Below, piece by piece: positions 1 through 64,000 of a stretch of DNA of 64,000 bases. Location of the stretch: the NCBI GenBank assembly GCA_041658285.1, contig JBBAAP010000002.1:44252-108251 (forward strand), given 5' to 3'. The notes below the pieces were generated by a model. It was not told the DNA's origin and made no database searches. It saw only the letters and a list, made by a program, of their open reading frames with translations. Within the stretch, counting starts at the first letter, position 1. Each line of letters starts with the position of its first letter. The DNA is from Candidatus Brocadiia bacterium. GTDB lineage: Bacteria; Planctomycetota; MHYJ01; JACQXL01. A program made the translations under genes and the position numbers.

Positions 1-167
1 ATATTTCCGAAAGCCGAAGATATTACCAAGAAGATATCATCGATCCGCCGGTAGTCCTGGAGAAAAAAGGATTGATAAAGGTACCAGATAGCATCGGGCT
101 GGGCGCTCAGGTTATAAAATCTCGCCTGAATAAATACGTGGTGAACAAACTGACTAAAAAGCTCTAA
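1..167 (+). CDS. 3' fragment of an enolase-superfamily (mandelate racemase / muconate-lactonizing enzyme-like) gene, truncated by the window edge
   Basis: Frame 3 is open from the window edge to TAA at 165-167. It translates to ...YYQEDIIDPPVVLEKKGLIKVPDSIGLGAQVIKSRLNKYVVNKLTKKL, and the VPDxxGLG C-terminal tail is typical of MR/MLE enzymes. Confidence 0.4.
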   Translation, partial: ISESRRYYQEDIIDPPVVLEKKGLIKVPDSIGLGAQVIKSRLNKYVVNKLTKKL

Positions 168-178
168 GGTCGCCCTGA

Positions 179-1735
179 TTATTTATCGTCAGACTCATCT
201 GCTTTACCGATCTCACCCTTGGTTGGATGGAGATACCAAATATCATTTACCAAAACCCATAATTGCTTTTGAGGTGCCTGTTGTACGGCATTAGCCTGAT
301 CCGATTTAATTAAAAGTATAATATTGACTTCGGCCCATCGGGTATTTCCCGGCATCATTTCTTTTATCCCCGGGTGCCAGTCTTTGGGCATAATAACAGA
401 CTTATCTTGTTTAAACCCCACCAGTTTTACCCCCTGCACTTCGGCCCAGGTAAATTGGAGTTGGAGCAACTTCTTTAAACGCTGTTTTAAGGCGTCTTCG
501 GATAATCGCGCCCTCAAGGCCTTTTTTAGTCCGTCAAATATAATGGGATTAAAATACGGAATTGCATCATCATAACGCCGATCTATCAAAATACCGCAGA
601 ATTCCGACACGCGTTTATCAAGAGCTTCCTTCGTTTGGTCAATTTCCATAGCCGGTTCTTTGGGTTTTACGGTAACAGTCGATAACTCGGTTAAACCTTT
701 CCCTTTTGGATTAATGCCCTTGCGCGTTTCCATGTAAGCCAGCATTAATCCAATGATAACAGCCGTAATTGCGGCTCCGACCATATACCAAACCATACCA
801 CGCGATTTATTTTTCGGTGCGGGTTTATCGATATCAGAAGCCGCCAATAAAGTCTTGCTCGAAAAACTGTTATCCGTCGCGATCCCCGAGCCAATAATCA
901 TATCAAGATCTGACATCAGTTCATTACAATTCTGGTAACGCTTATCAGGGTTTTTAGCCATCATTTTATTTATAATCAGACAAACCTCTTCGGGCAATTC
1001 CGGAGCCAGCTTACGCGGGTCAACGTGCTGTTTATTGATGTGCTGCATTATAACCGCCACCGGGGTATCACCTTCAAAAGGCCTCTGCCCTGTTAGTGCA
1101 TAATAATATGTAACGCCCAAAGAGTATATATCCGCCCGGCCGTCAACTGACATGCTCTGAGCCTGTTCGGGCGCCAAATAATGCGGTGTCCCCAGGATGT
1201 CGCCCGGCTGGGAAAGGTGGCTGGCCACGTCCAAAACCCGGGCCAAGCCGAAATCCATAAGCTTAACCTCGCCGTCATAATTAACCATGATATTTTCCGG
1301 CTTGACATCCCGATGTATTATACCTTTATGGTGAGCAACCCCCAAAGCCTTGGCCATATCACGAATAATCCTGGTTGCCTCAAGTACAGGCAATTTACCG
1401 CAGCCGCGAAGTATTTTAGCCATAGTCTCGCCCTGGGCAAATTGCATGATGATGAAATATATCTCTGGCTCGCCGGCCTGTTCGGCCGGGGCTTTTCCGA
1501 CATTGAGTATCTGAACAATATTGGAATGCTCCAGCTGGGCCGCGGCCCGGGCTTCGCGGACAAAGCGCTTTACCCGTTCCGGTTCGCGGGCAAACGAAGG
1601 CGGAAGTATTTTAACCGCTACTGTTTTATTAAGTCCCAGATGATGAGCTTTATAAACCGTGCCCATACCGCCGGCCCCGACCTTGACAATCAGCCGGCAG
1701 CCGCCGACGACCTTATTAATGATAGCATCTTCCAT
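179..1735 (-). CDS. Hanks-type serine/threonine protein kinase with one TM helix and a C-terminal extracytoplasmic domain
   Basis: It has a glycine loop GAGGMGTVYKA, the catalytic loop HRDVKPENIM, DFGLAR and the APE motif. A hydrophobic segment WYMVGAAITAVIIGLMLAY is followed by about 180 aa of soluble C-terminus. Confidence 0.85.
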   Translation of the reverse strand: MEDAIINKVVGGCRLIVKVGAGGMGTVYKAHHLGLNKTVAVKILPPSFAREPERVKRFVREARAAAQLEHSNIVQILNVGKAPAEQAGEPEIYFIIMQFAQGETMAKILRGCGKLPVLEATRIIRDMAKALGVAHHKGIIHRDVKPENIMVNYDGEVKLMDFGLARVLDVASHLSQPGDILGTPHYLAPEQAQSMSVDGRADIYSLGVTYYYALTGQRPFEGDTPVAVIMQHINKQHVDPRKLAPELPEEVCLIINKMMAKNPDKRYQNCNELMSDLDMIIGSGIATDNSFSSKTLLAASDIDKPAPKNKSRGMVWYMVGAAITAVIIGLMLAYMETRKGINPKGKGLTELSTVTVKPKEPAMEIDQTKEALDKRVSEFCGILIDRRYDDAIPYFNPIIFDGLKKALRARLSEDALKQRLKKLLQLQFTWAEVQGVKLVGFKQDKSVIMPKDWHPGIKEMMPGNTRWAEVNIILLIKSDQANAVQQAPQKQLWVLVNDIWYLHPTKGEIGKADESDDK

Positions 1736-1762
1736 TGTCTAATATAACGCTCTAAGCCATGA

Positions 1763-2128
1763 CTATATTTTATTAGCAGTAAATACTTTTTCGAAATCGA
1801 ACCCGTTCTTAAAATCTTCCCGAGAATCCTTCTCGGTTTTACCCAGCAGCCCGTTTTCGACCAAGTTAAATACTATCTCACCGAAATCCTCTGATGTGCG
1901 AACACCCCAGGTGTAAAAAACGGTCTTGCCCATCGGGCCGAATTGCTCCAACGCATAATCACGTATACCTTCCAGTAATTCCTGGCCGGTCACATGCCGG
2001 CGTTCGCCGATGCGTTTTATGGTGTATTCTAACGCCTCATAGACAAAAGCATATGCCTCTCGAGCATAGCGGGCGTCCTTTTTCAGAATTGAGGCCAGTT
2101 CTTCAGATTTGTCTTCCATTAAAGGCAA
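1763..2128 (-). CDS. Conserved hypothetical protein (121 aa, acidic)
   Basis: This is a clean ORF lying between the kinase and metG. I recognise no catalytic motif. Confidence 0.35.
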   Translation of the reverse strand: MPLMEDKSEELASILKKDARYAREAYAFVYEALEYTIKRIGERRHVTGQELLEGIRDYALEQFGPMGKTVFYTWGVRTSEDFGEIVFNLVENGLLGKTEKDSREDFKNGFDFEKVFTANKI

Positions 2129-2171
2129 GTATATTCCGAAACAGATTAAATGTCAAAATAAATCCATCCGC

Positions 2172-3728
2172 TTAAACAATGGCTTCGCCGGCATCTTCAA
2201 TCCGCGGGAATAACGCCACGCCCTTACTGGTCTTCAGGCCTTCCGATAAACCGCCCCACTGTAAATCCTGAGGCATCTTGGGTACCGCACCGGCCAGACC
2301 CAGCTGCAGAATGATTGACTTAGCCGTATCCGGCATAAACGGCGCTATCAAAACTGCGACAATCCTGATAGTTTCGGCAAGCGTATACATTACCTGCGGT
2401 AATTCCGGAGATTTATTTTTAGCCATCGTCCACGGCTTGGCCACATCTATAAATTTATTGCTTTCCCTGATTATGGACCATATCTCTTCCAACGCCAGGT
2501 GAAATTCTAACCTGTCCAGATGCTCCATGACCATTTCCGCCTTGAGCACATCACCGTGTTTGTGCACGCCGCAGGAACCAACCCTGGCCGTGAATTTAGG
2601 GTCTGATTTGGTGGGAATCTTGCCGTCAAAGTATTTTTCCAGCATGGTCAGCGTCCTAAGAAGCAGATTACCCAGATCATTCCCGAGTTCATTATTATAC
2701 CGGCTGTAAAGCGCCGGATATGAAAAATCACCGTCCAGCCCGAAAGGAATCTCTTTCATTAAAAAATACCGTAAACCATCAATGCCCACCTTGGCAATCA
2801 CATCCGCCGGATAAATCACGTTGCCTTTTGACTTGGAAATCTTGTCGCGGTTCATGGTCCACCATCCGTGAGCAAAAACCTTTTTAGGAAGCGGTAATCC
2901 GGCTGACATCAGCAGGCATGGCCATATCACCGAATGAAACCACAGGATATCTTTGGCAATAAGATGAACATCAGCCGGCCAAAATTCCCGATACTTACCC
3001 TGCTCGTTTGGATAACCCAATGCCGAAATGTAGTTTATCAAAGCGTCAAACCAGACCCAAATAACCTGCGACGGGTCATTAGGCAACGGGATACCCCATT
3101 CCAACTCCGCCCGGCTGACGCTGACGTCCTCCATGCCTGATTCTACCCTGTTGAATATCTCGTTATACCGGTACGATGGCTCGATAAACTGGGGATTATT
3201 CTTCAAGTGCTCAAGCAGTTTGCCCTGATATTTGCTGAGTTTGAAGAAATAGTTCTCCTCTTCAAAGTATTCGCCTTCGCGCTGGCAAACCGGGCATTTC
3301 TTGTCCGGAGATTCCTTCAGAGAAATATATCTTTCGCACGGTGAGCAATACCAGCCGGAATATTTGCCCTTATAGATATCACCGTTCTGGTGTATCTTCT
3401 GAAACAAAGCCTTAACCGCACTCTCATGCGCCGGGTCAGTCGTCCGGATAAAAAAGTCGTATGAAAGGTTAAGCCTCTTCCAGGCCTCCTTGAATTTAGG
3501 CGCTAATCTATCGGTAAATTCTTTTGGACTCAAACCGGTCTGCTGGGCCGCCCGGGCTATCTTCTGTCCATGCTCATCTGTACCGGTCAGAAAAAACACA
3601 TCGTCCCCGCACATACGCCTGTATCGGGCCATCACGTCTGCCGCAATGGTAGTATATGCCGTGCCTATGTGCGGCTCGGCATTCAAGTAATATATCGGAG
3701 TGGTAATGTAAAATTTCTTATTTGACAT
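2172..3728 (-). CDS. metG: Methionine--tRNA ligase
   Basis: It has the class I HIGH motif (PHIGTAYT), KISKSKGN (KMSKS) and a zinc knuckle CSPCERY...CPVCQ, in a length typical for a MetRS core. Confidence 0.9.
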   Translation of the reverse strand: MSNKKFYITTPIYYLNAEPHIGTAYTTIAADVMARYRRMCGDDVFFLTGTDEHGQKIARAAQQTGLSPKEFTDRLAPKFKEAWKRLNLSYDFFIRTTDPAHESAVKALFQKIHQNGDIYKGKYSGWYCSPCERYISLKESPDKKCPVCQREGEYFEEENYFFKLSKYQGKLLEHLKNNPQFIEPSYRYNEIFNRVESGMEDVSVSRAELEWGIPLPNDPSQVIWVWFDALINYISALGYPNEQGKYREFWPADVHLIAKDILWFHSVIWPCLLMSAGLPLPKKVFAHGWWTMNRDKISKSKGNVIYPADVIAKVGIDGLRYFLMKEIPFGLDGDFSYPALYSRYNNELGNDLGNLLLRTLTMLEKYFDGKIPTKSDPKFTARVGSCGVHKHGDVLKAEMVMEHLDRLEFHLALEEIWSIIRESNKFIDVAKPWTMAKNKSPELPQVMYTLAETIRIVAVLIAPFMPDTAKSIILQLGLAGAVPKMPQDLQWGGLSEGLKTSKGVALFPRIEDAGEAIV

Positions 3729-4659
3729 TGGTATCGTTCTTCCCGGGTTCTTTTTCCTGAACCTTAAGGGTCGGCTGCTTCATAATCTCAAGTATCTCAT
3801 CAGCTGTAACCTTTATTTTATCGCCGTTAGCAATCTCAACAAGAACGGATTGACTGAGCAAGTCTACGTTGATTATCTCTCCCGTTCCTTTGGGGGTCCT
3901 GACAACAGCGCCTTTTCTGGGCAACTGGGTTTTAAGCTCGTTATAGAAAGCGTCCTCGAATCGCAGGCAACACATCAAACGACCACAATAACCTGAAATC
4001 TTGGTCGGATCCAGCGTCGTCTTCTGGGTTTTAGCCATCCTCATAGTCACGGGCTCAAGTTCCTTAACACAAGTCTTGCAACAAAGTTCATGCCCGCAAT
4101 GACCGACATCACCCAGCAGACGCGCCTCATCACGCACGCCGACCTGGTGCATCTCAATCCGCGTGCGGTATTCCTTGGCCAGTTCCTTGACAAGTTCCCT
4201 AAAATCAATACGGCCTTCGGCCATAAAATAGAATACTATCTTCTCCCCGCCCAGCAGGTATTCTACATAAACAATATTTATAGGCAGGTTAAATGCCTTG
4301 GCTTTTTCGGCGCAAAACTTTAATGCGGCCGGTTTTTTTTCCTTCTCTATCTTCTTAAGCTCTTCTAAATCCTGTACCGACAGCTTGCGCAAAATCTCAC
4401 CCATCCGGATCTGTGTCGACTGAGGCGCCGGCGAAGGTTGTGACGGAGCGGCCGAATTTACTGCCGGTTGCGCCTGCTGATTTGGAATGCCTGCCGACTG
4501 GAGCGGCTGCACCAGCTCCGGCTGGGACATGACCGTGCCGATTTCAGTACCCCGGTCGGTCCTGATAACACACTTGTCGCCCAGCTTCAGTCCCGGGACA
4601 TTCCCGTTAAAATTAGAAATCAGCTGTTCCGCGCCATAACGAATCGTTATTAACCACAT
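3718..4659 (-). CDS. yaaT: PSP1 domain protein (RicT/YaaT family)
   Basis: It has the PSP1 signature GYCGRLMCCLRFE and HCGHELCCKTC. It sits at the conserved position next to holB and tmk. Confidence 0.7.
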   Translation of the reverse strand: MWLITIRYGAEQLISNFNGNVPGLKLGDKCVIRTDRGTEIGTVMSQPELVQPLQSAGIPNQQAQPAVNSAAPSQPSPAPQSTQIRMGEILRKLSVQDLEELKKIEKEKKPAALKFCAEKAKAFNLPINIVYVEYLLGGEKIVFYFMAEGRIDFRELVKELAKEYRTRIEMHQVGVRDEARLLGDVGHCGHELCCKTCVKELEPVTMRMAKTQKTTLDPTKISGYCGRLMCCLRFEDAFYNELKTQLPRKGAVVRTPKGTGEIINVDLLSQSVLVEIANGDKIKVTADEILEIMKQPTLKVQEKEPGKNDTNVK

Positions 4660-4664
4660 ATTTA

Positions 4665-5705
4665 TTATGAAGCCTTTCTTAACAGCCTGCTGACATTAAG
4701 CAGGATGTTTTCCGTCACTAAAGTTATGTTGGCATTAAGCCTGATATATTGCTCGCCGGCCAGTATCTGCTCTATGGCCAAGCGCACTGAATCAGTATTA
4801 ACCGCCTTGTACCATTTCTTGATCTCTCCAGCCTTATCCTGATTAATTACAAATATATCTTTTATATAACCGGATAGCAATATATCTCGGAGAAAAAGTC
4901 CTATCATTTTGAATTGCTGGATAATCTTTTCCCTCTGTTTTTCCATCGAGGCATTTCCGGACTTGGCATAATCCATCATCCCAAATGAAATATCCTGAAA
5001 CGGGTTATCAGCGCACAGGCTGTCTATCAGCCATTTGCGCTGGTCCAGAATGTTACTTGAATGTATCCTCATACCGCTGCCGATGCTGCCATCCGAAAGA
5101 TAAGCCAGCAGCCTGGCTTCGGGCTGGGTCACTTTAAGGTTGTCCGTAAAAAACTTCTCCAATATTACCTGCTTTATCGGGTAAAAATGAATCGTCTGGC
5201 ATCTCGATACCACCGTGGGAAGAATTGATTCCGGATGCGCCGTAACCAGTATGAAAATACAATCCTTGGGCGGCTCCTCCAGTGATTTTAACAGCGCGTT
5301 GGCTGCGTCCTGATCCATCCGGTCGGCATCGTTGAATATGAATATCCGGCTGCCGGTGATAAACGGCCTCATGGCGATTTCATCCTCCACCTGGCGTACC
5401 GTATCTATAGATATGGTCTGTTTGTCTTCAGGAACTTCGTTTACGTGCAGGTTGGGATGAGCCCCTTTTTCCGCCCAGTTGCATGACCGGCATTGGCCAA
5501 CCGCCCGGCTGGCCCGTTCGGACGGGCATCCCGTGCCTTTGTCGCATAACAATACCCTGGCCAGCGCCAGGGCGAAATGAAGCTTGCCCACGCCCTCCGG
5601 CCCGGCGAAAAGATACGTATGCCCCAAACGCTTTGAATCTATCGCCTTGCTAAATATCTCCGCGGCCGGTTCCTGTCCAATAACACCGCTGAATCCTTTA
5701 TTCAT
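4665..5705 (-). CDS. holB: DNA polymerase III subunit delta'
   Basis: It has an AAA+ clamp-loader fold with GPEGVGK, a zinc module CPSERASRAVGQCRSC and SRC. It sits in tmk-holB synteny. Confidence 0.8.
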   Translation of the reverse strand: MNKGFSGVIGQEPAAEIFSKAIDSKRLGHTYLFAGPEGVGKLHFALALARVLLCDKGTGCPSERASRAVGQCRSCNWAEKGAHPNLHVNEVPEDKQTISIDTVRQVEDEIAMRPFITGSRIFIFNDADRMDQDAANALLKSLEEPPKDCIFILVTAHPESILPTVVSRCQTIHFYPIKQVILEKFFTDNLKVTQPEARLLAYLSDGSIGSGMRIHSSNILDQRKWLIDSLCADNPFQDISFGMMDYAKSGNASMEKQREKIIQQFKMIGLFLRDILLSGYIKDIFVINQDKAGEIKKWYKAVNTDSVRLAIEQILAGEQYIRLNANITLVTENILLNVSRLLRKAS

Positions 5706-5710
5706 ATATA

Positions 5711-6352
5711 TTATTTTAACCGCAGTTTCCTAGCCACGATATTTACCAGCTCTTTATGGACCTGGCTGACCGGCCGGTCCGCGTCAATCAGCGCCGAATT
5801 TGCGCCCGAACGGCCCAGCGCCCTGAAACCCAGCCGGACCTTGCGGTGGAAAGCCAGTTTTTTCCTCTCCATCCGGTCAAACGAGCTCCTGACGCCTTTC
5901 TTGATCCGGTTCAATCCAGCATCAGACTTGATATCCAAAATAACCAGGGCGTCCGGCTTCAGTCCGCACGTGGCGATCTCGCACATTTGCATTATGCTGT
6001 TGCGGTTGATTCCTCCGCCGTAACCCTGATAAGCGATGGTTGATGACAGGAACCTGTCCGCGATAACGGTTTTGCCCAGCCGTAATGCCGGTATGATGAC
6101 ATCGGCCACCAGTTGCGCCCGGCTGGCCATATACAGGAAAAGCTCCGTTTCCGGAGTCATCCGCTTATTGCGCGTATCCAGCAGTATCCGCCTGATCTGT
6201 TCGCTGATGGCGGTCGAGCCCGGTTCGCGCACCACACAAACATTATGGCCGCGGCGCTTCAGGTAACCGGCCAGCAGCTTCACCTGGGTCGATTTACCTG
6301 AACCATCCGGGCCGTCTATGACAATAAACTTTCCCTGTTTCATATTAATCAA
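5711..6352 (-). CDS. tmk: Thymidylate kinase
   Basis: It has the P-loop IVIDGPDGSGKST, a DR motif and a LID region. Confidence 0.9.
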   Translation of the reverse strand: MINMKQGKFIVIDGPDGSGKSTQVKLLAGYLKRRGHNVCVVREPGSTAISEQIRRILLDTRNKRMTPETELFLYMASRAQLVADVIIPALRLGKTVIADRFLSSTIAYQGYGGGINRNSIMQMCEIATCGLKPDALVILDIKSDAGLNRIKKGVRSSFDRMERKKLAFHRKVRLGFRALGRSGANSALIDADRPVSQVHKELVNIVARKLRLK

Positions 6353-6393
6353 TAAAAATTACTTACAACACCCATAAAGTCAAGTATTTTCTC

Positions 6394-6421
6394 TTGACGC
6401 CGGTTGCAAAAAGAATAAAAT
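6394..6421 (+). promoter_or_regulatory. Sigma70-like promoter upstream of ruvC (TTGACG-N16-TAAAAT), with a very short leader
   Basis: TTGACG lies at 6394-6399 and TAAAAT at 6416-6421. The ATG is at 6431, which suggests a near-leaderless transcript. Confidence 0.35.
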
Positions 6422-6430
6422 AGCGCGGAA

Positions 6431-6919
6431 ATGAATCAAAGAATACTCGGCATTGACCCGGGCACGCTGGTAGTCGGATACTGCATCCTTGATATAACCG
6501 GCATTAATAACAAATCCCGGATTGTCGAATACGGCATAGTCAAAGCCTCCACTAAAGATAACAAAGATTTAGGAAGCCGGCTTAACAAGATATACCAGGA
6601 ACTAACCGAGATAATCAAGCTCCACAAACCGACCGCGATGGCGCTGGAAAACGTCTTCTACGCCAAGGACGTCCAGGCAATGGTCAAGCTGGGCGAAGGC
6701 CGGGCCATCGCTATCCTGGCCGCGGCGCAAGCCGGTATCCCCCTCTTTGAATACTCGCCGGCCGAGGTCAAGAAGTCCGTCACCGGCAACGGCCGGGCCG
6801 ATAAGACCCAGGTGGCCGAGATGGTCAAGCACATCCTGGGATTATCCGAAATTCCCAAACCGGCTGACGCCTCCGACGCCATCGCCATCGCTCTCTGCCA
6901 TACCCATCGAACTCTCTAA
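6431..6919 (+). CDS. ruvC: Crossover junction endodeoxyribonuclease RuvC
   Basis: ILGIDPGTLVVGYCIL is the RNase H-like fold with the catalytic Asp. The 162 aa length is typical. Confidence 0.85.
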   Translation: MNQRILGIDPGTLVVGYCILDITGINNKSRIVEYGIVKASTKDNKDLGSRLNKIYQELTEIIKLHKPTAMALENVFYAKDVQAMVKLGEGRAIAILAAAQAGIPLFEYSPAEVKKSVTGNGRADKTQVAEMVKHILGLSEIPKPADASDAIAIALCHTHRTL

Positions 6920-7045
6920 CCACTGAAGGCACTGAAATCACTGAATTCAATCTTGATCTGTGGCTCCGTGGTTATCTTCCTTCCCCTAAAAAATAATTAT
7001 TCGCGCTTTCGTGTAGATTCGTGTTCATTCGTGGTTAAATTTGGC

Positions 7046-7816
7046 TCAGCGGCGTTGCCGCATCACCTCGGCCAGCACGATGGCCGTAGAATGGCTCAAT
7101 GACAGGGACGGCACTTCTTTTGGATTTGCGTGTTTATCCGGATTAAGCGGCATGGGAATGGTGAAAAATCCGCTGCATAATTCCCTGAGCGCACCGGACA
7201 ACCCGCGTTTTTCGCCACCCAACGCCATTACCACCGGCCCGGTGAAATCGATGTCATACATCGTCCGCCGTACCCGGGGCATCGCACCGAAAACCTTGAG
7301 ACCGGATTTCTTCAGTTCGGGCAGGATATCGGATTCCCTTTCCACCTTGACTAACGGCATCCATTCATAAACGCCGGCCGAGGCGCGCGAAACGGCCAGC
7401 TGGTCGAAATTCCAGATATGCTTCTTCAGCAAGACCGCGTCCACGCCTATCGCCCCGGCCGTGCGGAGGATGAATCCCAGGTTCTGCTCGTCTTCAACGC
7501 CTTCCAATAACAGCAGGAACGGAGACACTTTTGACTTCTTTACCAAAGTCAGCAATTCCTCCGGCTTGGTCAGCGGCCTGTTTGAAGCAAGCGCAATCAG
7601 GCCGGCGTGAGTGCCGCCCTTGCTCATCTTGTCCAGCTCTTCCGGCGAACAGGTCTTGACCGGCACGCCCTGCTGTTCGGCCAAAGCAATGACATCCTGC
7701 GTCTTCTCGCGATGAGCGCTCCAGGACACCAGAATCAATTCAAACCTTCTCTGGCGCGCCTGTAACGCCGAAAGAATACACTGTCTGCCTTCAAGTTGTT
7801 CTGACATATCAATCAA
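7046..7816 (-). CDS. TrmH/SpoU-family RNA 2'-O-methyltransferase (RlmB-like)
   Basis: The SPOUT motifs are LLLLEGVEDEQNLGFILRTAGAIGVDAVLL and ALGGEKRGL. Confidence 0.75.
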   Translation of the reverse strand: MIDMSEQLEGRQCILSALQARQRRFELILVSWSAHREKTQDVIALAEQQGVPVKTCSPEELDKMSKGGTHAGLIALASNRPLTKPEELLTLVKKSKVSPFLLLLEGVEDEQNLGFILRTAGAIGVDAVLLKKHIWNFDQLAVSRASAGVYEWMPLVKVERESDILPELKKSGLKVFGAMPRVRRTMYDIDFTGPVVMALGGEKRGLSGALRELCSGFFTIPMPLNPDKHANPKEVPSLSLSHSTAIVLAEVMRQRR

Positions 7817-7993
7817 TCATCGCATTCTTTTATCCGGCTGTCAAGCTTAGCCACGGATTAACACGGATGAATTACAAACACTAATGCACTCGAATAGACA
7901 CAAATAATTTATTATTTTCACTATTTCGGTCTTTCGTGGTCGAAATTAATCTTAATCAATGGCCTCCGTGTCCTCTGTGGCTGAATTGAGCAG

Positions 7994-8947
7994 CTATTTG
8001 GACTTGCCCGACCTGGGATGTGCTTTGTCGTAGACCTCTTTGAGCCGGGTAGTGGTGACGTGGGTATATATCTGGGTGGTAGAGATGCTCCGATGGCCAA
8101 GCAATTCCTGGACGCCGCGCAAATCGGCGCCGTGGTCCAACAGGTGCGTGGCAAACGTATGGCGTAAAGTATGCGGCGATATCTTGCGGTTATTCAGGCC
8201 GCTCAACCCGGCATAAAGCGTGATATTACGCCGGATGCTCCGGTCCGTCAGGTGTGCCGATTTGTGCCGGCTGTGGCTGACGAACAGAAACGAATTCAGT
8301 TCGACCGATTCGCCGCTGATTTGTTTGCGCTCGCTTAGATATTTCTCAATGGCCTTGACGGCGTAACTGCCGATGGGCACCAGCCGTTCCTTTTTCCCCT
8401 TGCCCAGCACATGAGCCACCGAGCTGGACAAATCCACATCCTTGATGCGCAGGTTGGCTATCTCGCTGACCCGCACCCCGCTGCTGTAAAGGAACTCCAT
8501 AATCGCCTCGTCCCGCAGTCCGATGATGCCCGTAGCATAAGCCTTTTTGCCCCTGATGACAGCCAGAGGCTCGAGCAGCATCTTGTTCATCTCCTGCTCG
8601 CTCAGGAACTCCGGTATCTTTTTGTCCAACCGCGGCTGGCGTATCAGAACCATCGGGTTACTTTCGATAAAACGGTTCTGAAGCAAGTACTTAAAAAACG
8701 ATTTAAGCGCGGCAATCTTGCGGGCGATGGACGCCTTCTGCAGGTTCACCTCCCGCATATGGAGCAGATAACTCCGAAGGGTCAGGTTGTCAATGGCCTT
8801 GGGGTCAGGGAAAACTTTGGCGTTACTGCTTTTGGCCACGAAGGTGATGAATTGGTCCAAGTCCTTGGCGTAAGCCCGGAGCGTTTCCGGCGAGTAATTC
8901 CGGTTGTATTGCAGGTGTTCCAGGAAATTCTTAACGTAATCGGCCAT
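7994..8947 (-). CDS. xerC: Tyrosine recombinase XerC/XerD
   Basis: The N-terminal core-binding region is LRAYAKDL. The C-terminal catalytic region is HTLRHTFATHLL...LLGHRSISTTQIYTHV with the catalytic Tyr. Confidence 0.8.
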   Translation of the reverse strand: MADYVKNFLEHLQYNRNYSPETLRAYAKDLDQFITFVAKSSNAKVFPDPKAIDNLTLRSYLLHMREVNLQKASIARKIAALKSFFKYLLQNRFIESNPMVLIRQPRLDKKIPEFLSEQEMNKMLLEPLAVIRGKKAYATGIIGLRDEAIMEFLYSSGVRVSEIANLRIKDVDLSSSVAHVLGKGKKERLVPIGSYAVKAIEKYLSERKQISGESVELNSFLFVSHSRHKSAHLTDRSIRRNITLYAGLSGLNNRKISPHTLRHTFATHLLDHGADLRGVQELLGHRSISTTQIYTHVTTTRLKEVYDKAHPRSGKSK

Positions 8948-9111
8948 AAATATTCTTACTGCCGGTCTTCGATTCTCAGTTATCTTATCGGCAAAAACAG
9001 CCGGTCCGGCTCAGGAATTAGCCGTAAACCAAAATCCGCCGGAACGGCCCGGCGCCATTCCTGCATTAAACGCGCTTTCGCAGAGATATCGGCAATAACC
9101 GGTATTTTTGC

Positions 9112-9140
9112 TTGACAAATTTAATAATATTAGCATTATG
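9112..9140 (+). promoter_or_regulatory. Sigma70-like promoter (TTGACA-N17-ATTATG) for the 9146 gene
   Basis: TTGACA lies at 9112-9117 and a -10-like hexamer about 17 nt downstream. The start codon follows about 5 nt after that. Confidence 0.3.
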
Positions 9141-9145
9141 CAACT

Positions 9146-10225
9146 ATGCGCAGGAAAATAATACTCGCCTTAGGATTGATTGCCTTAATCTCAACCAATA
9201 TAATCTTATCATCGGCCGATGATGCCGAGCTGGCCGGAGCCGTCTACCAATCCGGCCTGAACGCCTTTAAGCAAAACAAGTTCGATGATGCCGCCCAAAA
9301 ATTCGCCCGGGCGCTGGAATACAAAAGCGATTATACCGAGGCTATGTTCAAGCTGGCCGAGTGCCACGAAAAACTCCGTAATAGCCAGCAGGCCGTCCGG
9401 TATTACCGCCAATCGGCCCGGCAGGTTGCCTCCAAAACCGACTCCTCCACGGAAGAACGCAACATCCTCCAGCAATCGCGTAAAGTGCTTGAAAAACTCG
9501 ATGTCCGCGGCACCCAGTTCAATACCGCCAAATCCAAGCAAATTGACATCCTGCTCAAGATGGCCAACGACTGCGCCGGACGAAAGTACTTTGGCTTCGC
9601 CCGCAGGATTTACGAACAGATACTGATTATCGACCCCGGCAACAAAACCGCCGCCGACGCCATGGAAAAACTGGCCGCCGGCCAACCGGTCGAAAGCCCG
9701 GATTCCAAAACCGCCGGCAAGGCCAAATCAGTATTCAACGGCAAAAACCTGGACGGCTGGCAGTTCGACAGCAACATCTGGCTTAACCTCTGGTCTATCG
9801 AGGAAGGCTGCCTGGCATTCAACAAAAAACCCTTGTCGCCCAAGGCCGGACCCAGCCTCGAGCCCAGCGCCCTGAAACTCGCCGGACAACTGCCGGACAA
9901 CTACGTCATGTCAATGGAAATGTTCATCGAAAAGCGCCTGCCGTCCGCGCGCGAATGCTGTATCAGCTTCCTTTACGGCGAATCCAAAATACCACAGGGC
10001 CAGGCCAATATCATCACCATGCAACGGGCCAAGATAAACTTCGAAAAGACCGGCATCTGGGAAAAGATAAAATTTACCAAGAAAGGCAACGAATACGCCA
10101 TCGAAGGCGCCAACACCAAGAAATTCAACGGCGTCTTCGAACCCTACAATACCCAATGCATCGGCTTTTACATCCACGGCTTCGTCGTCAAAATCCGCAA
10201 TATCACCGTCAAGGAAACTCAATAG
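9146..10225 (+). CDS. Secreted protein with an N-terminal TPR-like helical region and a C-terminal DUF1080 (LamG-like jelly-roll / 3-keto-disaccharide hydrolase family) domain
   Basis: It has a signal peptide MRRKIILALGLIALIST, and KSVFNGKNLDGWQF...WSIEEGCLAF matches DUF1080-type proteins. Confidence 0.5.
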   Translation: MRRKIILALGLIALISTNIILSSADDAELAGAVYQSGLNAFKQNKFDDAAQKFARALEYKSDYTEAMFKLAECHEKLRNSQQAVRYYRQSARQVASKTDSSTEERNILQQSRKVLEKLDVRGTQFNTAKSKQIDILLKMANDCAGRKYFGFARRIYEQILIIDPGNKTAADAMEKLAAGQPVESPDSKTAGKAKSVFNGKNLDGWQFDSNIWLNLWSIEEGCLAFNKKPLSPKAGPSLEPSALKLAGQLPDNYVMSMEMFIEKRLPSARECCISFLYGESKIPQGQANIITMQRAKINFEKTGIWEKIKFTKKGNEYAIEGANTKKFNGVFEPYNTQCIGFYIHGFVVKIRNITVKETQ

Positions 10226-10351
10226 GATACTACCCACCAATAGAGTTTCCATCTTTTTTCATCCCTTCGTGCTTTCGTGGTAAAAAAAGGCTGGACTAAA
10301 AATAGTATTCTCTGTGTTCTCCGTGTCCTCAGTGGTTAAATAGCGGCACTC

Positions 10352-10993
10352 TTATCTTAAAAACCTACTCGCCTTGGCGAAAAGATGCACCCAGAGCGGG
10401 CTGGTCCGCCTAATAAGGTGGGCCGATGACAGGTTGTGTTTGAACTCCTGGGCTGATGTAAACGGCTCGATTTCCACGCAGGCCGCCCCGTATTCGGACC
10501 GGGTATGCGCGTCACTGCCGGCCGTAATGACCTTGTTATGAAGTTGTGCAAATCGTCTGGCCTCGTCGTTATCGGCGCTGAAAAGGTTGCGCGCATTGAA
10601 TCCCTCGATGATGTCCACCTGCCCGGCTATCCGTTTCAGGGCCTCGAAACTGAGTCGCGACTTGCGTAGGCGGCAGAACGGGTGCGGCACGCCCACCAGA
10701 CCGCCCTGGGCCTTTATCCGGTTGATGGTTTCCTCCGGAGACAGCCCGGCCGAAATGGGCTGAGTCAGGAAGAATCCGATAATCTCGCCCTCGGCCGTAT
10801 GGATTTCTTCGGACACGATGACCGTAAACCCGGCCGGAGCCATGGCTTTGAGTGCCAGCGCGCCGGTGATGGTATTATGGTCGGTCACGGCCAGGCCGTC
10901 CAGGTGCTTTTGCCGGGCCACCCTAAGGACGTTAGCCAGGGACAGCGTCCCGTCCGGTGAATAATTGGTATGGACATGGCAATCAATCCTCAT
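10352..10993 (-). CDS. PHP-domain metal-dependent phosphoesterase
   Basis: MRIDCHVHTNYSPDG...VTDHNTI is the PHP signature. The start is moved from the table's GTG at 11020 to the ATG at 10993, because that GTG lies inside the conserved intergenic CACGAAT motif. Confidence 0.75.
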   Translation of the reverse strand: MRIDCHVHTNYSPDGTLSLANVLRVARQKHLDGLAVTDHNTITGALALKAMAPAGFTVIVSEEIHTAEGEIIGFFLTQPISAGLSPEETINRIKAQGGLVGVPHPFCRLRKSRLSFEALKRIAGQVDIIEGFNARNLFSADNDEARRFAQLHNKVITAGSDAHTRSEYGAACVEIEPFTSAQEFKHNLSSAHLIRRTSPLWVHLFAKASRFLR

Positions 10994-11317
10994 CGTCCAT
11001 AGATTAACACGAATAAACACGAATGACTACTAATTTAGATATTTAATTTAAGTAAGCGGACCCGCCTGACTGACGCCCACCCGGATGAATATCCGTTCGG
11101 ACGGGTAGTCGGACAGGTTTAGCAGATATTGCAGATAAGTATAAATAATAAGGGCGCTGGGATTAGCCCAGCGCCCACCTTCGTGTCAATTCGAATTTAT
11201 TCGTGCATATTCGTGTTTATTCTAGGTATCCGCGTAACCAAATATTTATCGAAGTGAACACGCCATTCTTTCTTAGTGCTACTAGGAACAACGTGACGTA
11301 GAGGCAGTGCGTAGCCT

Positions 11318-11345
11318 CCTGGAAGGACTTAGATCCAGATGTACC
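11318..11345 (+). terminator. Candidate intrinsic terminator on the plus strand (CCCCGC-cttg-GCGGGG followed by a T-rich tract)
   Basis: A hairpin with a 6-7 bp GC stem is followed by TTAATCTTTTA. Both flanking genes are on the minus strand, so it would terminate an unannotated plus-strand transcript. Confidence 0.3.
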
Positions 11346-11447
11346 CCGCCTTGGCGGGGTTAATCTTTTATCATCTGAACAGAGCCTATTAGGAACAGTT
11401 CGACCAACGGGAGTTACTGTCCCTTATCCCGAGCGTAGTCTCGGGGT

Positions 11448-12572
11448 CTATTCAATGTATCCCTTAACCCATATGTTCGTAGATGTGAACACACCCGATT
11501 TGGTTATCAGCACCTTAATCATCCGTGTCCCATCAGTGGCAAGAGTGGCTTCCTTATACGCATTATTATTCACCCCTACCGTGTTCTGCCATATAAAATG
11601 TATAGTACTTGACCCATAATCCGCACCGGACCGTCTGCCAAGAACCGTGAGTATCTGCTCCATCCCGACCGGGACGCTCATTGCGTTCAACTGCATCTCC
11701 AATATTACAGCAGTCGCCGTAACCGGAATCACCGCCGACAGGTCTATGAGCTGGTCCACATCCGTCATCGAGTTCTCGGAGAACACCAAGGTTTGAGACG
11801 GCAACAGGGTCAACTGCATCCCGCCCGCACCGCCGGTAGGCGGAGCTATCCAATTGAATTTACCCGTCGCCGCATCGAAAGACAGAATCTGCCCGTCCGT
11901 AGGCGGAGCCAGGTTATAGAGCAGTTCGTGGTTGATGGATGCCAGCGCAATCTTGACCCAATCAACGGCCCGGTCGGCAATCTTTCCGTTGGTAATACTT
12001 GTCTCTGCCAACTTGTCTCCGGTCACAGCCAGGTCTGCTATCTCGTCCGTCGCCACTGGCGGAACGAGCGGCCTCGTGACACCGCCAGCCATCGGTTTCC
12101 ATTCCAGCTTGAGTTGTGCCGCATTGTATGTAGGAACCTCACCGTCTGCCGGAGAATCTATCGCCGCTAATTTGGTCGGGGTGACTTCGCCCGCGCCGAT
12201 TTTGGATGAAGTAACCGCGCCTTCGTTGAGTTTGATGGATGTAACCGAGTGGGTGTCCAATTTATCAGGGGTTATGGCGCCATCGGCGATTTTCTGAGCC
12301 ACTATCGCCCCATCGGCTATCTTAGCCGTACCAACGGCATTATCGGGCAAAGGCGTAAGGGTAATGTCCGGACCGAGCTTAGCCGCGGTCACGGCACCGT
12401 CGGAGATATCATCGGTCTGGACCTGCCCGGCTCCGATATCGGCTCCGGTAATGGTCTCATCCTTAATCTTAGCCGTGGTCACGGAATTATCGGCAATCTT
12501 ATCTTCCGTGACTGCCTGTTCCGAAATCTGGGGCGAGGTCACCTCGCCATTTGCGTATCTGTGTCTGAACAT
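11448..12572 (-). CDS. Phage tail-fibre-like repeat protein: about 12 tandem ~11 aa repeats (consensus I-x-D-G-A-V-T-x-x-K-I/L) with a C-terminal globular head domain
   Basis: The repeats run ...AVTAAKLGPD...AVGTAKIADGAIVAQKIADGAITPDKLDTHSVTSIKLNEGAVTSSKIGAGEVTPTKL. The start is set at the ATG at 12572, preceded by the Shine-Dalgarno sequence AAGGGGG. The ORF-table start at 12662 covers the motif region. Confidence 0.5.
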   Translation of the reverse strand: MFRHRYANGEVTSPQISEQAVTEDKIADNSVTTAKIKDETITGADIGAGQVQTDDISDGAVTAAKLGPDITLTPLPDNAVGTAKIADGAIVAQKIADGAITPDKLDTHSVTSIKLNEGAVTSSKIGAGEVTPTKLAAIDSPADGEVPTYNAAQLKLEWKPMAGGVTRPLVPPVATDEIADLAVTGDKLAETSITNGKIADRAVDWVKIALASINHELLYNLAPPTDGQILSFDAATGKFNWIAPPTGGAGGMQLTLLPSQTLVFSENSMTDVDQLIDLSAVIPVTATAVILEMQLNAMSVPVGMEQILTVLGRRSGADYGSSTIHFIWQNTVGVNNNAYKEATLATDGTRMIKVLITKSGVFTSTNIWVKGYIE

Positions 12573-12730
12573 ATAGTTAACCCCCTTTTTAACACGAATT
12601 ACACGAATAGGACTAATCCCGCTAATATTTTTTATTCGTGCCCTTCGTATTATTAGTAACATTCGAGTTCTAATTAAAGTGCGGTCGGGGACGCCCCGCC
12701 CGTGCGAAGCGTCCCACTCGCACTGCCATA

Positions 12731-13531
12731 CTAAATCAGCACTATCCTTGCCCTGAGTTTGAGCGCGCCGCTGTTGACGTCGCTTTCATACTGGAGCACA
12801 GAATCAGTGGCCGTACCTCCAACCACGAACGGTTTTACCGTTGCAGCCTTGAAGGAATTAGCCAGGTCAGTCAGCCTGGTGTTCTGGGCGGCCAGTTCGG
12901 TCGCTTCCATATCCGCCTTAATAATTGAGATGCCGGTAATAACCAGCAAACTCGTTACGGCTGACTTGAACTGCTGTCTCAATCCAGTTTTGGTGAAGTC
13001 GTAAGGCCCGCCGTTGACAACCTCCATATGGTTGGTCATCCGGTTGGCCCGGGCATCACCGGTCATCCAATAGGTAACCTGCGGGACAATCAAACCCCTG
13101 ATTCGGTCCCCGGTAATCCTAAGGAGTCCCTTAGCCACGCCATTGGCCCAACGGTCCTTGGCCGCGTTTACCTTACCTTTAAAGAGCTTAGCCACTACAC
13201 CATCAATGGTCTCGAAAGCCTGGTCCAGGTGCTCCCGAAACTTGGCATAGGCGTTGGTCAAGCCCTTGTAATGGGCCTGACGGATGTTAGATGCGCTCCG
13301 ACCCGACTTAGCCACGAACCCCGGCGCAACCATAGGTCCCCATTTCTGGTTGCCAGGTTCCGCGACCTTTGACTGGTATTCCCCGTCATCGGGCAGAATC
13401 TCCACTATCCGATCGTGCATACGCTGGGCGTTGTTAGTCAAACCCTCAACCCACCGGTCCGGCATATCGCCCGACGGCTCAATGCTCGGAGGTATCGTTA
13501 CCAAAATATCCAGTTTAATTTCGTCTGCCAT
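12731..13531 (-). CDS. Hypothetical protein co-oriented with the fibre-like gene, possibly structural
   Basis: This 266 aa ORF has the RBS GTGAGG. I recognise no motifs. Confidence 0.35.
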   Translation of the reverse strand: MADEIKLDILVTIPPSIEPSGDMPDRWVEGLTNNAQRMHDRIVEILPDDGEYQSKVAEPGNQKWGPMVAPGFVAKSGRSASNIRQAHYKGLTNAYAKFREHLDQAFETIDGVVAKLFKGKVNAAKDRWANGVAKGLLRITGDRIRGLIVPQVTYWMTGDARANRMTNHMEVVNGGPYDFTKTGLRQQFKSAVTSLLVITGISIIKADMEATELAAQNTRLTDLANSFKAATVKPFVVGGTATDSVLQYESDVNSGALKLRARIVLI

Positions 13532-13726
13532 AAAAACCTCACTACCGAAGATATATCATAATCAGCCCAGCCGAGCCGCCGCGCCTTGCTCACCGCTCAC
13601 AGTGCGGCGTGGCGCCGATGACGGCCTCGGCTGAACTGTGGATTCACTTACGGTTCTTCTTTCCTTCAAGGTAATCCAAAATAATCCCAATGACTACCTG
13701 GATTATCCTCCTCCAGAAACCTGACA

Positions 13727-14470
13727 TCATTTGAAACATATATTGTTCTCCTCCAGAAAATCATAGATTTCCTGTATAGGTACAATTCCGCCCATAGTAG
13801 TTATAAGTTGGTCTTTATAAACCCTGACCCAAACAGAAATACCGATGACCTCATAGGTAGAGGCGTTCCCGTCATTCGACGGGACTAACGCGAACACCGG
13901 ACCGCCTGAGTTACCCGGTAAAATAGGAGCCGATATTTCGCAATAACCCGGCTCGATTATTGAGATGATGCCGTATGAAGGTCGCACCTTTAAGCCAAGC
14001 GAGCATCCAACGGCATAAACCGGGGTAAATATGTAAGGGGTATAATTCCGCGGAGCCAGAGTAGCGGAATAATTACAAATTCCAGATTTCAGATTACAGA
14101 TTTTAATTAAAGCCAGGTCTTTGGCGGTATCGGTCACCAATACCGTGGCATCAATCTCAATGTATTCGGGGTAAAACAACTCTACGGTTACGATCGATTC
14201 GTTATCAACCACGTGAGCGGCCGTTATTATGTAACCGTTAATAATAACGCCTGAACCGCAAGAAAACCCGGCCTTTATCCTGACGGTGGTATAGAGCATA
14301 GACTCGTAAAGCCCCTCAAACGGATTAACCGGCCCAACCTGCACCGGAACCTCCTTAGACAGGTCAATAACAAAGGTCTCGCCTTCAGGCGGCTCAAAGA
14401 CGCACCCGCCGACCATCGCAATTGACAAAAACCAATAAATTAATATCCTTCTCACTTGTGGTGTAACCAT
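13727..14470 (-). CDS. Trypsin-like (S1, HtrA/DegS-like catalytic core) serine protease, probable lipoprotein, with no PDZ domain
   Basis: The signal peptide has a lipobox-like VGGC. The catalytic His is in ITAAHVV and the catalytic Ser in GNSGGPVF. Confidence 0.7.
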   Translation of the reverse strand: MVTPQVRRILIYWFLSIAMVGGCVFEPPEGETFVIDLSKEVPVQVGPVNPFEGLYESMLYTTVRIKAGFSCGSGVIINGYIITAAHVVDNESIVTVELFYPEYIEIDATVLVTDTAKDLALIKICNLKSGICNYSATLAPRNYTPYIFTPVYAVGCSLGLKVRPSYGIISIIEPGYCEISAPILPGNSGGPVFALVPSNDGNASTYEVIGISVWVRVYKDQLITTMGGIVPIQEIYDFLEENNICFK

Positions 14471-14473
14471 AAA

Positions 14474-14701
14474 TCACCTATCCTCTCCGAAAAAGTTATC
14501 CAGCCATTCCCAGCGCGAGGTATTGGCGCAGTCCATCGGTTCGCTTATTTTAGGCGTAACCGTCACCGGTCCAGCCTCGTTTTCCGGGAATAAGGCGTCA
14601 TAGCAATACCGGCACAGCCGGACCCGCCGACAGGCGAAGGATATGATATCCCATTCCCGGGGTAGCTCCTTACCGCATTCTTTACACATCTTTCTTTCCA
14701 T
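14474..14701 (-). CDS. Small zinc-ribbon protein (CxxC...CxxC)
   Basis: MCKECGKEL...CRYC. It is the first gene of the protease operon. Confidence 0.4.
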   Translation of the reverse strand: MERKMCKECGKELPREWDIISFACRRVRLCRYCYDALFPENEAGPVTVTPKISEPMDCANTSRWEWLDNFFGEDR

Positions 14702-15047
14702 ATATACCTACCTTTTTAGTGGCTGTTAGCAACTCCGATGACCATCGGAGTGGCGTTATCTGCCACTTATCCCGACTATTCCGTCGGGGCCGGGGGGCTC
14801 TTCACTCTCTCCCCCATATATACACCCGTCGAGAACCACGAATGTCACAGGAAAAATGAGAATTTTGTAAAAATAATTCAGAAAGTTTTATGCCAAAGGC
14901 ACCATGCCCGAGGCAGGCGGAGACGAAGATTAAGCCGATTTAGCCGACAGGGTAGATTCCTTGACATAACCGGTTCAATCCTGTATAGATTCACGCCTTA
15001 CCCCGCTCTATCCGTCTTCATCCAAGAGCGGGAGACAGTTTATTGTT

Positions 15048-15077
15048 GCGGGATAACCCGCCGTAAGGCTCTCGTGG
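15048..15077 (+). promoter_or_regulatory. Candidate ECF-sigma-type promoter (GGGATAAC-N15-CGTG) 57 nt upstream of the sigma gene. The element has a second copy at 59124-59152.
   Basis: AAC and CGT lie 15 nt apart. The 30-mer recurs with 28/30 identity at 59124. Confidence 0.3.
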
Positions 15078-15134
15078 CTCCTTTAGCGCCACTGCGAAAC
15101 TAACGGACATCCCGCTTTCAGCAGGATTCGGCTT

Positions 15135-15755
15135 ATGCAGCAAGACACAAGAAGCGATGAGCAGTTGGCACGGGCATTTAAACTGGGCGAGGACCGGGCT
15201 TTCGACGAGCTCTACCGCAGGTATCTCAACCGTCTGCGTTTTTATATTTTAAAAATCAGCTGGTTCAAGGACGACATCTACCTCGAAGAAGTACTCCAGC
15301 AAATATTTATCGTCGTCTGCCAGGGGATAAAAATCGGCAAATTCGCGCCCTGGGATTATGTGCCGTCCGAAAAGATGAGCGGTACCTTCCGACGCTGGAT
15401 TTTTACGGTGGCACGGATTGAATGCTACAAACAGGACGAAAAACGCTCCTCCGGGCCGGTGCTGATGCCCAAACAGATCGCCGACGCCCTGCCGGACATG
15501 TTGGCCGATATGCGGCCGGATGCGGTTGAAGAGGTGGAGTCGCATCAGCACTTGACAAAAAAATTGGAAATGATACTATCGCACCTGACGGCGGATGACC
15601 AAAAGCTCTTCGAGCTGAAAAACAAAGGCGTAAAATACCAGGATATACTAAACGAGCCGGAGTTCAAAAACATACGCCTGGGCCCGCTCAGGATGCGATA
15701 CTGCCGAATACTGGACTTGATAAAAGAGTTATTAAAGAAAGACGAACAAGAATGA
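15135..15755 (+). CDS. ECF-type RNA polymerase sigma factor
   Basis: Region 2 is FDELYRRYLNRLRFY...FRRWIFTVARIECYKQDEKR and matches the FxxWLxxIARN...D..R pattern. The C-terminal region-4-like HTH is GVKYQDIL...RMRYCRILDLIKELL. Confidence 0.6.
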   Translation: MQQDTRSDEQLARAFKLGEDRAFDELYRRYLNRLRFYILKISWFKDDIYLEEVLQQIFIVVCQGIKIGKFAPWDYVPSEKMSGTFRRWIFTVARIECYKQDEKRSSGPVLMPKQIADALPDMLADMRPDAVEEVESHQHLTKKLEMILSHLTADDQKLFELKNKGVKYQDILNEPEFKNIRLGPLRMRYCRILDLIKELLKKDEQE

Positions 15756-16087
15756 AAAAAGAAAAGCCCGTCAAAAAGACCGTCCGCCGGGACAGTTGCG
15801 CCAAATACAAAATGGACATCCTGGACTACGTCACCGGAGATATGACTTTCATAACCGCGCAAAAACAGAAAGCACTGCTTATACACGTCCGGAAATGCCC
15901 CAGATGCCAGCAGGCATATTTTGAGTATGAAAACATCCACGCCGCGGCCCGAACCATAGGACGGGCCAAAAACCCGGCCTTCAAGGCGAAAATGGACGCT
16001 ATGCTCGAAACCATCAAGAAAAAATGCGCCAACAAAGGCGACAAGCCGCCAAGCTGTTCCGATGACAAGCCCGACAATAAAAAATAG
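15752..16087 (+). CDS. Zinc-binding anti-sigma factor (ZAS family, RsrA-like)
   Basis: C16...H46-x3-C49-x2-C52 (HVRKCPRC) matches the ZAS motif. It overlaps the sigma gene by 4 nt, has no TM helix, and carries extra Cys at 82 and 92. Confidence 0.55.
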   Translation: MKKEKPVKKTVRRDSCAKYKMDILDYVTGDMTFITAQKQKALLIHVRKCPRCQQAYFEYENIHAAARTIGRAKNPAFKAKMDAMLETIKKKCANKGDKPPSCSDDKPDNKK

Positions 16088-16576
16088 GGGTTATAGGGGT
16101 ACTCCATACCCCTAATCCCGGTTATCGACACAACCTATAAGGATTATCAACATCTACAGTCCCGGTTATTGACACCCCTAATACCGGTTATCAATATTCC
16201 TAATCCCGGTTATCGATACCCCCAATCCCGGTTATCGATACCCCTAATCCCGGTTATCAACATCCCTAATCCCGGTTTTCGATACTCCCTGCCTAAGTAA
16301 CGGTTATCTCCTATACCTGTTATCGATATCCCCTGTCCGGGTTTATCACACCTCCTATATAAATGGCCTACATCCCCTATCCGGGTTTATCACTCATCCG
16401 ATATAAATGGCCTACATCCCCTATCCCAGTTATCGATACCCACTACCCGAGCAGTAACCATCTCCTATACCGGTTTTCGATACACCCTATGCCCGTTTTC
16501 GATACACCCAATCCCGATTTACGATACAGGGATTAGGGGTTAGGGGGGAGGGGGGTAGGTATCTCCCCCCCCTCCA
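16088..16576. repeat. Degenerate tandem array of about 19 units of a 22 bp repeat (consensus CCTAATCCCGGTTATCGATACC, palindromic core TATCGATA), ending in a G-rich inverted repeat (GGGATTAGGGGTTAGGGGGGAGGGGGG...CTCCCCCCCCTCC)
   Basis: Direct reading shows units adjacent with no spacers. The central units are near-identical and the flanks degenerate. The array lies between the convergent anti-sigma and GT2 genes. Confidence 0.9.
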
Positions 16577-16769
16577 AATATGCATGAGCAAAGCCTCCTA
16601 ATCAAATAATTAACTCTATAAGATTAGGATATATTAGAATTTGGGAGCGGGGAAAAGCTGATTTACCAAAAATGACGCCAGGAAATGGGCATAAATAGTG
16701 AATTATCCGGCTGGGGAAGTGTCCCTCTAGACCCACGAGAATATTATCTTTTAGCGGGCATCCTGCTTT

Positions 16770-17705
16770 TTAGATATCGAAATTGATTCTTTCCTTTTCG
16801 ATAACCAAAGGCCTTTTGAATATCTGGGTATGAATAGCCCCGATATACTCGCCTAATATACCAAGGAAGAACAGTTGGACCGAAGCGAAAAAGAATAATC
16901 CGATGACTATAGGCGCAATACCTAATGAAAAACTCTGCCAGAAAATGATTTTATAGACTAAATAAGTAAAAGCCGTTAAGAAACTTATTGTACCCAGGAC
17001 AAAACCCACTATCGTCGCAAGCCTCAACGGTATCTTGGAATAACTGGTTATACCCACCATCGCCAGGTTATATAAGTAATAGAGATTTGTAGTGGTCCGG
17101 CCTTTATGGCGCGCCGGCTGGACGTATTCTATTCTGGCGGTCTCAAAACCTATTTCGGCAATAATACCCCTCAAGTAAGGATACATATCATTGATTTGCC
17201 TGAGGCTTTCTACCACCTTTTTATCGTACAGGCCAAAACCGGTAAAATGCTTTATCAACTCTGTGTTTGATAATTTGCCTAAAATCTTGTAGTATAAATT
17301 GCGCATAAATACCATGGGGAATGATTCTTTACGCCCTTTTATTATCCCTATCACTACTTTATAGCCCGATTCCCATTTCTTGATAAGTTCAGGTATCATC
17401 GATGGCGGGTCTTGCAAATCAGCCACGATTGAAATGGCCGCATCGCCTTTAGACTGCAACAATCCATAATAATGAGACCTCATGGCCTCAAAATTCCTGG
17501 AATTCACGATGATTTTAACATTTTTATCGTTTTGGGCGATTCCTTTTAATATTTCCACTGTCTTATCCTTGGACGCATTATCAATGAATATATGCTCGTA
17601 CTGGTAGTCTTTTAAATCAGCGAATACCTGCTTTACCTGTTTATAGACCTCGGCTACGTTTTCTTCCTCGTTATAGGTCGGCGTAACGATGCTTATTAGC
17701 TTCAT
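16770..17705 (-). CDS. GT2-family polyprenyl-phosphate glycosyltransferase (ArnC/GtrB/DPM1-like) with a C-terminal membrane anchor
   Basis: ISIVTPTYNEEENV carries the DxD-type GT-A motifs, and two C-terminal TM helices are present. It overlaps the GtrA-like gene by 4 nt. Confidence 0.8.
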   Translation of the reverse strand: MKLISIVTPTYNEEENVAEVYKQVKQVFADLKDYQYEHIFIDNASKDKTVEILKGIAQNDKNVKIIVNSRNFEAMRSHYYGLLQSKGDAAISIVADLQDPPSMIPELIKKWESGYKVVIGIIKGRKESFPMVFMRNLYYKILGKLSNTELIKHFTGFGLYDKKVVESLRQINDMYPYLRGIIAEIGFETARIEYVQPARHKGRTTTNLYYLYNLAMVGITSYSKIPLRLATIVGFVLGTISFLTAFTYLVYKIIFWQSFSLGIAPIVIGLFFFASVQLFFLGILGEYIGAIHTQIFKRPLVIEKERINFDI

Positions 17706-18070
17706 TTCTGCTCCTTGAATACGTATTTTTTATTAAGGATGAATGACAATACGGCCAGCGGCAATATCAATATCGCCCCGGCTAAATACATATTAACCTC
17801 TAACATATTGAATATTTTAAGGCAAGCTATATTCAACAGGTAAATAACCGCATAAACGCCTATGAATTTAAAAAGAAGGCTGTTACGGTTGCTTTTGAAT
17901 ACGAATATGCCGGTGGTCTTAAAATTGAAGAGCACGCCCAGAATGGTGGATGCCAAAGCGGCGATGGTATAATGCAGGCCGATATAAATAAATAATGCGT
18001 ATATGGAATATCCGAAAACGGTATTGACGCCGCCGACAATCAGAAAGCGTATGAATTGATGGTTCAGCAC
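17702..18070 (-). CDS. GtrA-family small membrane protein (polyprenyl-P-sugar flippase component-like)
   Basis: It has four TM helices, FIRFLIVGGVNTVFGY, and is 122 aa long. Confidence 0.7.
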   Translation of the reverse strand: MLNHQFIRFLIVGGVNTVFGYSIYALFIYIGLHYTIAALASTILGVLFNFKTTGIFVFKSNRNSLLFKFIGVYAVIYLLNIACLKIFNMLEVNMYLAGAILILPLAVLSFILNKKYVFKEQK

Positions 18071-18109
18071 AATTTATATTGTTTTATTGCATGCCTTATT
18101 CACTAATCT

Positions 18110-19225
18110 CTATTTCTTGGATATTATCTTAACCAACGATTCGCATACAAAATCAACATCTTCTTCGGTCAGATTAGCGGCTGAGGCCAGGGAAATACCT
18201 CTTTTCTCTACTTTTTCCGCCTCCGGATTGGGAAATCTTGGCGGGCCGAAAAAAGGAAATAAACTCATTCTTGGGAATGCCGGCCGGCAATGGATGTTAA
18301 GTTCTTTCAGTCGCTTGACAACCTCATCCCTCGACACTGAAATATTATCCTGGAGCAGTATGGACGGATAACAGTAATTGCTTTTGCAGTCTTTTTTCTC
18401 CTTGATGATTTTGAGACCTTTTATATCTTTCAACCTTTGATAATACCAATCAAATATCTGCCGTTTTTTGGCAACCAGCTCGTTGATTCTTTCTACTTGA
18501 GCCAGCGCAATGGCCGCGGTCAAGTTGGCAATGGTATATTGATATCCGAGCATATCTGACCAAAAAACGGCCTTTGAGTCAGTCCGACCCATCGAAGCCA
18601 ACAAGCAAGCTTTTTCATATAGTTTATCATCATTCGTAACAAATACTCCGCCTTCGCCGCTGGCCGCTATTTTAGCCCCCTGAAAGCTGAAACAGGCAAT
18701 ATCTCCAAAAGTCCCTGTTTTTTGTCCTTTGAACTCCGCGCCTAATGATGGGGCGGCATCTTCTATAACTTTCAGGTTATGCTCTTTGGCTATGGCCATT
18801 ATTTCATCCATTTGCGCCGGATAACCGAATGTATGAACCAGCATTATCGCCTTAGTTTTATTGGTAATAGCTTTCTTTATGGCTTTAGGATCGATGCACC
18901 AGGAATCAGAGTCAATATCGACGAATACCACCTTAGCCCCGGTGTAAGCGATAGAGTACGATGTCGCCACCCAGCTGAAATCAGTGCAGATGACCTCGTC
19001 GCCCTCTTGAAGCCCCAGCGATGCGTTGGCCAGGTGAAGAGCCACAGTACAGCAATGCGTAGCCAAGGCGTGTTTCATCCCCAAATAATCGCAGACAGCC
19101 TTTTCTAGCTTTTTTGTATGCATGTCAAATGTCTCATACCAACCGTTCTTGGCGGCATCAACCACATAATCTATTTCTTTCTGCGTAATCCACGGTCCGG
19201 CAAAACTTATTTTTTTCCTTTGCAT
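18110..19225 (-). CDS. DegT/DnrJ/EryC1/StrS-family PLP-dependent sugar aminotransferase (ArnB-like)
   Basis: It is 371 aa and has the conserved Lys region and fold-type I AAT motifs, in a context with GT2 and GtrA genes. Confidence 0.85.
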   Translation of the reverse strand: MQRKKISFAGPWITQKEIDYVVDAAKNGWYETFDMHTKKLEKAVCDYLGMKHALATHCCTVALHLANASLGLQEGDEVICTDFSWVATSYSIAYTGAKVVFVDIDSDSWCIDPKAIKKAITNKTKAIMLVHTFGYPAQMDEIMAIAKEHNLKVIEDAAPSLGAEFKGQKTGTFGDIACFSFQGAKIAASGEGGVFVTNDDKLYEKACLLASMGRTDSKAVFWSDMLGYQYTIANLTAAIALAQVERINELVAKKRQIFDWYYQRLKDIKGLKIIKEKKDCKSNYCYPSILLQDNISVSRDEVVKRLKELNIHCRPAFPRMSLFPFFGPPRFPNPEAEKVEKRGISLASAANLTEEDVDFVCESLVKIISKK

Positions 19226-19241
19226 AGAAGATACTCCTTTT

Positions 19242-20396
19242 TTATAACTTGAGCAATCTTATGCTCGCCTCTGCCAACTCCTGCTCGCTTTTGGCGAAGC
19301 AAAACCTGACTATATTCTCACCGCCCTTTGAGTGATAAAATGCTTCTCCCGGCACTGTGGCCACGCCGGTTTTTTTCAACAAATACATGGACTTATCCTT
19401 GCTGGTCTTACCCGGCAATATATCGACATCGGCCAGGATGTAATACGCCCCTTTCGGGGCAAACGGCGTTAAGCCTATCCGGGAAAGAATATTGCAGATT
19501 TCGTTTCTTTTCAAATAGTATTTACGGCAAAGATTCTGGTAAAAGCTATCCGGCAATTTCATTATGCCGTTAGCCACGCCCATTTGAAGCGGCGTCGGGC
19601 CGCAGACATAGACCAAATCGTTGATATAACCTATCATCTTAGCCCATTTAGAGTCACAAACGCAATATCCTATGCGCCATCCGGTTATGCTGAATGCCTT
19701 GGAATAGCCGGAGATAGTAATTGTCCGGTTTTTTATTTCACTTAATGACCCGGGGCTTATGTGCTTCAGGCCGTCATAAACAAAATATTCGTATATCTCA
19801 TCGGTAAACACAAAAAAGTCGTGTTTTATCGCTAATCTGGCTATATCCTTCAATTCGGCCAAAGAAAAAACCTTACCGGCCGGATTTGACGGGGTGTTTA
19901 TCATTATGCCCTTGGTGCGCGGGCCGATAGCCTTAGCCAGGTCTTTCAAGTCAAACGACCAATCCGGCGGAGACAACTTCACATAAACCGGTTTTGCCCC
20001 GGCCGCAATCAAAGTATTGATATGGTATTCGTAATACGGCTCAAAAATAATGACTTCGTCTCCGGGGTTAAGCAAAGCTAGGCAGGCGCAATAAAATGCA
20101 CCGGTAGAGCCGGCAGAAACCACCACATCTGTTTCAGGGTTCGCATATATTCCATTATGCCGTTTCATCTTGGCCGCGATGGCATTACGCAATTCAGGCA
20201 GACCGTCATGCCGACTATAATAATTCAAGCCGTCATCCATGGCCTTTACGGCTCCCTTCTTAACAGCCGTTGGCAAGGGCATATTACATACGCCCTGCGA
20301 CATATTGATGCCACCCGCTTTTTCGCATTCCACTGACATATTGCGGATCTCTGAACGCACCAGTCTGGATGAACGCTTGCTTACTGACAACTTCAT
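19242..20396 (-). CDS. Class I/II PLP-dependent aminotransferase
   Basis: It is 384 aa and has an SGYSKAFS-type Lys motif and aspartate-aminotransferase-like organisation. Confidence 0.7.
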   Translation of the reverse strand: MKLSVSKRSSRLVRSEIRNMSVECEKAGGINMSQGVCNMPLPTAVKKGAVKAMDDGLNYYSRHDGLPELRNAIAAKMKRHNGIYANPETDVVVSAGSTGAFYCACLALLNPGDEVIIFEPYYEYHINTLIAAGAKPVYVKLSPPDWSFDLKDLAKAIGPRTKGIMINTPSNPAGKVFSLAELKDIARLAIKHDFFVFTDEIYEYFVYDGLKHISPGSLSEIKNRTITISGYSKAFSITGWRIGYCVCDSKWAKMIGYINDLVYVCGPTPLQMGVANGIMKLPDSFYQNLCRKYYLKRNEICNILSRIGLTPFAPKGAYYILADVDILPGKTSKDKSMYLLKKTGVATVPGEAFYHSKGGENIVRFCFAKSEQELAEASIRLLKL

Positions 20397-20397
20397 A

Positions 20398-21027
20398 TTA
20401 TTTCACTTTCAGGGACAGAAGCATTTCAACATAATATCGTTTTATCGCGCCGGTGTAATTTGCGGGCGCCTCAACCCATTCGATTCTATCCTCTTTTTCG
20501 ATTCTTATCAAAGGTATCCGTCCTTTTTCCATGAAACCAAGCCTATCATAAAGGTTTAATGCCTTGGCATTGTCTGACATGACTTTCAGGGAATAATTTC
20601 CAAGATTCAAATTCTTTTGCCCCCATTCCATCATGTTTTTTATTGCATCGCCAATCAAGCCGGGACAACCCGGCTCGCCGCGGACAATATTATCGATTTC
20701 ACATATATTCTTATCATAATCAAACCTGAATAAACCTATATGCCCGATGTACTTATTTTTTACTTTTATTACAAACAACAACCTATCAGGCGTTTCAATC
20801 ACACCTTTTTGAAACCATTTTGTCGTGCCTTCTACCGTGACCTTGAATTGGGCCGGGAACCACATTTCATGTTGTTTCCGCCAGTTGGCAAGCAAACCCA
20901 TTAAAACTTGGTCTTGTGCGCATTCATCAGTCATCAGAATAAGGTCATATTCGCAGCCATTCAAATTACCCTTGATAATATCATCACCGAAATGGCTGTA
21001 TTTTAATTTTTTGATTCTTTCGAGCAT
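20398..21027 (-). CDS. GNAT-like N-acetyltransferase (PseH-like sugar N-acetyltransferase); weak call
   Basis: It is 209 aa, has the GNAT motif-A-like RGEPGCPGLIGDAI, and sits in a sugar-modification context. Confidence 0.4.
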   Translation of the reverse strand: MLERIKKLKYSHFGDDIIKGNLNGCEYDLILMTDECAQDQVLMGLLANWRKQHEMWFPAQFKVTVEGTTKWFQKGVIETPDRLLFVIKVKNKYIGHIGLFRFDYDKNICEIDNIVRGEPGCPGLIGDAIKNMMEWGQKNLNLGNYSLKVMSDNAKALNLYDRLGFMEKGRIPLIRIEKEDRIEWVEAPANYTGAIKRYYVEMLLSLKVK

Positions 21028-21052
21028 GCTTATGAATTGTAAAGGATTCCTA

Positions 21053-22849
21053 TTATTCTTTAATAGGTTTTATCACCATTTCACTGTTAAATTCCGCCCT
21101 GCTTAAAAATGGGTACATATCTTCAAGCGGCTTAGAAATCATAACGCCATCTGATTTTTTATATGAAGCGACCGTAGGCACAATCTCCTGGTTTCTTAAA
21201 CACATAACCTCGCATATTACGGCTTTGGAATAGGCTAATACTTTCTTTAATACCACATCAAGGTCTTTGCTGCGCGGCACCTTGAAATACTTGATGCCGT
21301 ACGCGGCAGCAATCTTTTGCACGCTGGGAAATGACACGCCGGAAGTCGAATCCGTTCCGATAAAACGCTTATCAAAAAACTTACCCTGGGTCGCCCTTAT
21401 GGACAGATAACCGTCATTGTTCCACACAAAAAGCTTGATGGGAAGTTTATAATGCACTACGGTTTGCAACTCCTGGATATTCATCTGGAATGAACCGTCC
21501 CCGGTAATACCGATAGTTTCCTTTTTATTCCTGGCGACGCAGACGCCGATGGCCGCCGGCAAGGTATATCCCATTTCCGCCTGTCCGCCGGATGTAATAT
21601 ACCGTTGTCCGTTTTTCAGCTGGATACCCTGGGAGGTAGCATAAAATGACGAGCCGGCATCTGAAACGACGGCCGAATCGGATTTCAGCTGTCTTGAAAG
21701 CCGGTCAACAAAATAGTAAAGATTTACGCCTTTTTTTTCTGATGCATATTCAGGCAAACAAACCGGATACTTTTTTTTCCATTCAAAGCATTTAGCCGCC
21801 CATCTTTGAGTATCTGGTTTTGGCTGACCCCTCATAGCCGTTATGAATTTACCGGCATCGGCATTAATGAATAGATTTATCTTTATAGTCTTTTTACGGT
21901 GCTCTTCCGGATCAATATCAATCACGGCTATCTTTGCCTGCCGGGCAAAGGTGTCATAAGCATGGCCGGTAGAACTTACGCTTAACCGGCTGCCGATGGC
22001 TATGACCAGGTCTGCATTCTGTACGGCAAGATTTCCGGCCCTATCCCCTTTGTTGCCTATGCGCCCTATGAATAAGGGGTGCGCGCTGGGCAGGATATTT
22101 ATCCCCAGCCGTGAAGCAACAACCGGAATACGGTAATTTTCGATGAATTTCCGGAACTTATCTATGGATTTTGACAGGCGAACACCCTGCCCCGCTATTA
22201 TGACCGGCCTTTGGGCCCGAGTAAGCCATTTGCTTATTGTATTTATTTCATCTTTGGTAGGTTCTTCTTTATATTTTTTAGCTAATTTTTTAGCGTCAAA
22301 TTTTTTAAGCTTTGACTCATCAATAATAGAGCTCTGCACATCAAGCGGTATATCAAGCCAGACCGGACCGGGACGCCCTGTTTTGGCAAGATAAGTTGCT
22401 TTATCCAGGTAATATTTTATTTCATATGGGTCATTGACCATAACCGCATATTTAGTCAGAGGCTCAACTATCGCGATTATGTCTGCTTCCTGGACCCCGA
22501 ATTGCCTTAATTTCAGGCCGGAATTGCGGACGGTCTCGCTGCGCTTAGATTGTCCTGAAATAAACATGCAAGGCACATTATCCTGCCAGGCGTTCAAAAG
22601 TCCGGTAATAGCGTTAGTCCCGCCGCACCCTGTCGTAACATAAGCGACTCCAAAATTTTCGTTATATTTAGCGTAGGACACGGCGGCCATTGCTGAGGCT
22701 TGTTCATGATGATTGCAAATAGCTTTGAGCTTGGGATGTTGCACAATGCCATCCGAGAGAAACATCATCCCTCCGCCGGAGACCATAAATACGTCCTTAA
22801 CCCCTAATTTATAAACGTAATCGGCAATATAATCAGCTATTCTTATCAT
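21053..22849 (-). CDS. Thiamine-pyrophosphate-dependent enzyme of the acetolactate synthase large-subunit family (YerE-like branched-sugar synthase candidate)
   Basis: It has the N-terminal TPP-Pyr domain, a central domain and the C-terminal TPP-binding GDGxF-N motif (ITGDGSFQMNIQEL). It sits adjacent to ddhABC. Confidence 0.8.
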   Translation of the reverse strand: MIRIADYIADYVYKLGVKDVFMVSGGGMMFLSDGIVQHPKLKAICNHHEQASAMAAVSYAKYNENFGVAYVTTGCGGTNAITGLLNAWQDNVPCMFISGQSKRSETVRNSGLKLRQFGVQEADIIAIVEPLTKYAVMVNDPYEIKYYLDKATYLAKTGRPGPVWLDIPLDVQSSIIDESKLKKFDAKKLAKKYKEEPTKDEINTISKWLTRAQRPVIIAGQGVRLSKSIDKFRKFIENYRIPVVASRLGINILPSAHPLFIGRIGNKGDRAGNLAVQNADLVIAIGSRLSVSSTGHAYDTFARQAKIAVIDIDPEEHRKKTIKINLFINADAGKFITAMRGQPKPDTQRWAAKCFEWKKKYPVCLPEYASEKKGVNLYYFVDRLSRQLKSDSAVVSDAGSSFYATSQGIQLKNGQRYITSGGQAEMGYTLPAAIGVCVARNKKETIGITGDGSFQMNIQELQTVVHYKLPIKLFVWNNDGYLSIRATQGKFFDKRFIGTDSTSGVSFPSVQKIAAAYGIKYFKVPRSKDLDVVLKKVLAYSKAVICEVMCLRNQEIVPTVASYKKSDGVMISKPLEDMYPFLSRAEFNSEMVIKPIKE

Positions 22850-22876
22850 AAATTAAGTTATTACTAAACTATATTA

Positions 22877-23626
22877 TTATATCGTAATAATCTTATCGTC
22901 TACTGCAACAAATGATTGCTTAAAAACCTTCTGTGCGTGTGATTGTGCTAATTTCCGGTCTTTTAACGATGTGTAAACGCTGGCGTCGAAATGGGTCAGA
23001 TATAATTTCGCGACTTTGGATTCCTTAGCAATCCCGGCGGCTGATTCCGGGTTTAAATGCGGCCATTCGGGGTTTACCTGCCCGCTTCTGAAAGCACATT
23101 CAGTTATCAGGATATCGGCGTTTTTGGCTATTTTTACGGCGTTTGGACAATATCCAGTATCCGGACAATAGCTGATAACCCTGGAATCGGTTTCTATCCG
23201 GCATCCTATCGTCATATCAGAGTGCTTGAGCCTGCTGACGGATATCTTGAACGGCAGCCTGGGCCGATCTTTCGGCAGTTCAAAAATGTCAACCTTAAAC
23301 GGCAGTTTACTAAAATCAATGGTATAAGGAGACTTGATAATTCTCCCTAGTGCACTTTTAGCGCCAACCGAGCTCAATATTGTAAGTTTTTTTAAAAACC
23401 GCAGTTTTGCCAGGGTATGCATGCCTTCTATATGGTCTAAATGGAAGTGGCTCAGAAAAAGGTATGCGGGCTTGGGATTATTTGAATCTATGTACCGGCC
23501 TAATTTATGAATTCCGTTGCCGGCATCCAGAACGATAAGGAATTGTTCGGTATTGATAAGAGTGCATATGGTGTTGCCTGTATTGGTGTCATACCAACCG
23601 TTGGTCCCTAAAAAAACGATTTGCAT
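22877..23626 (-). CDS. MBL-fold metallo-hydrolase
   Basis: The metallo-beta-lactamase motif is LSHFHLDHIEG. Confidence 0.7.
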   Translation of the reverse strand: MQIVFLGTNGWYDTNTGNTICTLINTEQFLIVLDAGNGIHKLGRYIDSNNPKPAYLFLSHFHLDHIEGMHTLAKLRFLKKLTILSSVGAKSALGRIIKSPYTIDFSKLPFKVDIFELPKDRPRLPFKISVSRLKHSDMTIGCRIETDSRVISYCPDTGYCPNAVKIAKNADILITECAFRSGQVNPEWPHLNPESAAGIAKESKVAKLYLTHFDASVYTSLKDRKLAQSHAQKVFKQSFVAVDDKIITI

Positions 23627-23627
23627 C

Positions 23628-24968
23628 TTATTCCCCGGTAAAATCCTTTATGCTCTTTATTATGTATTCTATCATCCCTTTTTTCATGCCCGGATAGACG
23701 CCCAGCCAGAATGACTGGTTCATTATCATATCGGTATTTTCCAGGCTCCCGATTGTTCTGTAACCCTTTTTGGATTTACGCATCTCGTCAAAACAGGGAT
23801 GTTTTATGATATTACCGCTAAAAAGCATCCGGGTCTGGATATTCCGGCCTTCCAGGTAGTTGACCAGTTCTTCCCTGCTAAAACCGGCATCTTCCTTTAC
23901 CGTTAGCATGAATCCGAACCAGCTGGGGTCCGTATTGCGCGATATCTCGGGAAGGATAAATTTATGGCTCAGGCCGAATAACCCATTCTTAAGTGATTGC
24001 CAGTTATTTTTCCTATCTTTTATGAAAGCAGGAAGCTTCTTCAATTGGGCGCAACCGATGGCCGCCTGCATATCAGTGGCCTTAAGGTTATACCCCAGAT
24101 GCGAATAGACATATTTATGGTCATAGCCGAACGGCAGTTCCCCGAATTTCTGGGTGAACCTGCTCCGGCAGGTGTTATCTTTACCGGACGGGCAAACGCA
24201 ATCACGCCCCCAATCCCTGAACGATTCAATCAGTTTCTTTAATAACGGATCATTGGTGTAAACCGCCCCGCCTTCCCCCATGGTCATATGATGCGGCGGA
24301 TAAAAGCTTGATGTCCCGATATGGCCGACGGTGCCGGTATACCGCCATTTGCCTTTATATAAATACCTGGAGCCCAACGAATCGCAGTTGTCTTCTATCA
24401 GCCATAAACCGTGCTTATTGCAGAATTCTTTTACTTTGGTTATGTCAAAGGGGTTGCCCAAAGTATGCGCAAAAATAACCGCTTTTGTTTTAGATGACAG
24501 CGCTTTTTCAAGCAAAGAACAATCAACGTTGTATGACGGCAGGCTGACATCAACAAACACAGGCACGGCGCCATATTGGATTATCGGCACGACCGTGGTC
24601 GGGAACCCGGCCGCCACGGTTATGACCTCATCACCTCTTTTTATCCGGCGCGGCCCGAGCCTGGGCGAGGTCAGGGCCATAAAGGCCAGCAGATTTGCCG
24701 AAGAACCGGAATTTACCAAGGAACAATACCTAACACCCAGGAATTCAGCCAGATTTTTTTCGAATTCGGCGGCGTATTTTCCGGTGGTCAACCAGAAGTC
24801 AAGCGCCGAATCGATTAAAGCGCTGATTTCCCGCTCGTCAAAGACACGCCCGGCATACGAGATACGATCACCAGGCTTGAATGCCCCGGTCTTCCTGTGG
24901 ACCAGCCGGTAATAACGGCCAGCTAAACTCATTATCTGTTTTTTAACACTGTCTCCGGAATCATTCAT
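23628..24968 (-). CDS. ddhC: CDP-6-deoxy-D-xylo-4-hexulose-3-dehydrase (E1, RfbH/DdhC)
   Basis: It is near-collinear with Yersinia DdhC: WLTTGKY, SGSSANLLA, VITVAAGFPTTV, FRDWGRDC, FGYDHKYVYSHLGYNLK.TDMQAA and DPSWFGF. The start is set at the MNDSG methionine to avoid overlap with ddhB. Confidence 0.85.
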   Translation of the reverse strand: MNDSGDSVKKQIMSLAGRYYRLVHRKTGAFKPGDRISYAGRVFDEREISALIDSALDFWLTTGKYAAEFEKNLAEFLGVRYCSLVNSGSSANLLAFMALTSPRLGPRRIKRGDEVITVAAGFPTTVVPIIQYGAVPVFVDVSLPSYNVDCSLLEKALSSKTKAVIFAHTLGNPFDITKVKEFCNKHGLWLIEDNCDSLGSRYLYKGKWRYTGTVGHIGTSSFYPPHHMTMGEGGAVYTNDPLLKKLIESFRDWGRDCVCPSGKDNTCRSRFTQKFGELPFGYDHKYVYSHLGYNLKATDMQAAIGCAQLKKLPAFIKDRKNNWQSLKNGLFGLSHKFILPEISRNTDPSWFGFMLTVKEDAGFSREELVNYLEGRNIQTRMLFSGNIIKHPCFDEMRKSKKGYRTIGSLENTDMIMNQSFWLGVYPGMKKGMIEYIIKSIKDFTGE

Positions 24969-24969
24969 A

Positions 24970-26055
24970 TCACACCTTTTGATTACCTGAGGAATATTCT
25001 TTAATCTGTTCCAGGCAAACATTCCTGAGGTTTGCCTTGTGCTTATAAGCCAAGGACCACTGGACCACCTTATCCAGGGCGTAAGAAAGATTCCAGCGCG
25101 GTTTCCAGCCCAGTAAAGCCCTGGCCTTGAAACAATTAAGCTTCAGGTAACCGGCTTCGTGGAGATGCTGTCTCTTGTCCACCACGTAAAAAGCATCTTT
25201 ACCCCATTTTTGGCAGAGTGTTTTAACAACCCATTCCACCGGTTGGGCATCTTTTTCGTCCGGCCCGAAATTCCATGCCTGGGCGTATCGGGGACCATTT
25301 TTGTAAAGTTTTTGGGCCAGGATAAGGTAACCGGCCAAAGGTTCCAGCACATACTGCCACGGTCTGATTGCCTTGGGATTCCTTATGATGATTTTTTTTC
25401 CTTTTAATAAAAAGTTTACGCAATCCGGAATAAGCCGGTCTCGCGCCCAGTCGCCGCCTCCGATGACATTCCCGGCCCGGGCGGTGGCCACAGCAACTCC
25501 GTGGGCGCGGTATTTATCCGGGTTGAAATAAGAATTGCGGTAAGCAGATGTCACCAGCTCCGAGCAAGCCTTACTGCTGGAATACGGGTCATAACCGCCC
25601 AGCGGGTCATTTTCCTTATACCCTTTAAGTACTTCCAGATTCTCATAGCATTTATCGGTAGTAACATTTATGATTGCCTTTACGCCTTTGCATTGCCTGA
25701 CGGACTCAAGGAGATTAACCGTGCCCATAATGTTTATGGCATAGGTCTCTACCGGCAGTTTATATGAATCGCGCACCAACGGCTGGGCCGCCATATGTAT
25801 GACGATTTCCGGCCGGGCCGACAAAATGGATTTTATCAACGACCGCAAATCACGGACATCCGCGATATTAGATTTGACCAATTTGTTTATCCGACACAAA
25901 TCGTACAAGCTTGGCTTTGTCGGCGGGTTTAAGGCATAACCGATAACCTTAGCGCCGAGAGAATGGAGCCAAAGACATAACCAGGAACCTTTGAAGCCGG
26001 TATGGCCGGTTATGAAAACCCTTTTATTGCGCCAAAAATTATTATCAACTGTCAT
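24970..26055 (-). CDS. ddhB: CDP-glucose 4,6-dehydratase
   Basis: It has the Rossmann motif GHTGFKGSWL and the SDR YxxxK, and is 361 aa as RfbG. Confidence 0.85.
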   Translation of the reverse strand: MTVDNNFWRNKRVFITGHTGFKGSWLCLWLHSLGAKVIGYALNPPTKPSLYDLCRINKLVKSNIADVRDLRSLIKSILSARPEIVIHMAAQPLVRDSYKLPVETYAINIMGTVNLLESVRQCKGVKAIINVTTDKCYENLEVLKGYKENDPLGGYDPYSSSKACSELVTSAYRNSYFNPDKYRAHGVAVATARAGNVIGGGDWARDRLIPDCVNFLLKGKKIIIRNPKAIRPWQYVLEPLAGYLILAQKLYKNGPRYAQAWNFGPDEKDAQPVEWVVKTLCQKWGKDAFYVVDKRQHLHEAGYLKLNCFKARALLGWKPRWNLSYALDKVVQWSLAYKHKANLRNVCLEQIKEYSSGNQKV

Positions 26056-26832
26056 TTAACGCCAGACCTTCCACGGCGCCTTATCGGCCGCCCAAAGGTT
26101 TTCTAAATAGTTCTTGTCCCTTAACGTATCCATCGGCTGGAAAAATCCTTTATGTTTAAACGCCTTTAGCTGACCTCTTTTTGCCAATGCCTCCAGCGGC
26201 TGTCTCTCCAAAATAGTGCTGTCATCTTTCAGGTAATCAAATATGGCCGGCTCAAATACGAAAAATCCGGCGTTTATCCAGCCGCCCTCACCCTTAGGCT
26301 TTTCCTGAAATCCTTTTACTGAATCATTTTGAGACAAATCAAGAACCCCGAACCTGCCTACAGGTTGGGATGCCGTAACAGTCGCTGTCTTGCCGTGCGC
26401 TTTATGGAATTTAACGGCCGCTTTGATATCCACATCGGCCACGCCATCGCCGTAAGTAAGCATAAATGAAGCTTTGCCCACATAGTCTTTAATCCTTTTC
26501 AGCCGACCGCCGGTCATCGTTTCAAGCCCGGTATTTACCAGGGTAACCTTCCACGGTTCGGCCGTATGGGTATGAATTATCTTTTTATTTTGGTTCTTAA
26601 AATCAAAGGTGACATTAGATTCGTGCAGGAAGTAGTTGGCAAAATACTCTTTTATGACATACCCCTTGTATCCCAGGCAGATGATAAAATCGTTGAATCC
26701 GTAATGCGAATAGATTTTCATGATGTGCCAAAGAACAGGTTTTTCGCCGATTTCAATCATCGGCTTGGGTTTAAGCTGAGATTCCTCGCTTATTCTGGAG
26801 CCCAAACCACCGGCAAGTATAACGACTTTCAT
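26056..26832 (-). CDS. ddhA: Glucose-1-phosphate cytidylyltransferase
   Basis: MKVVILAGGLGSRISEE...KPMIEIGEKPVLWHIM is typical of RfbF/DdhA. The length is 258 aa. Confidence 0.85.
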   Translation of the reverse strand: MKVVILAGGLGSRISEESQLKPKPMIEIGEKPVLWHIMKIYSHYGFNDFIICLGYKGYVIKEYFANYFLHESNVTFDFKNQNKKIIHTHTAEPWKVTLVNTGLETMTGGRLKRIKDYVGKASFMLTYGDGVADVDIKAAVKFHKAHGKTATVTASQPVGRFGVLDLSQNDSVKGFQEKPKGEGGWINAGFFVFEPAIFDYLKDDSTILERQPLEALAKRGQLKAFKHKGFFQPMDTLRDKNYLENLWAADKAPWKVWR

Positions 26833-26855
26833 AAAAAGCTCCTTATGTGAAAATT

Positions 26856-28682
26856 TTATTTCAGGTAAATACTAGAAATCATTAATGATAAAGGCCTATC
26901 ATCTTCACTCCAACCCTTTTCCTTGGGAACCACCGCATAGTTAGATTGTATTTTCAAATTAATCAAACTATTTCGTTCAACATCAAGTTCAACTCTAAAA
27001 CTCTCACCCGGCTTAATGACTTTTGTAACAGATAATTTACCATCTATAAAAATCTCTACTTCATTAGGTTCAAAATTACCCGGAAGATAACCGTCAAGTA
27101 CCAGCTTGCCTTCTCCACCGCTTTTAAAAATCGCTTTGGCATTTTTGCCGACCCATTTATCCTGATACCAGCCATCCATCAGCATAGCTGTTTGCAAAGT
27201 ATTTCCAATCTTTTTACCTGCTTCATAATATACATTCAAATTATATTTTTCCATAATTTTCAAGCCATTAATAGTAGTATTCAAATCTGTTATAAATGGC
27301 GTCACGCCCCGTTCATCAACGGGCATTTCATCCGCAGAGACAAAGGCATACGGCACCATCACGGCAAAGTATTTTTTTACATACGGGGCGCGTTTCCAAT
27401 CGTAAATCTCTGAATATATAAGCGCTGAAACAATATAAAATATTATGGCGCTCATTATTAAAATAGGCTTATTTCCAAGCACTCTTTTCATTATATTTTC
27501 ACTCCCCGCATTCCCAGAGCCTCTCAGTAGCTGGGCCTTTTGCTGTATACTATAAATCAATATCCAAATTATGCCTACTATGCCAAACTTATAATGAACG
27601 GTATACCAACGGTCCGTGCCGCCAACCCAATCCCAGGGCCGGCCTATCAATACAAGAATTATTATGCCAAAAGTATACATTATCAATGCTATCGGGAGAA
27701 AAGTTTTCGTCCACATTTTTGAGGAAATGTATAATTTCAAGGAGTATAAATAAATAAGCATTAAAAAGAAACCGTTCAAGAGCAATACAGCAGAACTCGT
27801 ATGGACGTATTCGTGAATGGTCCTGCTGATTATGCCGTTACTGAGGGATGCCAGGATGAATTTAATCACGTGTAGCGGCTGCGAGATTATGCTTATTATT
27901 TTATTCGAAATCCCATTTACAGCCGGATCATTTTGTACTGAGATATGGCCTTTCAAGTAAATTATATAATATAGAAATAGCGAAATCATTAATAGAAGGG
28001 TATTAACAAAAAAACTTTTATCAATTTTTTTGGCAGTAACGAATTTTAATAAATAGAAAATAAAAACCGCCGGTATCCAGGCAAAAGAATACGCTGTCCC
28101 GAATATCAAGATTGACATCAATATCATTACTCCAAGTATTGTATATTTGATTTTAGAGGCCTTTTCCTCAAACATAATTTGGTCCAATAATGCAATTGTT
28201 ATCAAAAAGCAGGCTATGCTCATCCTCACCTGGATGTCCATCCCCCCCCCGATTCCCTGTGACACATTAAACATGACAAAGACAATGAGAATGAAAGATA
28301 TCGGTATGAATAATAAGGCATTAAAATGAAACAAGCTTTTCCTATACCTCAAATAAATGGCGATTGAACTTAATAATATCAAGCTCAAATTTATATAAGC
28401 GTCGAAAAACGCGTTCAGGTGGAAAAAGATTACATTTACAAGAAAAAGTACGTTGTAGCCAAACAAACCGTGTTCGCCGAAAGGAAACCATAAATCCTTG
28501 AATCCCAGAATGCCTTGGTGAAACTTCTCGACTAAAGGCAAATGAACAAACCAGGCCTGCCATATGACATTAACGATGCTGCTATGGATAAAAATAAAAT
28601 AATAAGCGCAAAAAGACAGCAATATTAGTATTATTAAATACTTTTCCCAAATTGAAGTTTTGTTATTCTCAAATGTTTCCAT
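26856..28682 (-). CDS. Polytopic membrane protein (more than 12 TM helices) with a ~180 aa C-terminal soluble domain; candidate GT-C-type (ArnT/PMT-like) glycosyltransferase or polymerase
   Basis: The call rests on hydrophobicity pattern only. I recognise no catalytic motif. Confidence 0.4.
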   Translation of the reverse strand: METFENNKTSIWEKYLIILILLSFCAYYFIFIHSSIVNVIWQAWFVHLPLVEKFHQGILGFKDLWFPFGEHGLFGYNVLFLVNVIFFHLNAFFDAYINLSLILLSSIAIYLRYRKSLFHFNALLFIPISFILIVFVMFNVSQGIGGGMDIQVRMSIACFLITIALLDQIMFEEKASKIKYTILGVMILMSILIFGTAYSFAWIPAVFIFYLLKFVTAKKIDKSFFVNTLLLMISLFLYYIIYLKGHISVQNDPAVNGISNKIISIISQPLHVIKFILASLSNGIISRTIHEYVHTSSAVLLLNGFFLMLIYLYSLKLYISSKMWTKTFLPIALIMYTFGIIILVLIGRPWDWVGGTDRWYTVHYKFGIVGIIWILIYSIQQKAQLLRGSGNAGSENIMKRVLGNKPILIMSAIIFYIVSALIYSEIYDWKRAPYVKKYFAVMVPYAFVSADEMPVDERGVTPFITDLNTTINGLKIMEKYNLNVYYEAGKKIGNTLQTAMLMDGWYQDKWVGKNAKAIFKSGGEGKLVLDGYLPGNFEPNEVEIFIDGKLSVTKVIKPGESFRVELDVERNSLINLKIQSNYAVVPKEKGWSEDDRPLSLMISSIYLK

Positions 28683-28776
28683 AAATCCAAATATTTATTT
28701 CTATCAATAATCTATCGTTTTACCGAACTAACAACTTATTACCTTGTTAATGTATTATCCTTTATACTAAATCGCC

Positions 28777-29469
28777 TTAAGGGAAAATTTGTTTTATTGC
28801 CTTATGATAATCTTCGGGTACGCCTATGTCTATGAAGTAATTCCTACTGGCAAAACCTATTATATTATTATCGGCTATTATCCCGGGAAGGAAATCTATT
28901 TCAAAGCTGAATTTGCCCGGGGAACCGGACATTTTTCTCTTCAGGAATCCTGTTCCCGCCAGATATACCCCGCCGTTTATATGCGCTTTTTTATAAAACG
29001 CCTTTTCCTTAAAACATATTATTTTATTATTCCCGTCTAATTCGACTATGCCGTACCGATCGGAATCCGTTATTTCCTTAACAGCTATGGTCATATCCGC
29101 TTTTTTGTCGTTATGAAACTGTTTCAAGCCATTGATATCACACTTAAAAATAGTATCACCGTTCAGGATAAGAACCTGTTCTCCTGAACACAAGGTCAAC
29201 GCCTTCTTTATGGCTCCGCCGGTGCCCAAAGGCTCGGTTTCCTCGGAGTATTTCAGCTTTATCCCATGCCAGATGTCCCCGAAACGTTCTTTTATCAACT
29301 CGCGCCTGTACCCTACCGCCAGGATGACGGTATCCGCGTAATTTTTGATGTCCGCAAATAGGTATTCCAGGAATGGCCGGCCGTTTATGTCTATCAACGG
29401 CTTGGGGATATCTTTGGAGATTTCTTTGAGGCGTGTGCCCTTACCGCCCGCTAAAATAATCGCTTGCAT
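28777..29469 (-). CDS. Sugar-1-phosphate nucleotidyltransferase (HddC-like D-glycero-D-manno-heptose-1-phosphate guanylyltransferase)
   Basis: MQAIILAGGKGTRLKEIS..PKPLIDINGRPFLEYLF is the NTP-transferase fold. It is 230 aa. Confidence 0.7.
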   Translation of the reverse strand: MQAIILAGGKGTRLKEISKDIPKPLIDINGRPFLEYLFADIKNYADTVILAVGYRRELIKERFGDIWHGIKLKYSEETEPLGTGGAIKKALTLCSGEQVLILNGDTIFKCDINGLKQFHNDKKADMTIAVKEITDSDRYGIVELDGNNKIICFKEKAFYKKAHINGGVYLAGTGFLKRKMSGSPGKFSFEIDFLPGIIADNNIIGFASRNYFIDIGVPEDYHKAIKQIFP

Positions 29470-29613
29470 ATTTTACTAAGTTTCAACCACGAATGTACAC
29501 GAATAAACACTAATATTATTTTTATTTTAACCGCGGATTATACTAATTTTACTGATTATTATTAATTTGTAATGTTACAAGTCTCTTTAAAGTCACTGTT
29601 ATATTCAATCTGA

Positions 29614-30651
29614 TTACTTTGAAGTCCAGGCGGTCAGGCCGTGCTTGGTGAACTGGAACCTGCGGAACTCGCCGCCCAGCTTCTGGAGCGCCTGAATGAC
29701 CTTATACCGGGTATTCCTGGGGCAATAGAGCATCATAAACCCGCCGCCGCCGGCGCCTGACACCTTGCCGCCGGCCGCCCCGGCCTTTTTGGCGGTCTCA
29801 TATATCTCTTCTATCCGGGAATTGGTGATATTGCCGGCCGTCTTCTTCTTGTGATGCCAGCCATAATCGAGGATTTCTCCGATTTTGTTCAGCTCGTTTC
29901 TAAGCAAAGCTTCCTTAAGCATAACCGCCTGGGTTTTCAAGTGGTGCATGGCTTCCAGCGGCGCCTTCTTTTTATGGGTCACGTTCTTCACCTGCGATTC
30001 CACCACGGACGATGAGGTCCGGCTGGCGCCTGTATAGTAAAGCAGGGTGTTAAATTCCAGTTCGGCGATGGATTGCGATTTTATCCTGAGCGGATTGACG
30101 ATGACCTTGTCGCCCTGGTAGAACTCTATGAAATTGAACCCGCCGAAGGTGGCCGCATACTGGTCCTGCTTTCCGCCGGGAAGTTTCAGGTCCCGGCGCT
30201 CTATCTCGTAAGCCAGATGGGCTATATCGTATTCGCCCAACGGCAGGTTGAGCCATTCAACAAAAGCGCCCAAGATGGCCACGGTCAGCGTGGATGACGA
30301 ACCCAGGCCCGAGCCGGGCGGTGCGTCGACATAGGTGGTGATTTTGAACGATAGCGGACGGCCGTTATTGTAGTCCTTTACCACCCGGTTATAGACGCCC
30401 TTTATCAGGTCAAGATTGCCGTCCGGCCTGAGGTATCTGGCAGCCTTAAAAGTCAGAAACTTACCGCGGTCGACGGAATCTATGATTATTTGCTTGTCCT
30501 GATGCGGCTCTATTACGGCGTAGGCGTACATCGAGATGGTGGCGTTGAGTATCTGCCCGCCGTAAAGGTCGGAATAAGGCGAGACATCGGTTCCGCCACC
30601 GGCAAACCCGAGCCGCAAAGGCGCTTTGGCACGAATGATTCGGTTAGGCAT
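29614..30651 (-). CDS. GHMP sugar kinase (HddA-like heptose-7-phosphate kinase)
   Basis: RAKAPLRLGFAGGGTDVSPY plus the GHMP motif PPGSGLGSSS. Confidence 0.7.
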   Translation of the reverse strand: MPNRIIRAKAPLRLGFAGGGTDVSPYSDLYGGQILNATISMYAYAVIEPHQDKQIIIDSVDRGKFLTFKAARYLRPDGNLDLIKGVYNRVVKDYNNGRPLSFKITTYVDAPPGSGLGSSSTLTVAILGAFVEWLNLPLGEYDIAHLAYEIERRDLKLPGGKQDQYAATFGGFNFIEFYQGDKVIVNPLRIKSQSIAELEFNTLLYYTGASRTSSSVVESQVKNVTHKKKAPLEAMHHLKTQAVMLKEALLRNELNKIGEILDYGWHHKKKTAGNITNSRIEEIYETAKKAGAAGGKVSGAGGGGFMMLYCPRNTRYKVIQALQKLGGEFRRFQFTKHGLTAWTSK

Positions 30652-31677
30652 TTATCTCCTCAGGAATAATCTTCCCTTGCTGACATTGGCCCGCCAGTAC
30701 TCAAGCAGGTCCTGCATGGTGGTTTCAAATGGTATCTCCGGTTTCCAGCCGGTGTGTTTCTGGAATTTCCTGGTATCGGGTATCTGCAGGTCGGCGTCTA
30801 TCGGCCTTAATCTTTCCTTATCAACCTCTATTTTGATGTTTTTCACCTTGGCCAAGCTCAGCAAGTATTTGAGCATATCCCCGATAGTGCAGGAATAAGT
30901 GCCGCCGATGTTGTAATATTCGCCCGGAACAGGATTGACCGTAACCAGCATATAATAGGCCCGGACGGCGTCACGCACGTCGGCCCAGGTCCTCATTGAA
31001 TCCAGGTTGCCGACCTGGACCACCGGCGGAAGCAGTTTTGATTCTATCATAGCTATCTGCTTGGCAAAGGTGGATTCGGCGAAGACATCGCCCCGTCTGG
31101 GGCCGGTATGAGTAAACATCCGGGTGGACATGGCTTTAAGGCCATAGGCCTGGGCGTAGAAACGGCCGACCAGATCGGTGCCAACCTTGGATATGGCGTA
31201 AGGCGACGCCGGATGGAAGGACACTTCCTCGTTGATAGGCACTTTTTCCTTGGGCACCCGCCCGAACACCTCGGAAGACGAGCAGACGTGGATGAACGGG
31301 TCGATTGCCCCGGCATCCTTTGATTCCTTGATGGCCTCCATCAGCCGGGTGGTCCCGTTGATATTGGTATCCAGCGTGTCTATGGGCGAATCAAAGCTGG
31401 TCTTGGGATAGCTCTGGGCGGCCAGGTGAAAGACGTAATCAGGCAGAGATTTCTTGATGACCTCGCGCAGGGAGACATAGTCGCGCAGGTCGCCGTAGAG
31501 CAGGTAAACGCGGTCGTTTTTGTTGGCCCTGGGCAGGAGATGCTCGATGTTATCCAGCGGACTGCGCCAGCGGCACATGCCGTAAACGTCCCAATCGGTC
31601 TTGGCAAGCAGGAAGTCAGCCAGGTGAGACCCAACCATGCCGGTAACGCCCGTGATTAAAGCCTTCTTTTTACCCAT
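30652..31677 (-). CDS. GDP-mannose 4,6-dehydratase family (Gmd/DmhA-like)
   Basis: KKALITGVTGMVGSHLADFLL, SPYAISK (YxxxK) and FTHTGPRRG are collinear with Gmd. Confidence 0.8.
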   Translation of the reverse strand: MGKKKALITGVTGMVGSHLADFLLAKTDWDVYGMCRWRSPLDNIEHLLPRANKNDRVYLLYGDLRDYVSLREVIKKSLPDYVFHLAAQSYPKTSFDSPIDTLDTNINGTTRLMEAIKESKDAGAIDPFIHVCSSSEVFGRVPKEKVPINEEVSFHPASPYAISKVGTDLVGRFYAQAYGLKAMSTRMFTHTGPRRGDVFAESTFAKQIAMIESKLLPPVVQVGNLDSMRTWADVRDAVRAYYMLVTVNPVPGEYYNIGGTYSCTIGDMLKYLLSLAKVKNIKIEVDKERLRPIDADLQIPDTRKFQKHTGWKPEIPFETTMQDLLEYWRANVSKGRLFLRR

Positions 31678-31688
31678 AAACGCACCTC

Positions 31689-32543
31689 TTACTTGTTGAA
31701 CTCCTGCTTCATCGCCTCGGCCAAACTTATTGGTCTGCGGCCGAGCAGTTTTTCAAGATAAAGCGATTTCAGGTTGATAATTTTCGGCCGCGCCCGGTAA
31801 AATTCTTTACCAGGTTCCGCTATTTTCATCTGCAGGCTATTATCCACGACCCTTTTATATATTTCGGTAATATCCAGCTTGGAAACCAGATTATCACCGC
31901 AGATATTGAATACCGGGTTTTTTAATTTATCCCAGTTATTTTTTAGGGCGATAATCGCATCCAGCAGGTCATTGAGATAGATAACATTACGGGAAACCGG
32001 ATGATATATCTCGGCCGTCTGCTTTGTTTGAGAGCATTTTTGCAAGTAGGTGGTCATTTTATCGGCCTTGGAAAATATATAGGACATCCGAAATACCTTG
32101 AATTGCTTTTCGGGCAGGAACTGGCGTTCTATTTCGTTTTTCATCTGGGCGTATCTGCCGTGCGGGTTAGCAAGTGAATTCTCATCCACCTGATTTTGTG
32201 ACTCGCCGTAAACCGTATCCGAGGAAAAGAACAGCACCCGGGCCCGGCGTTCCAGGCATTTCCTGATGAAATAGGCCGTTCCGGTAACGTTTATCCGGTA
32301 TGCCATTTCGTATTGCTGTTCGCAGACATCAGGCAGGGAGATGGCCGCCAGGTGGGCGACGAAATCATCGGGGCTGATAAAACTGTAATCGAAATCGGCC
32401 GGCTTGTTCAGGTCCAAGCGCCGGCAATCAGGATTAAGAGGCACATTAAGAGCGGTGTACTTGATATCTTCCGTCCGGGTAAACCTTTCGATAAAGGCAT
32501 TTCCGATAAACCCCTCTTTACCGCCGACGACTAAAATACTCAT
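31689..32543 (-). CDS. Extended-SDR NAD(P)-dependent sugar epimerase/reductase (DmhB- or RfbD-like)
   Basis: It has a Rossmann N-terminus and YAQMK (YxxxK), and is 284 aa. Confidence 0.6.
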   Translation of the reverse strand: MSILVVGGKEGFIGNAFIERFTRTEDIKYTALNVPLNPDCRRLDLNKPADFDYSFISPDDFVAHLAAISLPDVCEQQYEMAYRINVTGTAYFIRKCLERRARVLFFSSDTVYGESQNQVDENSLANPHGRYAQMKNEIERQFLPEKQFKVFRMSYIFSKADKMTTYLQKCSQTKQTAEIYHPVSRNVIYLNDLLDAIIALKNNWDKLKNPVFNICGDNLVSKLDITEIYKRVVDNSLQMKIAEPGKEFYRARPKIINLKSLYLEKLLGRRPISLAEAMKQEFNK

Positions 32544-32549
32544 GTTCGC

Positions 32550-35500
32550 TTATTCCATCACGATGCCGATATCGCTAAAAATCTTCCTGAAAGTTTTATC
32601 AGCGTAATCCATTGAATTATTGTTTTTGACGTATTGTATAGATTGCTTGGAAATCTTATCCCATAAAAGATTATTCTTATAAAGCGATATCACCTTTCGG
32701 GCAAAATCATCGGCCTTATCGGTAATCATGGCCGTTTGGCCGTCCATCAAATTCAACCCCTCAGCCCCGATAGAAGTTGTGACCATAGGCAGGCCGAAAC
32801 TCATAGTCTGGATATTCTTGCCTTTTATGCCGGCGCCGTAACGAAGCGGCGAGACAAACACCCGGGCGTTCTCGAAATACGGCGCCACATCCTTGGCATA
32901 ACCAACCACCTTTACGCCCTTTTCGGGCGAATCCAAGGCCAGCACCTCCGGCGTCGGCTTACTGCCCACAATGGTCAATGTCACATCCGGTATGCCTGAT
33001 TTCACCAGCGGATAAACCTCCTTGATGAACCATTTGATGCCGTCGGCATTAGGCGGATGCTGGAACCCGCCCAAGAAGAATAATCCGTTTCTTTTGTTAA
33101 AACCGGCCTTGGAAAGGCTTATCTCCTGGATATAAGGGACAACCACTGTTTTCGCCTTGGGAAGCTCCTTGGCTACAATCTCTTTTTCCACCGGGCTCAG
33201 GGTCAGGGCAACGTCGCTCTTGGCTATCAGGTATAATTCCTTGGATTTATATTCTTTCGACCGCTTGAGCGCTTCCTTGTCGTTTTCGAGCAGGCCTTTC
33301 CGCTCCTCCCTGAGGAAATACAAGTCAACCAGGTCATACAAGACCTTGATGTTAGCCACGGATTTTATGGTATCAATATACGGCATCGCCACGTCCGGCC
33401 GGGTCAGGAAGGCAACATCTATATGCTTGCCGTAATTCTTGATGTATTTATTAAAATCATTAGGCCCGTAAACCAGTTCTATACCCATCTGCTCCAGTTC
33501 CGGTCCGTAAGGCTCGTAGCGGTAAAGGTTATGGGGCCAGAATATAATTTTAAAACCCATATTAAGGAATATCTTAAGGTACTCATACATCCTGACCGAG
33601 CCGGCATCCTGGTCCCAAGTGGGCACATTATTATCCATAAACAGCATTATCTTCTTATTGCGCGACCGGTCACGGGCTAGGAAGACGTTTTCGCCGTTCT
33701 TGAAATGCTCCTTTTCCAAAACTGTCTGCCACTTGCGGTAGAATTTTTGAGTATTAATGACCTGGTATTTTTTCATTCCCTGGGCGGTGTCGGTACCGGC
33801 GGTAACGCCTTCGAAATGGATTATTTCGGCTTTTGGCTGATACATCACCTTGTATCCTTTTTGCCTGACCCGGAACGCCAGGTCGGTATCCTCGCAATAG
33901 GCCGGGGCGTAGTATGTATCAAACAGGTCTTCGCCCTTGAGAACGCTTTTCCTGACCAGCAGGCAGGCGCCGGAACAATAATCCACCTCCTTGACATAGT
34001 TATATTCCCATTTCTTGGGGTCGTCGAGCCGGCCATAGTTCCAGGCAATGTTGATTGGGTCGTTCCAGATGATGCCGCCGGCCTCCTGGAGCCGGCCGTC
34101 GGGATAGACCAGCTTGGTCCCGACCAGGCCGATTTTATCATCCCTCTGGGCCAGGTCCGTCATCGCCTTAAGCCAACCTTTGGTTACCTTGGTATCGTTA
34201 TTCAAAAGGAGTATGTATTTGCCTTTGGACAGCTCCGCGCCCTTGTTGCAAGCACCGACGAATCCAAGATTAGTTTCGTTCCTAATGACCTTGATATTCT
34301 TTATCTTTGCCAACATTTGAGGCGTTTCGTCTTCCGATGCGTTATCTACGACAATCACCTCGTAAGGCGCGCCATCGGTATTTTCAACCAACGATTCCAG
34401 GCATTTATGGGTATATTCACACTTGTTCCAAACCGGGATGATGATAGAAACATCCGGTTTACTAACAGCCGGGAATTCTATGGCTTTCCATTCCCGGGAC
34501 TGGCCCGGTTCCGATTTGGGAAGTTCTTGAACAGGCGCAGTTTGCCGGACCGGCGGCGTCCAGACCTTGGATGTTTCATTCTTCCTCAACCATCTGAACG
34601 TAACCGCATTCCAGCAAAACCGCCAGGTTGCCTTGGCCATCCGCCGGCGCCGGCTGTCCAAGGGCAGGATAAAATTGCGAAACCTGTAATATACGGATAT
34701 AACCCGCCAGCCGTGCGAGTTATGGATTTCCTCGAGGTCATAGGCCATATGCCGGTTTTCCATCTGCAGGTTTGCGATATGGGTATTATTTTCATCTATC
34801 TCCTTTTGTAGTCTATTACCCCACTGCCCGCGCCTGACGCATTCAGCGTCCAATTCATCCACTTGTTTTTGCAGGCGCACGCCCCATTCACCTCGCTTAA
34901 CAATTTCATTATCCATATCCTTGATTTTAGCAGCATTATTATTTAGCTGTTTTTGAAGTGTCAGAATTTGCTCATCCTTATTAATGATTGTACCCTGCAA
35001 TTCTGACATTTTAAAATGACCGCTTGATAACTCGGCCTCTAACTTAACTATTTTTATGCGATTGACAGACAGATCTTTTTCTAATTCCACATTCCGTGCC
35101 TTCAACGCAGTAAACTCAACCCCCAGCTCCTTAAGCTGAACCTTATTATCGTTCAGGACAGCAACCATCTCCTCGAGATGTTTCTGGCGCTTATCAAGTT
35201 CAACCTCTAATTTAGAGATATGGTCCTTGATAAAGGTCTGGAGCAGGTTGATATTGGTGGTAACGGTGGTTTCCAGGGACTTGATGATACGTTCCTTATC
35301 GGAGATGGACTGATTAAGCCCGACAATAACCTGATTTTTCTGCCTGACCTCGGCATCCAAGCCCTGGCCCCACTTGCCCAGTTTTTCCGCCTCCTGCTGG
35401 AGCTCTGATATGCGCCGCCCCTGCCTGGTTAATTCCGCGTCCAGGCTTTTGCCCCAATCGCTCAGTTTTTTTATTTCTGCCTGGCGTTCGACCAATAAGC

Positions 35501-36689
35501 TATCACGTTCCTTATTGCCAGCATCTAATTCTTGACCCCATTTGCTAAGATTTTCTATTTCTTTCTGTAATTCGATGATTCTTTGGTTTCCTTGATTCAA
35601 CTCGGCATCTAATTGAATACTATGATTACTGAGCTTTTCTATTTCCGCTTGGCGTTCGACCAATAACTTATCCCGCTCTTTGCTGCCGGCATCTAATTCC
35701 TGTCCCCATTTGCCAAGCTTTTCTATTTCCACCTGTTGCGCTGCTAATAAGGTATCTTTTTCTTCGCCTTCTGATTCCAACGATTTTCCCCATTTACCAA
35801 TTTTTTGCACTTCATTTTGAAGCTCTACAATCCGTTTCTCGTATTGTTTTATCTGTTCATCCAGTGATTTACCCCATTTTGACAACTCTTCGATTTGGCT
35901 ATTTTGCGAAGAAATTAAATTATCCTTTTCCGCAAACAGTCTGAATGAAGTGTCCACAAGGTAGGAATTATATTTAATGTCAACCTTGCCGTTAGACGCA
36001 ACTGCAATGAAATAGAAAGGCTCTTTTCTCTTCACGCTCGCGTATTTAAGTTCCTTGCCTGAGCTTTTTAGGCTCAATTCCTGCCAGTCCCGATATGAAC
36101 CCTTTAAATCCCATATATTGGACGACGGAAATATCCTTTGCCCGAGAAATGAAGCGTTCTTGAAATACTTTTTCATCAAGCCGGAAAACTCGTTGATATC
36201 AAGCTCTTTTTTATGGAATGAATTTCGATAATTGCGTTTATTCGAATAAACTGGCTTATTTGGCGTAGAAACAATAAATAAACCATCATCCTTAAGCAGT
36301 CTTTTGACCTCTTTTAACAGCTTGGCCTGCTCTTTTATGTGCTCAAGGACCTCATAACATACTATGACATCGAATAAATTCTTACCTTTTAACGGAATGT
36401 CCCTGACATCGCCAATCTTGAATTTCAAGTTTTCCTGACGATACTTTTTTAAAGCGTGATTAATTGCGGCCTTATCAATATCAATGCCTATTACCGATTT
36501 AGCTGTTTGGGCCAAAAAAAACGACCCATACCCTTCGCCGCATCCTACATCTAGGACTTTTTTGTCTTTAACGAATTCCCCAGCGAACCCATAGCGATGC
36601 AGGTGCTCATAATGGGTATCCGCGGTCGGACCAACAGGAACGAACCGCTCCCCGGTCCATTCAAGATTTGTTGTTTTTTTTACTATCAT
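32550..36689 (-). CDS. Giant multidomain glycan-synthesis enzyme: class I SAM methyltransferase, ~350 aa coiled-coil with tandem KWG(K/Q)xLD repeats, a GT2 domain and a GT4 domain
   Basis: The MTase motif is VLDVGCGEGYGSF. The ~37 aa repeats read L(S/G)KWGxxLD. The GT2 domain is VSIIIPVWN...VVDNASED, and the GT4 C-terminus has the E-x7-E-type motifs. Confidence 0.75.
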   Translation of the reverse strand: MIVKKTTNLEWTGERFVPVGPTADTHYEHLHRYGFAGEFVKDKKVLDVGCGEGYGSFFLAQTAKSVIGIDIDKAAINHALKKYRQENLKFKIGDVRDIPLKGKNLFDVIVCYEVLEHIKEQAKLLKEVKRLLKDDGLFIVSTPNKPVYSNKRNYRNSFHKKELDINEFSGLMKKYFKNASFLGQRIFPSSNIWDLKGSYRDWQELSLKSSGKELKYASVKRKEPFYFIAVASNGKVDIKYNSYLVDTSFRLFAEKDNLISSQNSQIEELSKWGKSLDEQIKQYEKRIVELQNEVQKIGKWGKSLESEGEEKDTLLAAQQVEIEKLGKWGQELDAGSKERDKLLVERQAEIEKLSNHSIQLDAELNQGNQRIIELQKEIENLSKWGQELDAGNKERDSLLVERQAEIKKLSDWGKSLDAELTRQGRRISELQQEAEKLGKWGQGLDAEVRQKNQVIVGLNQSISDKERIIKSLETTVTTNINLLQTFIKDHISKLEVELDKRQKHLEEMVAVLNDNKVQLKELGVEFTALKARNVELEKDLSVNRIKIVKLEAELSSGHFKMSELQGTIINKDEQILTLQKQLNNNAAKIKDMDNEIVKRGEWGVRLQKQVDELDAECVRRGQWGNRLQKEIDENNTHIANLQMENRHMAYDLEEIHNSHGWRVISVYYRFRNFILPLDSRRRRMAKATWRFCWNAVTFRWLRKNETSKVWTPPVRQTAPVQELPKSEPGQSREWKAIEFPAVSKPDVSIIIPVWNKCEYTHKCLESLVENTDGAPYEVIVVDNASEDETPQMLAKIKNIKVIRNETNLGFVGACNKGAELSKGKYILLLNNDTKVTKGWLKAMTDLAQRDDKIGLVGTKLVYPDGRLQEAGGIIWNDPINIAWNYGRLDDPKKWEYNYVKEVDYCSGACLLVRKSVLKGEDLFDTYYAPAYCEDTDLAFRVRQKGYKVMYQPKAEIIHFEGVTAGTDTAQGMKKYQVINTQKFYRKWQTVLEKEHFKNGENVFLARDRSRNKKIMLFMDNNVPTWDQDAGSVRMYEYLKIFLNMGFKIIFWPHNLYRYEPYGPELEQMGIELVYGPNDFNKYIKNYGKHIDVAFLTRPDVAMPYIDTIKSVANIKVLYDLVDLYFLREERKGLLENDKEALKRSKEYKSKELYLIAKSDVALTLSPVEKEIVAKELPKAKTVVVPYIQEISLSKAGFNKRNGLFFLGGFQHPPNADGIKWFIKEVYPLVKSGIPDVTLTIVGSKPTPEVLALDSPEKGVKVVGYAKDVAPYFENARVFVSPLRYGAGIKGKNIQTMSFGLPMVTTSIGAEGLNLMDGQTAMITDKADDFARKVISLYKNNLLWDKISKQSIQYVKNNNSMDYADKTFRKIFSDIGIVME

Positions 36690-36703
36690 AACTAGATTAC
36701 GTT

Positions 36704-36934
36704 TTATTTAGTTTTAAAGTTAATATCGGCTGATTTCAAGCGCGGGTGTTTTTTATCCTTATCCGATACCAGAGGGTTCTGAACCGGCCAGGCGATGGCG
36801 ATATCCGGGTCGTTCCAAATAATTCCCCGGTCGTTCCCAAGCCAATCTTTGGTTGATTTTACACTCTTCATATAACAACAGGATAAGTAAACTATAAACC
36901 TGCCAATTGTCAATAAAACAGGACTACTATACAA
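36704..36934 (-). pseudogene. Orphan duplicate of the last ~25 codons of rfbC fused to unrelated upstream sequence; a remnant of the recombination that inserted the abiE cassette
   Basis: The 74 bp at 36762-36835 are identical to 38595-38668 inside rfbC. The encoded C-terminus GIIWNDPDIAIAWPVQNPLVSDKDKKHP matches RfbC. Confidence 0.7.
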
Positions 36935-37070
36935 ATCCGGTTATTTCCATCAAAGCCATTCTTAGCCCCGATTATTCATATCCACCCCGCTGGCGGGGCG
37001 GACCACATTAAAGTACTCGGGATTCCTCGGCCGTAAGTCTCTCGGTCACCCGTACGGGTGTCCTGCGAGG

Positions 37071-37745
37071 CTAACGGAAATTATTCACGCTAAACTCGTA
37101 AATAATCCGGGTTAATACCTTAAAATTGGCGGTTTTATAGTATCTGCGCTGGTCGGACTCCAGCAGTGAACCCAGCTTGACGGCGTAATCGTTCGGTTTT
37201 AGCGCGCTTATGACTTCTAATATCTGCCCGGCGGTTTCCCGGCTGGTTTGCGGCTTGACCCCTTTTTTCAGCAGGAACTCGATGTCAAAGGCATCACGGA
37301 TTTCCTTGCGGTCGAGAAACGCCTCTATTTTAGCCTGCATCATGTCGTCAAGCGATACGGCCCGGACCGGCACCTGGATGTCGGCATAACGGCTGTAGGC
37401 TATGGCCGATTCGGTCTTGATGTCTTTTTTCTCTTTGCGCACTTCTATTTTCAAACTGCGCGGAAAGTCCTTTGATTTGAGCTCCAGCAGAATGGTGTAG
37501 AATTTGTTCCGGCTGTCTTTCAGGGTGTACGCTCCGGACAAGCATTCTTTCAGGTTTTTGTATAACCCGGCCCGGTCAAGGTCATTGGTAATCCAGAAAT
37601 CAAGGTCTACGGAAAATCGGTTTAACCCGAAACACAGCCTGAGCATGGTCCCGCCGCCAAAGGTCAGGTTGCCCAACAACCGGGCGCTGTTGAGTTTGTC
37701 CAGAACCTCCATCTCAAACCGTTCCTGCTTGATCAAGTCTTGCAT
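37071..37745 (-). CDS. abiEii: AbiEii/AbiGii-family nucleotidyltransferase toxin (type IV TA)
   Basis: FGGGTMLRLCFGLNRFSVDLDFW matches the AbiEii GGTAL...R.S.DIDF nucleotidyltransferase motif. It is 224 aa and sits 4 nt downstream of the partner gene. Confidence 0.75.
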   Translation of the reverse strand: MQDLIKQERFEMEVLDKLNSARLLGNLTFGGGTMLRLCFGLNRFSVDLDFWITNDLDRAGLYKNLKECLSGAYTLKDSRNKFYTILLELKSKDFPRSLKIEVRKEKKDIKTESAIAYSRYADIQVPVRAVSLDDMMQAKIEAFLDRKEIRDAFDIEFLLKKGVKPQTSRETAGQILEVISALKPNDYAVKLGSLLESDQRRYYKTANFKVLTRIIYEFSVNNFR

Positions 37746-37748
37746 ATT

Positions 37749-38366
37749 TTATCCCTTGCGCACCATCAATAACTTATTAATCGCCGATTGCGTCCGGAGC
37801 GGGAATCTCCCGGCAATCCGCCTTAGTTCTTTCCTGTCCAGCCGGCCTAACGACAGCGAATTTAAATCCGGACGATATTTGCCGATGGAATAGAGATAGA
37901 GCGTATCTGCCAGAGCCTTTTCCGGCGTAGCGATAAAAATGCCGTCTTTTTTGACAAACCCGAAGTAAAGCCGTTTTTTCAGTTTGTAGTAGTTAAAGGC
38001 AACGCCTTTGATGTCATATTTGATGGAACGCTTAAGCGCGGCGCTTTCCGTAAAATTGCGCTGGACCTGGGTGGTCATGTCATAAATCCCCAGGGCGGTC
38101 ATAAATGAAATATAAGACGGCACCTGGAGAAAATTGGCGGCCTTTAAAAGCTCTTCAGACGATACATCAGCCCATTTCTGGGAAAAAGCGTAGACATTAT
38201 TTTTTAGCCGGGTGAATATGCCGTTTTTTACGTACCGGCTGCAGAGAACCCTGATTGATGCCGGCTTTATGCCCAGGACTCTTTGGAGTTCGACCGGGGT
38301 AAAATACATTTTTGACTGCAATGACGACAATTTGGGATAATTCATATTAACCCGCTTCTTCCGCAT
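37749..38366 (-). CDS. abiEi: AbiEi-family antitoxin / transcriptional regulator
   Basis: It is about 200 aa and sits immediately upstream of abiEii. It has an N-terminal winged-helix-like region. Confidence 0.55.
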   Translation of the reverse strand: MRKKRVNMNYPKLSSLQSKMYFTPVELQRVLGIKPASIRVLCSRYVKNGIFTRLKNNVYAFSQKWADVSSEELLKAANFLQVPSYISFMTALGIYDMTTQVQRNFTESAALKRSIKYDIKGVAFNYYKLKKRLYFGFVKKDGIFIATPEKALADTLYLYSIGKYRPDLNSLSLGRLDRKELRRIAGRFPLRTQSAINKLLMVRKG

Positions 38367-38554
38367 CTCATACTATGTATGAAAAAACAGCCATTCGTAA
38401 TCCCGGACCCAGGTGCCGGCATAGCGGCCATAACCATATTTATGGCAATTATGGTAAACATACTTAATTAACGTTTTTGTTAACTATATATTCTTAGTAA
38501 AATATGTCAATAAAAACTGAATTATGCGGAGAACCTTAATTTTACCACGAATTG

Positions 38555-39094
38555 TCACGAATGTTGCTTAAATGAAGGATGCTTCTTGTCCTTCTCCGAT
38601 ACCAGAGGGTTCTGAACCGGCCAGGCGATGGCGATATCCGGGTCGTTCCAAATAATTCCCCGGTCGTTGGCGGGCGAGTATTCTTCCGTACACTTATATA
38701 TCACGTCTGCCTGGTCGCTCAGCACCACGAACCCGTGCGCAAACCCGGCCGGCACATAGAGCATCATCTTGTTCAGCTCGGACAATTCGGCGCTGACCCA
38801 TTTGCCGTAGGTCGCGGACTTCCTGCGGATATCCACGGCCACGTCCCAGATCGCCCCCTTGACGCACCTGACCAGCTTGCCCTGCGCCTTGGGCGATTTC
38901 TGGTAATGCAAACCCCTTAATACGTTCCTGATTGAGTAAGAATGATTGTCCTGCAGGAAGTGCTCGGGTATGCCCATCGCGGTAAACTCGCTGTGCTTGT
39001 AGGTCTCGATGAAGAACCCGCGGGAGTCGGCAAAGACCTTGGGCTCGATGAGCACGACCTCGGGGATGGATAGTTTGGTAAAATTAAAACTCAT
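38555..39094 (-). CDS. rfbC: dTDP-4-dehydrorhamnose 3,5-epimerase
   Basis: It has the cupin fold motifs RGLHYQ, GKLVRCVKGAIWDVAVDIR and GFAHGFVVLSD. It is 179 aa. Confidence 0.9.
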   Translation of the reverse strand: MSFNFTKLSIPEVVLIEPKVFADSRGFFIETYKHSEFTAMGIPEHFLQDNHSYSIRNVLRGLHYQKSPKAQGKLVRCVKGAIWDVAVDIRRKSATYGKWVSAELSELNKMMLYVPAGFAHGFVVLSDQADVIYKCTEEYSPANDRGIIWNDPDIAIAWPVQNPLVSEKDKKHPSFKQHS

Positions 39095-39245
39095 AGTTAC
39101 CTTTCACCACAAAGGACACTAAGGACACAAAGAATACTTTTACATTTTCCCCATTCGCTAAGTTTACCCTGAGTATTATCGAAGGGCTCAGTGAGACTAC
39201 GCTCTCTATGATATATAGTCTATCGTCTTTTGTCTTTTTCCGAAA

Positions 39246-39443
39246 TCACATCTTCATCAGCCGGTCGACCATTTTCCTGAACGGTTTAGCCCGGTGGTTG
39301 ATAAATTCGTTATATTGGGTAACAAATTCCAGGTAGCTATCAACCCCGGTTTTACGGTTTTTGAAGGGATTATGCCGGTTTTTTGCTACCGCCCGCATGT
39401 CACGGGAAATAGCCGTTTGCTCAATCGTTTTAAGGGAAATCAT
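39246..39443 (-). CDS. Small basic protein (65 aa), downstream partner of the nucleotidyltransferase
   Basis: It overlaps the upstream gene by 4 nt (ATGA). I recognise no motifs. Confidence 0.3.
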   Translation of the reverse strand: MISLKTIEQTAISRDMRAVAKNRHNPFKNRKTGVDSYLEFVTQYNEFINHRAKPFRKMVDRLMKM

Positions 39444-40009
39444 AGCCCGTAACTCCGGTATAGTTTATTATATACATTGGCCATTTCAAACATGCTAAAA
39501 TACTTCTTTAACAACTTCCAGTCAAGCTTATTTCTATGGAGCGACATCAGCGCTTCGATATCGGGCAGGTCCTGCTTTTGGCGGACGGGGTCGTTATTGA
39601 TGGCCTGAAGTTTCAGGCCGATGATGTCTTCGGGCTTCAATACCCTGATTTTAAGCGCTCCGTTGAATATCTCTTTCTTACCGGCCCGTTTGAGCATCCC
39701 CAGGCTGACCGGGCGAAAGGCATACAAAAAGTCCACCTCGCCAAAAACATTCAAGTCTGAAACATATTGCCCCACGTTCTCGGTCTGGAAACGGCATTGA
39801 TAGCCGAGTTTCTTCATAATGACGTCAATTTGGTCGATATCGTCCCGGTCGGCCAGGAAATCTATATCCACGGTAGACCTCCCGGCGCCCCACAGCCCCA
39901 TGGCAAAACCGCCTATCAGCGCGTATTTGACACCTGACCGATCAAAGGCGACCAGCAGTTTCTGAAGCACTAATTTGAAGTCCATATATTTAGCCCTATT
40001 TTTAACCAC
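39440..40009 (-). CDS. Nucleotidyltransferase-fold protein sharing the AbiEii-like GG..A..L....R.S.DIDF motif
   Basis: IGGFAMGLWGAGRSTVDIDFLADRDD. The length is 189 aa. Confidence 0.55.
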   Translation of the reverse strand: MVKNRAKYMDFKLVLQKLLVAFDRSGVKYALIGGFAMGLWGAGRSTVDIDFLADRDDIDQIDVIMKKLGYQCRFQTENVGQYVSDLNVFGEVDFLYAFRPVSLGMLKRAGKKEIFNGALKIRVLKPEDIIGLKLQAINNDPVRQKQDLPDIEALMSLHRNKLDWKLLKKYFSMFEMANVYNKLYRSYGL

Positions 40010-40138
40010 GAAAGCCCGAAAAACTAAAAATTACTTTTATTCAACAGGGACTGAACGAGACCTTACTTTTTACAAGTCTCTTTATAGTCTATTTAAGTCC
40101 ATGTTAACACTATTCAGTGGCTTCAGTGCTCTCAGCGG

Positions 40139-41020
40139 TTATATTCCTTTGTTAAGAAATTTCTCCAGATATTGGCCGTAGGAGCTCTTTTTCAACGGTT
40201 CTATCAGTTTCTTAAACTGTTCTTTATCTATATAGCCCAATTCATAAGCCAGTTCTTCGACGCAGGCAATCTTCTGTCCCTGCCTCTTTTCGATAATAGC
40301 AATGAACTCGCTGGCCTCCAAGAGGTTCTCGCAGGAGCCGGTGTCCAGCCAGGCCGTTCCGCGGCCCAATAATTCCACCCTCAAAGCATTCTTCTTGAGG
40401 TATTCGCGGTTGACGTCGGTTATTTCCAGCTCGCCCCGGGCCGAGGGCTTGATGGACTTGGCTACCTTGACCACATTGTTATCGTAATAATACAGGCCGG
40501 TGACGGCGTAGTTTGATTTAGGATGCGCGGGCTTTTCCTCTATTGACAGCGCCTTGCCGGACTTGTCAAAATCGACCACGCCGTAGGCGACCGGGTTCTG
40601 GACGTAATAGCCGAATACCGTGGCGCCACGCTGAGCTTTGACATCGGCCACCACCCGCTTCATCAGGTTGGTCAGCCCGTGCCCGTAAAAGATGTTGTCG
40701 CCCAGCACCAGGCAGACGTCGTCCTTGCCGATGAACTCTTCACCGATGAGAAACGATTCGGCCAGACCCTTGGGCTGGAGCTGTTCTTTGTAGCTGAGCT
40801 TCAGGCCCAGGTGCGCGCCGTCGCCGAAGATAGCCTTGAACCGGGGCAGGTCCTGGGGTGTGGAGATTATCAGGATTTCCCGGATGCCGGATATCATCAG
40901 GATAGACAAGGGGTAGTATATCATCGGCTTGTCGTAAACGGGCAATAACTGCTTGCAGACGGCCTGAGTGATGGGATAGAGCCGGGTGCCGCTACCGCCG
41001 GCTAAGATGATACCTTTCAT
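40139..41020 (-). CDS. rfbA: Glucose-1-phosphate thymidylyltransferase
   Basis: [18 protein letters not shown]...[17 protein letters not shown] is canonical RmlA. It is 293 aa. Confidence 0.9.
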
Positions 41021-41095
41021 TTTATGCTCCTAACTTTTAGTACACAGATTAACCTGATTTAGCTGATAGTTTATTTCCCAGTTAAATCAACCCTG

Positions 41096-41371
41096 CTAAA
41101 TCCTTTGTGAAACTATTTTATAAACTACGGAGCGGTGCAAAATAGCCAAAACCCATACCTCGTTTTTGTTTACCTTATAAACAACCCGGTAGTCCCCGAC
41201 GCGCAGTTTCCAGTATCCACTCAAGGGCTTGCGCAGGGGGTGCCCGTATTTTTCTGGTTCAATGGTCAGCCGCGTTTCTATGGCGGTTGATATCCTGACA
41301 CGGGCGGTCTTGTCAATCGCCGGGATGTCGCTTTCCTTAACCTTATGGTGGTATAAAATTGTATAGGCCAT
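41096..41371 (-). CDS. RelE/ParE-family type II toxin
   Basis: It is 91 aa and has the RelE/StbE-like core GYWKLRVGDYRVVYKVNKNEVWVLAILHR. Confidence 0.75.
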   Translation of the reverse strand: MAYTILYHHKVKESDIPAIDKTARVRISTAIETRLTIEPEKYGHPLRKPLSGYWKLRVGDYRVVYKVNKNEVWVLAILHRSVVYKIVSQRI

Positions 41372-41378
41372 ATAGCCG

Positions 41379-41609
41379 TTATTTGGGAAATACCTGCCGG
41401 TGGGTCAGGGCTTTCTTGCGGTTAAATGTCCGCTCGCGCTCTTCGGCAACGCCGGTCAAGACTACGTCCTCGAAGTATTCAAGGCTCATACTGACCAGGT
41501 CCCGGACTTTATAAGAAAGCGAGACTCCGTCGTCATGGGCTAATTTTCTTATGGCCTGGTAAATGGGACGGTCTAAGACTACATTTATTCTGGGGTTCTT
41601 GGCTGACAT
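41379..41609 (-). CDS. Ribbon-helix-helix (CopG/ParD-like) antitoxin
   Basis: MSAKNPRINVVLDRPIYQAIRKLA is the RHH beta-strand and helix. The start is at the ATG at 41609, preceded by the Shine-Dalgarno sequence AAGGAG. The ORF-table N-terminal extension is unlikely to be real. Confidence 0.6.
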   Translation of the reverse strand: MSAKNPRINVVLDRPIYQAIRKLAHDDGVSLSYKVRDLVSMSLEYFEDVVLTGVAEERERTFNRKKALTHRQVFPK

Positions 41610-41748
41610 ATTAATGACTCCTTTCAACTGTAGTGTTACACTTCTGTAACACCTTGTCAAGAAATATTCAGTCATAGATTAGCATATATTTAACCACAGA
41701 TTAACACGAATAATAACGACTCCCGAAATAAATCTGTGTAATCTGTGG

Positions 41749-43314
41749 CTACGCGTATTTTCCTCGAAGTTCACGGTAGAGCGTTTTGCCGCTGGCCGTC
41801 CGGGGAATATCAACAGACTTGATAAAAACGACGCTCTTGGGCTTTTTATAGGCCGCCATCTTGTCGCGGCAGTAATCGATTATCTCTCTCTCGGTAGAGG
41901 TCTGACCTTCTTTGAGAACTATAAACGCCTTGACCGATTCACCCCATTTGTCGTCGGGCACGCCGATGACGGCGGATTCGAAAACCTTGGGATTGAGGGC
42001 CAGCGCCTCTTCGACCTCGGAGGGATAGACGTGCTCGCCACCGGTGATGATCATATTGTCCTTGCGGTCGACCAGGTAGTAATAGCCGTCGGCATCCTTT
42101 TTGGCCATATCGCCGGCGCTGAACCATTGGCCTTTGAAAACGGACTTGGTCTTGTCGGGCAGTTTGTAGTAGCCGTCAAAGAGCATCGGGCCGCGGGAAT
42201 AGAGCTCGCCCACCTGCCCGGCCGGCAGTTCCTTACCGGCGGAGTCGAGTATCTTGATGCGGTCGGTGCCGATGGATTCCTTGCCGATAGAGCCGGCCTT
42301 GCTGAGCTGTTCTTCAGGCCTGAGGATGGTGACAATACCGGCCTCGGTGGAGCCGTAGCCTTCGTAGAGCCGGGCGTTGGTGAAATATTCCATCACCCGC
42401 TTCTTGATTTCGCCCCGGGCCGGCGCCGAGGAGCACAACAGCTTGTTTATGGAGGACACGTCGTATTTAGCCCGGACATCGGCCGGCAGGCCGAGTATCA
42501 GGTTGTAATGGGTGGGGATGAGCGAGATAAAGGTGGCCTTTTCCCGGGCGACGATACCCAGGATTTCTTCGGGGTTGAAGTTCCGGGCCGGATGGACGTA
42601 GATACCGCCGCCGATATAGGTGAAGGTGAACGAGAAATAGGTGGTGTTAACGTGGCAGAGCGGCATAACGTTGAGGCAGATATCGTCCGGCCGGAAACTG
42701 AAATCACCGGCGTTTATGAGGTAGAATGCAATATATGATTCGTGCGACCGGAGCACGCCCTTGGGCTTGCCGGTGGTGCCCGAGGTATAGAGCAGAACCC
42801 AGGTGTCTTTGGGGTCGACCCGAATGCCGGGGTCCTTGTCCGGCGCGCTGTTCAGCCAGGATTCGTAATCAGATAAATTAGAGATTTGAGATTTGGAATG
42901 CGGGATATGGGATTTTATCTCAATGTAATGTTTTATTTGCGGCAGCTGCGGCTTTATTTGTTCAATCAGCGGAATGAATTCATCGTGGACGAAGAAGGCC
43001 TTGCTGTCGGCGTCGGCGGCGATGTAGGCGACGTCGGCCGGGCTAAGCCGGAAGTTTATGGGGTTGATGACGATACCGGTCCGGGCGCAGGCCAGATAGA
43101 GCTCGATGATTTCCAGGCAGTTTTCCAGCAGGCAGGAGACCTTGTCGCCCTTCTTGAGCCCCAACCCGAGCATGGCGTTGGATAATTTATCAATACGGGT
43201 GTTAAGCTGACTGAAGGTCAACAGCCGGGACTTGTCCTTAAGCGCCATCCGGTCCGCATACTTGGCGGCGTTGACCCGGAGCGTCTCGGCTAAGTTAAGC
43301 CATAATGCTGACAT
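41749..43314 (-). CDS. AMP-dependent synthetase/ligase (acyl-CoA or acyl-carrier ligase)
   Basis: It has the AMP-binding motif LYTSGTTGKPKGV, plus the GYGSTE and GEL motifs. Confidence 0.8.
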   Translation of the reverse strand: MSALWLNLAETLRVNAAKYADRMALKDKSRLLTFSQLNTRIDKLSNAMLGLGLKKGDKVSCLLENCLEIIELYLACARTGIVINPINFRLSPADVAYIAADADSKAFFVHDEFIPLIEQIKPQLPQIKHYIEIKSHIPHSKSQISNLSDYESWLNSAPDKDPGIRVDPKDTWVLLYTSGTTGKPKGVLRSHESYIAFYLINAGDFSFRPDDICLNVMPLCHVNTTYFSFTFTYIGGGIYVHPARNFNPEEILGIVAREKATFISLIPTHYNLILGLPADVRAKYDVSSINKLLCSSAPARGEIKKRVMEYFTNARLYEGYGSTEAGIVTILRPEEQLSKAGSIGKESIGTDRIKILDSAGKELPAGQVGELYSRGPMLFDGYYKLPDKTKSVFKGQWFSAGDMAKKDADGYYYLVDRKDNMIITGGEHVYPSEVEEALALNPKVFESAVIGVPDDKWGESVKAFIVLKEGQTSTEREIIDYCRDKMAAYKKPKSVVFIKSVDIPRTASGKTLYRELRGKYA

Positions 43315-43400
43315 CAGAAATACCTTTTTAGTAAGCGGATTAAGCTGATTTCACGGATAATTCTCAATCTGCAATTTGAAATCTGTAATCTCCCGTCCTC

Positions 43401-44729
43401 CTAGGCCTTAACTATCCTGCTTCTATTCTTGGTAACATTCTTGGTGGCGTTACGGCTGTCTATGACCAGCCGGCTGTTGTTGACTATCAACTGATAGTCG
43501 TAGGCGGTGTGGTCGGTAGCGATGACCACAGCGTCGTATTTCCTGAGCATCGGCACGGTCAGCTTTTGGGACTTGAACGGCGGCAGTTTGTAGTGCCTGA
43601 GTTCGGGCAGAGCCGGTATGTGCGGGTCGTTATACTGGACCCGGGCGCCCTTTTCCATAAAGAGCTCTATCAGCTTCAGGGCCGGCGATTCGCGCATATC
43701 GTCGACGTCTTTCTTGTAGGCCACGCCAAGGATGAGAATGCTGGAACCCTTGAGCGATTTGCCCAGATTGTTGAATTTCTCGGCGGTCTTGTTAACGACA
43801 TAATAAGGCATAGCCAGATTGACCTCACCGGCCAGCTCGATGAACCTGGTGGGCGTCTCGTACTGGCGCGCCTTCCAAGACAGGTAAAACGGGTCGATGG
43901 GGATGCAGTGCCCGCCCAAGCCGGGGCCGGGATAGAACGGCTGGAATCCGAATGGCTTGCTGGAGGCGGCGTTGATGACCTCCCAAACGTCGATGCCCAT
44001 CTTGTCAAAAAGCACCTTGAGCTCGTTGACCATAGCTATATTGATGCAGCGGTAGATATTTTCCAGCAGTTTGGTCGATTCAGCGGCCCGGGTCGATGAG
44101 ACGGGTACGACCTTCATAACCACCGCACCGTAGAGCGCCTGGGCCAGGACGCGGCTGTCCGGGTCGTCGGCGCCGACCACCTTGGGTATCTTTTCGGTAG
44201 AGTATTTAGCGTTGCCAGGGTCTTCGCGTTCAGGCGAAAAGGCCAGGAAGAAATCCTTAGCCGCCTTGAGCCCGGTCTGCTCCAGTATGGGCAGGCAGAC
44301 TTCGTCGGTGGTGCCGGGATAGGTGGTGCTTTCCAGGACGACCAGCTGTCCCTTGCGCAGGGTCCGGCGGATGGTCTGGGTGGTGTTGACGATGTATGAC
44401 ATATCCGGGTCGCGCATAATGGTCAACGGCGTGGGCACGCAGATGATGATGGCGTCCATATTCTTGAGCTGGCCGAAATCAGTCACGGCCTTGAACCCGC
44501 GCTTGAGCCTGATATCGTTGATGCTTTCAGCGGTAATATGCTTGATGTAAGACTTGCCGGCGTTCAGAGCGGACACCTTTTTATGATCGATATCAAACCC
44601 GGTCACGGGGAATCCGCGCAGTGCGAAGAGCCGGGCCAGCGGCAGGCCAACATAGCCCATGCCGATAATGCCGACTTTGGCTTTGCGTGTCTTTATCCGA
44701 TTCATCAGGTTGGCGGCTAACGGTTTCAT
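43401..44729 (-). CDS. UDP-sugar 6-dehydrogenase family (UDP-N-acetyl-D-mannosamine/glucosamine dehydrogenase-like)
   Basis: It has the N-terminal Rossmann VGIIGMGYVGLPLA and the catalytic Cys region GGHCIPIDP. The start is set at MKPLAAN. The ORF-table start at 44792 adds 21 aa that are probably spurious. Confidence 0.8.
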   Translation of the reverse strand: MKPLAANLMNRIKTRKAKVGIIGMGYVGLPLARLFALRGFPVTGFDIDHKKVSALNAGKSYIKHITAESINDIRLKRGFKAVTDFGQLKNMDAIIICVPTPLTIMRDPDMSYIVNTTQTIRRTLRKGQLVVLESTTYPGTTDEVCLPILEQTGLKAAKDFFLAFSPEREDPGNAKYSTEKIPKVVGADDPDSRVLAQALYGAVVMKVVPVSSTRAAESTKLLENIYRCINIAMVNELKVLFDKMGIDVWEVINAASSKPFGFQPFYPGPGLGGHCIPIDPFYLSWKARQYETPTRFIELAGEVNLAMPYYVVNKTAEKFNNLGKSLKGSSILILGVAYKKDVDDMRESPALKLIELFMEKGARVQYNDPHIPALPELRHYKLPPFKSQKLTVPMLRKYDAVVIATDHTAYDYQLIVNNSRLVIDSRNATKNVTKNRSRIVKA

Positions 44730-44792
44730 AATGGTACTCTTCTTTCTAATCGCCGTTAATCGGCGAGCCGGAGCTTGGGCTCCAGACTTCAT

Positions 44793-45215
44793 TTATCCGG
44801 GTTTATTATTAAACAATTTAGGGTCAATATTGTCCTGCCCGCCGCATTCGGGCGTGTAGCAGGTAACATTGGTAAAATCGCATTTGGCATTGCAGTTGGG
44901 ACAGGGAGCCGGCGGCGTTCGGGCTTCAAGCGTGTAGCCACATTCGGAACAACGCCACTTGGGTAGAATAGAATCTTTATAAGACGTGTTATCCAGCGCC
45001 AGGAACAGACGGGCAGGGTCAAAACCCGTCAAGACCTCGTTACCGACAACAATTACCGGGACAAAACGCTGGCCGGAGACCTTGACCACCTCGGTCCGGT
45101 CCGGGTCACCGGAGACATCTATATTCTCAAAGCTTATCTGCCGGCCCTTGAGGTAGGCCTTGAGCCTGATGCACTCCAGGCAGGACGGGATGGAATAAAC
45201 CTTAACCTTTTTCAT
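44793..45215 (-). CDS. Glutaredoxin-like domain (CLEC) fused to a C-terminal rubredoxin-like zinc ribbon
   Basis: The N-terminus has the thioredoxin-fold VYSIPSCLECIRLK. The C-terminus has WRCSECGY...CPNC. Confidence 0.6.
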   Translation of the reverse strand: MKKVKVYSIPSCLECIRLKAYLKGRQISFENIDVSGDPDRTEVVKVSGQRFVPVIVVGNEVLTGFDPARLFLALDNTSYKDSILPKWRCSECGYTLEARTPPAPCPNCNAKCDFTNVTCYTPECGGQDNIDPKLFNNKPG

Positions 45216-45216
45216 A

Positions 45217-45450
45217 TCATTCCTTGAGCAGTTCTTCTATCCGAATCGGGTCAAAGCCGATGACTATCTGGTCATCCATGGTAATGACCGGCACGCCGTA
45301 CTGGCCTGAGACCTCAAGCAATTCCTTGGCGTTGTCCGGGTCCTTGGAAACGTCGATATCCTCGAACAAAATATTGCGGCGGCTGAGGAAGTCCTTGACC
45401 TTTACGCACCAGGGACAGGTAGGCGTGCTGTAAACCTTTACCGTTTTCAT
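45217..45450 (-). CDS. Glutaredoxin-like protein (NrdH/YruB family, CPWC)
   Basis: VKVYSTPTCPWCVKVKDFL. It is 77 aa. Confidence 0.7.
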   Translation of the reverse strand: MKTVKVYSTPTCPWCVKVKDFLSRRNILFEDIDVSKDPDNAKELLEVSGQYGVPVITMDDQIVIGFDPIRIEELLKE

Positions 45451-46850
45451 GACTGCTCCTTGGCCGGTTGGCCCTTATCAGCTGGTTGGCCGATTAAATC
45501 GCGCACCAGAACGTTAAGATAATTATAACTGCGAATATCAAAATCACCTTCTTTTTTCAATCTTTTCGCGCTGTTGCCGGGCACGATAATCTTATTGAAG
45601 CCGAGCCGGACGGTTTCCTGCAACCTGCGGTCGATATGGCTGACCGGCCGGATTTCGCCGGCTAGTCCGACCTCACCGACAGCGACGATATCGGAAATGG
45701 GCCGGTTACGATAGCTGGAAACGATGGCCAGGGCGATGCCCAAATCCGCGGCCGGTTCATCTATCTTGACACCGCCAACGACGTTGACGAAGACGTCCTG
45801 CGAACCGAGCGGTATGGCCAGCCGGCGCTCGAGCACGGCCAGTATCATGGTGGTGCGATTGAAATCAACGCCGCTGACCCGGCGCGACGGCGCAGCGTAA
45901 TAAGAACGCGAGGTAAGAGCCTGGATTTCCAAGAGCAGCGGGCGGCTGCCGACCATGGACGGCACGATGACCGTGCCGGCCGTGTCTTTGTCACGCTGTG
46001 AGATAAACATATCGGACGGGTTGGTGACTTCAATCAAGCCGTCTTCCTGCATCTCGAATATGCCGATTTCGTTGGTCGAGCCAAAACGGTTCTTGACAGC
46101 CCGGAGCATGCGGAAAGACTGGAAACGGTCGCCTTCGAAATAAAGGACGCTGTCAACCAGGTGTTCGAGCGAGCGCGGCCCGGCCAACGAGCCATCCTTG
46201 GTGACGTGTCCGATAAGGAAAAGCGAAACGCCCAGCCGCTTACAGAGATAGACCATGGCCATGGCTGATTCGCGAACCTGAGTCAGGGTGCCGGGCGCAG
46301 TAGGTATTTCCGGACGGTAGACCATCTGGATGGAATCCACTACCACCAGGTCGGGTTTGTATTCCTCTATGTAAGAGCCGATAACATCGATATTGGTCTC
46401 GGAAGCCAGGAGCAGGTTATCCGAATCAACGCCCAGCCGCTCGGCCCGGAGCTTGGTCTGGAGAACCGATTCCTCGGCGCTGACATAGAGAACCTTCATG
46501 CCTTCCTTTGTAAGTTTGTGCGAGACCTGCAGAAGTAAGGTTGACTTGCCGATGCCCGGGTCGCCGCCGATAAGCGTGACCGAACCGATAACGATACCAC
46601 CGCCCAGGATGCGATCGAATTCCTTGATGTTGCTGATCAGGCGCGGCGCATCGGATAATTTGACTTGGCTAATAGGCTTGGGTCTCTCTCCGCCCAGCGA
46701 GGTTTTATTTTTCTGCTGGGACTGCGGCGCCATTATTTCTTCGGCCAGACTGCCCCACTCGCCGCACTCGGCGCAACGGCCGACCCACTTGGGCGCGGAG
46801 GAGCCGCATTTCTGGCAGACGTAAACGGTCTTAGGCCTTTTTAACTGCAT
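45447..46850 (-). CDS. radA: DNA repair protein RadA (Sms)
   Basis: It has the N-terminal zinc finger CQKCGS...CAECGEW, the Walker A motif GDPGIGKST, KNRFG and a Lon-like C-terminus. Confidence 0.9.
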   Translation of the reverse strand: MQLKRPKTVYVCQKCGSSAPKWVGRCAECGEWGSLAEEIMAPQSQQKNKTSLGGERPKPISQVKLSDAPRLISNIKEFDRILGGGIVIGSVTLIGGDPGIGKSTLLLQVSHKLTKEGMKVLYVSAEESVLQTKLRAERLGVDSDNLLLASETNIDVIGSYIEEYKPDLVVVDSIQMVYRPEIPTAPGTLTQVRESAMAMVYLCKRLGVSLFLIGHVTKDGSLAGPRSLEHLVDSVLYFEGDRFQSFRMLRAVKNRFGSTNEIGIFEMQEDGLIEVTNPSDMFISQRDKDTAGTVIVPSMVGSRPLLLEIQALTSRSYYAAPSRRVSGVDFNRTTMILAVLERRLAIPLGSQDVFVNVVGGVKIDEPAADLGIALAIVSSYRNRPISDIVAVGEVGLAGEIRPVSHIDRRLQETVRLGFNKIIVPGNSAKRLKKEGDFDIRSYNYLNVLVRDLIGQPADKGQPAKEQS

Positions 46851-47562
46851 AAAAAATCATGGCTAACAAGGCTATGGCAGCGGTTTCTACCCGCAAGATA
46901 GATGTTACCGGCAATCGCGCTTCTTTAAAACCGGCTTTAACCGCCTGTTCAATCTCTTCAGGCGTAAAATCGCCTTCCGGTCCGATAAGATACAATATCC
47001 GCCGGGTATTTCCACTTTTTTGCATCATTTCTTCCAACGAACCGTCCGGCGCGGACGGTACGGCAATCAGGGCTAAATCGTAATTAGCTATTTGGCCGAC
47101 CACATCTGTAAAATCCATGGGCGGGTGGATATGGAGCAGTGTATTCTGGCCGGTCTGTTTGGCCGCGGCCACGGCCAGGTTCTGCCAACGCCGGAGCTTG
47201 CGGTCGGCGTCGCGAACAATGCTGCGACGGGTAATGACCGGGATGAGTTCGGAAGCGCCCAGTTCAGCGGTTTTTTCGACCAGCCAATCCATGCGCGAGC
47301 CCTTGGGCATAGCCGAGGCCACGGTGATGTGCAGTTGCGCCGCCTGGACGTGCCGGGTTTCCATAATATCAAGCACCACCCGGTCCTTTTCCAAGACAGC
47401 CACCCGGGCCAGATAAGAATCACCCCGGCTGTTAAAAACCTCGACGTCACTGCCCTGTTTAAGGCGAAGAACATCTTTAAGGTGGTGAGACTGCACCTGG
47501 TCCAGGATGATTTTATCAGCCTGGGGCTGGCCGTAGAAATAGAATCTCTTTAAATGATTCAT
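46831..47562 (-). CDS. rsmE: 16S rRNA (uracil1498-N3)-methyltransferase
   Basis: MNHLKRFYFYGQ parallels the E. coli RsmE N-terminus. It has the PUA-like and SPOUT C-terminus GPEGDFTPEE. The start is chosen at MNHL. Confidence 0.7.
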   Translation of the reverse strand: MNHLKRFYFYGQPQADKIILDQVQSHHLKDVLRLKQGSDVEVFNSRGDSYLARVAVLEKDRVVLDIMETRHVQAAQLHITVASAMPKGSRMDWLVEKTAELGASELIPVITRRSIVRDADRKLRRWQNLAVAAAKQTGQNTLLHIHPPMDFTDVVGQIANYDLALIAVPSAPDGSLEEMMQKSGNTRRILYLIGPEGDFTPEEIEQAVKAGFKEARLPVTSILRVETAAIALLAMIFYAVKKA

Positions 47563-47644
47563 GAGGCATAGAATATAAGGCCAAACGACCGGAGTCAATT
47601 ATTTTATATACAGATATTGACAGGTATACCGCAATATGTAGGAT

Positions 47645-48649
47645 ATGAAGATTATGGAAAATCTAAATAGCTTGGATTTCGAGGTGCCTATAGTGGCGCT
47701 GGAAAAGAAGATTGCCGAGCTGGAGAAGTTTTCGTCCTTGGCTGACGTGGACCTGACGGACGAGATAAGCAAGCTCAGGCAGCGGGCCGACCGCTTAAAG
47801 CTGGATATCTACAAAAACCTGACGCCTTGGCGGCGGGTGCTGCTAGCCCGGCATCCCCAGCGGCCACTGGCTACGGATTTCATAGATTTGATATTCAAGG
47901 ATTTCATAGAACTCTACGGCGATCGCTCGTTCCGCGATGACAAAGCCATCGTCTGCGGGCTGGCCAAGCTGGATAACTTCAAAGTCATGGTAGTCGGCAC
48001 CCGGAAAGGTAAAAATACCATGGAACGGATGGAATCCAATTTCGGCTGTCCGCATCCGGAAGGCTACCGCAAATCGCTGTTAAAGATGCAGTTGGCCGAG
48101 AAATTCAAGCTACCGATTATCACGCTGATAAACACGCCGGGCGCGTATCCGGGCATCGGCGCCGAGGAACGCGGACAGGCGCTGGTCATTGCCAAGAACC
48201 TTTTTGAGATGTCGCGGATGCGGACGCCGATAATCTGCATCATCACCGGTGAAGGCGGCAGCGGCGGCGCGCTGGCCCTGGCCGTGGGCGACAAACTGGC
48301 CATAATGGAAAATGCCTACTTCTCGGTCATATCACCAGAAGGCTGCGCGGCCCTGCTCTGGCGCGACAGCAGTAAAGCGCCGGACGCGGCTAAAGCCCTG
48401 AAATTCACAGCCAAAGACCTGCTGGAGCTGGGCATTGTGGACGAGATCATACCTGAACCGCTGGGCGGCGCGCACCGGGATCATAAAACAACCGCGGAAA
48501 ACGTCAAAAAAGTAATTCTGCGCTACCTGAACGAACTGACCCAGATGCCGACCGAAGTGCTGCTTCAGAAGCGCTACGAGAAATTCAGAGCCATCGGCAA
48601 GTTTGTGGAGTTGCAGGAAAAAACCGCGGCGGAATTAAAAACCAAGTAA
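47645..48649 (+). CDS. accA: Acetyl-CoA carboxylase carboxyltransferase subunit alpha
   Basis: LDFEVPI..LE.KI.EL and GEGGSGGALA are collinear with AccA. Confidence 0.9.
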   Translation: MKIMENLNSLDFEVPIVALEKKIAELEKFSSLADVDLTDEISKLRQRADRLKLDIYKNLTPWRRVLLARHPQRPLATDFIDLIFKDFIELYGDRSFRDDKAIVCGLAKLDNFKVMVVGTRKGKNTMERMESNFGCPHPEGYRKSLLKMQLAEKFKLPIITLINTPGAYPGIGAEERGQALVIAKNLFEMSRMRTPIICIITGEGGSGGALALAVGDKLAIMENAYFSVISPEGCAALLWRDSSKAPDAAKALKFTAKDLLELGIVDEIIPEPLGGAHRDHKTTAENVKKVILRYLNELTQMPTEVLLQKRYEKFRAIGKFVELQEKTAAELKTK

Positions 48650-48652
48650 TTA

Positions 48653-48934
48653 TCAGATCTTAGCCAGCTTTTTCTTGATGTGATGCCCGGACTTAAAAAC
48701 AATAACCTTTTTAGCCGGTGCCATAAGCTTTTCACCGGTCTTAGGGTTACGAGCCTTGCGGGCCTTGCGCTGTTTTATCATGAACACCCCGAAGTTGCGC
48801 AATTCCAAACGCCCTTTCTTGATGACCGTATCTATTATCGTGTCCAGAGTGGTCTGGATGATTTTGATAACCGTGCTTTCGGACATGTTATGCTTAACCG
48901 CTACCTGGCGGGCAATATCTTTTTTGTGAATCAT
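48653..48934 (-). CDS. HU/IHF-family DNA-binding protein
   Basis: It is 93 aa and has the beta-arm region RNPKTGEKLMAPAKKVIVFKSG. Confidence 0.8.
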   Translation of the reverse strand: MIHKKDIARQVAVKHNMSESTVIKIIQTTLDTIIDTVIKKGRLELRNFGVFMIKQRKARKARNPKTGEKLMAPAKKVIVFKSGHHIKKKLAKI

Positions 48935-48939
48935 ATATG

Positions 48940-50244
48940 CTAATCGCGCTTTACCAGTTCCAGCGTCAAGGCAAGCTTTTTGGTATCTTTACCCCGAACA
49001 ACCGTGACTTCGACCTTGTCATTCTCCTTTTTGTTAAGCATGGCGAATTTAAGGTCTAACATATCGGCTATCGGCTGATTGTCAACAAAAATAATAATAT
49101 CATCCTTCTGAATCCCGGCTTTTGATGCGGCGCTGTTTGGAGCAATGTCCTTAACAGGCATTCCCTTCTTATCAGCCAGAGGCTGATCCAAAATTACTCC
49201 AAGCATCGGGCGAATCTGGTCAATCTTTAACACCTTGGTAAAGAACAAGTAATCAGCCGGGCTATTTTTGTGTTCTTCCAATATTTCCAATACTCCGCTG
49301 TTACCGTCCTCTGATTTATTCATAGGTTCCTTGTTTTCGGATATTTCAACGCCCAGAATAGTCCGGTAATCGAACTGGGTACGCCATTTGGCCCGCTCCG
49401 GAATACCGAAACGGAACATAATATGGCCGCCGCCCACGAAGACGACCATCTGGCCCGAAGCCGCGTCTTTGTCCAACCCGCGGAAGAAGCTGGCCACCGA
49501 ATCAGCCATGGTATCTTCCCAAACGCACTGCGATTCGTAAAAACTCTGGAAATTCTCCTCGGTAAACATACCCATCTGGATATGCGGGCGGAATCGCTCA
49601 TAGATGTAAAAACGATGTTCCTTATCGTTGATGTCTATCTTTTCGGGCAGAGATTTACGCTCTTCCGGGGTAAGCACCTTGAGTCCGCTACGGGCGACTT
49701 TCTTGCTAATCTCGGCCGGAGCGTTAAGGGCTACGACTTTTAAACCTTTTTCATACGAGAACGTGACCATAGGCTGGTACATCATCCACTCGAAACTCCA
49801 GCGGCTGTAATAATCAGTTTTGCGAAGCATTTCTTTCTCGTCTATCTTCTTGGCGATGTAATCGTCCAGAAATGACTGGTACGGGCGCTGGAACATTTCC
49901 ATGCCGATGGAAATTTTCCTGGTTTTGGAATTGCGCTCATAGACGGCCTTGAGAACCTTTTCCTGCATCTGGTGATGAGGCACACTGTCATGCGTTTCGC
50001 CCACGTAAACGACATTGGCCTTAGCCGCGTCGTCCATCATCTCGTCGAATGATACAAACTTCTTATTGCGTAAGTCATAAATCTTGCCAATCAGTTCAGC
50101 CGGGGGTATATTTTTAATGTCCTTAATCTCTATGACTTTGGGTGCTTCAGCCACCTTGGGAGTAACCGGCGTTTCGGCTGAGATAAAAGTCACCAGAGTA
50201 ACACAAATCAGGAACCATCCCAACAGATAAACTATTTTTTTCAT
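48940..50244 (-). CDS. ChaN-family (haem-binding uptake/Tiki-like) protein with a C-terminal PDZ domain
   Basis: It has a signal peptide, and ANVVYVGETHDSVPHH is the ChaN signature. The C-terminal PDZ reads GVILDQP...GMPVKDIAPNSAASKAGIQKDDIII. Confidence 0.6.
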   Translation of the reverse strand: MKKIVYLLGWFLICVTLVTFISAETPVTPKVAEAPKVIEIKDIKNIPPAELIGKIYDLRNKKFVSFDEMMDDAAKANVVYVGETHDSVPHHQMQEKVLKAVYERNSKTRKISIGMEMFQRPYQSFLDDYIAKKIDEKEMLRKTDYYSRWSFEWMMYQPMVTFSYEKGLKVVALNAPAEISKKVARSGLKVLTPEERKSLPEKIDINDKEHRFYIYERFRPHIQMGMFTEENFQSFYESQCVWEDTMADSVASFFRGLDKDAASGQMVVFVGGGHIMFRFGIPERAKWRTQFDYRTILGVEISENKEPMNKSEDGNSGVLEILEEHKNSPADYLFFTKVLKIDQIRPMLGVILDQPLADKKGMPVKDIAPNSAASKAGIQKDDIIIFVDNQPIADMLDLKFAMLNKKENDKVEVTVVRGKDTKKLALTLELVKRD

Positions 50245-50259
50245 ATCACGCCTTTCTTA

Positions 50260-50991
50260 TTATTTCAGAATATCGGACATACTGTACAGTCCGGGTTTGG
50301 CATTAGCAAGGAATTTAGCGGCATAAATGGCGCCCCGAGCGAATATGTCGCGGTTGTTGACCCGATGAGTCAGCTCGATGCGCTCCCCCAGGTTGCTGAA
50401 AACAACGGTATGGTCGCCGACCACGTCGCCTATCCGGAGTGAGTGTATGGGAATATTCTTATTGGACGCCTTGGCCACACATTCGGCCAACCGTTTGGCT
50501 GTACCGCTGGGGGCGTCTTTCTTAAACCGGTGATGGGTCTCAATTATCTCAGCGTCATAGTCCGGACCAAGCGTCCGGGCCGCCTCGGCACCCAGCCTGA
50601 AAAGCAGATTGGCGCCCAGGCTCATGTTCGGGCTCAACAGGCAGGGAATCACTTTTGACGCGGCCTTGATCTTATTGAGCTGTGTCTTATCGAAACCGGT
50701 GGTACCGATAACCAGCGGTATTTTATGCTTGCGACAGGCATCCAGACAACCCATAGCTCCGGCCGGGAGTGAAAAATCGATAGCTACATCAGCCTTTTTA
50801 TCGATGGCCGCGGATAACGTGACCCCGAGCGGTTTGCCCAGGCCGACCATCAGACCTACATCCTTACCTGATTGAGGATGCCCCGGGCGGTCAACGGCCA
50901 GAACCAGTTTAAATATTTTGGAATCGGTTGCCAGCCTGATTATAGACAAACCCATCCGTCCGGCCGCACCGTTGACTGCTAATGTAATCAT
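50260..50991 (-). CDS. dapB: 4-hydroxy-tetrahydrodipicolinate reductase
   Basis: MITLAVNGAAGRMG is the Rossmann N-terminus. It is about 243 aa. The start is chosen at MITLAV. Confidence 0.8.
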   Translation of the reverse strand: MITLAVNGAAGRMGLSIIRLATDSKIFKLVLAVDRPGHPQSGKDVGLMVGLGKPLGVTLSAAIDKKADVAIDFSLPAGAMGCLDACRKHKIPLVIGTTGFDKTQLNKIKAASKVIPCLLSPNMSLGANLLFRLGAEAARTLGPDYDAEIIETHHRFKKDAPSGTAKRLAECVAKASNKNIPIHSLRIGDVVGDHTVVFSNLGERIELTHRVNNRDIFARGAIYAAKFLANAKPGLYSMSDILK

Positions 50992-51079
50992 AATGATTTT
51001 GGAATTTGACCATATCTTCATATTTTAGTCAAAGAATTTATATACTTGATTTTATCTCTTTGCTATATATAATTCCGCT

Positions 51080-51922
51080 ATGCGACATTATTCCGCGATA
51101 TTTTTATTGATCCTATGCCTGTCCTTGATCGGATATGCGGCAACCCATGAAACCAACCAGTCGGGCGCCAATTCCGGTATAGCTGTCGGCCAATGGGTGC
51201 AATACCACATCAACCGTTACGATATCGACAAGTCCGAAACGAACAAGGACAACCTGTCATCCACGTCCGAGGCCGACATCAAAATGTCCATTACCGGCCG
51301 ACAGACGTTATACGAACAGGAGCTTTTCTGGGTCGAACTGGCAGTCAACCATGGCAAAGAATCACAACGCATCGTCAGGTTCCTGGCTGATTCCAAGGGA
51401 ACTCCTCAGCCGGAGAAAATAATCGTCAAGCACGGGCAACTGCCGGCCGTAGAAATGAACCTGCGGATATGGGAGATAAAAACCCGGATTACCCGGGAAA
51501 AACTGCTGGCCGAGATGCTGGGCAAGTTAAACCTGATACCGCTGACCCGGCTGGAGATACTGGATAAACCCATCGTTCCTGATAAGACTTCTAACGAGGC
51601 AAACCCCAAAGCAGAAAATAAGACTTCAGTCGCGGGAGAACCTGAAATATCTGGCGGCAAGACAATTTCAATAACAATCACATCCCAACCGGATATCAAG
51701 TCGCTGGCCTGCACCAAGCTGGTTACCAACCAGCCGGAAATCGGCCTATCAAGCGAAAGTCTTTATTCAAAAATAATACCCCTATCCGGGCTGGCCCGGC
51801 TTGAGATGATGCAGGATTCAACCAGGAAAAAGACCCAGACCATTATAACAATAACCGATTTCGGCCTGGCCGGAGCCGAGTCGCTGATTAACGAAAAAAC
51901 CAGGCAACTGGATTTCAAGTAG
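51080..51922 (+). CDS. Secreted hypothetical protein
   Basis: It has a signal peptide MRHYSAIFLLILCLSLIGYAA and no recognised domains. Confidence 0.35.
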   Translation: MRHYSAIFLLILCLSLIGYAATHETNQSGANSGIAVGQWVQYHINRYDIDKSETNKDNLSSTSEADIKMSITGRQTLYEQELFWVELAVNHGKESQRIVRFLADSKGTPQPEKIIVKHGQLPAVEMNLRIWEIKTRITREKLLAEMLGKLNLIPLTRLEILDKPIVPDKTSNEANPKAENKTSVAGEPEISGGKTISITITSQPDIKSLACTKLVTNQPEIGLSSESLYSKIIPLSGLARLEMMQDSTRKKTQTIITITDFGLAGAESLINEKTRQLDFK

Positions 51923-51934
51923 CCATATGAAAGT

Positions 51935-54900
51935 ATGCATATAGAGTATAGACCGTACAAAATTGCAATCCTATTCTTTACATTGTATTACATATTCACG
52001 CCTGCCATTTCAGCCGAGCCTGCCGTCAACGCGCCGCTGGTCGAGGTCATCTACACCTGGAACCAACCCAAAAACCCATTTGACGATATAATTTACCGGC
52101 GCCTGTCCAGAACGCTGGATAAAGAAGAAGCCGTTTATTATTACGCCATGTATGCCCGGTGCAAGGACGAAATACTGATTACCGGCGAGGACGATGTCCC
52201 TTTGCAGGAATGGCTGCCCGACCGGGTAATAGTCAACGGCAAAGCGCTTCAGTCAAACGATTACACCGGATACATCGGTAAAAGCCGGATTATCCTTTAT
52301 CAGCAATCGCCTTACGGACTGCTGGAACTGGGAGAGATGGACAAAAACGGGGTTTATGCTGAATCAATCGAATTCGTCAATACCACCGCGTCCCAGATAG
52401 GCCAAGAATCTCCGCCCAGCCTGTGGTATATCGGCGGTTCCATCCTGGGCGCGGCCAGCATTCTCGACTACGTCAAGAATGACAAGGAACCAACCAACCA
52501 CGCGCCTACAGCCTTATTTAATGTAATCCCTGAAACCGGTTCAACCAACACGGTGTTTTGGTTCGATGCCGGCACGTCATCCGATATCGACGAGCCAGTA
52601 CAAAACTTAATGGTGCGTTGGGACTGGGAAAACGACGGCGTCTGGGACACATCTTTCTCTATTGCCAAAACGATTACCCGGACATTCACCGCCGGCGCAC
52701 ATACGATAGCCATGCAGATGCGCGACAGCGCCGGCGCGTTTGTAACCGCGACCAAGACTATCACGGTCATAGCGCCGGGCGGACCGCTGGCCGCAACGCC
52801 TCAGCCGATATTCCATACCAACTTGCAACGAACCGGTCTGACCGCGATGGCCGGACCGGTTACAGACACCGTCAAGCGGCAATACGCCACCGGCGGCGTC
52901 ATCCAGTCATCGCCGGTGATTGCCGCTGACAACACCATTTATGCCGGCTCATTCGACGGCAAGGTCTATGCGCTCAACCCCAACGGCACGCTCAAATGGG
53001 CATCTCAGATTCTGGGACAGATATATTCCACTCCGGCCATCGGCTCAGACGGCACTCTATACATCGGCGCCGGCACGGCGCTATACGCCCTGAACAATAC
53101 CACCGGCGCGGTGAACTGGTCTTATAACACCGGCAACACAGTGCGTTCATCACCGGCCATCGGCGCGGACGGCACCATATATTTCGGCTCGGGCAACGGC
53201 AATATCTACGCCGTCAACTACGACGGTTCGTTCAAATGGCTATATCCGACCGGTGGCGCGGTTGATTCAGCTCCGGCTATTGCCGCGGACGGCACGCTCT
53301 ATATCGGGTCCAACGATAATTATTTATACGCCCTGGATACAAACCCTCTGTCATTGAGATGGAGATACCAAGCCGGCGGCGCGATTGTCGGAGTTCCGGC
53401 TGTCGGTGCGGACGGAACCGTTTATGCCGGCGCAACCAACGGAATTATCTATGCCATCAATCCCAACGGCACGCTCAAATGGACCGCCGCTACTGCCGGG
53501 CCGGTATATTCATCACCGGCCGTAAACGCCACCACGCTTCATGTCGGTTCTGACGATTTCAGTTTATATTCCATTGCCCTGGCTACCGGCGGCATCAACT
53601 GGTCTTTTCCAACCACGGCAACGATACGCTCTTCTCCGGCGATAGATACTACCGGCAATATCTATTTCGGCTCGGATGACGGCAGGGTTTATTGCCTCAA
53701 TTCAGCCGGGACTGTGGTCTGGAGCCGCGATATCGGCTCGGCGGTGCGTTCATCGCCGGCCATAAACAACAGCAATGTCGGCGCATCACCGGCGGTGGTT
53801 TATATCGGAGCCGATAACGGCAGCCTCTATACCATCGGCTCAGGCCCGGCTGACCCGGCTAATATCGTCCTGTCCAAAAAGGCCAATAAACAATACATCA
53901 CCATCGGGGAAATCATTACATATAATATTACCGTCAGCAATTTCACCTCCACCACCGATACATCTAATAATAATATCGTCATCGATACCATTCCGGCCGG
54001 GTTCAGGTATATCCCGGGCTCAAGCGTGATTGATGGGGTCAACTTGGCCGACCCGGTCATCACCGGCACGGCGCTGACATTCCCGGATTTAGACGCGATA
54101 GCGCCCGGCCAGACCAAGACGCTGTCGTATCAACTAATAGCCGGCAGCGGCCTGGCCAAAGGCCGATATGTCAACAGCGCCTATTGCGACTATTTTGACG
54201 TAATCTGGAAAACCTCGAACACGGCCAGCGAAGAAGTGATGGTCATTGACGACCCTCTTTTCGACCTGGGCACGATAATGGGCCGGGTATTCATAGATAC
54301 CAACGCCAACGGCGTATTTGACCAAGGCGAAAAGGGCGTGGCATCCGCAACAATAATAATGGAGAATGGCGTATTAGCAATAACTGATAAAGAGGGTATG
54401 TATCATATTCCGGCGGTCAAACCCGGCACACACCATTTAAAAATAGGCAGTTATGCCGAAGATTATTCGGTCGGGTTATCTCAAATAGTTCGGGTTACCG
54501 AAGGCCTGCTCCTAAAGGTTAATTTTGCAATCAACCCTAAATACTCAGACAATATATATAAAAATGGGTACGGCGGCGTTATGCTAGGCAGCGGCGAGAT
54601 AGGCTATTCATCTGTCAAAGGCAATACCGACCTGGCCAATCGTGATAAGCGTTTACAGAAAAGACTCTATACTGACGGCAGGCTGGCGTTTTATACAAAT
54701 TTTGTCATGCATCCCGAAGCCCACGTTATTGTTTCCTATGATACCGATAGAATCTCAAATAAAAATACTGATTTATTCAAATATACAGACCCGGACAAAT
54801 ATTACCCAACTTATGGCGATAATTCCAGGGTTTCTTATGAAGGCGCTAATACGCAGGGACCACTATATTTATTGGCGGAAATGGGCGACGGAAACACTCA

Positions 54901-57391
54901 CAAACTTGGTATAATAGTCGGCAACTATCAGACTAATATTAACAAAACTGAATTAATCAACTATAACCGCGCGCTGTATGGAGCAAATGTATATTTGGAT
55001 GTCCCGGTGCCAAAAGGATTTGACAGATTTGTGCTATTCCCCAATAATATTTCGCTTTTTACCAGCCAGTCGCGTCAGGTGCCGGCCGTGAATGAATTCC
55101 AATCAACCGGCGGCTCGTTCTACTACCTCAAGAACCAAAGCATAGTCACCGGTTCTGAAAAGGTTACCATAGAAACACGGGATAAGCTGTCAAACCTTAC
55201 ATTATCATCTGTCACCAAGGCGCGGGATATTGACTACGAGATAGATTATGGTAACGGCCGGATTATCTTCTTCCAACCGGTTGGAATGGTTCAGGAATCC
55301 AGCACCATAATATCCAGCAATATCCTTAACGGTAACCCGGTCTATATTAAAGTGGCTTACGAATACGAAACAGACGCACTTGATTATTCCAAAGGCGTTT
55401 ACGGCGGACGGATTGCCACGCCTAATATCGGGTTAACCTATATTCAGTCCCGAAATAATCGGGACGGAGTTTATCCCGCCTTCAGCGGGACTGCGGCTTC
55501 GCAAACTGATACGAATGATTATACGATCGGCGGAGCTGATGTGAACCTCAGTTTCCCGATTAGCGGAACCGGTTCCATTGACATCAAAGCCGAATACGCC
55601 CAGTCCGAGTCAACCGGAATACCGGACTACTTTTCGCTGGACGGCGGTTCCGGTTTCAGCCCGATCAGCACGACCAAGACCGACGGCAACGCCTATCTCT
55701 TAAAGACCAGGGCCGACATCACCAAGGATATCCAGACCAGCCTGGTTTACCAACGCACCGGTGAAGGATTCGAATCCACCGCTACTTCAGCCAACCAAGG
55801 CACACAGAAATACGGCATGAATACGACCATCAAAACCAGCGACAGGTTAAAATTCATGGTCGGTTATGACGCACAGGAAACGCTGGAACCCAATCCGGCC
55901 ACTATTGCCGGCACGCTCATAGGCGCGCAGAAAAACCAGACCGCTTTCCTGCAGGCAAATTGGGCGCTGGAGCCGGGGAAACTCAACCTAACCGGCGAAT
56001 ACCGGTATCAGGATGTAGAAATTCCGTCTACTGCCCTGTCTGATAACAACTCAGGGACAGATATCCTGGCCGCCCGGCTGGATTACCAATACACCAAACA
56101 AACCCGACTCTTTGTCGCCCAACAGTTTGCAATTCAGGATACCCCCACTAACCAATATTCCAACACCCAGACAACCTTGGGCGGCTCGACCATATTCTCG
56201 GATAAATCACAGCTATCGGTCCAGGGCTCGGTGGCCACAGACGCTTATTCGGTCCTGAGCGGTTTCTCGTATCCGGTCAGCTCCAGAACCAATATGTATA
56301 CCAATTACGGATTAGGCGCCTCTGATACCGAAGGCCAGACGATGACCTCGGCCATCGGCGGCCGAAGCCAGGTCACAAATAAAACATCCGTTTACGCACA
56401 GGAAGAATACAAGACCTCGGACAAGGAACAGATGGTTTCCAACAACCAAAAGGTGGGCGAGGAAACACAGCTAACATCAGAGTGGACCGTAAGGAACTCA
56501 TTTGAGACCGGCCTGGTCAATTACTTCGACGAAACACAGACCACAAGACAGGTCGTGTCAGTTAATGCACAATATAGCCACAAACCCGCCCGAACGACTG
56601 TTCAGTCGGGCGGGGACACAAAGGACACAAAGAATACGGAAGATCTAAAATCAGGCTTAACGACATTAAGCACCAAGTTAGAATTCCGGGCCGACAACGG
56701 TATTCAAAACAAGAAGCAATACCTGACCGCCAATAACCTCAAATATCAGTTGACCGAAGACCTATCCGGAATGTTGAGGTTGAACTGGGCTCGGACAGAC
56801 AACACCACTACCGATAAGGTCGAAAGCCTGTTCCGTGAATACGGCATCGGCACGGCGCTCCGGCCGGTCAAATGGGACAAATGGCTCCTTATTGCCAAGT
56901 ACACCTATCTGGAAGACATAAGGAACCAATCAAACAGCCAGATAAAAGCCAACATCTACGCCCTGGAAACGGCCTATGATATTTTACCCCCATTGCAAGT
57001 GGTTGAAAAATACGCGCACCGCCGGATGTCTGAGGAAATCGGCTATATCCCCGAGACCCACAGTAATACCGACTTATGGATAAACCGCATTAACTACACG
57101 TTTGGCGCTACAGCGCCATGGCGCTCTGCGAACACAAACCACCTGAAAAGCTTTATAGTCGGCGGCGAGTATCGTATCCTCAGAACCGAGGCAAAGAATT
57201 CACTGACAGACCAACTGACCGGAGGCACGACGGACAAAAAGACCGGCTATCTGGCGGAAATAGGATACAAGTTCGATAAGACCATGCATTTCGGCATCGG
57301 CTACAACTTCACCGACTTCACCGATAACCTGGAACATACCTATGACTATTCGGTGCGCGGATTCTTTATCCGGATGAATATTGCATATTAG
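51935..57391 (+). CDS. 1818 aa surface protein: signal peptide, about 10 PQQ-like beta-propeller repeats, a DUF11 conserved-repeat domain, an SdrD-B/Cna-B-like domain, and ~1000 aa of predicted outer-membrane beta-barrel region
   Basis: The repeats are TxYALNxNGTLKW(S/T)... The DUF11-like region is NIVLSKKANKQYITIGEIITYNITVSN. The Cna-B-like region is GRVFIDTNANGVFDQGE. The C-terminal half has alternating hydrophobic residues and ends in an aromatic residue (Y). Confidence 0.6.
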   Translation: MHIEYRPYKIAILFFTLYYIFTPAISAEPAVNAPLVEVIYTWNQPKNPFDDIIYRRLSRTLDKEEAVYYYAMYARCKDEILITGEDDVPLQEWLPDRVIVNGKALQSNDYTGYIGKSRIILYQQSPYGLLELGEMDKNGVYAESIEFVNTTASQIGQESPPSLWYIGGSILGAASILDYVKNDKEPTNHAPTALFNVIPETGSTNTVFWFDAGTSSDIDEPVQNLMVRWDWENDGVWDTSFSIAKTITRTFTAGAHTIAMQMRDSAGAFVTATKTITVIAPGGPLAATPQPIFHTNLQRTGLTAMAGPVTDTVKRQYATGGVIQSSPVIAADNTIYAGSFDGKVYALNPNGTLKWASQILGQIYSTPAIGSDGTLYIGAGTALYALNNTTGAVNWSYNTGNTVRSSPAIGADGTIYFGSGNGNIYAVNYDGSFKWLYPTGGAVDSAPAIAADGTLYIGSNDNYLYALDTNPLSLRWRYQAGGAIVGVPAVGADGTVYAGATNGIIYAINPNGTLKWTAATAGPVYSSPAVNATTLHVGSDDFSLYSIALATGGINWSFPTTATIRSSPAIDTTGNIYFGSDDGRVYCLNSAGTVVWSRDIGSAVRSSPAINNSNVGASPAVVYIGADNGSLYTIGSGPADPANIVLSKKANKQYITIGEIITYNITVSNFTSTTDTSNNNIVIDTIPAGFRYIPGSSVIDGVNLADPVITGTALTFPDLDAIAPGQTKTLSYQLIAGSGLAKGRYVNSAYCDYFDVIWKTSNTASEEVMVIDDPLFDLGTIMGRVFIDTNANGVFDQGEKGVASATIIMENGVLAITDKEGMYHIPAVKPGTHHLKIGSYAEDYSVGLSQIVRVTEGLLLKVNFAINPKYSDNIYKNGYGGVMLGSGEIGYSSVKGNTDLANRDKRLQKRLYTDGRLAFYTNFVMHPEAHVIVSYDTDRISNKNTDLFKYTDPDKYYPTYGDNSRVSYEGANTQGPLYLLAEMGDGNTHKLGIIVGNYQTNINKTELINYNRALYGANVYLDVPVPKGFDRFVLFPNNISLFTSQSRQVPAVNEFQSTGGSFYYLKNQSIVTGSEKVTIETRDKLSNLTLSSVTKARDIDYEIDYGNGRIIFFQPVGMVQESSTIISSNILNGNPVYIKVAYEYETDALDYSKGVYGGRIATPNIGLTYIQSRNNRDGVYPAFSGTAASQTDTNDYTIGGADVNLSFPISGTGSIDIKAEYAQSESTGIPDYFSLDGGSGFSPISTTKTDGNAYLLKTRADITKDIQTSLVYQRTGEGFESTATSANQGTQKYGMNTTIKTSDRLKFMVGYDAQETLEPNPATIAGTLIGAQKNQTAFLQANWALEPGKLNLTGEYRYQDVEIPSTALSDNNSGTDILAARLDYQYTKQTRLFVAQQFAIQDTPTNQYSNTQTTLGGSTIFSDKSQLSVQGSVATDAYSVLSGFSYPVSSRTNMYTNYGLGASDTEGQTMTSAIGGRSQVTNKTSVYAQEEYKTSDKEQMVSNNQKVGEETQLTSEWTVRNSFETGLVNYFDETQTTRQVVSVNAQYSHKPARTTVQSGGDTKDTKNTEDLKSGLTTLSTKLEFRADNGIQNKKQYLTANNLKYQLTEDLSGMLRLNWARTDNTTTDKVESLFREYGIGTALRPVKWDKWLLIAKYTYLEDIRNQSNSQIKANIYALETAYDILPPLQVVEKYAHRRMSEEIGYIPETHSNTDLWINRINYTFGATAPWRSANTNHLKSFIVGGEYRILRTEAKNSLTDQLTGGTTDKKTGYLAEIGYKFDKTMHFGIGYNFTDFTDNLEHTYDYSVRGFFIRMNIAY

Positions 57392-57567
57392 TGCCGGTTC
57401 GAGTGTAACGAGTTACCGGCACTTATCCCCGAGCATAGCGAGTGGGATTAGTGACACTTGGAGCCCTGCCCAAAGGCGGGACAGCGCAGCATCCTGTAAG
57501 GATAAACTCCGCGAATTATCCCTAGACCCTGAGAGGTCTTGGGCCAAGAACCCGTACGGGCTGCCAG

Positions 57568-58437
57568 CTATAATTGCAGATGTCTGAGTTGATTATCCGG
57601 CACGCGGAATCCCGACCAGTGCACGTATTCCTCGGTAGGCAGATTTTCGTATTGTTTCGGCGTGAGCGCCAGTATGAAACCGCCCTGAACGCTTATCTTG
57701 CGGTAATGCAGTTCGGCAAAGAACTTGTCATTGGGCATATCGGCGTGAATGCTCTTTAGCGTCTTAAAATCGTGGTAATCCTGGTTACTTCCGACGAAGC
57801 CGTCATAGGCGCTGTCTTTGACGTAATAAAGGTCTTTCCTCTTGTAATATTTATCCAACGCCTGGCTCCAAAAAAATATGCCTTTGACGCCGGTGGTGCC
57901 GTAGGAATATTTATGATCCAGCATATAACGGCTGACCTCGGTACGGATAAAGCGCCAGACTCCGGCAATCTTGGTAGCCGGCAGTTTGCCTTCCCTGACC
58001 AGCCGGTAAATCGTCCGGCGGTTGACGCCTAGCGCCTGGGCCACCTGATTCAAGGTCATCACCCCGCCCTCAAAGTTCATCCCTAAAACATGGCCGGGCA
58101 CATCGCGGCTATGAGTCAGGAATTGACGAACCTCTGACTGAAGAAACTGCCACCTGCCGCCTAACTTTACAGCGGGCAACTTCTTCACATTAATTAACCG
58201 ATAAATGGTAAACCGGCTTAGGCCCAGATATTCGCAGACCTCTTTCAGGGTCATCAGGCCGGGTTTAATAATGTATTTGGTTGGCGTTTTGTATACAAGC
58301 AGTTTCTCAACGTCCTTCTGTTCAAAACGCCACTGTCCGCCGATGCGCTTGGCAGGCAATTTCCCTGATTTGAGCAACCGGTAAACCGTGCGGGTAGAGA
58401 TACCCAGTTGTTTACAGACGTCATTTACAGTTAGCAT
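57568..58437 (-). CDS. DNA-binding protein with three tandem excisionase/MerR-type HTH domains and a ~140 aa uncharacterised C-terminal domain
   Basis: Three tandem copies of the LT(V/L)xxVxxxLG(I/L/V)SxxT(V/I)YRL(L/I)xxGKLPAxK(I/L)GGxWRF pattern. Confidence 0.6.
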   Translation of the reverse strand: MLTVNDVCKQLGISTRTVYRLLKSGKLPAKRIGGQWRFEQKDVEKLLVYKTPTKYIIKPGLMTLKEVCEYLGLSRFTIYRLINVKKLPAVKLGGRWQFLQSEVRQFLTHSRDVPGHVLGMNFEGGVMTLNQVAQALGVNRRTIYRLVREGKLPATKIAGVWRFIRTEVSRYMLDHKYSYGTTGVKGIFFWSQALDKYYKRKDLYYVKDSAYDGFVGSNQDYHDFKTLKSIHADMPNDKFFAELHYRKISVQGGFILALTPKQYENLPTEEYVHWSGFRVPDNQLRHLQL

Positions 58438-58582
58438 ATAAGTTATGTAAGCGGATTTAGCTGATTTATCAGATTTAGAACCATCGGCTTAATCTGCTTA
58501 ATCAGCTTACTAAACAGGACAAAATATGACAAGAAATGTAGTGCAATGTTGCAGGATAGGACAGGCTATGGCACTGACCAGT

Positions 58583-58936
58583 ACCTACACTACTACTACC
58601 CCCTGCCTACACCTCTACCACCCCTGGCCTACACCTCTACTACCTCTGGCCTGCACCTCTACTACCTCCGGCCTGCACCTCTACTACCTCCGGCCTACAC
58701 CTCTACTACCTCCAGCCTACACCTCTACTACCTCCAGCCTGCACCTCTACTACCTCCAGCCTACACCTCTACTACCCCCGGCCTACACCTCTACTACCTC
58801 CGGCCTTCACCTCTACTACCTCCGGCCTACACCTCTACTACCTCTGGCCTACACCTCTACTACCCCCGACCTACATCTATACTACCCCTGACTTACACCC
58901 ATATTACCTCCGGCTTACAGTCCTACCACTATCGGC
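58583..58936. repeat. Degenerate tandem array of about 16 units of a 22 bp pyrimidine-rich repeat (consensus CCTACACCTCTACTACCTCCGG)
   Basis: Direct reading shows near-identical central units and degenerate flanks, with no spacers. The six-frame ORFs here (58526..58891, 58546..58980) are translation artefacts of the repeat. Confidence 0.9.
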
Positions 58937-58957
58937 TTTCACATAGGGGTAGGCAGG

Positions 58958-59010
58958 AATGTGTGACGTCGCACATTTGAGAGCAGGTATAATGTTAGAC
59001 GTCTAACATT
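58958..59010. promoter_or_regulatory. Two 20 bp palindromes centred on GACGTC (AATGTGTGACGTCGCACATT and AATGTTAGACGTCTAACATT) spaced 33 bp centre-to-centre; candidate tandem operator for a dimeric regulator
   Basis: One is a perfect 20 bp palindrome and the other near-perfect (19/20). They lie immediately right of the 22 bp array. Confidence 0.4.
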
Positions 59011-59177
59011 TTACCAAGAAGGGTATTAAAAAAATGTTGGCCGGCAAACATTTACCAGATATGGTTATTGCGCTTCTATCCCGCTTTATTCATAAATGCC
59101 TTGCGGCGTTTGCATTCTGCGGTAGCGGGATAAACCGCCGTAAGGCTCTCGGGACCATCAAACTGCCAGAGTATAAT

Positions 59178-59600
59178 TTATGAATTATTCGGGTCTATCA
59201 GCTTGAGCCATTCATCCGGCGGGTCTATTTGCAGTCCCTTGAGGATTTTCTTGATGTAATCCGGTTCACGGGAATCAAACTGGTTGTGAGATGGAATACG
59301 ACAAAGAAATTGCAGGCTGGGAATATTTGTAACCAGGAGCGGTTCTATATGGAAATAAGTGTTGTGCTCGTCATAACTCATATCAATAATCTTCAAGAAT
59401 ACGAAAGGAAGATTGGTTGGGTCAGCGCTTTTGCCCTGAATCATTCCCCGGCTATACACCCCTAAGCCGGGCAGTGGACAGGAGCCTTTGAGGGCATCCC
59501 AATCCTCTAATTTGGTATGCCTGATACTGACATACTCGGCCTGCCTGGCCCTTTCCCAGTAAGGGCTTTGCGGGGTGTAAAGGACAATAATCTTTTTCAT
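59178..59600 (-). CDS. Hypothetical protein (140 aa) in a low-GC islet
   Basis: It is a clean ORF with local GC clearly below the window average. I recognise no motifs. Confidence 0.35.
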   Translation of the reverse strand: MKKIIVLYTPQSPYWERARQAEYVSIRHTKLEDWDALKGSCPLPGLGVYSRGMIQGKSADPTNLPFVFLKIIDMSYDEHNTYFHIEPLLVTNIPSLQFLCRIPSHNQFDSREPDYIKKILKGLQIDPPDEWLKLIDPNNS

Positions 59601-59709
59601 TATAAAAATAACCTCTGGCGCCGAAGCGCCATGGCGCCCTTATGGCGCCACTTTTCATTTCAGAAACATTTTCTGGTATCGCGTCCCCTAAATTTCCCTT
59701 ACTTATTTA

Positions 59710-60474
59710 TTAGGTGTTGCCCCCATTTTCGTTAATATCCTTAGAACTAACATATACTGTTACTGGAATCTTATGACCCTTCTCATATTCATATTTAAGT
59801 GCACCCAAAAATAGAATTTCAATAACACCTTCAGCCCTTTTGACCGCCGTTTTATAACTAATCCCATGAATGCCTATTATAACTAAGGCTAAAATAAAGA
59901 CTGGAATAATATTCCAAGGAATAGACGTAGTTCCATTTTTAAAAAGCAAAATTAGCCAAAAACATAGAGCAAAAACAGAACCGATTAATGCAGTTCCAAA
60001 ACCATGAACAATGTCTGAAAGACTATCTGTGCGTTCATTCGCTCCCTTAATTATACAGGATGTTTCTCTTCCAGCATGCCAAGTACCTGATACTACATGC
60101 CAAGCACCTGCTCTGCTTAATGCATTAGCTTTAACCTCCGTATCATCATTTTGACGACGTAATTCCAACCACTTCATTTTTTCGGCGCTTATAATTACTT
60201 CCTGATGATTAACACCGCAATAATCAAATCTTTTTGTCCAATACAATACGTGATAAATCATTCCTAAAAGATACCCTATTCCGGTCGCAGCAAAAATCAA
60301 AAGAGTTGTGGCCGAAATGTCAGATCCTGTTTTGGTTGCATCGGCTACAGCGTTCCTTATTGAGGGTGTGTGACACAGGAACAAATAAAAACCTAACTCA
60401 ATAAATAGTGCGGCACTTGGAAATATATAACGTAGGATACGTCTGGCTTCATTCATAGTGTTCTCCTTTTTCAA
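59710..60474 (-). CDS. Membrane protein with a 2 TM + ~85 aa soluble loop + 2 TM architecture, in a low-GC islet (~35-38% GC)
   Basis: Four clear hydrophobic helices are present, and the sequence is AT-rich. I recognise no motifs. Confidence 0.45.
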   Translation of the reverse strand: MKKENTMNEARRILRYIFPSAALFIELGFYLFLCHTPSIRNAVADATKTGSDISATTLLIFAATGIGYLLGMIYHVLYWTKRFDYCGVNHQEVIISAEKMKWLELRRQNDDTEVKANALSRAGAWHVVSGTWHAGRETSCIIKGANERTDSLSDIVHGFGTALIGSVFALCFWLILLFKNGTTSIPWNIIPVFILALVIIGIHGISYKTAVKRAEGVIEILFLGALKYEYEKGHKIPVTVYVSSKDINENGGNT

Positions 60475-60523
60475 ATTCCGGGGACGCCTTACTTATCTAT
60501 TCAGTATGCTGTCCCTCGAATTA

Positions 60524-63040
60524 TTACTGCCCCGCCTGCGTTGGGGTATTCCTCTGAGTAGTCGTCCCATCTCCTAATTGACCATTGTCGTTGAGTCCCC
60601 AAGCCCAGAATGAGCCGTCGGTTTTTAATGCACTGGTGTGAGCGCCACCAGCGGCGATGGCTGACCAGCCCGTGCCAATAAGCGTCGGGGTGTTCTTATT
60701 AATTGTTGTCCCGTCCCCTAATCGACCAAAGCCATTAGATCCCCATGCCCAGAGTGTGCCGTCGGTCTTTAAGGCAATGGCGTGCTCCTCACCAGCGGCG
60801 ATGGCAGAGAAGCCCGTGCCAATCAGTGTTGGGGTCAAGTTAGCATATATTGTTCCATCGGCTAATGCACCATACCCGTTCGAGCCCCAAGTATGAAGCG
60901 AGCCATCTGACTTTAAGGCAATGGTGTGATACCAACCAGCGGCGATGGCTGACCAACCCGTGCCAATAAGCGTCGGGATCAATTTATTAGTCCCGTATCC
61001 ACTTGTCCCATCGCCTAATTGACCAGACCTATTCCAGCCCCAAGTATAGAGCGAGCCATCTGATTTTAAGGCAACGGTGTGCTCGTAACCAGCGGCAATG
61101 ACTGACCAGTTGTTCTCAGTGCCAATCCGGGTTGGGGTAGTCTTACTTATCGTTGTCCCATCACCTAATTGACCATATTCGTTATATCCCCAAGTCCAAA
61201 GTGAGCCGTTTGCTTTCAAGGCGATGGTGTGCCAGCCTCCAGCAGCAATAGCTAACCAGTCAGTATCAGTACCAATACGAGTTGGGGTATTTTTATTAGT
61301 ACCAATTGTCCCATCACCCAATTGACCGTAGGCATTATCTCCCCAGGCCCAGAGTGTGCCATCGATCTTGAGGGCAATGTTGTACCCGACGCCAGCGTCA
61401 ATGGCTGACCAGTTGGTATCCGTGCCAATCCGGGTCGGGGTCAATCTATTAGTTGTTGTCCCATCGCCTAATTCACCATAGAAGTTCTGTCCCCAGGCAT
61501 AGAGCGAGCCATCGATCTTTAAGGCAATGGTGTGCCCGCTACCAGCCGCAATGACCGACCAATCTCTTGCCCTAACATATACTTCGTTAGAATAGGCGCT
61601 GGCGGCTACGTTGTTATAAGCCCGAACACGATAATAATAGGTCGAAGAAAGAGAAAGATTTGTATCTGTGTAGACGGAGGTATTTGCCGTTACTGTAATA
61701 AGGAGTGAATAGGCGGTATTTGTTACGCCCCGTTCTATCTCGTATCCGTCTTCATTATCAGTAGTATCAATCCAGTAAAGCGCTATTGCGGTACGTGAAA
61801 TGATTGTAAGAAGTCCTAAAGGCGCGATAAGTAGTGTGGTGGCTGATGCCTCGTTGGTGTAGGTGCTATCACCGTTTGAATTATAAGCCATGATGCGGTA
61901 AGAGTAGACCGTTCCATCTGTCAGTCCGGTATTGGAATAAGTAGTTAGATTGGCACTAACTGTAGTAATCTGTGTCCATATTCCACCTGCACCGGTCTTG
62001 CACTCTATCTTAAATCCGTCTTCATTACTGGAATTATCGGTCCAGGTGAGGTTAATCTGTGATGTTGACACGGTATTAGCCGACAGGATAGTCGGCGCAT
62101 TGAGAGCAATTGCATCAGATGCCTCGTTGGAATAGGCGGAATTAGTGGTTGCATTATACGCCCTGACCCGATAATAATAGATGGCACCATCTACCAAGCC
62201 GGTATTGGAATATGTGATGATATTTGCGCCTATGTCGGCAATCTGGCTATAGGTTCCGCCGGAGCCGGTTTTACGCTCTATTTTATAGCCGGTTTCATTA
62301 TCGGTATTATCCGTCCAGGTCAAATCAATCTGCGAAGAGGAAATAACCGCAACATTCAGCGATAACGGCGGCGCTATCTGAGTAGTAAAACTCCAGACCG
62401 TGCCAGTAGTCGTGCCGGTAGCATTCTTTGAGTCAATCCGCCAGTAATAAGTAGTGCTATATGTAAACGTGCCGGGATTATAACTCGTGCCGGACTGATT
62501 GATAATAAATGTTCCCGGCGAGGTCGTACCGAAATAAACATCATAAGAAGTAGCCCCGCTGGCTGATGCCCAACCTAACTGTTGATTAATAGACGCATTA
62601 ATTGTATTATTAGCCGGGCTTGGCGAGGTTACCTGTGCAGACGGTGCTATTTGCGTGATAAAGGTCCAGACATTACCGGTAGTTGTCCCAACACTATTTT
62701 TGGAATCTATCCGCCAGTAATAGGTGGTGCTATATGTAAGTGTATCAGGATTATAACTCGTGCCGGACTGATTGCCGACAAATGTCCCAGGTGCAGTTGT
62801 GCCGAAAAAGACATCATAAGAAGTTGCGCCACTGACAGAAGCCCAAGAGACTTGAGTAGTTGTTATCACATTAGTTGCGCTATTAGACGGTGTCGGTGAG
62901 GTTACTTGGGCAGTTGCGGTTGGTGTTCCGCTACTGCCACTTGAGCCACCAATGTCTCCACAACCGCCATAATTAAATGCGGTGATATAAGCAATAAACA
63001 TAATAACTGTGGCTGTTTTTAATATGGATTTACTGTGCAT
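60524..63040 (-). CDS. Secreted protein with ~5 N-terminal FN3-like repeats and a C-terminal seven-bladed RCC1-like beta-propeller
   Basis: It has a signal peptide. The repeated ~85 aa modules read ...SWASVSGATSYDV(F/Y)FGTT.PGTF..NQSGTSYNP.T.TYSTTYYWRIDSKN and YYYRVRAYN. Seven blade repeats follow the H(T/A)IALK.DGSL..WG.N..GQLGDGT pattern. Confidence 0.65.
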   Translation of the reverse strand: MHSKSILKTATVIMFIAYITAFNYGGCGDIGGSSGSSGTPTATAQVTSPTPSNSATNVITTTQVSWASVSGATSYDVFFGTTAPGTFVGNQSGTSYNPDTLTYSTTYYWRIDSKNSVGTTTGNVWTFITQIAPSAQVTSPSPANNTINASINQQLGWASASGATSYDVYFGTTSPGTFIINQSGTSYNPGTFTYSTTYYWRIDSKNATGTTTGTVWSFTTQIAPPLSLNVAVISSSQIDLTWTDNTDNETGYKIERKTGSGGTYSQIADIGANIITYSNTGLVDGAIYYYRVRAYNATTNSAYSNEASDAIALNAPTILSANTVSTSQINLTWTDNSSNEDGFKIECKTGAGGIWTQITTVSANLTTYSNTGLTDGTVYSYRIMAYNSNGDSTYTNEASATTLLIAPLGLLTIISRTAIALYWIDTTDNEDGYEIERGVTNTAYSLLITVTANTSVYTDTNLSLSSTYYYRVRAYNNVAASAYSNEVYVRARDWSVIAAGSGHTIALKIDGSLYAWGQNFYGELGDGTTTNRLTPTRIGTDTNWSAIDAGVGYNIALKIDGTLWAWGDNAYGQLGDGTIGTNKNTPTRIGTDTDWLAIAAGGWHTIALKANGSLWTWGYNEYGQLGDGTTISKTTPTRIGTENNWSVIAAGYEHTVALKSDGSLYTWGWNRSGQLGDGTSGYGTNKLIPTLIGTGWSAIAAGWYHTIALKSDGSLHTWGSNGYGALADGTIYANLTPTLIGTGFSAIAAGEEHAIALKTDGTLWAWGSNGFGRLGDGTTINKNTPTLIGTGWSAIAAGGAHTSALKTDGSFWAWGLNDNGQLGDGTTTQRNTPTQAGQ

Positions 63041-63226
63041 ACCGTCCTCCTTTTATCGGAGTTATTTCAGGAAAGAATATATCATATTTTATGCATATTA
63101 GTGAATTTTGTCAAGGGAATATATTGTTTTCGGGCAAGATTGCTTATCCCTTACTCTTAAGGAGGCTTCGCTTAGGCTACAGATTTTCCGGGCATAGTTT
63201 AGCCACATAAGAATCTGCGGCTACCC

Positions 63227-63886
63227 TTACAATATTTTGGTGCCGTTGATGACCAGTTTGAACTCGCATCCCAACAGCTTAGCCGCTTTTTGGCAGACCA
63301 CCATCCGGGTCAGGAATATCTCGAAGTATTCCATCACCTTGGATATGCGGTTGTCAATGGACAGTTCCAGGGTTATGGTCTTGTCCTTGGGATTGACCTG
63401 AATACGCGATTTCTTGACGGCGTAGTTGACCCGGTCGTGGATGTCAAAGTCTATCTCCTTGGCGGAACGGACTCGCGAGGAATGAACGTCAGCCTTGTCG
63501 GCTATGACCACCGCAGCCGAGATGGGGTTGACCGGCTCGCCACGCTCTTCGTCGTGGTTGCCGATGGCGCTGATTATCCGAGCGATGTCCTCATAATCAA
63601 CCCTGAGGTCTTTGAGTATGTGATAGGCCAGGAAGGCACTGGATATGCCATGGTCGTTGCGGTTGATAGTGTTGCCGATGTCATGCAGGTATCCGGCGAT
63701 AGCGCCGATGGTCTGGTCTTTGTCATCGTAGCCCAGCTTGGACAGGATGTTCTGGGTCATTCCGGCCACCAGTTTGGCGTGCCGCACGCCGTGCTCGGTA
63801 TATCCCATAGTGGCCAGATTGGCGTCGGCCATGGCCATAAAAGCTTTGGCCTGCTCGTTGTTCTTGACCTGTTCTAATGTTATCAT
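63227..63886 (-). CDS. HD-domain metal-dependent phosphohydrolase
   Basis: It has H..H (HGVRHAKLV), HDIG and a later D, the classic HD superfamily motifs. Confidence 0.7.
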   Translation of the reverse strand: MITLEQVKNNEQAKAFMAMADANLATMGYTEHGVRHAKLVAGMTQNILSKLGYDDKDQTIGAIAGYLHDIGNTINRNDHGISSAFLAYHILKDLRVDYEDIARIISAIGNHDEERGEPVNPISAAVVIADKADVHSSRVRSAKEIDFDIHDRVNYAVKKSRIQVNPKDKTITLELSIDNRISKVMEYFEIFLTRMVVCQKAAKLLGCEFKLVINGTKIL

Positions 63887-64000
63887 GCAAACTCCTTATA
63901 AGTAAGCGGATTCAGCCGATAGTGTGGCAGTTTGAACGTAGTGAATTACTGCCAACTATACTGGGCTGTAACTCGCTTTGCTCTAACAGCCCAAGTATTA

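Follow-up and report, generated by a model that had tools for sequence, protein, structure and literature searches.

Background

In the yersiniose A pathway of Yersinia pseudotuberculosis (YerE/YerF), the ddhA, ddhB and ddhC products lead to CDP-4-keto-3,6-dideoxyglucose, which is then acylated at C4 by a ThDP-dependent enzyme (PMC9306805, PMC12247030). The erwiniose cluster of Pectobacterium atrosepticum (ErwE/ErwF/ErwI/ErwJ) carries a dedicated module for the 2-oxo-acid donor beside its ThDP enzyme (PMC9306805), and for JanthE from Janthinobacterium sp. HH01, in vitro coupling of 2-oxo acids with ketones has been shown (PMC12188165, PMC12247030). The hallmarks of E1 dehydrases such as DdhC are a catalytic histidine and an Fe-S cysteine motif, and in the case of the E1 enzyme SpnQ, the E3 partner can be replaced by general reductase pairs with ferredoxin or flavodoxin, while in the absence of a reductase SpnQ turns to aminotransfer (PMC8987622).

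This type of pathway is already known, and the gene set described here is an unusual form of it. It comes from the MAG of an uncultured planctomycete and lies in what we call the window, the whole 64,000-nucleotide stretch of contig JBBAAP010000002.1 that was analysed (positions 44,252 to 108,251; coordinates below are those of the window). We give a probability of about 0.7 to the reading that this locus builds and exports a C4-branched 3,6-dideoxyhexose by way of a CDP sugar, a YerE/JanthE-like ThDP enzyme and polyprenyl phosphate, a product that is possibly also aminated and N-acetylated.

Layout of the locus

All of the genes named in a first-pass annotation of this DNA, ddhA, ddhB, ddhC and the gene of a TPP enzyme, were confirmed on the minus strand, with the coordinates given there. 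From 26832 to 16770, the genes on this strand are separated by gaps of -4 to 39 nt, a spacing that fits one operon, and the minus-strand run from 28682 to 16770 most likely forms a single module within a long operon for surface glycan. The same operon includes a second nucleotide-sugar pathway, of the HddA/HddC/Gmd type, and a Gmd/DmhA-like dehydratase. The TPP gene lies near ddhC and encodes 598 aa, as had been annotated, but it is not two genes away, since a single gene intervenes (22877..23626, minus strand). This encodes a phosphodiesterase-like MBL-fold hydrolase of 249 aa (Lactamase_B_2) with sub-threshold matches to RNase Z, cyclic-nucleotide phosphodiesterase and PhnP, and its orthologues (47-51% identity) adjoin ddhB or E1 in three related loci, L105 among them.

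The ddhA, ddhB and ddhC genes

Family calls were judged against the NCBIfam curated cut-offs, and each of the three ddh genes exceeded its own, in agreement with their recognition at first pass. The ddhA product, a glucose-1-phosphate cytidylyltransferase of 258 aa (26056..26832, minus strand), scored 429.9 bits against TIGR02623 (cut-off 300), and the ddhB product, a CDP-glucose 4,6-dehydratase of 361 aa (24970..26055, minus strand), scored 490.5 bits against TIGR02622 (cut-off 278). The ddhC/rfbH gene (23628..25022, minus strand) encodes an E1-type PMP- and [2Fe-2S]-dependent CDP-4-keto-6-deoxyglucose 3-dehydrase, with 722.9 bits against NF011936 (cut-off 423); its ORF is 464 aa long, and translation probably begins at M19 (coordinate 24968), for a protein of 446 aa. 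The protein was described at first pass as near-collinear with Yersinia DdhC, and it does align end to end with the Y. pseudotuberculosis E1 (PDB 3bcx; 524 bits), with 54% identity across 430 residues. The catalytic histidine is kept (His244, Yersinia H220), and the cysteines C213-x61-C275-x-C277-x7-C285 align with the Yersinia pattern C-x57-C-x-C-x7-C, with a 4-residue insertion.

A ddhD-type E3, defined as a protein with Fer2, FAD_binding_6 and NAD_binding_1 domains, was found neither by a domain scan of window ORFs of at least 150 aa nor by tblastn of a genuine ddhD from a related locus against the window (best E = 0.16), in agreement with its earlier reported absence. ddhD was present in 1 of 34 well-flanked related loci and in 0 of 10 further loci, and none lies within 10 kb of the JanthE gene. 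With no dedicated E3, electrons for DdhC would come from general ferredoxin/flavodoxin systems, as in SpnQ, and complete 3-deoxygenation by the window DdhC is assumed here.

A probable YerE/JanthE-like TPP enzyme and its clade

The 598-aa protein (21053..22849, minus strand) bears three TPP domains and has both a GDG-x24-NN motif and the catalytic HHEQ. Its best NCBIfam score was to TIGR00118, the acetolactate synthase large subunit, at 379 bits against a cut-off of 538, and no acetolactate-synthase or sulfoacetaldehyde-acetyltransferase (Xsc) model was reached at its curated cut-off, these being the two assignments that the first-pass annotation had named as contrary to its YerE-like reading. 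Among solved relatives, JanthE (8rph) scored 433 bits, PpYerE (5ahk), the solved YerE homologue that represents the YerE side of this comparison, 257 bits, and AHAS at most 222 bits, the JanthE score being about twice that of any AHAS; identity was 38% to JanthE and about 32% to PpYerE. The AHAS His and Arg positions are K267 and S292 in the window protein, and 45 of 51 clade members have Ser or Thr in place of the acceptor-binding Arg of AHAS; PpYerE retains this Arg, whereas the window enzyme does not. Placement against YerE and true acetolactate synthases had been set beforehand as a test, and in a bootstrapped NJ tree three AHAS were split from all other enzymes, PpYerE included, with 100% support, while another 100% split held the window enzyme and JanthE, with the PpYerE pair and AHAS outside. 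Together with the ddhABC synteny, these comparisons bear out the YerE-like reading and support a TPP protein that, by sequence, would be YerE/JanthE-like, in a distinct clade.

The clade (51-73% identity) spans many bacterial phyla, about 15 for the link to ddhABC, as well as archaea, and its TPP genes nearly always adjoin ddhA/B/C, as does the JanthE gene. In the 34 well-flanked related loci, which come from many phyla and archaea, the TPP gene has ddhA beside it in 32, E1 in 30 and an SDR in 32. The closest relatives (71-73% identity) share the order ddhA, ddhB, ddhC, aminotransferase, TPP, SDR, and the JanthE locus reads ddhA, ddhB, ddhC, JanthE, SDR, acetaldehyde dehydrogenase, aldolase, SDR, GT2. 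Three kinds of 2-oxo-acid-forming module are found next to the TPP gene and nearly exclude one another, only one locus having more than one of them: 21 loci have an AspAT-like aminotransferase, 4 a DmpG/DmpF-type pair of aldolase and acetaldehyde dehydrogenase (cf. ErwI/ErwJ), and 3 a PanB-like enzyme. The window departs from its relatives in having no AspAT-like gene upstream of the TPP gene and no YerF-like reductase downstream. No SDR adjoins the TPP gene, the nearest being at 30652-32543 as part of an HddA/HddC-type heptose module, so that the remark that an obvious YerF reductase is missing holds; no aldolase/acetaldehyde-dehydrogenase pair was found in the window.

A GNAT/aminotransferase/DegT cassette beside the TPP gene

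The place of the AspAT-like gene and the YerF-like reductase is occupied by a three-gene cassette, set within a TPP-to-GT2 block that is otherwise conserved. Its first gene (20398..21027, minus strand) encodes a GNAT (Acetyltransf_3) N-acetyltransferase of 209 aa, for which the best named NCBIfam match, PseH, was weak and the best PDB matches, diamine and spermidine N-acetyltransferases, reached only about 33 bits. The second (19242..20396, minus strand) encodes a class-I (AspAT/KAT/YbdL-type) amino-acid aminotransferase of 384 aa (Aminotran_1_2, 220 bits; best PDB matches 1gd9, 1dju and KAT3), and the third (18110..19225, minus strand) a DegT-family aminotransferase of 371 aa (PF01041, 355 bits), whose best PDB match is GDP-perosamine synthase (3bn1, 253 bits) and whose weaker matches include inosose and Kdo8N transaminases.

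The cassette recurs, at 50-80% identity, in other loci where ddh genes occur together with the gene of a thiamine enzyme. The GNAT family has 94 members, and in each of the six contexts looked up, ddhA and a ddhB-like dehydratase gene were accompanied by genes for a ThDP enzyme and a DegT-family aminotransferase, which makes 7 of 7 GNAT-centred loci with the window counted. Loci L105-L108 each have an E1 and a ThDP enzyme, and their cassettes match that of the window at 77-80% (DegT), 67-71% (class-I aminotransferase) and 50-57% (GNAT). The class-I enzyme shares 65-71% identity with its cassette counterparts in L105-L108 and L110, compared to only 26-32% with the canonical aminotransferase upstream of the TPP gene in other loci. 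L105 and L108 have a c5-like SDR and an aldolase pair alongside the cassette, which thus does not cleanly take over from YerF and is not an obligatory donor source; in L107 it is paired with a transketolase. L109 has the order ddhA, ddhB, DegT, GNAT, GT2 with no E1, and its DegT, being only 44% identical to that of the window, may be a different enzyme. The presence of this cassette beside the TPP gene suggests tailoring chemistry different from that of the yersiniose pathway, an alternative that the first-pass annotation had left open.

Probable genes for lipid-carrier export

The gene at 17702..18070 (minus strand) encodes a small GtrA-family membrane protein of 122 aa (PF04138, 61.7 bits), a putative polyprenyl-phosphate-linked sugar flippase with orthologues in three related loci. 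Beside it, a GtrB/ArnC-type polyprenyl-phosphate glycosyltransferase (GT2) of 311 aa (16770..17705, minus strand) has two C-terminal TM helices and full-length matches to PDB 5ekp (GtrB sll0501; 187 bits) and ArnC (106 bits), and in 10 of the 34 loci, an orthologue (45-65% identity) comes after the gene of the TPP enzyme or the SDR. At the other end of the run, a polytopic membrane protein of 608 aa (26856..28682, minus strand) with a C-terminal beta-sandwich had no match in Pfam or NCBIfam; in the representative library, 433 homologues of it occur. For its AF2 model (pLDDT 93.9, pTM 0.92), Foldseek ranked the GT-C enzymes AglB (7e9s, E = 8e-5) and ArnT (5f15/5ezm) highest in the PDB, at a TM of about 0.4, and L109 has a PMT_2 GT-C at the equivalent position upstream of ddhA. 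From the model, this protein is probably a glycosyltransferase of GT-C fold, for which the lipid-linked sugar would be the substrate.

Proposed pathway and alternative readings

Given their equivalog-level family membership, DdhA and DdhB would produce CDP-4-keto-6-deoxy-D-glucose, from which the E1-type DdhC would take off the 3-hydroxyl with electrons from the general systems mentioned above. Homology and conserved synteny suggest that the ThDP enzyme would then decarboxylate a 2-oxo acid and put the acyl anion on the C4 ketone, giving a tertiary alcohol and an acyl branch. In nearly all relatives, a YerF-like SDR would reduce the branch ketone; at the window locus, where this SDR is absent, we favor a route in which DegT would aminate the branch ketone and the GNAT would N-acetylate the amine, with the class-I aminotransferase, the window's only candidate for donor supply, giving the 2-oxo acid from an amino acid. 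This is the most speculative step of the pathway. Through the GtrB-like GT2, the sugar would pass from its CDP carrier onto polyprenyl phosphate; GtrA would aid flipping, and the GT-C-fold 608-aa protein would add the sugar to a cell-surface glycan.

Several observations stand against the favored pathway. The TPP pocket has K267, S292, H296 and T559 where JanthE has Y268, P293, Y297 and K567; the best solved relative of DegT, GDP-perosamine synthase, is a C4 aminotransferase; the DegT and GNAT of L109, without E1, look like plain C4 amination and acetylation; and the HddA/HddC/Gmd-type pathway in the same operon could feed DegT another 4-keto substrate. An unlikely reading, on which these last three points bear, is that the locus makes two products, with DegT and the GNAT acting on a C4 ketone (of CDP-4-keto-6-deoxy- or 3,6-dideoxy-glucose, or of a GDP-4-keto sugar from the heptose module) to give a 4-acetamido deoxysugar, and the YerE-like enzyme separately making a sugar with an acyl branch, the ketone of which stays as it is or is reduced by the product of a gene elsewhere. 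The match of the GNAT to PseH, a sugar 4-N-acetyltransferase, agrees with this, but simple C4 amination would need neither E1 nor a ThDP carboligase, both of which always accompany the orthologous cassette; moreover, the distant DegT of L109 makes that locus a doubtful parallel, and the window cassette lies inside the conserved TPP-to-GT2 block. It is quite improbable that the cassette makes the donor, an N-acetylated amino-2-oxo acid loaded on C4 by the ThDP enzyme, for instance by an ectoine-like route from aspartate semialdehyde through 2,4-diaminobutyrate and its N-gamma-acetyl form to 4-acetamido-2-oxobutanoate. The solved relatives of the GNAT act on small molecules, the class-I enzyme is an amino-acid aminotransferase, some DegT enzymes use substrates other than nucleotide sugars, and 2-oxo-acid-making modules flank the TPP gene elsewhere; the GNAT matches are, however, at only the low scores given above, the aldolase pair in L105 and L108 could itself supply the donor, and the usual transketolase donors (cf. 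L107) are ketose phosphates, not 2-oxo acids.

The favored product also presumes a complete 3-deoxygenation. The scarcity of ddhD and the aminotransfer by SpnQ without a reductase would both be consistent with an incomplete one, leaving a 6-deoxy rather than a 3,6-dideoxy branched sugar, with CDP-4-keto-6-deoxyglucose or an E1-derived amino/ene intermediate as the ThDP acceptor. We consider this very unlikely, as the kept Fe-S cysteines and catalytic histidine make sense only if electron transfer is retained, general reductase pairs substitute for E3 in SpnQ, the JanthE locus likewise has no nearby ddhD, and the acceptor of characterized YerE-like enzymes such as YpYerE and ErwE is taken as CDP-4-keto-3,6-dideoxyglucose (PMC12247030, PMC9306805). 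It is hardly credible that the TPP protein serves ordinary metabolism, as an acetolactate synthase, a sulfoacetaldehyde acetyltransferase or another such TPP enzyme, and stands in a glycan operon by chance: TIGR00118 is its top NCBIfam model and its relatives are publicly annotated as 'acetolactate synthase', but the shortfall from the cut-off is large, JanthE far outscores every AHAS, the AHAS acceptor Arg is absent, the ORFs scanned included no ilvN-type small subunit, and the TPP gene adjoins ddh genes in dozens of unrelated lineages.

Comparison with known systems

JanthE (PDB 8rph/8rpi/8rpj) is the best solved relative of the window enzyme, to which it aligns over its full length with a common three-domain fold and the catalytic HHEQ, and its gene directly follows ddhA, ddhB and ddhC with no ddhD nearby, the same locus type as in the window. 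The two differ in the pocket and in the ThDP motif, which is an unusual CDG in JanthE and a canonical GDG here, and the JanthE locus has an aldolase, an acetaldehyde dehydrogenase and two SDRs where the window has the GNAT/aminotransferase/DegT cassette. The window follows the logic of the yersiniose A pathway, without ddhD and without a YerF-like SDR next to the TPP gene, and PpYerE is the second-best solved match of its enzyme yet belongs to a different clade; the donor here need not be pyruvate, nor the branch two-carbon. An aldolase/acetaldehyde-dehydrogenase pair of the erwiniose (Erw) type occurs in eight related loci, L105 among them; the window lacks it and has the class-I aminotransferase as the sole candidate for donor supply. 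With the three-component Gtr/Arn systems (GtrA, GtrB or ArnC, GtrC or ArnT), the window shares GtrA and a GtrB/ArnC-like GT2, although its presumed donor is a CDP-linked branched sugar rather than UDP-glucose or UDP-Ara4FN, and its 608-aa protein, which has no recognizable sequence family, is one whose model best fits, to a moderate degree, the GT-C enzymes AglB and ArnT.

The ddhABC genes and the TPP enzyme probably form part of one operon

In the gene map of the window, the minus-strand genes from ~36689 down to 16770 are spaced by a few bases to ~140 nt, and because of these short gaps the run fits one long glycan operon. The three ddh genes named in the first-pass annotation all lie on the minus strand within it, and all score past their equivalog cut-offs: ddhA, glucose-1-phosphate cytidylyltransferase (26056-26832; TIGR02623, 429.9 bits against 300.25), with residues 1-257 covering profile positions 1-255 of 255; ddhB, CDP-glucose 4,6-dehydratase (24970-26055; TIGR02622, 490.5 bits against 278.45); and ddhC/rfbH, the E1 CDP-4-keto-6-deoxyglucose 3-dehydrase (23628-25022; NF011936, 722.9 bits against 423). 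The true start of ddhC is probably M19, at coordinate 24968, with which the apparent overlap with ddhB disappears. An antisense ORF inside ddhC (24331-24912, plus strand, 193 aa) has "homologues" in 24 related loci because E1 is strongly conserved on the opposite strand, and was rejected as a conservation artefact rather than a gene.

The near-collinearity of this E1 with its Yersinia counterpart, noted at first reading, was borne out by alignment with the Yersinia pseudotuberculosis enzyme (PDB 3bcx, 524 bits, query 24-463 against chain 4-434, 54% identity). His244 of DdhC, in FYPPHHMT, aligns with the catalytic H220 of the Yersinia E1, a column marked by the H220K mutant 3bb8, which has a lysine there. 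Residues C213, C275, C277, and C285 match the [2Fe-2S] motif C-x57-C-x-C-x7-C, with a first spacing of x61 owing to a 4-residue insertion. DdhC thereby retains the predicted [2Fe-2S] cysteine motif and the catalytic histidine of E1, the two features, His in place of the aminotransferase Lys and the Fe-S cysteines, that set E1 and SpnQ apart from ColD-type dehydratases (PMC8987622).

Between ddhC and the TPP gene lies an MBL-fold hydrolase (22877-23626, minus strand; Lactamase_B_2), a recurrent neighbor of ddhB or E1 with 47-51% identity in three related loci (L007, L059, and L105). The L105 copy bears the Pfam Anti-Pycsar Apyc1 signature of a cyclic pyrimidine-nucleotide phosphodiesterase, and a cytidine-nucleotide phosphodiesterase has no obvious role inside a CDP-sugar cluster.

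The TPP protein is a predicted YerE-like carboligase

The 598-aa TPP protein (21053-22849, minus strand) has the three-domain architecture PF02776, PF00205, and PF02775, with an intact ThDP motif, GDG-x(24-27)-NN (GDGSFQMN...NNDGY from residue 450), and the catalytic HHEQ. Its identity as a biosynthetic acetolactate synthase (AHAS; IlvB/IlvG/IlvI) was rejected by four separate tests: HMM cut-offs, PDB ranking, a neighbor-joining tree, and the residue at position 292. The best AHAS model, TIGR00118, gave 379 bits against a cut-off of 538 and the PRK AHAS models 250-370 bits against 738-1084; no AHAS, glyoxylate carboligase, or sulfoacetaldehyde acetyltransferase model scores the protein above its curated cut-off. 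A PDB search ranked JanthE (8rph, 433 bits) above 5ahk (257 bits), AHAS (at most 222 bits), and glyoxylate carboligase (183 bits). Entry 5ahk is presumably the PpYerE of Hampel et al. 2018. JanthE is the YerE-like carboligase of Janthinobacterium sp. HH01 (PMC12188165).

The tree was built from a modest sample with 300 bootstrap replicates, with JanthE and PpYerE taken from PDB alignments and YpYerE, ErwE, and MMAR_2332 outside the sample. Three AHAS sequences split off from all others, including the PpYerE pair, with 100% bootstrap; a second 100% split separated the window clade plus JanthE from AHAS plus the PpYerE pair, and the window's own clade also received 100%. At the aligned position, where the AHAS of E. 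coli, yeast, and Candida keep the arginine of the RFDDR motif, the window enzyme has Ser292, and 45 of 51 clade members have Ser or Thr. In AHAS this arginine (At R377 / Sc R380) holds the carboxylate group of the 2-keto acid acceptor. The placement suggested at first reading, with YerE rather than true acetolactate synthases, thus stands in that the protein groups with JanthE and apart from AHAS. We regard it as a predicted YerE-like ThDP carboligase that is nearer to the characterized enzymes of this kind than to AHAS or any other TPP family.

Lys267 is present in 49 of 51 main-clade enzymes, the corresponding residue being Tyr in JanthE, PpYerE, and their relatives and His in AHAS. A cationic residue conserved in the pocket might indicate that the donor is acidic, for instance oxaloacetate or 2-oxoglutarate, a reading that would fit the AspAT-like partner gene found in many related loci.

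A widespread clade with putative alternative donor-supply genes

Relatives of the TPP enzyme number in the thousands, the best 120 being 66-73% identical, and a scan of GTDB species representatives yielded 55 loci. Bacterial loci came from Desulfobacterota/Geobacter, Verrucomicrobiota, Acidobacteriota, Planctomycetota, Elusimicrobia, Patescibacteria, Lachnospiraceae, Bacteroides, Thiomicrorhabdus, and Sporomusa, and archaeal loci from Bathyarchaeia, Micrarchaeota, and Methanobacteriaceae. The main clade, marked by K267/S292, is 51-73% identical from methanogen-related archaea to Lachnospiraceae. Its cultured carriers include Sporomusa acidovorans DSM 3132, Thiomicrorhabdus arctica DSM 13458, and Petralouisia muris.

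Neighboring ORFs were clustered, representatives were annotated with Pfam, and counts were taken over the 34 loci with adequate flanks. The canonical order is ddhA, ddhB, ddhC, an AspAT-like aminotransferase (~392 aa), the TPP gene, and an SDR, with an optional FkbM methyltransferase and GtrB-like GT2. Beside the TPP gene, ddhA was found in 32/34 loci, E1 in 30/34, an SDR of group c5, c8, c9, or c66 in 32/34, and a GtrB-like GT2 in 10/34. Genes for CDP-4-keto-3,6-dideoxyglucose accompany the TPP gene in the window, in the JanthE locus, and, depending on the gene, in 24-32 of the 34 loci. The three closest relatives looked up (71-73% identity) have the canonical order, with the partial exception of L062, where ddhA and ddhB are on the opposite strand and no E1 occurs within the stretch covered. 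The JanthE locus reads ddhA, ddhB, ddhC, JanthE, SDR, acetaldehyde dehydrogenase, aldolase, SDR, GT2.

Three kinds of 2-oxo-acid gene adjoin the TPP gene: the AspAT-like aminotransferase (21 loci), a DmpG/DmpF-type aldolase with acetaldehyde dehydrogenase (4 loci), and a PanB-like hydroxymethyltransferase (3 loci). They are nearly mutually exclusive, only one locus (L043) having more than one, and we infer that they are alternative modules supplying the 2-oxo-acid donor. The aldolase/dehydrogenase pair of the four loci corresponds to the ErwI/ErwJ arrangement of the ErwE system, which feeds 4-hydroxy-2-oxopentanoate to ErwE (PMC9306805). L043, from a Candidatus Gastranaerophilales MAG, encodes three TPP paralogues (3303-5087, 7242-8966, and 10001-11791), belonging to the main clade, to an aldolase-associated group, and to the group with PpYerE, together with PanB-like, aldolase, acetaldehyde dehydrogenase, and SDR genes, and may be a factory for several branched sugars.

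A conserved cassette in place of the usual reductase in the window

Compared with the ORF clusters of the related loci, the window lacks the canonical aminotransferase, the aldolase pair, and the PanB-like gene. It also holds no orthologue of the c5, c8, c9, or c66 SDRs, so the absence of a YerF-like reductase remarked on in the first-pass annotation extends to all four TPP-associated groups. The 284-aa SDR at 31689-32543 was rejected as the primary candidate for a YerF substitute, as it is unlike these groups and adjoins HddA-, HddC-, and Gmd-like genes.

Directly downstream of the TPP gene are, all on the minus strand, a GNAT (20398-21027), a class-I amino-acid aminotransferase (19242-20396) with AspAT, aromatic aminotransferase, and KAT as PDB neighbors, and a DegT-family aminotransferase (18110-19225) with GDP-perosamine synthase as its top PDB match. 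The class-I enzyme is not the canonical TPP partner, to which it is only 26-32% identical. A metagenome scan with it returned relatives at 53-56% identity with no ddh/TPP context, and its orthologues (65-71% identity) surfaced only via the neighborhoods of the GNAT.

A search with the GNAT defined a discrete family of 94 proteins, six neighborhoods of which, seven with the window, were used to establish the context of the cassette. L105 reads ddhA, ddhB, MBL, E1, TPP, acetaldehyde dehydrogenase, aldolase, SDR, GNAT, aminotransferase, DegT, GT2, and L108 has the same order with no MBL gene and with E1 placed after the cassette. L106 reads TPP, ddhA, E1, GNAT, aminotransferase, DegT, E1-like, GT2, and L107 reads ddhA, ddhB-like dehydratase, GT2, TAL/FSA aldolase, split transketolase, GNAT, aminotransferase, DegT, E1. 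L110 comprises ddhA, ddhB, TPP, E1, aminotransferase, and DegT, plus split transketolase and GNAT, and L109 comprises GT-C (PMT_2), ddhA, ddhB, DegT, GNAT, GT2, and split transketolase. Identity to the window in L105-L108 is 77-80% for DegT, 67-71% for the class-I aminotransferase, and 50-57% for the GNAT, against 40-46% for the accompanying TPP enzymes, indicating that the three genes are a conserved cassette. Judged by identity and gene order, this cassette moves among loci in every one of which CDP-deoxyhexose genes are accompanied by a ThDP-dependent enzyme that forms C-C bonds.

In L107, L109, and L110, split transketolase genes accompany the GNAT and DegT genes (in L107 together with the TAL/FSA aldolase), a hint that branches introduced by a transketolase-type enzyme receive the same tailoring. 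In L106, a 174-aa ORF between ddhA and E1 (7007-7561) resembles only the N-terminal half of a c8 SDR (33% over 151 aa) and may be the remnant of a displaced reductase.

The dedicated E3 reductase is absent from nearly all loci

No Fer2/FAD_binding_6/NAD_binding_1 protein of the DdhD/AscD type was found in the 64-kb window by domain scans, and the ddhD of L040 used as a tblastn query against the window gave a best E of 0.16, in agreement with the earlier remark that the E3 partner of E1 is missing from it. Of the 34 well-flanked loci, 33 likewise lack the gene, as do ten more, that of JanthE among them; the sole ddhD beside a TPP gene (1/34) is that of L040, from Thiomicrorhabdus. A regex scan of the loci for E3 gave this true match and two false ones, L045 and L046, which were rejected because their matches lack the FNR motif. 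SpnQ functions with general ferredoxin or flavodoxin reductase pairs (PMC8987622), and from this precedent and the conserved Fe-S motif of the window E1 we assume it likely that the enzyme draws on housekeeping electron carriers. The near-universal lack of ddhD bears on the electron supply of E1-type 3-dehydrases outside enterobacteria.

The operon encodes a putative lipid-carrier export route

The GT2 encoded at 16770-17705 (minus strand) aligns along its whole length with Synechocystis GtrB (5ekp, 187 bits) and ArnC (106 bits) and carries two hydrophobic helices at the C-terminus; its gene overlaps by 4 nt a GtrA-family gene (17702-18070, minus strand). Ten other loci have a GT2 orthologue (45-65% identity) after the TPP or SDR gene. 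Directly upstream of ddhA is a gene for a 608-aa polytopic protein, for which a Pfam scan of the protein and 81 homologues gave no useful family match. An AlphaFold2 model from the 82-sequence alignment (pLDDT 93.9, pTM 0.92) had the GT-C enzymes AglB and ArnT as its three best PDB matches (E 8e-5 to 2e-3, TM ~0.4) and ends in a beta-sandwich resembling carbohydrate-binding modules; in L109, a recognizable PMT_2 GT-C occupies the same position. This fold-level support suggests a putative GT-C glycosyltransferase.

The Gtr/Arn system comprises a GtrA protein, a polyprenyl-phosphate GT2, and a GT-C, and the window has a GtrA, a GtrB/ArnC-like GT2, and a GT-C-fold candidate at TM ~0.4. Taken together, the GT2 homology, GtrA, and the fold match suggest a Gtr/Arn-like lipid-carrier route, in which the GT2 would transfer the sugar from its CDP-sugar to polyprenyl phosphate, the lipid-linked sugar would be flipped across the membrane, and the GT-C-type protein would transfer it to a surface glycan.

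Other genes of the window

Within the same operon, 28777-32543 (minus strand) encodes an HddC-like nucleotidyltransferase (209 bits), an HddA-like GHMP kinase (428 bits), a Gmd/DmhA-like 4,6-dehydratase, and the RmlD-like 284-aa SDR, all under equivalog cut-offs. An assignment of 30652-32543 as rmlB and rmlD was rejected, and these genes were re-read, as their scores for it are well under the cut-offs; the four genes together point to a pathway of the GDP-(6-deoxy)heptose type. A 1379-aa fusion of SAM-methyltransferase, GT2, and GT1 domains (32550-36689, minus strand) is probably a glycosyltransferase that polymerizes or terminates the same glycan. Two AbiEii-family nucleotidyltransferase toxin genes (type IV toxin-antitoxin/abortive infection; 37071-37745 and 39440-40009, minus strand) are interleaved with genuine rmlC (38555-39094) and rmlA (40139-41020) genes. 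Outside the glycan operon are an 1818-aa protein with a PQQ-like beta-propeller and DUF11 (51935-57391, plus strand), a 289-aa protein of three HTH_17 repeats (57568-58437, minus strand), and an 838-aa protein with RCC1 repeats and fn3 domains (60524-63040, minus strand).

Proposed branch chemistry and comparison with known pathways

ThDP acyloin condensation always generates a new ketone, at C1' of the branch. The most economical, though not secure, reading of the cassette is that DegT would aminate this ketone and the GNAT would N-acetylate the amine, in place of reduction by an SDR, with the class-I aminotransferase making the 2-oxo-acid donor for the ThDP enzyme. Several observations make this reading insecure. 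The closest solved relative of DegT is a C4 aminotransferase, and L109 resembles a simple C4 amination and acetylation system with no E1, although its DegT is only 44% identical to that of the window; the HddC-, HddA-, Gmd/DmhA-like, and SDR genes of the operon could offer another 4-keto substrate for such a reaction. L105 and L108 retain the aldolase pair and a c5-like SDR beside the cassette. As a third reading, the weak similarity of the GNAT to diamine N-acetyltransferases suggested that the cassette builds an acetamido-2-oxo-acid donor.

Amination and acetylation of the branch enters a wider proposal, to which we give a probability of roughly 30%: that the mobile cassette converts the ketone of a ThDP-installed acyl branch to an acetamido group, yielding C4-(acetamidoalkyl)-branched 3,6-dideoxyhexoses, with no dedicated E3 and with CDP-sugar-dependent delivery by GtrB, GtrA, and GT-C, and that the main K267/S292 clade is a widespread carboligase with amino-acid-derived donors, distinct from YerE, ErwE, and JanthE. 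As far as could be established, the literature holds no description of such sugars. The basis of all these readings is sequence, synteny, and predicted structure.

Yersiniose, erwiniose, and caryophyllose are examples of acyl-branched deoxysugars, which are rare surface-antigen determinants; the ThDP enzymes responsible for them are in demand as biocatalysts for chiral tertiary alcohols. The locus would extend this chemistry to Planctomycetota, places its enzyme in a very widespread, tightly conserved bacterial and archaeal clade with no characterized member, and points to alternative tailoring, transamination and N-acetylation instead of ketoreduction, and to lipid-carrier export. The general idea of a YerE-like enzyme beside ddhABC is already known: such an enzyme is an established source of the acyl-branched 3,6-dideoxyhexose yersiniose and the proposed source of erwiniose, caryophyllose, and gastriose, and a 2024 study is credited with predicting >200 YerE-like enzymes in silico from gene-cluster similarity (PMC12247030). 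As this idea is published, the gain is incremental unless the amino-branch chemistry is confirmed. Relative to the literature compared, which did not include Krug et al. 2024 (an in-silico survey of YerE-like enzymes) or Lanza et al. 2024 (on JanthE), the apparently new elements are the size, conservation, cross-domain spread, and K267/S292 signature of the clade, the AspAT-like aminotransferase that usually accompanies it, the lack of E3 in nearly all of these clusters, and, in the window, a mobile cassette in place of the reductase, together with a Gtr-type export module. In the YerE/YerF pathway of the yersiniose type, an SDR stands beside the ThDP enzyme, whereas in the window that place is taken by the GNAT, aminotransferase, and DegT genes.

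Follow-up and report, generated by a model that had tools for sequence, protein, structure and literature searches.

A probable polysaccharide assembly enzyme with a long tryptophan-repeat coiled coil in a Brocadiia genome

Does a single gene of a Candidatus Brocadiia bacterium encode an enzyme that builds a polysaccharide, caps it and sets its length? The question is raised by a long open reading frame (ORF) in the 64,000-nucleotide stretch of DNA analyzed here (the window). An initial annotation made from the letters alone had read this ORF as a fusion of a terminating methyltransferase, a coiled coil and two polymerizing glycosyltransferases (GTs), following the logic of ABC-transporter-dependent O-antigen rulers. 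We analyzed the protein, its homologues and its genomic surroundings (Table 1). The functional reading with the best support is one in which the methyltransferase terminates chains, the coiled coil acts as a spacer and the GTs polymerize.

Table 1. Features of the fusion gene and its surroundings (window coordinates).
Feature	Position	Strand	Details
Whole ORF, methyltransferase-coiled coil-GT2-GT4	32550..36689	-	1379 aa; single uninterrupted ~4.1-kb reading frame
Class I SAM-dependent methyltransferase	35958..36623	-	residues 23-244; Pfam core 41-162
Proline-free, heptad-periodic helical linker; candidate coiled-coil ruler	34719..35942	-	residues 250-657
Seven 28-aa (84-nt) repeats	35307..35894	-	residues 266-461; consensus IEKLSKWGxxLDAExxxxxxxIVELQxE; six with WG, one degenerate
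Two extra (E/Q)WGxRLQK motifs	34782..34907	-	W602 and W623, 21 aa apart; near the C-terminal end of the coil
Conserved junction element	34581..34715	-	residues 659-703; two basic, aromatic-rich helices; starts with the family motif SxxW(R/K)...P..S.RR
Pro-rich flexible linker	34455..34580	-	residues 704-745; low model confidence
GT2 / GT-A module	33708..34451	-	residues 747-994; conserved VVDNAS.DET, LNNDT and EDxD motifs
GT4 / GT-B module	32571..33650	-	residues 1014-1373; complete domain
Four co-directional downstream genes	28777..32543	-	RmlD-like reductase, Gmd-like 4,6-dehydratase, HddA-like heptose-7-P kinase, HddC-like heptose-1-P guanylyltransferase
Duplicated rmlC 3' end	36744..36835	-	92 nt, 94.6% identical to 38577-38668; directly upstream of the ORF
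AbiEii toxin and AbiEi-like antitoxin cassette	37071..38366	-	inserted between rmlC and the ORF
rmlC (dTDP-4-dehydrorhamnose 3,5-epimerase)	38555..39094	-	
rmlA-type glucose-1-phosphate nucleotidyltransferase	40139..41020	-	

Domain organization of the fusion protein

The 1379-aa product predicted by the initial annotation was recovered as one ORF with exactly these ends. Three contigs carry an identical protein (P0001); two of them come from distinct samples, ENA ERZ27247322 and Logan SRR8449812, and NCBI and JGI are also among its sources. The segment VLDVGCGEGYGS, on which an N-terminal class I SAM methyltransferase had been proposed, lies inside a Pfam match to Methyltransf_31 (9e-27, residues 41-162), and the domain also matches Methyltransf_11 (1.4e-22). 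Motif I (VLDVGCGEGYG) occupies residues 45-55. Residues 163-250 gave no Pfam match and are predicted by AlphaFold2 to form the beta strands that complete the methyltransferase fold. No kinase domain adjoins the methyltransferase, as Pfam returned no kinase family match in the protein.

The assignment of a GT2 domain followed by a C-terminal GT4 domain also held. Glycos_transf_2 matched residues 748-961 (Pfam, 6e-30), Glyco_trans_1_4 matched residues 1202-1339 (Pfam, 5e-25), and AlphaFold2 modelled a GT-A domain followed by a full GT-B domain with a pLDDT of 90.5. The GT-A module has ppGalNAcT and K4CP as fold matches, and the closest folds to the GT-B module found with Foldseek were PglA, BshA, MshA and sucrose-phosphate synthase, with a TM score (target) of about 0.7. 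Within the family, LNNDT (829-833) and E933, D934 and D936 are invariant or nearly so. With their DxD-type and acidic catalytic motifs on the one hand and two Rossmann-like halves on the other, the two modules fit the CAZy-type GT2 (inverting) and GT4 (retaining) classes. The methyltransferase domain keeps every residue that is invariant among 40 homologues, and across the protein all residues invariant in 40-60 homologues are retained, among them SAM motif I, the DxD-type and ED motifs of GT2 and the R/K-G-rich motif of GT4.

The family motif that opens the junction element was found in 101 of 221 homologues. The junction helices carry a net charge of +5 to +6, their hydrophobic moment (0.3-0.38) is not exceptional, and no transmembrane segment was found. 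We consider it a candidate membrane-association or docking segment.

The helical linker and its tryptophan repeat

The linker that joins the methyltransferase to the junction element is heptad-periodic and predicted to be helical. It contains no proline in residues 251-657 (407 aa), and its 3.5-residue hydrophobic periodicity reaches z = 15.8 in residues 251-475 and z = 4.1 in residues 476-657, compared with about 0 in the catalytic domains. AlphaFold2 predicted helices at residues 250-387, 393-555 and 561-657 (pLDDT 60-80, pTM 0.40), and the coiled-coil Pfam matches of the linker were generic and sub-threshold only. The heptad-rich coiled region described by the initial annotation is present, but it spans about 400 aa instead of about 350 aa. 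Neither outcome that the initial annotation named as speaking against its reading, failed domain searches or a disordered region lacking heptad periodicity, was observed. A similar correction applies to its tandem KWG repeats, put at seven or more with a period of about 37 aa: the repeats exist, but the spacing of WG (residues 272, 300, 328, 384, 412 and 440) gives a period of 28 aa, or 84 nt, equal to four heptads. In the degenerate copy, at residue 356, NHS replaces KWG. Repetition at the DNA level, reported around 35280-35900, was seen at 35350-35880 with 84-nt spacing, and a 108-nt segment is duplicated at a distance of 168 nt with 81% identity. Tandem Repeats Finder misses the array because its copies are only 45-65% identical at the DNA level, and no Pfam model exists for the repeat.

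Within the family, 71 of 72 Trp-motif spacings are multiples of 7, as are 400 of 431 from a wider repeat search, and the arrays of relatives reach 26 repeats of identical period. The same coil was also found behind pyruvyltransferase and sulfotransferase-like domains, which are end-modifying chemistries, and behind DUF4915 domains, whose function is unknown. It is possible, though we lean somewhat against it, that the 28-residue Trp repeat (approximately LQxExxxxxxW(A/G)xxLDxEL...) is a distinct, portable and uncatalogued coiled-coil "ruler cassette", changing by whole heptads or 28-aa units and joined to methyl-, pyruvyl- and sulfotransferases as well as to the same GT2-GT4 core. If so, each unit would contribute about 4.2 nm of coil, and repeat copy number would therefore predict surface-glycan chain length from the genome; with nine Trp motifs and a coil of about 60 nm, the present protein would be expected to make some of the longest glycan chains of the family.

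The methyltransferase-coil-GT2-GT4 architecture is common to hundreds of homologues, in which the linker is the variable part (48-613 aa, median 224 aa in 214 homologues; 490 aa in the present protein). Members are abundant in Firmicutes that glycosylate their S-layers (for example Paenibacillus, Aneurinibacillus and Lysinibacillus). Among 14 homologue pairs sharing at least 85% identity, 12 were aligned and 8 differed by one clean indel in the methyltransferase-to-GT2 linker. Six of these 8 indels were heptad multiples (91, 28, 56, 14, 7 and 7 aa), and the pair P0035/P0039 is 99% identical outside its 91-aa indel. Linker-length variation among close relatives is mostly heptad-quantized, which supports length tuning of a coiled coil and fits selection on coil length and register.

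Genomic neighborhood and transporter genes

The order of the genes downstream of the ORF (reductase, dehydratase, GHMP kinase and NTP-transferase) is common to the window and the homologue loci. In the window these four genes probably supply GDP-(6-deoxy)heptose, although their dehydratase and reductase stay under the NCBIfam cut-offs, the top-scoring model being Gmd-like and the RmlD score weak. On the other side, the dTDP-rhamnose pathway is represented locally by rmlA and rmlC only; rmlB and rmlD were not found within 84 kb. Two further toxin-antitoxin (TA)-like modules lie among the rml genes, and the duplicated 3' end of rmlC is also called as a 76-aa dTDP_sugar_isom fragment.

We searched for wzm, wzt and any ABC ATPase in the window and 10 kb on each side, using Pfam on ORFs and six-frame tblastn with 12 Wzm/Wzt queries, and found none. 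A Wzt with a cap-reading C-terminal carbohydrate-binding module (CBM) was absent from the window and flanks, and the window held no initiating phosphoglycosyltransferase, adaptor GT or ligase. By contrast, wzm and wzt lay within about 4 kb upstream of the fusion gene in all seven homologue contigs looked up, with a Wzt_C carbohydrate-binding domain in the wzt of four. A further comparison covered 80 species-representative loci that share this GT2-GT4 core: wzt lay within 6 kb in only 34 of them, which makes close linkage frequent but not general. The proposed ABC-transporter-dependent ruler logic is thus supported by the domains, by transporter linkage among homologues and by the heptad-multiple linker indels, but not by the window and its flanks.

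Proposed function and comparison with known systems

In our view the gene product is probably a polysaccharide assembly enzyme of the WsaE / WbbB / O7-ORF6 type that works in the cytoplasm, close to the membrane. The GT2 and GT4 modules would alternately extend a lipid-linked glycan, the sugar donor probably being a deoxy-sugar such as L-rhamnose or 6-deoxyheptose, and the SAM methyltransferase would O-methylate the non-reducing end and so stop elongation. In the order methyltransferase, coil, junction and GTs, the predicted coil would hold terminator and polymerase apart and, by analogy with the systems described below, may serve as a molecular ruler. Export of the capped chain would fall to a Wzm/Wzt ABC transporter, presumably encoded elsewhere in the genome.

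Alternatively, the methyltransferase of a bifunctional polymerase might modify sugars within the chain and not cap it, and the coil would then just oligomerize or scaffold the enzyme without measuring length. Terminal modification does occur without length control in K. pneumoniae O1, some family linkers are only 48-65 aa, which implies that the catalytic core needs no long spacer, and the window lacks a Wzt bearing a cap-reading CBM. We nevertheless regard this reading as unlikely: where close relatives differ by an indel, it falls only in the linker and is in most cases a multiple of the heptad, long-linker homologues are paired with Wzt_C-containing transporters, the same coil is joined to other end-modifying enzymes, and the described prototypes carry their terminators at the far end of comparable coils (PMC11231755). 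Somewhat less likely still is that the coil folds back as an antiparallel bundle of three helices (138, 163 and 97 aa), with the Trp-Gly motifs packing intramolecularly and a spacing of about 20 nm or less, not 60 nm. The AlphaFold2 monomer model breaks the coil at 388-392 and 556-560, the heptad register shifts near residues 467-481, and each repeat contains two Gly. However, long coiled coils are routinely folded back in monomer predictions, and this model is of limited confidence, as its pLDDT and pTM values indicate. The break at 388-392 interrupts a regular repeat whose six sister copies are helical, and a continuous rod fits the 26-repeat arrays of relatives better. The main reading would have the coil extended and oligomeric, as a parallel dimer or trimer.

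The surroundings of the gene raise a further explanation, namely that it was left orphaned when its polysaccharide locus was rearranged: with TA modules inserted and wzm/wzt, rmlB and rmlD lost, it would have ceased to make a glycan for export. The AbiE cassette is flanked by the duplicated rmlC 3' end directly upstream, two other TA-like modules are interspersed with the rml genes, and the transporter, initiating enzyme, rmlB and rmlD were not found within 84 kb. Yet the 4.1-kb ORF is unbroken with all family-invariant residues intact, assemblies of separate samples contain an identical copy of the protein, the sugar-nucleotide genes downstream are undamaged and run in the same direction, and dispersed polysaccharide genes are common. 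We consider decay of the locus very improbable.

WbdD and WbdA (E. coli O9a and O8; K. pneumoniae O3 and O5) resemble the present protein in that a coil is preceded by a class I methyltransferase. Their methyl or methyl-phosphate cap, a coil whose length sets O-antigen length and a polymerase near the membrane end correspond to what is proposed here. They differ in that terminator and polymerase are separate proteins, O9a WbdD has a kinase domain, and the polymerase uses GT4 mannosyltransferases; in a PDB search WbdD matched weakly and at the methyltransferase level only (E about 4e-4). WbbB (K. pneumoniae O12 / Raoultella terrigena) is, as summarized in PMC11231755, the single-polypeptide ruler prototype, with terminator, coiled-coil ruler and two-module polymerase. 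It terminates chains with a beta-Kdo glycosyltransferase instead of a methyltransferase, its polymerase modules belong to other GT families, and the PDB search detected no sequence relationship to it.

K. pneumoniae O7 ORF6 is described as a single chain of about 1400 aa with a methyltransferase(-kinase), a central coiled coil and two C-terminal rhamnosyl GT modules that use dTDP-rhamnose (Kelly et al. 2024, PMC11231755), where the ruler is described for a coiled coil with a distal terminator. The present protein shares the single chain, N-terminal methyltransferase, central coil and two GT modules. The O7 cluster holds rml genes and wzm/wzt. O7 ORF6 differs in carrying two additional domains between methyltransferase and coil, a CBM and a cryptic kinase of 223 aa, and in adding methyl-phosphate; in the present protein the stretch from the methyltransferase core to the coil measures only about 85 aa, too short to hold a kinase. 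Both O7 ORF6 GT modules are described as GT2, whereas the second module here is a 360-aa GT4 / GT-B domain.

WsaE of Geobacillus stearothermophilus NRS 2004/3a, which makes an S-layer poly-L-rhamnan, combines an N-terminal 2-O-methyltransferase with two rhamnosyltransferase domains (Steiner et al. 2008, as summarized in PMC2943079, PMC3898925 and PMC9415975). In these accounts the methyl cap is proposed to end chain growth in an ABC-transporter-dependent pathway, rml genes are placed in the locus, the gene order is wzm-wzt-wsaE, and no ruler role is described for any WsaE coil. No entry is named WsaE among the 240 homologues listed, and there is none in the PDB; the likeness is one of described domains, in that both are soluble single polypeptides with an N-terminal O-methyltransferase and central and C-terminal GTs. 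The WsaE gene order matches that of the sampled homologue loci, whereas the present gene, from a Planctomycetota (Brocadiia) metagenome-assembled genome, has no adjacent wzm/wzt. The initial annotation had singled out the joining of all these activities in one polypeptide, but WsaE, WbbB and O7 ORF6 are already described and homologues number in the hundreds. The class is therefore known, and what chiefly sets the protein apart is the unusual length of its coil, built from the 28-residue Trp repeat, with a linker roughly twice the family median.

Domain architecture and family of the fusion protein

The initial annotation described a methyltransferase, a coiled coil and two glycosyltransferases fused in one protein, and we found a single uninterrupted open reading frame of 1379 residues with exactly the coordinates claimed. 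Pfam and NCBIfam searches supported each catalytic assignment: a class I SAM methyltransferase at residues 41-162 (Methyltransf_31, 9e-27) that contains VLDVGCGEGYGS, a GT2 domain at residues 748-961 (6e-30) and the C-terminal half of a GT4 domain at residues 1202-1339 (Glyco_trans_1_4, 5e-25). Residues 163-250 matched no Pfam family and were modelled as strands that complete the methyltransferase fold. An AlphaFold2 model of residues 655-1379, generated from an alignment of 60 homologues, was confident (pLDDT 90.5, pTM 0.84) and contained a GT-A domain (747-994) and a complete GT-B domain (1014-1373). A second model covered residues 1-1000, with the alignment anchored by GT2. From a Foldseek comparison of both models with the PDB, we retrieved generic GT-A, GT-B and methyltransferase folds and no WbdD- or WbbB-like global match. 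Neighbours of the GT-A part included ppGalNAc-transferases and chondroitin polymerase, and those of the GT-B part PglA, BshA, MshA and sucrose-phosphate synthase. In a PDB search, WbdD matched only weakly and at the level of the methyltransferase (E about 4e-4). Every residue invariant among 40-60 homologues is retained, so that, as judged from sequence, the protein shows no sign of being a dead enzyme. An antisense open reading frame lying wholly within the GT2-coding part is without independent support and is most likely mechanical.

The identical protein is recorded as 'MAG: glycosyltransferase [Candidatus Brocadiia bacterium]' (Planctomycetota) and was read on three contigs. Two of these contigs come from separate samples (ENA ERZ27247322 and Logan SRR8449812), which argues against an assembly artefact. 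The annotation had implied that the combination of all these activities in one polypeptide was unique, and this proved wrong. Methyltransferase, GT2 and GT4 occur together in all of the best 120 homologues, which are 976-2002 aa long. A Paenibacillus member used as query retrieved 1121 proteins at E <= 1e-50, many of them from Paenibacillus, Aneurinibacillus, Lysinibacillus and clostridia, and a scan of species-representative genomes found the GT2-GT4 core in at least 470 genomes from Proteobacteria, Bacteroidota, Firmicutes, Verrucomicrobiota, Actinomycetota and Planctomycetota. The single-polypeptide layout is therefore the rule in a large family and not a peculiarity of this protein.

The coiled-coil linker and its tryptophan repeat

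Proline is absent from residues 251-657, and helices were predicted at 250-387, 393-555 and 561-657 (pLDDT 60-80) in the model of residues 1-1000. Hydrophobic residues recur with a period of 3.5 far more strongly than in shuffled controls (z = 15.8 over 251-475, z = 4.1 over 476-657), while the same test on the three catalytic domains gave z near 0. The region is thus predicted to be helical with heptad periodicity, as originally proposed, and not disordered. In Pfam, the isolated linker retrieved only sub-threshold matches to generic coiled-coil families (ATG16, HOOK, SlyX and crescentin). In the same model, two short helices (659-674 and 680-701) come after the coil, and a disordered proline-rich stretch comes next. 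The hydrophobic moment of these junction helices does not stand out, so a role for them in membrane anchoring is hypothetical.

Tandem KWG repeats had been reported in the coil with a period of about 37 aa. The repeats exist, and their period is 28 aa, or four heptads (84 nt). WG falls at residues 272, 300, 328, 384, 412 and 440, the copy at residue 356 is degenerate (NHS), and two additional (E/Q)WG motifs lie at residues 602 and 623. A register analysis and a DNA repeat search demonstrated the array. The latter bore out the repetition noticed at the DNA level, with copies spaced 84 nt apart over 35350-35880 and a 108-nt segment that recurs 168 nt away at 81% identity. Tandem Repeats Finder missed the array, because its copies are just 45-65% identical in DNA, and detected only an unrelated 15-nt repeat.

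Among 214 homologues, the linker between methyltransferase and GT2 is 48-613 aa long (quartiles 199, 224 and 265); at 490 aa, that of the fusion protein is one of only seven to reach this length. Two homologues, P0035 and P0039, are 99% identical apart from a single 91-aa (13-heptad) insertion in the repeat region. We found 14 pairs at >=85% identity and aligned 12 of them. Eight of the 12 differ by one clean indel, invariably within this linker, and six of these eight indels (91, 28, 56, 14, 7, 7, 128 and 8 aa) are multiples of a heptad. Of 72 spacings between tryptophan motifs in the family, 71 are multiples of 7, and the lone exception is the gap separating the two sub-arrays of the fusion protein. 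The linker, the hypervariable part of the family, therefore changes in heptad quanta with its register preserved, the signature expected of a coiled coil selected for length.

To follow the repeat beyond this family, we searched 1.84 billion representative proteins with residues 252-475 alone and obtained only 133 matches at E <= 1e-3. The motif W(A/G)xxL occurs up to 26 times per protein among these matches, and 400 of its 431 spacings are multiples of 7, with 316 of exactly 28. Besides methyltransferase-GT2-GT4 fusions, the matches include many methyltransferase and repeat proteins of 400-740 aa, the standalone layout of WbdD. The repeat is also joined to other N-termini, namely polysaccharide pyruvyltransferases, sulfotransferase-like domains and DUF4915. 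Conversely, coils that begin with sulfotransferase-like domains, with pyruvyltransferase and FrhB-like domains or with an additional GT4 domain lead into the same GT2-GT4 core and its junction motif (SxSWR.T.PLR). Interchangeable terminators on coiled-coil rulers have already been described, and the modularity seen here agrees with that view. The repeat is not covered by any Pfam family, and the 28-aa cassette appears to be undescribed in the literature we found. We tentatively suggest, with rather more doubt than confidence, that it is a portable, quantised ruler cassette usable for predicting glycan length.

Gene neighbourhood

In all seven homologue contigs examined, wzm (ABC2_membrane) and wzt (ABC_tran) precede the fusion gene by no more than about 4 kb, often with rmlABCD immediately before them, and four of the seven wzt genes encode a Wzt_C carbohydrate-binding domain. 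At these loci, the four proteins with linkers >=241 aa were all paired with a Wzt bearing Wzt_C, and the three with linkers <=219 aa with a short Wzt that does not. In this small sample, long rulers seem to accompany cap-reading transporters. In contrast, neither wzm, wzt nor any ABC ATPase gene was detected when all sizeable open reading frames of the 64-kb window and of 10 kb on each side were searched with Pfam, and six-frame tblastn with 12 Wzm/Wzt protein queries found neither in the window and flanks. This contrast is tempered by a wider survey, in which wzt lay within 6 kb at just 34 of 80 species-representative loci with the GT2-GT4 core and was absent there from the other 46. The exporter, if present, must lie on another part of the 433-kb contig or in the remaining genome. 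Initiation genes for the glycan are also missing locally.

Several homologue loci share the downstream gene order of the window: RmlD-like reductase, 4,6-dehydratase, GHMP kinase, (SIS) and NTP-transferase. Because the window's genes score as Gmd-like, HddA-like (2.5e-128) and HddC-like (8e-62), their similarities point to a branch for GDP-heptose or 6-deoxyheptose and not to rmlB/rmlD.

The region upstream of the fusion gene has clearly been remodelled through toxin-antitoxin insertions. Moving away from the gene, the order is the rmlC 3' duplicate, AbiEi/AbiEii, intact rmlC, an AbiEii-like gene, rmlA and a ParE module. The direct duplication flanking AbiEi/AbiEii looks like the footprint of a cassette insertion. 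The duplicated rmlC 3' end abuts the open reading frame, suggesting that rmlC lay directly upstream before the insertion; displacement of wzm/wzt by the cassette is accordingly disfavoured. Three insertions of toxin-antitoxin type lie within about 5 kb of the glycan locus, and one homologue locus (L001) has a nucleotidyltransferase/HepT toxin-antitoxin pair between wzm and wzt (7836-8686), a further such module within this type of glycan operon.

Table. Positions of features in the window
Feature	Position	Strand	Description
PgfS/ArnC-like GT2 and GtrA-family protein	16770-17705 and 17702-18070		same operon direction as 608-aa protein
RfbF, RfbG, RfbH	within 21053-26832	-	above NCBIfam cut-offs; CDP-glucose to 3,6-dideoxyhexose precursor
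608-aa protein	26856-28682	-	no Pfam/NCBIfam match; about 10-11 predicted TM helices and ~190-aa soluble C-terminal domain
Fusion gene	32550-36689	-	1379 aa
Antisense ORF	33705-34811	+	368 aa
rmlC 3'-end duplicate	36744-36835		directly upstream of fusion gene; 92 nt, 94.6% identical to 38577-38668
AbiEi/AbiEii cassette	37071-38366		between rmlC and fusion gene
AbiEii/NTP_transf_5-like gene	39440-40009		interleaved with rml genes
ParE toxin and small upstream ORF	about 41096-41609		interleaved with rml genes; 5081-5594 in L004 coordinates
1818-aa protein	51935-57391	+	PQQ-like beta-propeller, DUF11, SdrD B-like domains
289-aa protein	57568-58437	-	three tandem HTH_17/AlpA-type helix-turn-helix domains; unusual all-HTH architecture
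838-aa protein	60524-63040	-	three fn3 domains, seven RCC1 repeats

Elsewhere in the window, the 608-aa protein resembles a GT-C glycosyltransferase, and together with the PgfS/ArnC-like GT2 and the GtrA-family protein it resembles a three-component periplasmic glycosylation system. After RfbF, RfbG and RfbH come a metallo-beta-lactamase-fold protein and an acetolactate-synthase-like ThDP enzyme; the set is reminiscent of a branched-chain dideoxy sugar (yersiniose-type) pathway, and no E3 reductase was identified. The G+C content is 0.40-0.45 over much of the glycan locus (16000-30000), with 0.49 at 24-26 kb, and about 0.50-0.55 in the flanking housekeeping regions. Such lower values are typical of horizontally exchanged surface-polysaccharide clusters. 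The 1818-aa and 838-aa proteins are probably surface-associated.

Proposed mechanism and relation to known enzymes

We consider it likely, by analogy with described systems, that the fusion protein acts as terminator, ruler and polymerase. This remains the best available reading of the initial annotation: its domains and linker hold, and the implied uniqueness does not. The GT2 and GT4 modules would polymerise a glycan rich in deoxy-sugars on its lipid carrier, and the distal methyltransferase would cap each chain that has grown far enough to meet it. As a continuous rod, the 407-residue coil would span about 60 nm, some three times the length that the family median implies. After capping, export would proceed via Wzm/Wzt encoded elsewhere.

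We regard it as unlikely that the methyltransferase modifies the chain internally and the coil is purely structural. We think it somewhat less probable still that the helical region is a folded-back bundle. That the gene is an orphan within a decaying locus seems very improbable given its intact family-invariant residues; the missing transporter and initiation genes speak for it, and we count them as a weakness of the terminator, ruler and polymerase model. As a product, the Kuenenia S-layer O-glycan was rejected, being a six-sugar non-repeating oligosaccharide.

For the window itself, these results mostly improve annotation and answer no open question. Enterobacterial O antigens and Firmicutes S-layer glycans are the known settings of the terminator, ruler and polymerase strategy, and the sole Planctomycetota glycoconjugate in the literature we found is a short, non-repeating S-layer O-glycan. 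If our reading is right, the strategy extends to Planctomycetota (class Brocadiia). From the WbdD and WbbB precedents, we infer that glycan length may track linker length. Because the linker is hypervariable in heptad quanta, differences in chain length between strains might be predictable from sequence and engineerable by 28-aa units.

[quoted passage not shown] A search by name did not find WsaE among the Firmicutes homologues listed; its gene belongs to the slg cluster of strain NRS 2004/3a (GenBank AF328862). In K. pneumoniae O7 ORF6 (MN173773.1), a methyltransferase(-kinase) is joined through a central coiled coil to two GT modules that depend on dTDP-rhamnose, and every such system places its terminator distally on a coiled-coil molecular ruler (Kelly et al. 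2024, PMC11231755). The prototypes are WbbB (O12) for the fully integrated form and WbdD/WbdA for the split form (PMC11231755). Terminators of this kind are the subject of a bioinformatic survey (Mann, Kimber and Whitfield 2019). Unlike O7 ORF6 and O9a WbdD, the fusion protein has no room for a kinase. Our comparisons with WsaE and O7 ORF6 draw on published descriptions, and it is architecture and gene order that suggest kinship with WsaE. The fusion protein is an unusually long-coiled representative of an already known enzyme type.

Follow-up and report, generated by a model that had tools for sequence, protein, structure and literature searches.

In the 64-kb stretch of DNA analyzed here (hereafter the window), a two-gene AbiE toxin-antitoxin (TA) cassette sits between two rmlC 3′ ends, one belonging to the intact gene and the other to an orphan fragment attached to a giant glycosyltransferase gene. 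We observed directly the anatomy of this locus, the AbiE identity of the pair, a similar arrangement in close relatives, a cassette younger than its flanks and the lack of an integrase. The origin that we favor, with about even confidence, is acquisition of the cassette from a relative via recombination anchored in rmlC homology, with TA addiction perhaps protecting the insert.

A direct repeat of rmlC coding sequence brackets the cassette

The genes of the locus lie on the minus strand throughout, and its features are as follows.

32550–36689 (−): gene for a giant methyltransferase/coiled-coil/GT2/GT1 protein of 1379 aa (Pfam), 3′ of the orphan
36704–36934 (−): orphan ORF, whose 44 C-terminal residues match the RmlC C-terminus (PF00908, 30 bits)
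36704–36761 (−): tail A, the rmlC end typical of the family (..DKDKKHPRLKSADINFKTK*); the glycosyltransferase ATG comes after a further 14 nt
36762–36835 (−): repeat copy R2, 74 bp, in the orphan rmlC tail
36836–37070 (−): spacer of 235 nt from the abiEii stop to the orphan, with GC-rich hairpins, a promoter-like site and the orphan-opening ATG
37071–37745 (−): abiEii, nucleotidyltransferase toxin of 224 aa (PF08843)
37749–38366 (−): abiEi-like antitoxin/regulator, ORF of 205 aa (PADLOC AbiEi PDLC02241, E=6.7e-28, residues 14–185)
38483–38510 (−): promoter-like site TTGACA-16-TATAGT, upstream of abiEi (11/12 consensus matches)
38545–38562 (−): ATTCGTGACAATTCGTGG, a copy of the 10-nt tandem motif that recurs in intergenic DNA across the genome; overlaps the rmlC stop codon
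38555–38594 (−): tail B, the truncated end of intact rmlC (..EKDKKHPSFKQHS*), atypical in comparison with RmlC homologs
38595–38668 (−): repeat copy R1, 74 bp, within intact rmlC, encoding NDRGIIWNDPDIAIAWPVQNPLVS
38555–39094 (−): intact rmlC (dTDP-4-dehydrorhamnose 3,5-epimerase), 179 aa (PF00908, 252 bits, full model)
40139–41020 (−): rmlA (glucose-1-phosphate thymidylyltransferase; PF00483, 238 bits)

Self-comparison of the window identified 36762–36835 and 38595–38668 as a direct repeat identical at 74/74 nt, which extends to 92 nt at 95% identity (36744–36835 and 38577–38668); the chance expectation for a 74-bp repeat in 64 kb is ~1e-35. The perfect 74 bp duplication claimed in an earlier note on this DNA is therefore sound, and ORF inspection bore out its description of abiEi and abiEii as the only genes between the copies. 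In the gene direction, the 5′ boundary of R2 is a sharp break (36835/36836). The orphan retains its native join to the downstream glycosyltransferase gene, as had also been described, although the distance from its stop to the ATG of that gene measures 14 nt and not the 15 bp given. Neither the rest of the window nor any retrieved locus contains a counterpart of the 235-nt spacer; the spacer has a fold z-score of −2.3 and, in a promoter scan, a weak promoter-like site (36953–36926), and an Rfam scan of 36000–42000 at E≤1 gave no matches.

The intact RmlC is 100% identical to a protein of a Candidatus Brocadiia MAG. An independent assembly, Logan contig L003 (SRR8449812), is identical to the window, includes both cassette/repeat junctions and ends 30 nt inside each repeat. 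The window contig itself is a metagenome assembly whose final k-mer of 141 is longer than the 74-bp repeats, which are thus spanned; because both junctions recur in the second assembly and k=141 spans the repeats, an assembly artifact at the repeats is unlikely.

The inserted genes encode a divergent AbiE pair

PADLOC matches both partners, in agreement with the claimed AbiEi/AbiEii identity of the pair. AbiEii matches PDLC02330 over its full length (E=3.6e-92), and the motif FGGGTMLRL..VDLDFW (GGGTMLRL..DLDF) can be read from its translation, while the abiEi product matches 19 more PADLOC AbiEi models. The Pfam check proposed for the two proteins supported AbiEii (PF08843, 70 bits; cut-off 22.5) and left the abiEi product below the AbiEi_4 cut-off (18.4 vs 25 bits), as it also is for NCBIfam TAA_AbiEi (19 vs 150). 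Alignment places the probable true start of abiEi at the ATG of position 38345, which gives 198 aa and agrees with L003 and with the related contig L004 described below. With abiEi immediately upstream, abiEii starts 3 nt past the abiEi stop. The promoter-like site ahead of abiEi lies within the segment common to the window and L004, a conserved region.

Two adjacent genes with the antitoxin/regulator first, a PF08843 toxin with a GG..DxD motif, PADLOC matches to both partners and a promoter-like site of its own are all shared with the AbiE type IV TA systems modeled in Streptococcus agalactiae and Lactococcus. In contrast to these, the window pair is only distantly similar to solved or curated members: the best PDB sequence matches have E ~2e-4. 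Plasmid relatives are ≤31% identical, and no AbiEii relative was found in viral contigs.

The two rmlC ends differ beyond a perfect recombination tract

Typicality of the two tails was judged against ten RmlC homologs. Directly past the perfect tract, tail B matches tail A at 13/18 nt; most of the 5 differences are in third codon positions, and the codons that follow are homologous (SFK vs RLK). The passage from 74 matches to 5 mismatches in 18 nt is abrupt (Fisher p=1.7e-4), and at the divergence of the L004 copies the probability of 74 consecutive matches is ≤2e-5. A perfect tract that ends in abrupt mismatches argues for a recombination tract and not for an aged duplication, and the mismatch pattern, together with the homologous next codons, indicates that the tail of the intact gene derives from another rmlC. 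The tract could alternatively reflect gene conversion between two older copies.

Non-identity of tails A and B rules out a pure target-site duplication. The simple target duplication of the earlier note fails on the same ground, as the intact gene has the diverged, truncated tail and the orphan the family-typical one, with 5/18 nt different. Nor is the insertion cleanly datable, as had been claimed, since the perfect tract dates the last recombination only and the cassette differs from that of L004 with a dS of ~0.37. The homology-mediated insertion proposed there fares better: rmlC homology evidently took part, and the cassette does sit between two rmlC 3′ ends.

Tail B continues into the intergenic 10-nt tandem motif, which has 11 matches in the window vs 0.54 expected, and motifs of the same family (families D3 and D5) mark the cassette boundaries of L004. 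As a cassette-specific recombination site the 10-nt ATTCGTG motif was rejected, because it is a general intergenic element, found for example at 29487–29514. That copy separates two glycan genes and has no TA in its vicinity.

In the window, no integrase was found either inside the cassette or close to it. The 64 kb contain a single tyrosine recombinase, which is XerC/D-like (7994–8947), lies 28 kb off and scores 127 bits against the integron-integrase (IntI) model, for which the cut-off is 265; an integron was rejected, as the window holds no IntI. General inverted-repeat and Rfam searches gave no attC-like inverted repeats at the cassette ends. An insertion sequence or transposon was also rejected, there being neither a transposase ORF nor terminal inverted repeats, and the duplication being 74–92 nt long with non-identical tails.

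Close relatives carry other TA cassettes at the same site

Only two close relatives, L004 and L005, were found, with RmlC 84% and 81% identical. In both, rmlC is followed by one or more TA cassettes and then by an orphan rmlC 3′ fragment, contrary to the prediction of the earlier note that relatives would have rmlC (its rfbC) directly before the glycosyltransferase gene. Their cassette sets differ, and the AbiE cassette of the window is also present in one of them, L004. None of 80 rmlC loci from other phyla has an orphan rmlC fragment.

Searches for an uninterrupted locus were made with both neighbors of the cassette. No ortholog of the giant glycosyltransferase above 45% identity was returned by a full protein search, so no empty site is available for comparison, and in JGI metagenomes the N-terminus of the glycosyltransferase had 27–32% matches only. 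A genome-collection scan with RmlC returned the contig of L004 as the only close relative. RmlC forms a single-member cluster at the 90% level, and the protein database therefore holds no empty-site allele.

Between L004 and the window, the AbiE cassette is 90–92% identical in nucleotide sequence, with a dS of 0.37–0.38 vs 0.52–0.89 in eight flanking core genes. The cassette is younger than its flanks.

Two further TA-like modules occupy intergenic spaces of the same operon.

39246–40009 (−): TA-like module 2, between rmlA and rmlC (Pfam)
39440–40009 (−): DUF6036/AbiEii-like nucleotidyltransferase of module 2 (Pfam)
39246–39443 (−): 65-aa ORF of module 2
41096–41675 (−): TA module 3, upstream of rmlA (PF05016, precomputed annotation; TIGR02385, 27 bits)
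41096–41371 (−): ParE/RelE-type toxin of module 3
41379–41675 (−): small upstream ORF of module 3

The L004 homolog of module 2 (83% nt identity) is found elsewhere, just upstream of its orphan rmlC fragment. Module 3 is syntenic in L005, and L004 carries MNT-HepT at that position. Because the relatives hold other TA cassettes at the same spot, the rml operon is, on comparison of the three loci, a site of TA accretion, or recombination hotspot, throughout this Brocadiia-related planctomycete lineage and not the target of a one-off insertion. The insertion in the window is real, but rather than a lone event that could be dated, it is one episode in a turnover that is old and still continuing.

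Gene-end repeats flank related AbiE cassettes elsewhere

Beyond this locus, reiterated 3′-end fragments of a neighbor gene flank the cassettes in 5/9 independent contexts of the AbiE subfamily, namely one in the Planctomycetota lineage of the window, one in an Omnitrophota MAG and three on contigs from metagenomes or MAGs. The target gene is different in every context, the repeats measure ~35, 62–95, 74–92, 121–145 and 150–170 nt, and no integrase was found in the sequence examined around the five. Two of the loci, L087 and L096, are arrays with reiterated fragments between the cassettes. Cassette and repeat are co-oriented in the window and convergent in L096 and L097. Co-location with glycan loci, which the earlier note had singled out, recurs in 3/9 contexts and does not amount to a general rule.

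These contexts prompt a wider reading, which we offer only tentatively. The AbiE subfamily and its co-traveling MNT/HepT, DUF6036 and ParE modules may be integrase-less, self-stabilizing cassettes at host gene 3′ ends in at least three unrelated lineages. This reading is a joint one, in which the 35–170-nt repeats would either serve as portable homology (pop-in/pop-out among relatives) or stem from an undescribed duplicating insertion, and addiction would retain the insert.

Proposed origin and alternatives

In the origin that we favor, the AbiE pair would have entered, with its own promoter-like site, on DNA from a related genome in which the cassette already lay behind an rmlC ending in truncated tail B. 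At one end, the incoming DNA would have recombined homologously within the rmlC 3′ region, giving the intact gene a donor-derived tail, and at the other it would have been joined to the resident rmlC illegitimately, at codon N146. Alternatively, the DNA may have entered as a circle, a hypothetical intermediate, via a single crossover. Either route would leave the resident 74-bp segment and the original tail as an orphan attached to the glycosyltransferase gene. Direct repeats would invite RecA-mediated pop-out, and a cassette that poisons cells losing it should survive; survival of addictive TAs between repeats would in turn account for a site content made up almost wholly of TA modules. The addiction argument draws on general TA properties, and toxicity of AbiE here is a prediction. 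Counting against the proposal, described homology-facilitated illegitimate recombination usually deletes recipient DNA rather than duplicating it. The reversed order of the tails in L005, where the canonical tail is on the intact gene and tail B on the orphan, is not predicted by a single simple insertion, and additional rearrangements would be needed there. We infer the recombination route and the stabilizing role of addiction and, because neither a donor genome nor an empty site was found in the protein, genome and metagenome searches, the direction and date of the event as well.

Unlikely, though the strongest competitor to acquisition from a relative, is an old duplication of the rmlC 3′ end, with tail B, that arose once in the ancestor shared by the window, L004 and L005 lineages, followed by cassette turnover and a recent homogenization of the 74 bp with no new insertion. 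The presence of the orphan in the window, L004 and L005 fits this account, as does the tail-B type junction (past the ..LK codons, then an ATTCGTG-type motif), which the window shares with the L005 orphan and probably with the intact gene of L004. The rmlC end copies are also closer within genomes (100%, 86% and ~82–84%) than between them (~75–80%). However, the 5′ ends of the orphans differ across the three genomes (codon N146 in the window, ~I150 and ~I157), conversion of 90-nt copies that are 80–86% identical is expected to be inefficient, and a cassette dS about half that of the flanks shows real horizontal exchange.

Two other mechanisms seem improbable to us, and neither more so than the other. 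Integration of phage 21 or e14 into icd of E. coli K-12 leaves an orphan, icdC (PMC13626634), and a comparable event here would have involved an attP carrying a replacement rmlC 3′ end, an integrase either since lost or acting in trans on a cis-mobilizable remnant, and tandem accretion leading to arrays. The anatomy of the window locus agrees with the textbook pattern, in which the core repeats are identical, the element brings a replacement tail and the old tail is displaced as an orphan (PMC13626634), and the L087 and L096 arrays resemble tandem accretion. As in icd, the insert lies at the 3′ end of a housekeeping gene that is completed by a slightly different, insert-borne tail, the original tail is orphaned at the far end, and the repeats permit an excision that rebuilds a chimeric gene. 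Against these likenesses, e14 spans 15 kb and encodes its own integrase, whereas the window insert is 1.8 kb without a recombinase and part of a variable TA array common to the relatives; direct repeats and a replaced target 3′ end are present and a nearby integrase is absent, as it is from the examined flanks of the five repeat-bearing contexts. The target gene also differs per context, the cassette orientation is not fixed and viral relatives were not found.

The other mechanism would be a dedicated, undescribed mode of insertion (filled-in staggered breaks or template switching during replication, for example) that makes long, variable target duplications of 35–170 nt at gene 3′ ends and is exploited by TA cassettes. 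Its appeal lies in the recurrence of one signature at different target genes in 5/9 contexts from several phyla, yet comparison of the loci revealed no conserved cassette-end sequence, and in the window the intact gene does not carry a copied orphan tail, which excludes a pure target duplication here.

We mention tandem duplication plus deletions as a possibility only: it accounts for the cassette order in the window and L004, but leaves the reversed tails of L005 unexplained, and the spacer 5′ of the L004 orphan has no homology to that 5′ of the window rmlC. That the assembly fused two variants from the population into a chimera at a short repeat, conceivable for a metagenome-assembled contig, is very improbable given a repeat shorter than the k-mer of 141, the identical cassette and junctions in a second sample and the same protein set on contigs up to 433 kb.

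Comparison with other TA-bearing and integrative elements

Streptococcal ICEs include cis-mobilizable, integrase-less elements and show tandem accretion at att sites. Tycheposon cargo is flanked by partial tRNAs (bioRxiv 10.1101/2020.12.28.424599). Like such elements, L087 and L096 have small cargo units between reiterated attachment copies; unlike att-site accretion, no cognate integrase was found, the targets are the 3′ ends of varying protein genes and orientation varies. In Microcystis aeruginosa, a ParE/ParD pair beside MaOC1 has identical 152-bp repeats (PMC7935541). This, too, is a two-gene module just 3′ of a host gene and bracketed by identical direct repeats, each of ~100 nt, although those repeats are intergenic and contain inverted repeats, whereas the window repeat is coding sequence of the neighbor. 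Chromosomal integron arrays likewise consist of small, promoter-bearing TA cassettes that vary in content between relatives, and their TAs plausibly stabilize the array. In contrast to these arrays, the window has no integron integrase, and fragments of host genes and direct tandem motifs of 10 nt form the boundaries. For a described mechanism, the literature yielded the Microcystis precedent and the e14/icd analogy only.

Significance

AbiE itself is already known, as are gene-end duplications as the scar of integrative elements. What is unusual here is a minimal TA cassette that has no recombinase and bears this scar, in a host operon whose intergenic spaces are filled with different TA modules in each relative. 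The most interesting lead is that homologous AbiE pairs of unrelated genomes are surrounded by the same scar. If that recurrence survives a survey, it would provide a concrete, testable route by which TA modules of chromosomes could spread and be maintained with neither transposase nor integrase, and, if true, it would help explain the pile-up of TA modules in hotspots such as surface-polysaccharide loci.

Organization of the rmlC–AbiE locus

The coordinates and gene content described earlier for this locus, in a Candidatus Brocadiia MAG (Planctomycetota; ENA contig k141_428435), proved correct on re-examination. All genes lie on the minus strand, with the AbiE cassette (abiEi and abiEii) placed between an intact rmlC (rfbC of the earlier note) and an orphan rmlC 3' fragment.

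Genes of the locus, in gene-direction order
41675-41096, minus: small ORF and ParE-type toxin
41020-40139, minus: rmlA
40009-39246, minus: DUF6036/AbiEii-like nucleotidyltransferase and 65-aa ORF, between rmlA and rmlC
39094-38555, minus: rmlC, intact
38366-37749, minus: abiEi
37745-37071, minus: abiEii
between abiEii and orphan, minus: unique spacer, 235 nt
36835-36704, minus: orphan rmlC 3' fragment, 14 nt before the giant gene
36689-32550, minus: methyltransferase/GT2/GT1 protein of 1379 aa (giant glycosyltransferase), then further sugar-nucleotide genes

The near-identity of the two rmlC copies held on re-alignment: bases 36762-36835 recur without mismatch at 38595-38668, a 74-bp direct repeat with 1833-bp spacing that can be extended to 92 nt at 95% identity, against a chance expectation of ~1e-35 for a repeat of such length in 64 kb. 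The orphan does lie close to the next gene, although the gap is 14 nt and not 15 nt. Within the 1379-aa gene, internal 84/168-nt repeats (35461-35820, minus) encode reiterated coiled-coil units (..KWGKSLD..ELQ..).

Judged by sequence, the identity of AbiEii is secure, as it matches PF08843 (70 bits) and, over its full length, PADLOC PDLC02330 (E=3.6e-92), and has the GGG..DLD nucleotidyltransferase motif. The abiEi product falls below curated Pfam and NCBIfam thresholds; it matches 20 PADLOC AbiEi models (best E=6.7e-28, residues 14-185), and its gene stops 3 nt short of the toxin gene, the position expected for AbiEi. These matches to both partners place the pair in the AbiE family by sequence, as previously called. 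A strong promoter-like site (TTGACA-16-TATAGT, 38510-38483) is predicted upstream of abiEi.

The two tails of rmlC

Past the perfect tract, toward the gene 3' end, the copies differ at five of the next 18 nt, mostly at third codon positions, versus none of the 74 (Fisher p=1.7e-4); the codons that follow are still homologous (SFK vs RLK), with divergence beyond. Plain duplication was rejected, as the two tails differ past this tract. RmlC homologs (n=10) end in ..HP.L(K/R).AD.NF.., and the orphan carries this type of ending (HPRLKSADINFKTK), while the intact rmlC stops early (HPSFKQHS), its stop codon falling within ATTCGTGACAATTCGTGG, one occurrence of a 10-nt tandem motif (11 in window intergenic DNA vs 0.54 expected). 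Therefore, the orphan is the original rmlC end with its native junction to the next gene, and the working rmlC ends in a tail (tail B) that is foreign yet descends from an rmlC. At its 5' boundary (36835/36836), the orphan gives way abruptly to unrelated sequence.

The 10-nt tandem motif ATTCGTGnnn forms intergenic arrays of 2-4 units (7007-7034, 7851-7868, 10997-11024, 11180-11226, 29487-29514, 38545-38562 and 41694-41711). Gene boundaries also carry 9-nt tandem families (CACTGAAAG, CACAAAGGA, GGACACAAA), and the contigs of relatives end at such motifs. Two further long tandem arrays look non-coding: 16106-16546, with 22/44/66-nt periods and AATCCCGGTTATCAACACC.. units, and 58584-58919, with 15 copies of the 22-nt unit CCTACACCTCTACTACCTCCGG, overlapping a 144-aa ORF. 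An 1818-aa ORF without annotation (51935-57391, plus) lies beside a gene (57568-58437, minus) whose 289-aa product consists of three HTH_17 (excisionase-like) domains.

Related loci and age of the arrangement

RmlC relatives were drawn from a 5.8-billion-protein collection, and the two closest (84% and 81% identical) are encoded in loci syntenic with the window, L004, from a Planctomycetota MAG, and L005.

Gene order at the loci of the two closest relatives (modules in square brackets)
L004: [MNT-HepT], rmlA, rmlC with tail-B-like end, [70 aa + DUF6036], [AbiEi-AbiEii], [MNT, MNT, HepT], [homolog of window 39246-40009 module], orphan rmlC', [DUF433-PIN]
L005: [antitoxin-ParE], rmlA, rmlC with canonical tail, [HEPN-MNT], orphan rmlC' with tail B

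The earlier note had predicted relatives with rfbC directly before the glycosyltransferase; given these gene orders, that prediction fails, as both carry toxin–antitoxin (TA) modules and then an orphan rmlC'. Different TA modules occupy each genome, behind rmlC and on both sides of rmlA. The L004 orphan has a canonical tail and is 86% identical to its own rmlC over 66 nt. In L005 the tail types stand in reversed order, so the history includes further rearrangements. No orphan rmlC fragment was found in 80 rmlC loci from other phyla (~1.1 Mb), two of which have full rmlC paralogs. Because the databases searched hold no giant glycosyltransferase ortholog above 45% identity, the empty site is not recoverable.

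The window module at 39246-40009 (minus) is TA-like, its 65-aa ORF overlapping the end of the 189-aa nucleotidyltransferase gene; its L004 homolog (83% nucleotide identity) lies elsewhere, in the final cassette position ahead of the orphan. The ParE/RelE-type toxin and small upstream ORF (41096-41675, minus), directly upstream of rmlA, are syntenic in L005; L004 instead has an MNT-HepT pair there, between 71-nt direct repeats (7686-7756 and 8644-8714) built from 28-nt TTAGTGGCAGT-type units.

The segment common to the window and L004 (38529 to 37117) spans the promoter, abiEi and abiEii minus its last 14 codons. Its synonymous divergence is 0.37-0.38, versus 0.52-0.89 in eight flanking core genes; therefore, the cassette was exchanged between the two lineages after they had separated, though not in recent time. 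The 74-bp stretch without mismatches is far younger than this exchange; what it dates is the most recent recombination at the repeats and not how the arrangement arose. The earlier proposal of one datable insertion into an untouched rfbC–glycosyltransferase junction is not supported. In L004, a 105-nt insert with tandem motifs (13031-13134) parts abiEi from abiEii, 3 nt apart in the window, and the last 14 abiEii codons are unrelated (window 37071-37116, L004 13770-13812), so gene 3' ends have been remodelled inside the cassette too.

Possible mechanisms

No integrase, transposase or inverted repeat was found in or near the cassette, and its flanks have no Rfam match. The sole recombinase in the 64 kb is of XerC/XerD type (7994-8947, minus; 326 bits to TIGR02224), with the housekeeping neighbours ruvC, spoU, tmk and holB. 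The e14 and phage 21 elements in icd leave a repeated core, a replacement tail brought in by the insert and the original tail displaced as an orphan (PMC13626634). The window locus shares this anatomy but lacks the enzyme that makes it, which favours recombination anchored in rmlC homology, with DNA incoming from a relative; we hold this reading at roughly even odds. The incoming DNA would have comprised tail B, the spacer and the AbiE cassette, with a crossover within rmlC at one end and, at the other, illegitimate joining at codon N146, or it may have entered as a circle via a single crossover.

An old duplication that was later refreshed through gene conversion is a weaker candidate, though one of some weight. 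A lost integrase, or one that acts in trans, is unlikely, and we consider an undescribed duplicating insertion mechanism equally so. An assembly artefact is highly improbable: a 1819-bp Logan contig from another sample (L003) matches the cassette identically and ends 30 nt into each repeat, where a k=31 assembler breaks inside an exact repeat, so both junctions were independently seen.

Gene-end reiteration around AbiE pairs

We examined the contexts of AbiEii homologs 60-68% identical in other genomes, counting the window lineage once (n=9). Polysaccharide loci make up three (the window rml operon, L087 with its giant glycosyltransferases, and L098 with a Wza/Wzz/flippase cluster), exceeding a 2-5% base rate (p about 0.001-0.008) in a sample that is small and not randomly chosen. 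Polysaccharide loci are recombination hotspots, and this alone may account for the co-location. Same-subfamily AbiE pairs are bordered in L087 (1001-12663) by glycosyltransferases of 1381 aa and 1395 aa, and in L098 (4881-14666) by an initiating sugar transferase on one side and Wza/Wzz/flippase genes on the other.

Gene-end reiteration marks five of the nine contexts, with no integrase in the examined flanks of any of the five. In L086, an NtrC-like gene has its final 150-170 nt repeated ~4 kb downstream, the copies bracketing [AAA_14 ATPase], [AbiE] and [MNT-HepT]; L087/L088 carry a 62-95-nt coding tail in three copies, which set [AbiE] and [DUF234 ATPase] apart, adjoined by giant glycosyltransferases. 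In L096 (Omnitrophota), a 449-aa gene has its final 35+ nt repeated two more times, at the boundaries between [AbiE], [DUF2442] and another [AbiE]; in L097, a lone AbiE pair is flanked by ~145 nt of terminal sequence from a 3016-aa gene. Such repeats are absent in L092, L094, L098 and L099. Target genes differ, cassette orientation varies, and orphans decay by frameshift (L086) or in-frame stop (L097). In a Nitrospirae MAG (L072), a perfect 127-nt direct repeat (5918-6044 and 12748-12874), starting at the 3' end of a 393-aa gene, encloses a 6.8-kb block with rmlC and other sugar genes, a gene-end reiteration around a non-TA insert.

A TA module reported in Microcystis lies between identical 152-bp direct repeats (PMC7935541). 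A literature check of limited extent turned up no account of TA cassettes flanked by reiterated gene ends. Direct repeats favour deletion of the intervening DNA, and an addictive module would be expected to persist between them, judging from general TA behaviour. The locus is one recent recombination episode within a lineage-wide TA accretion site, and the lead to follow is the recurring gene-end reiteration without an integrase.
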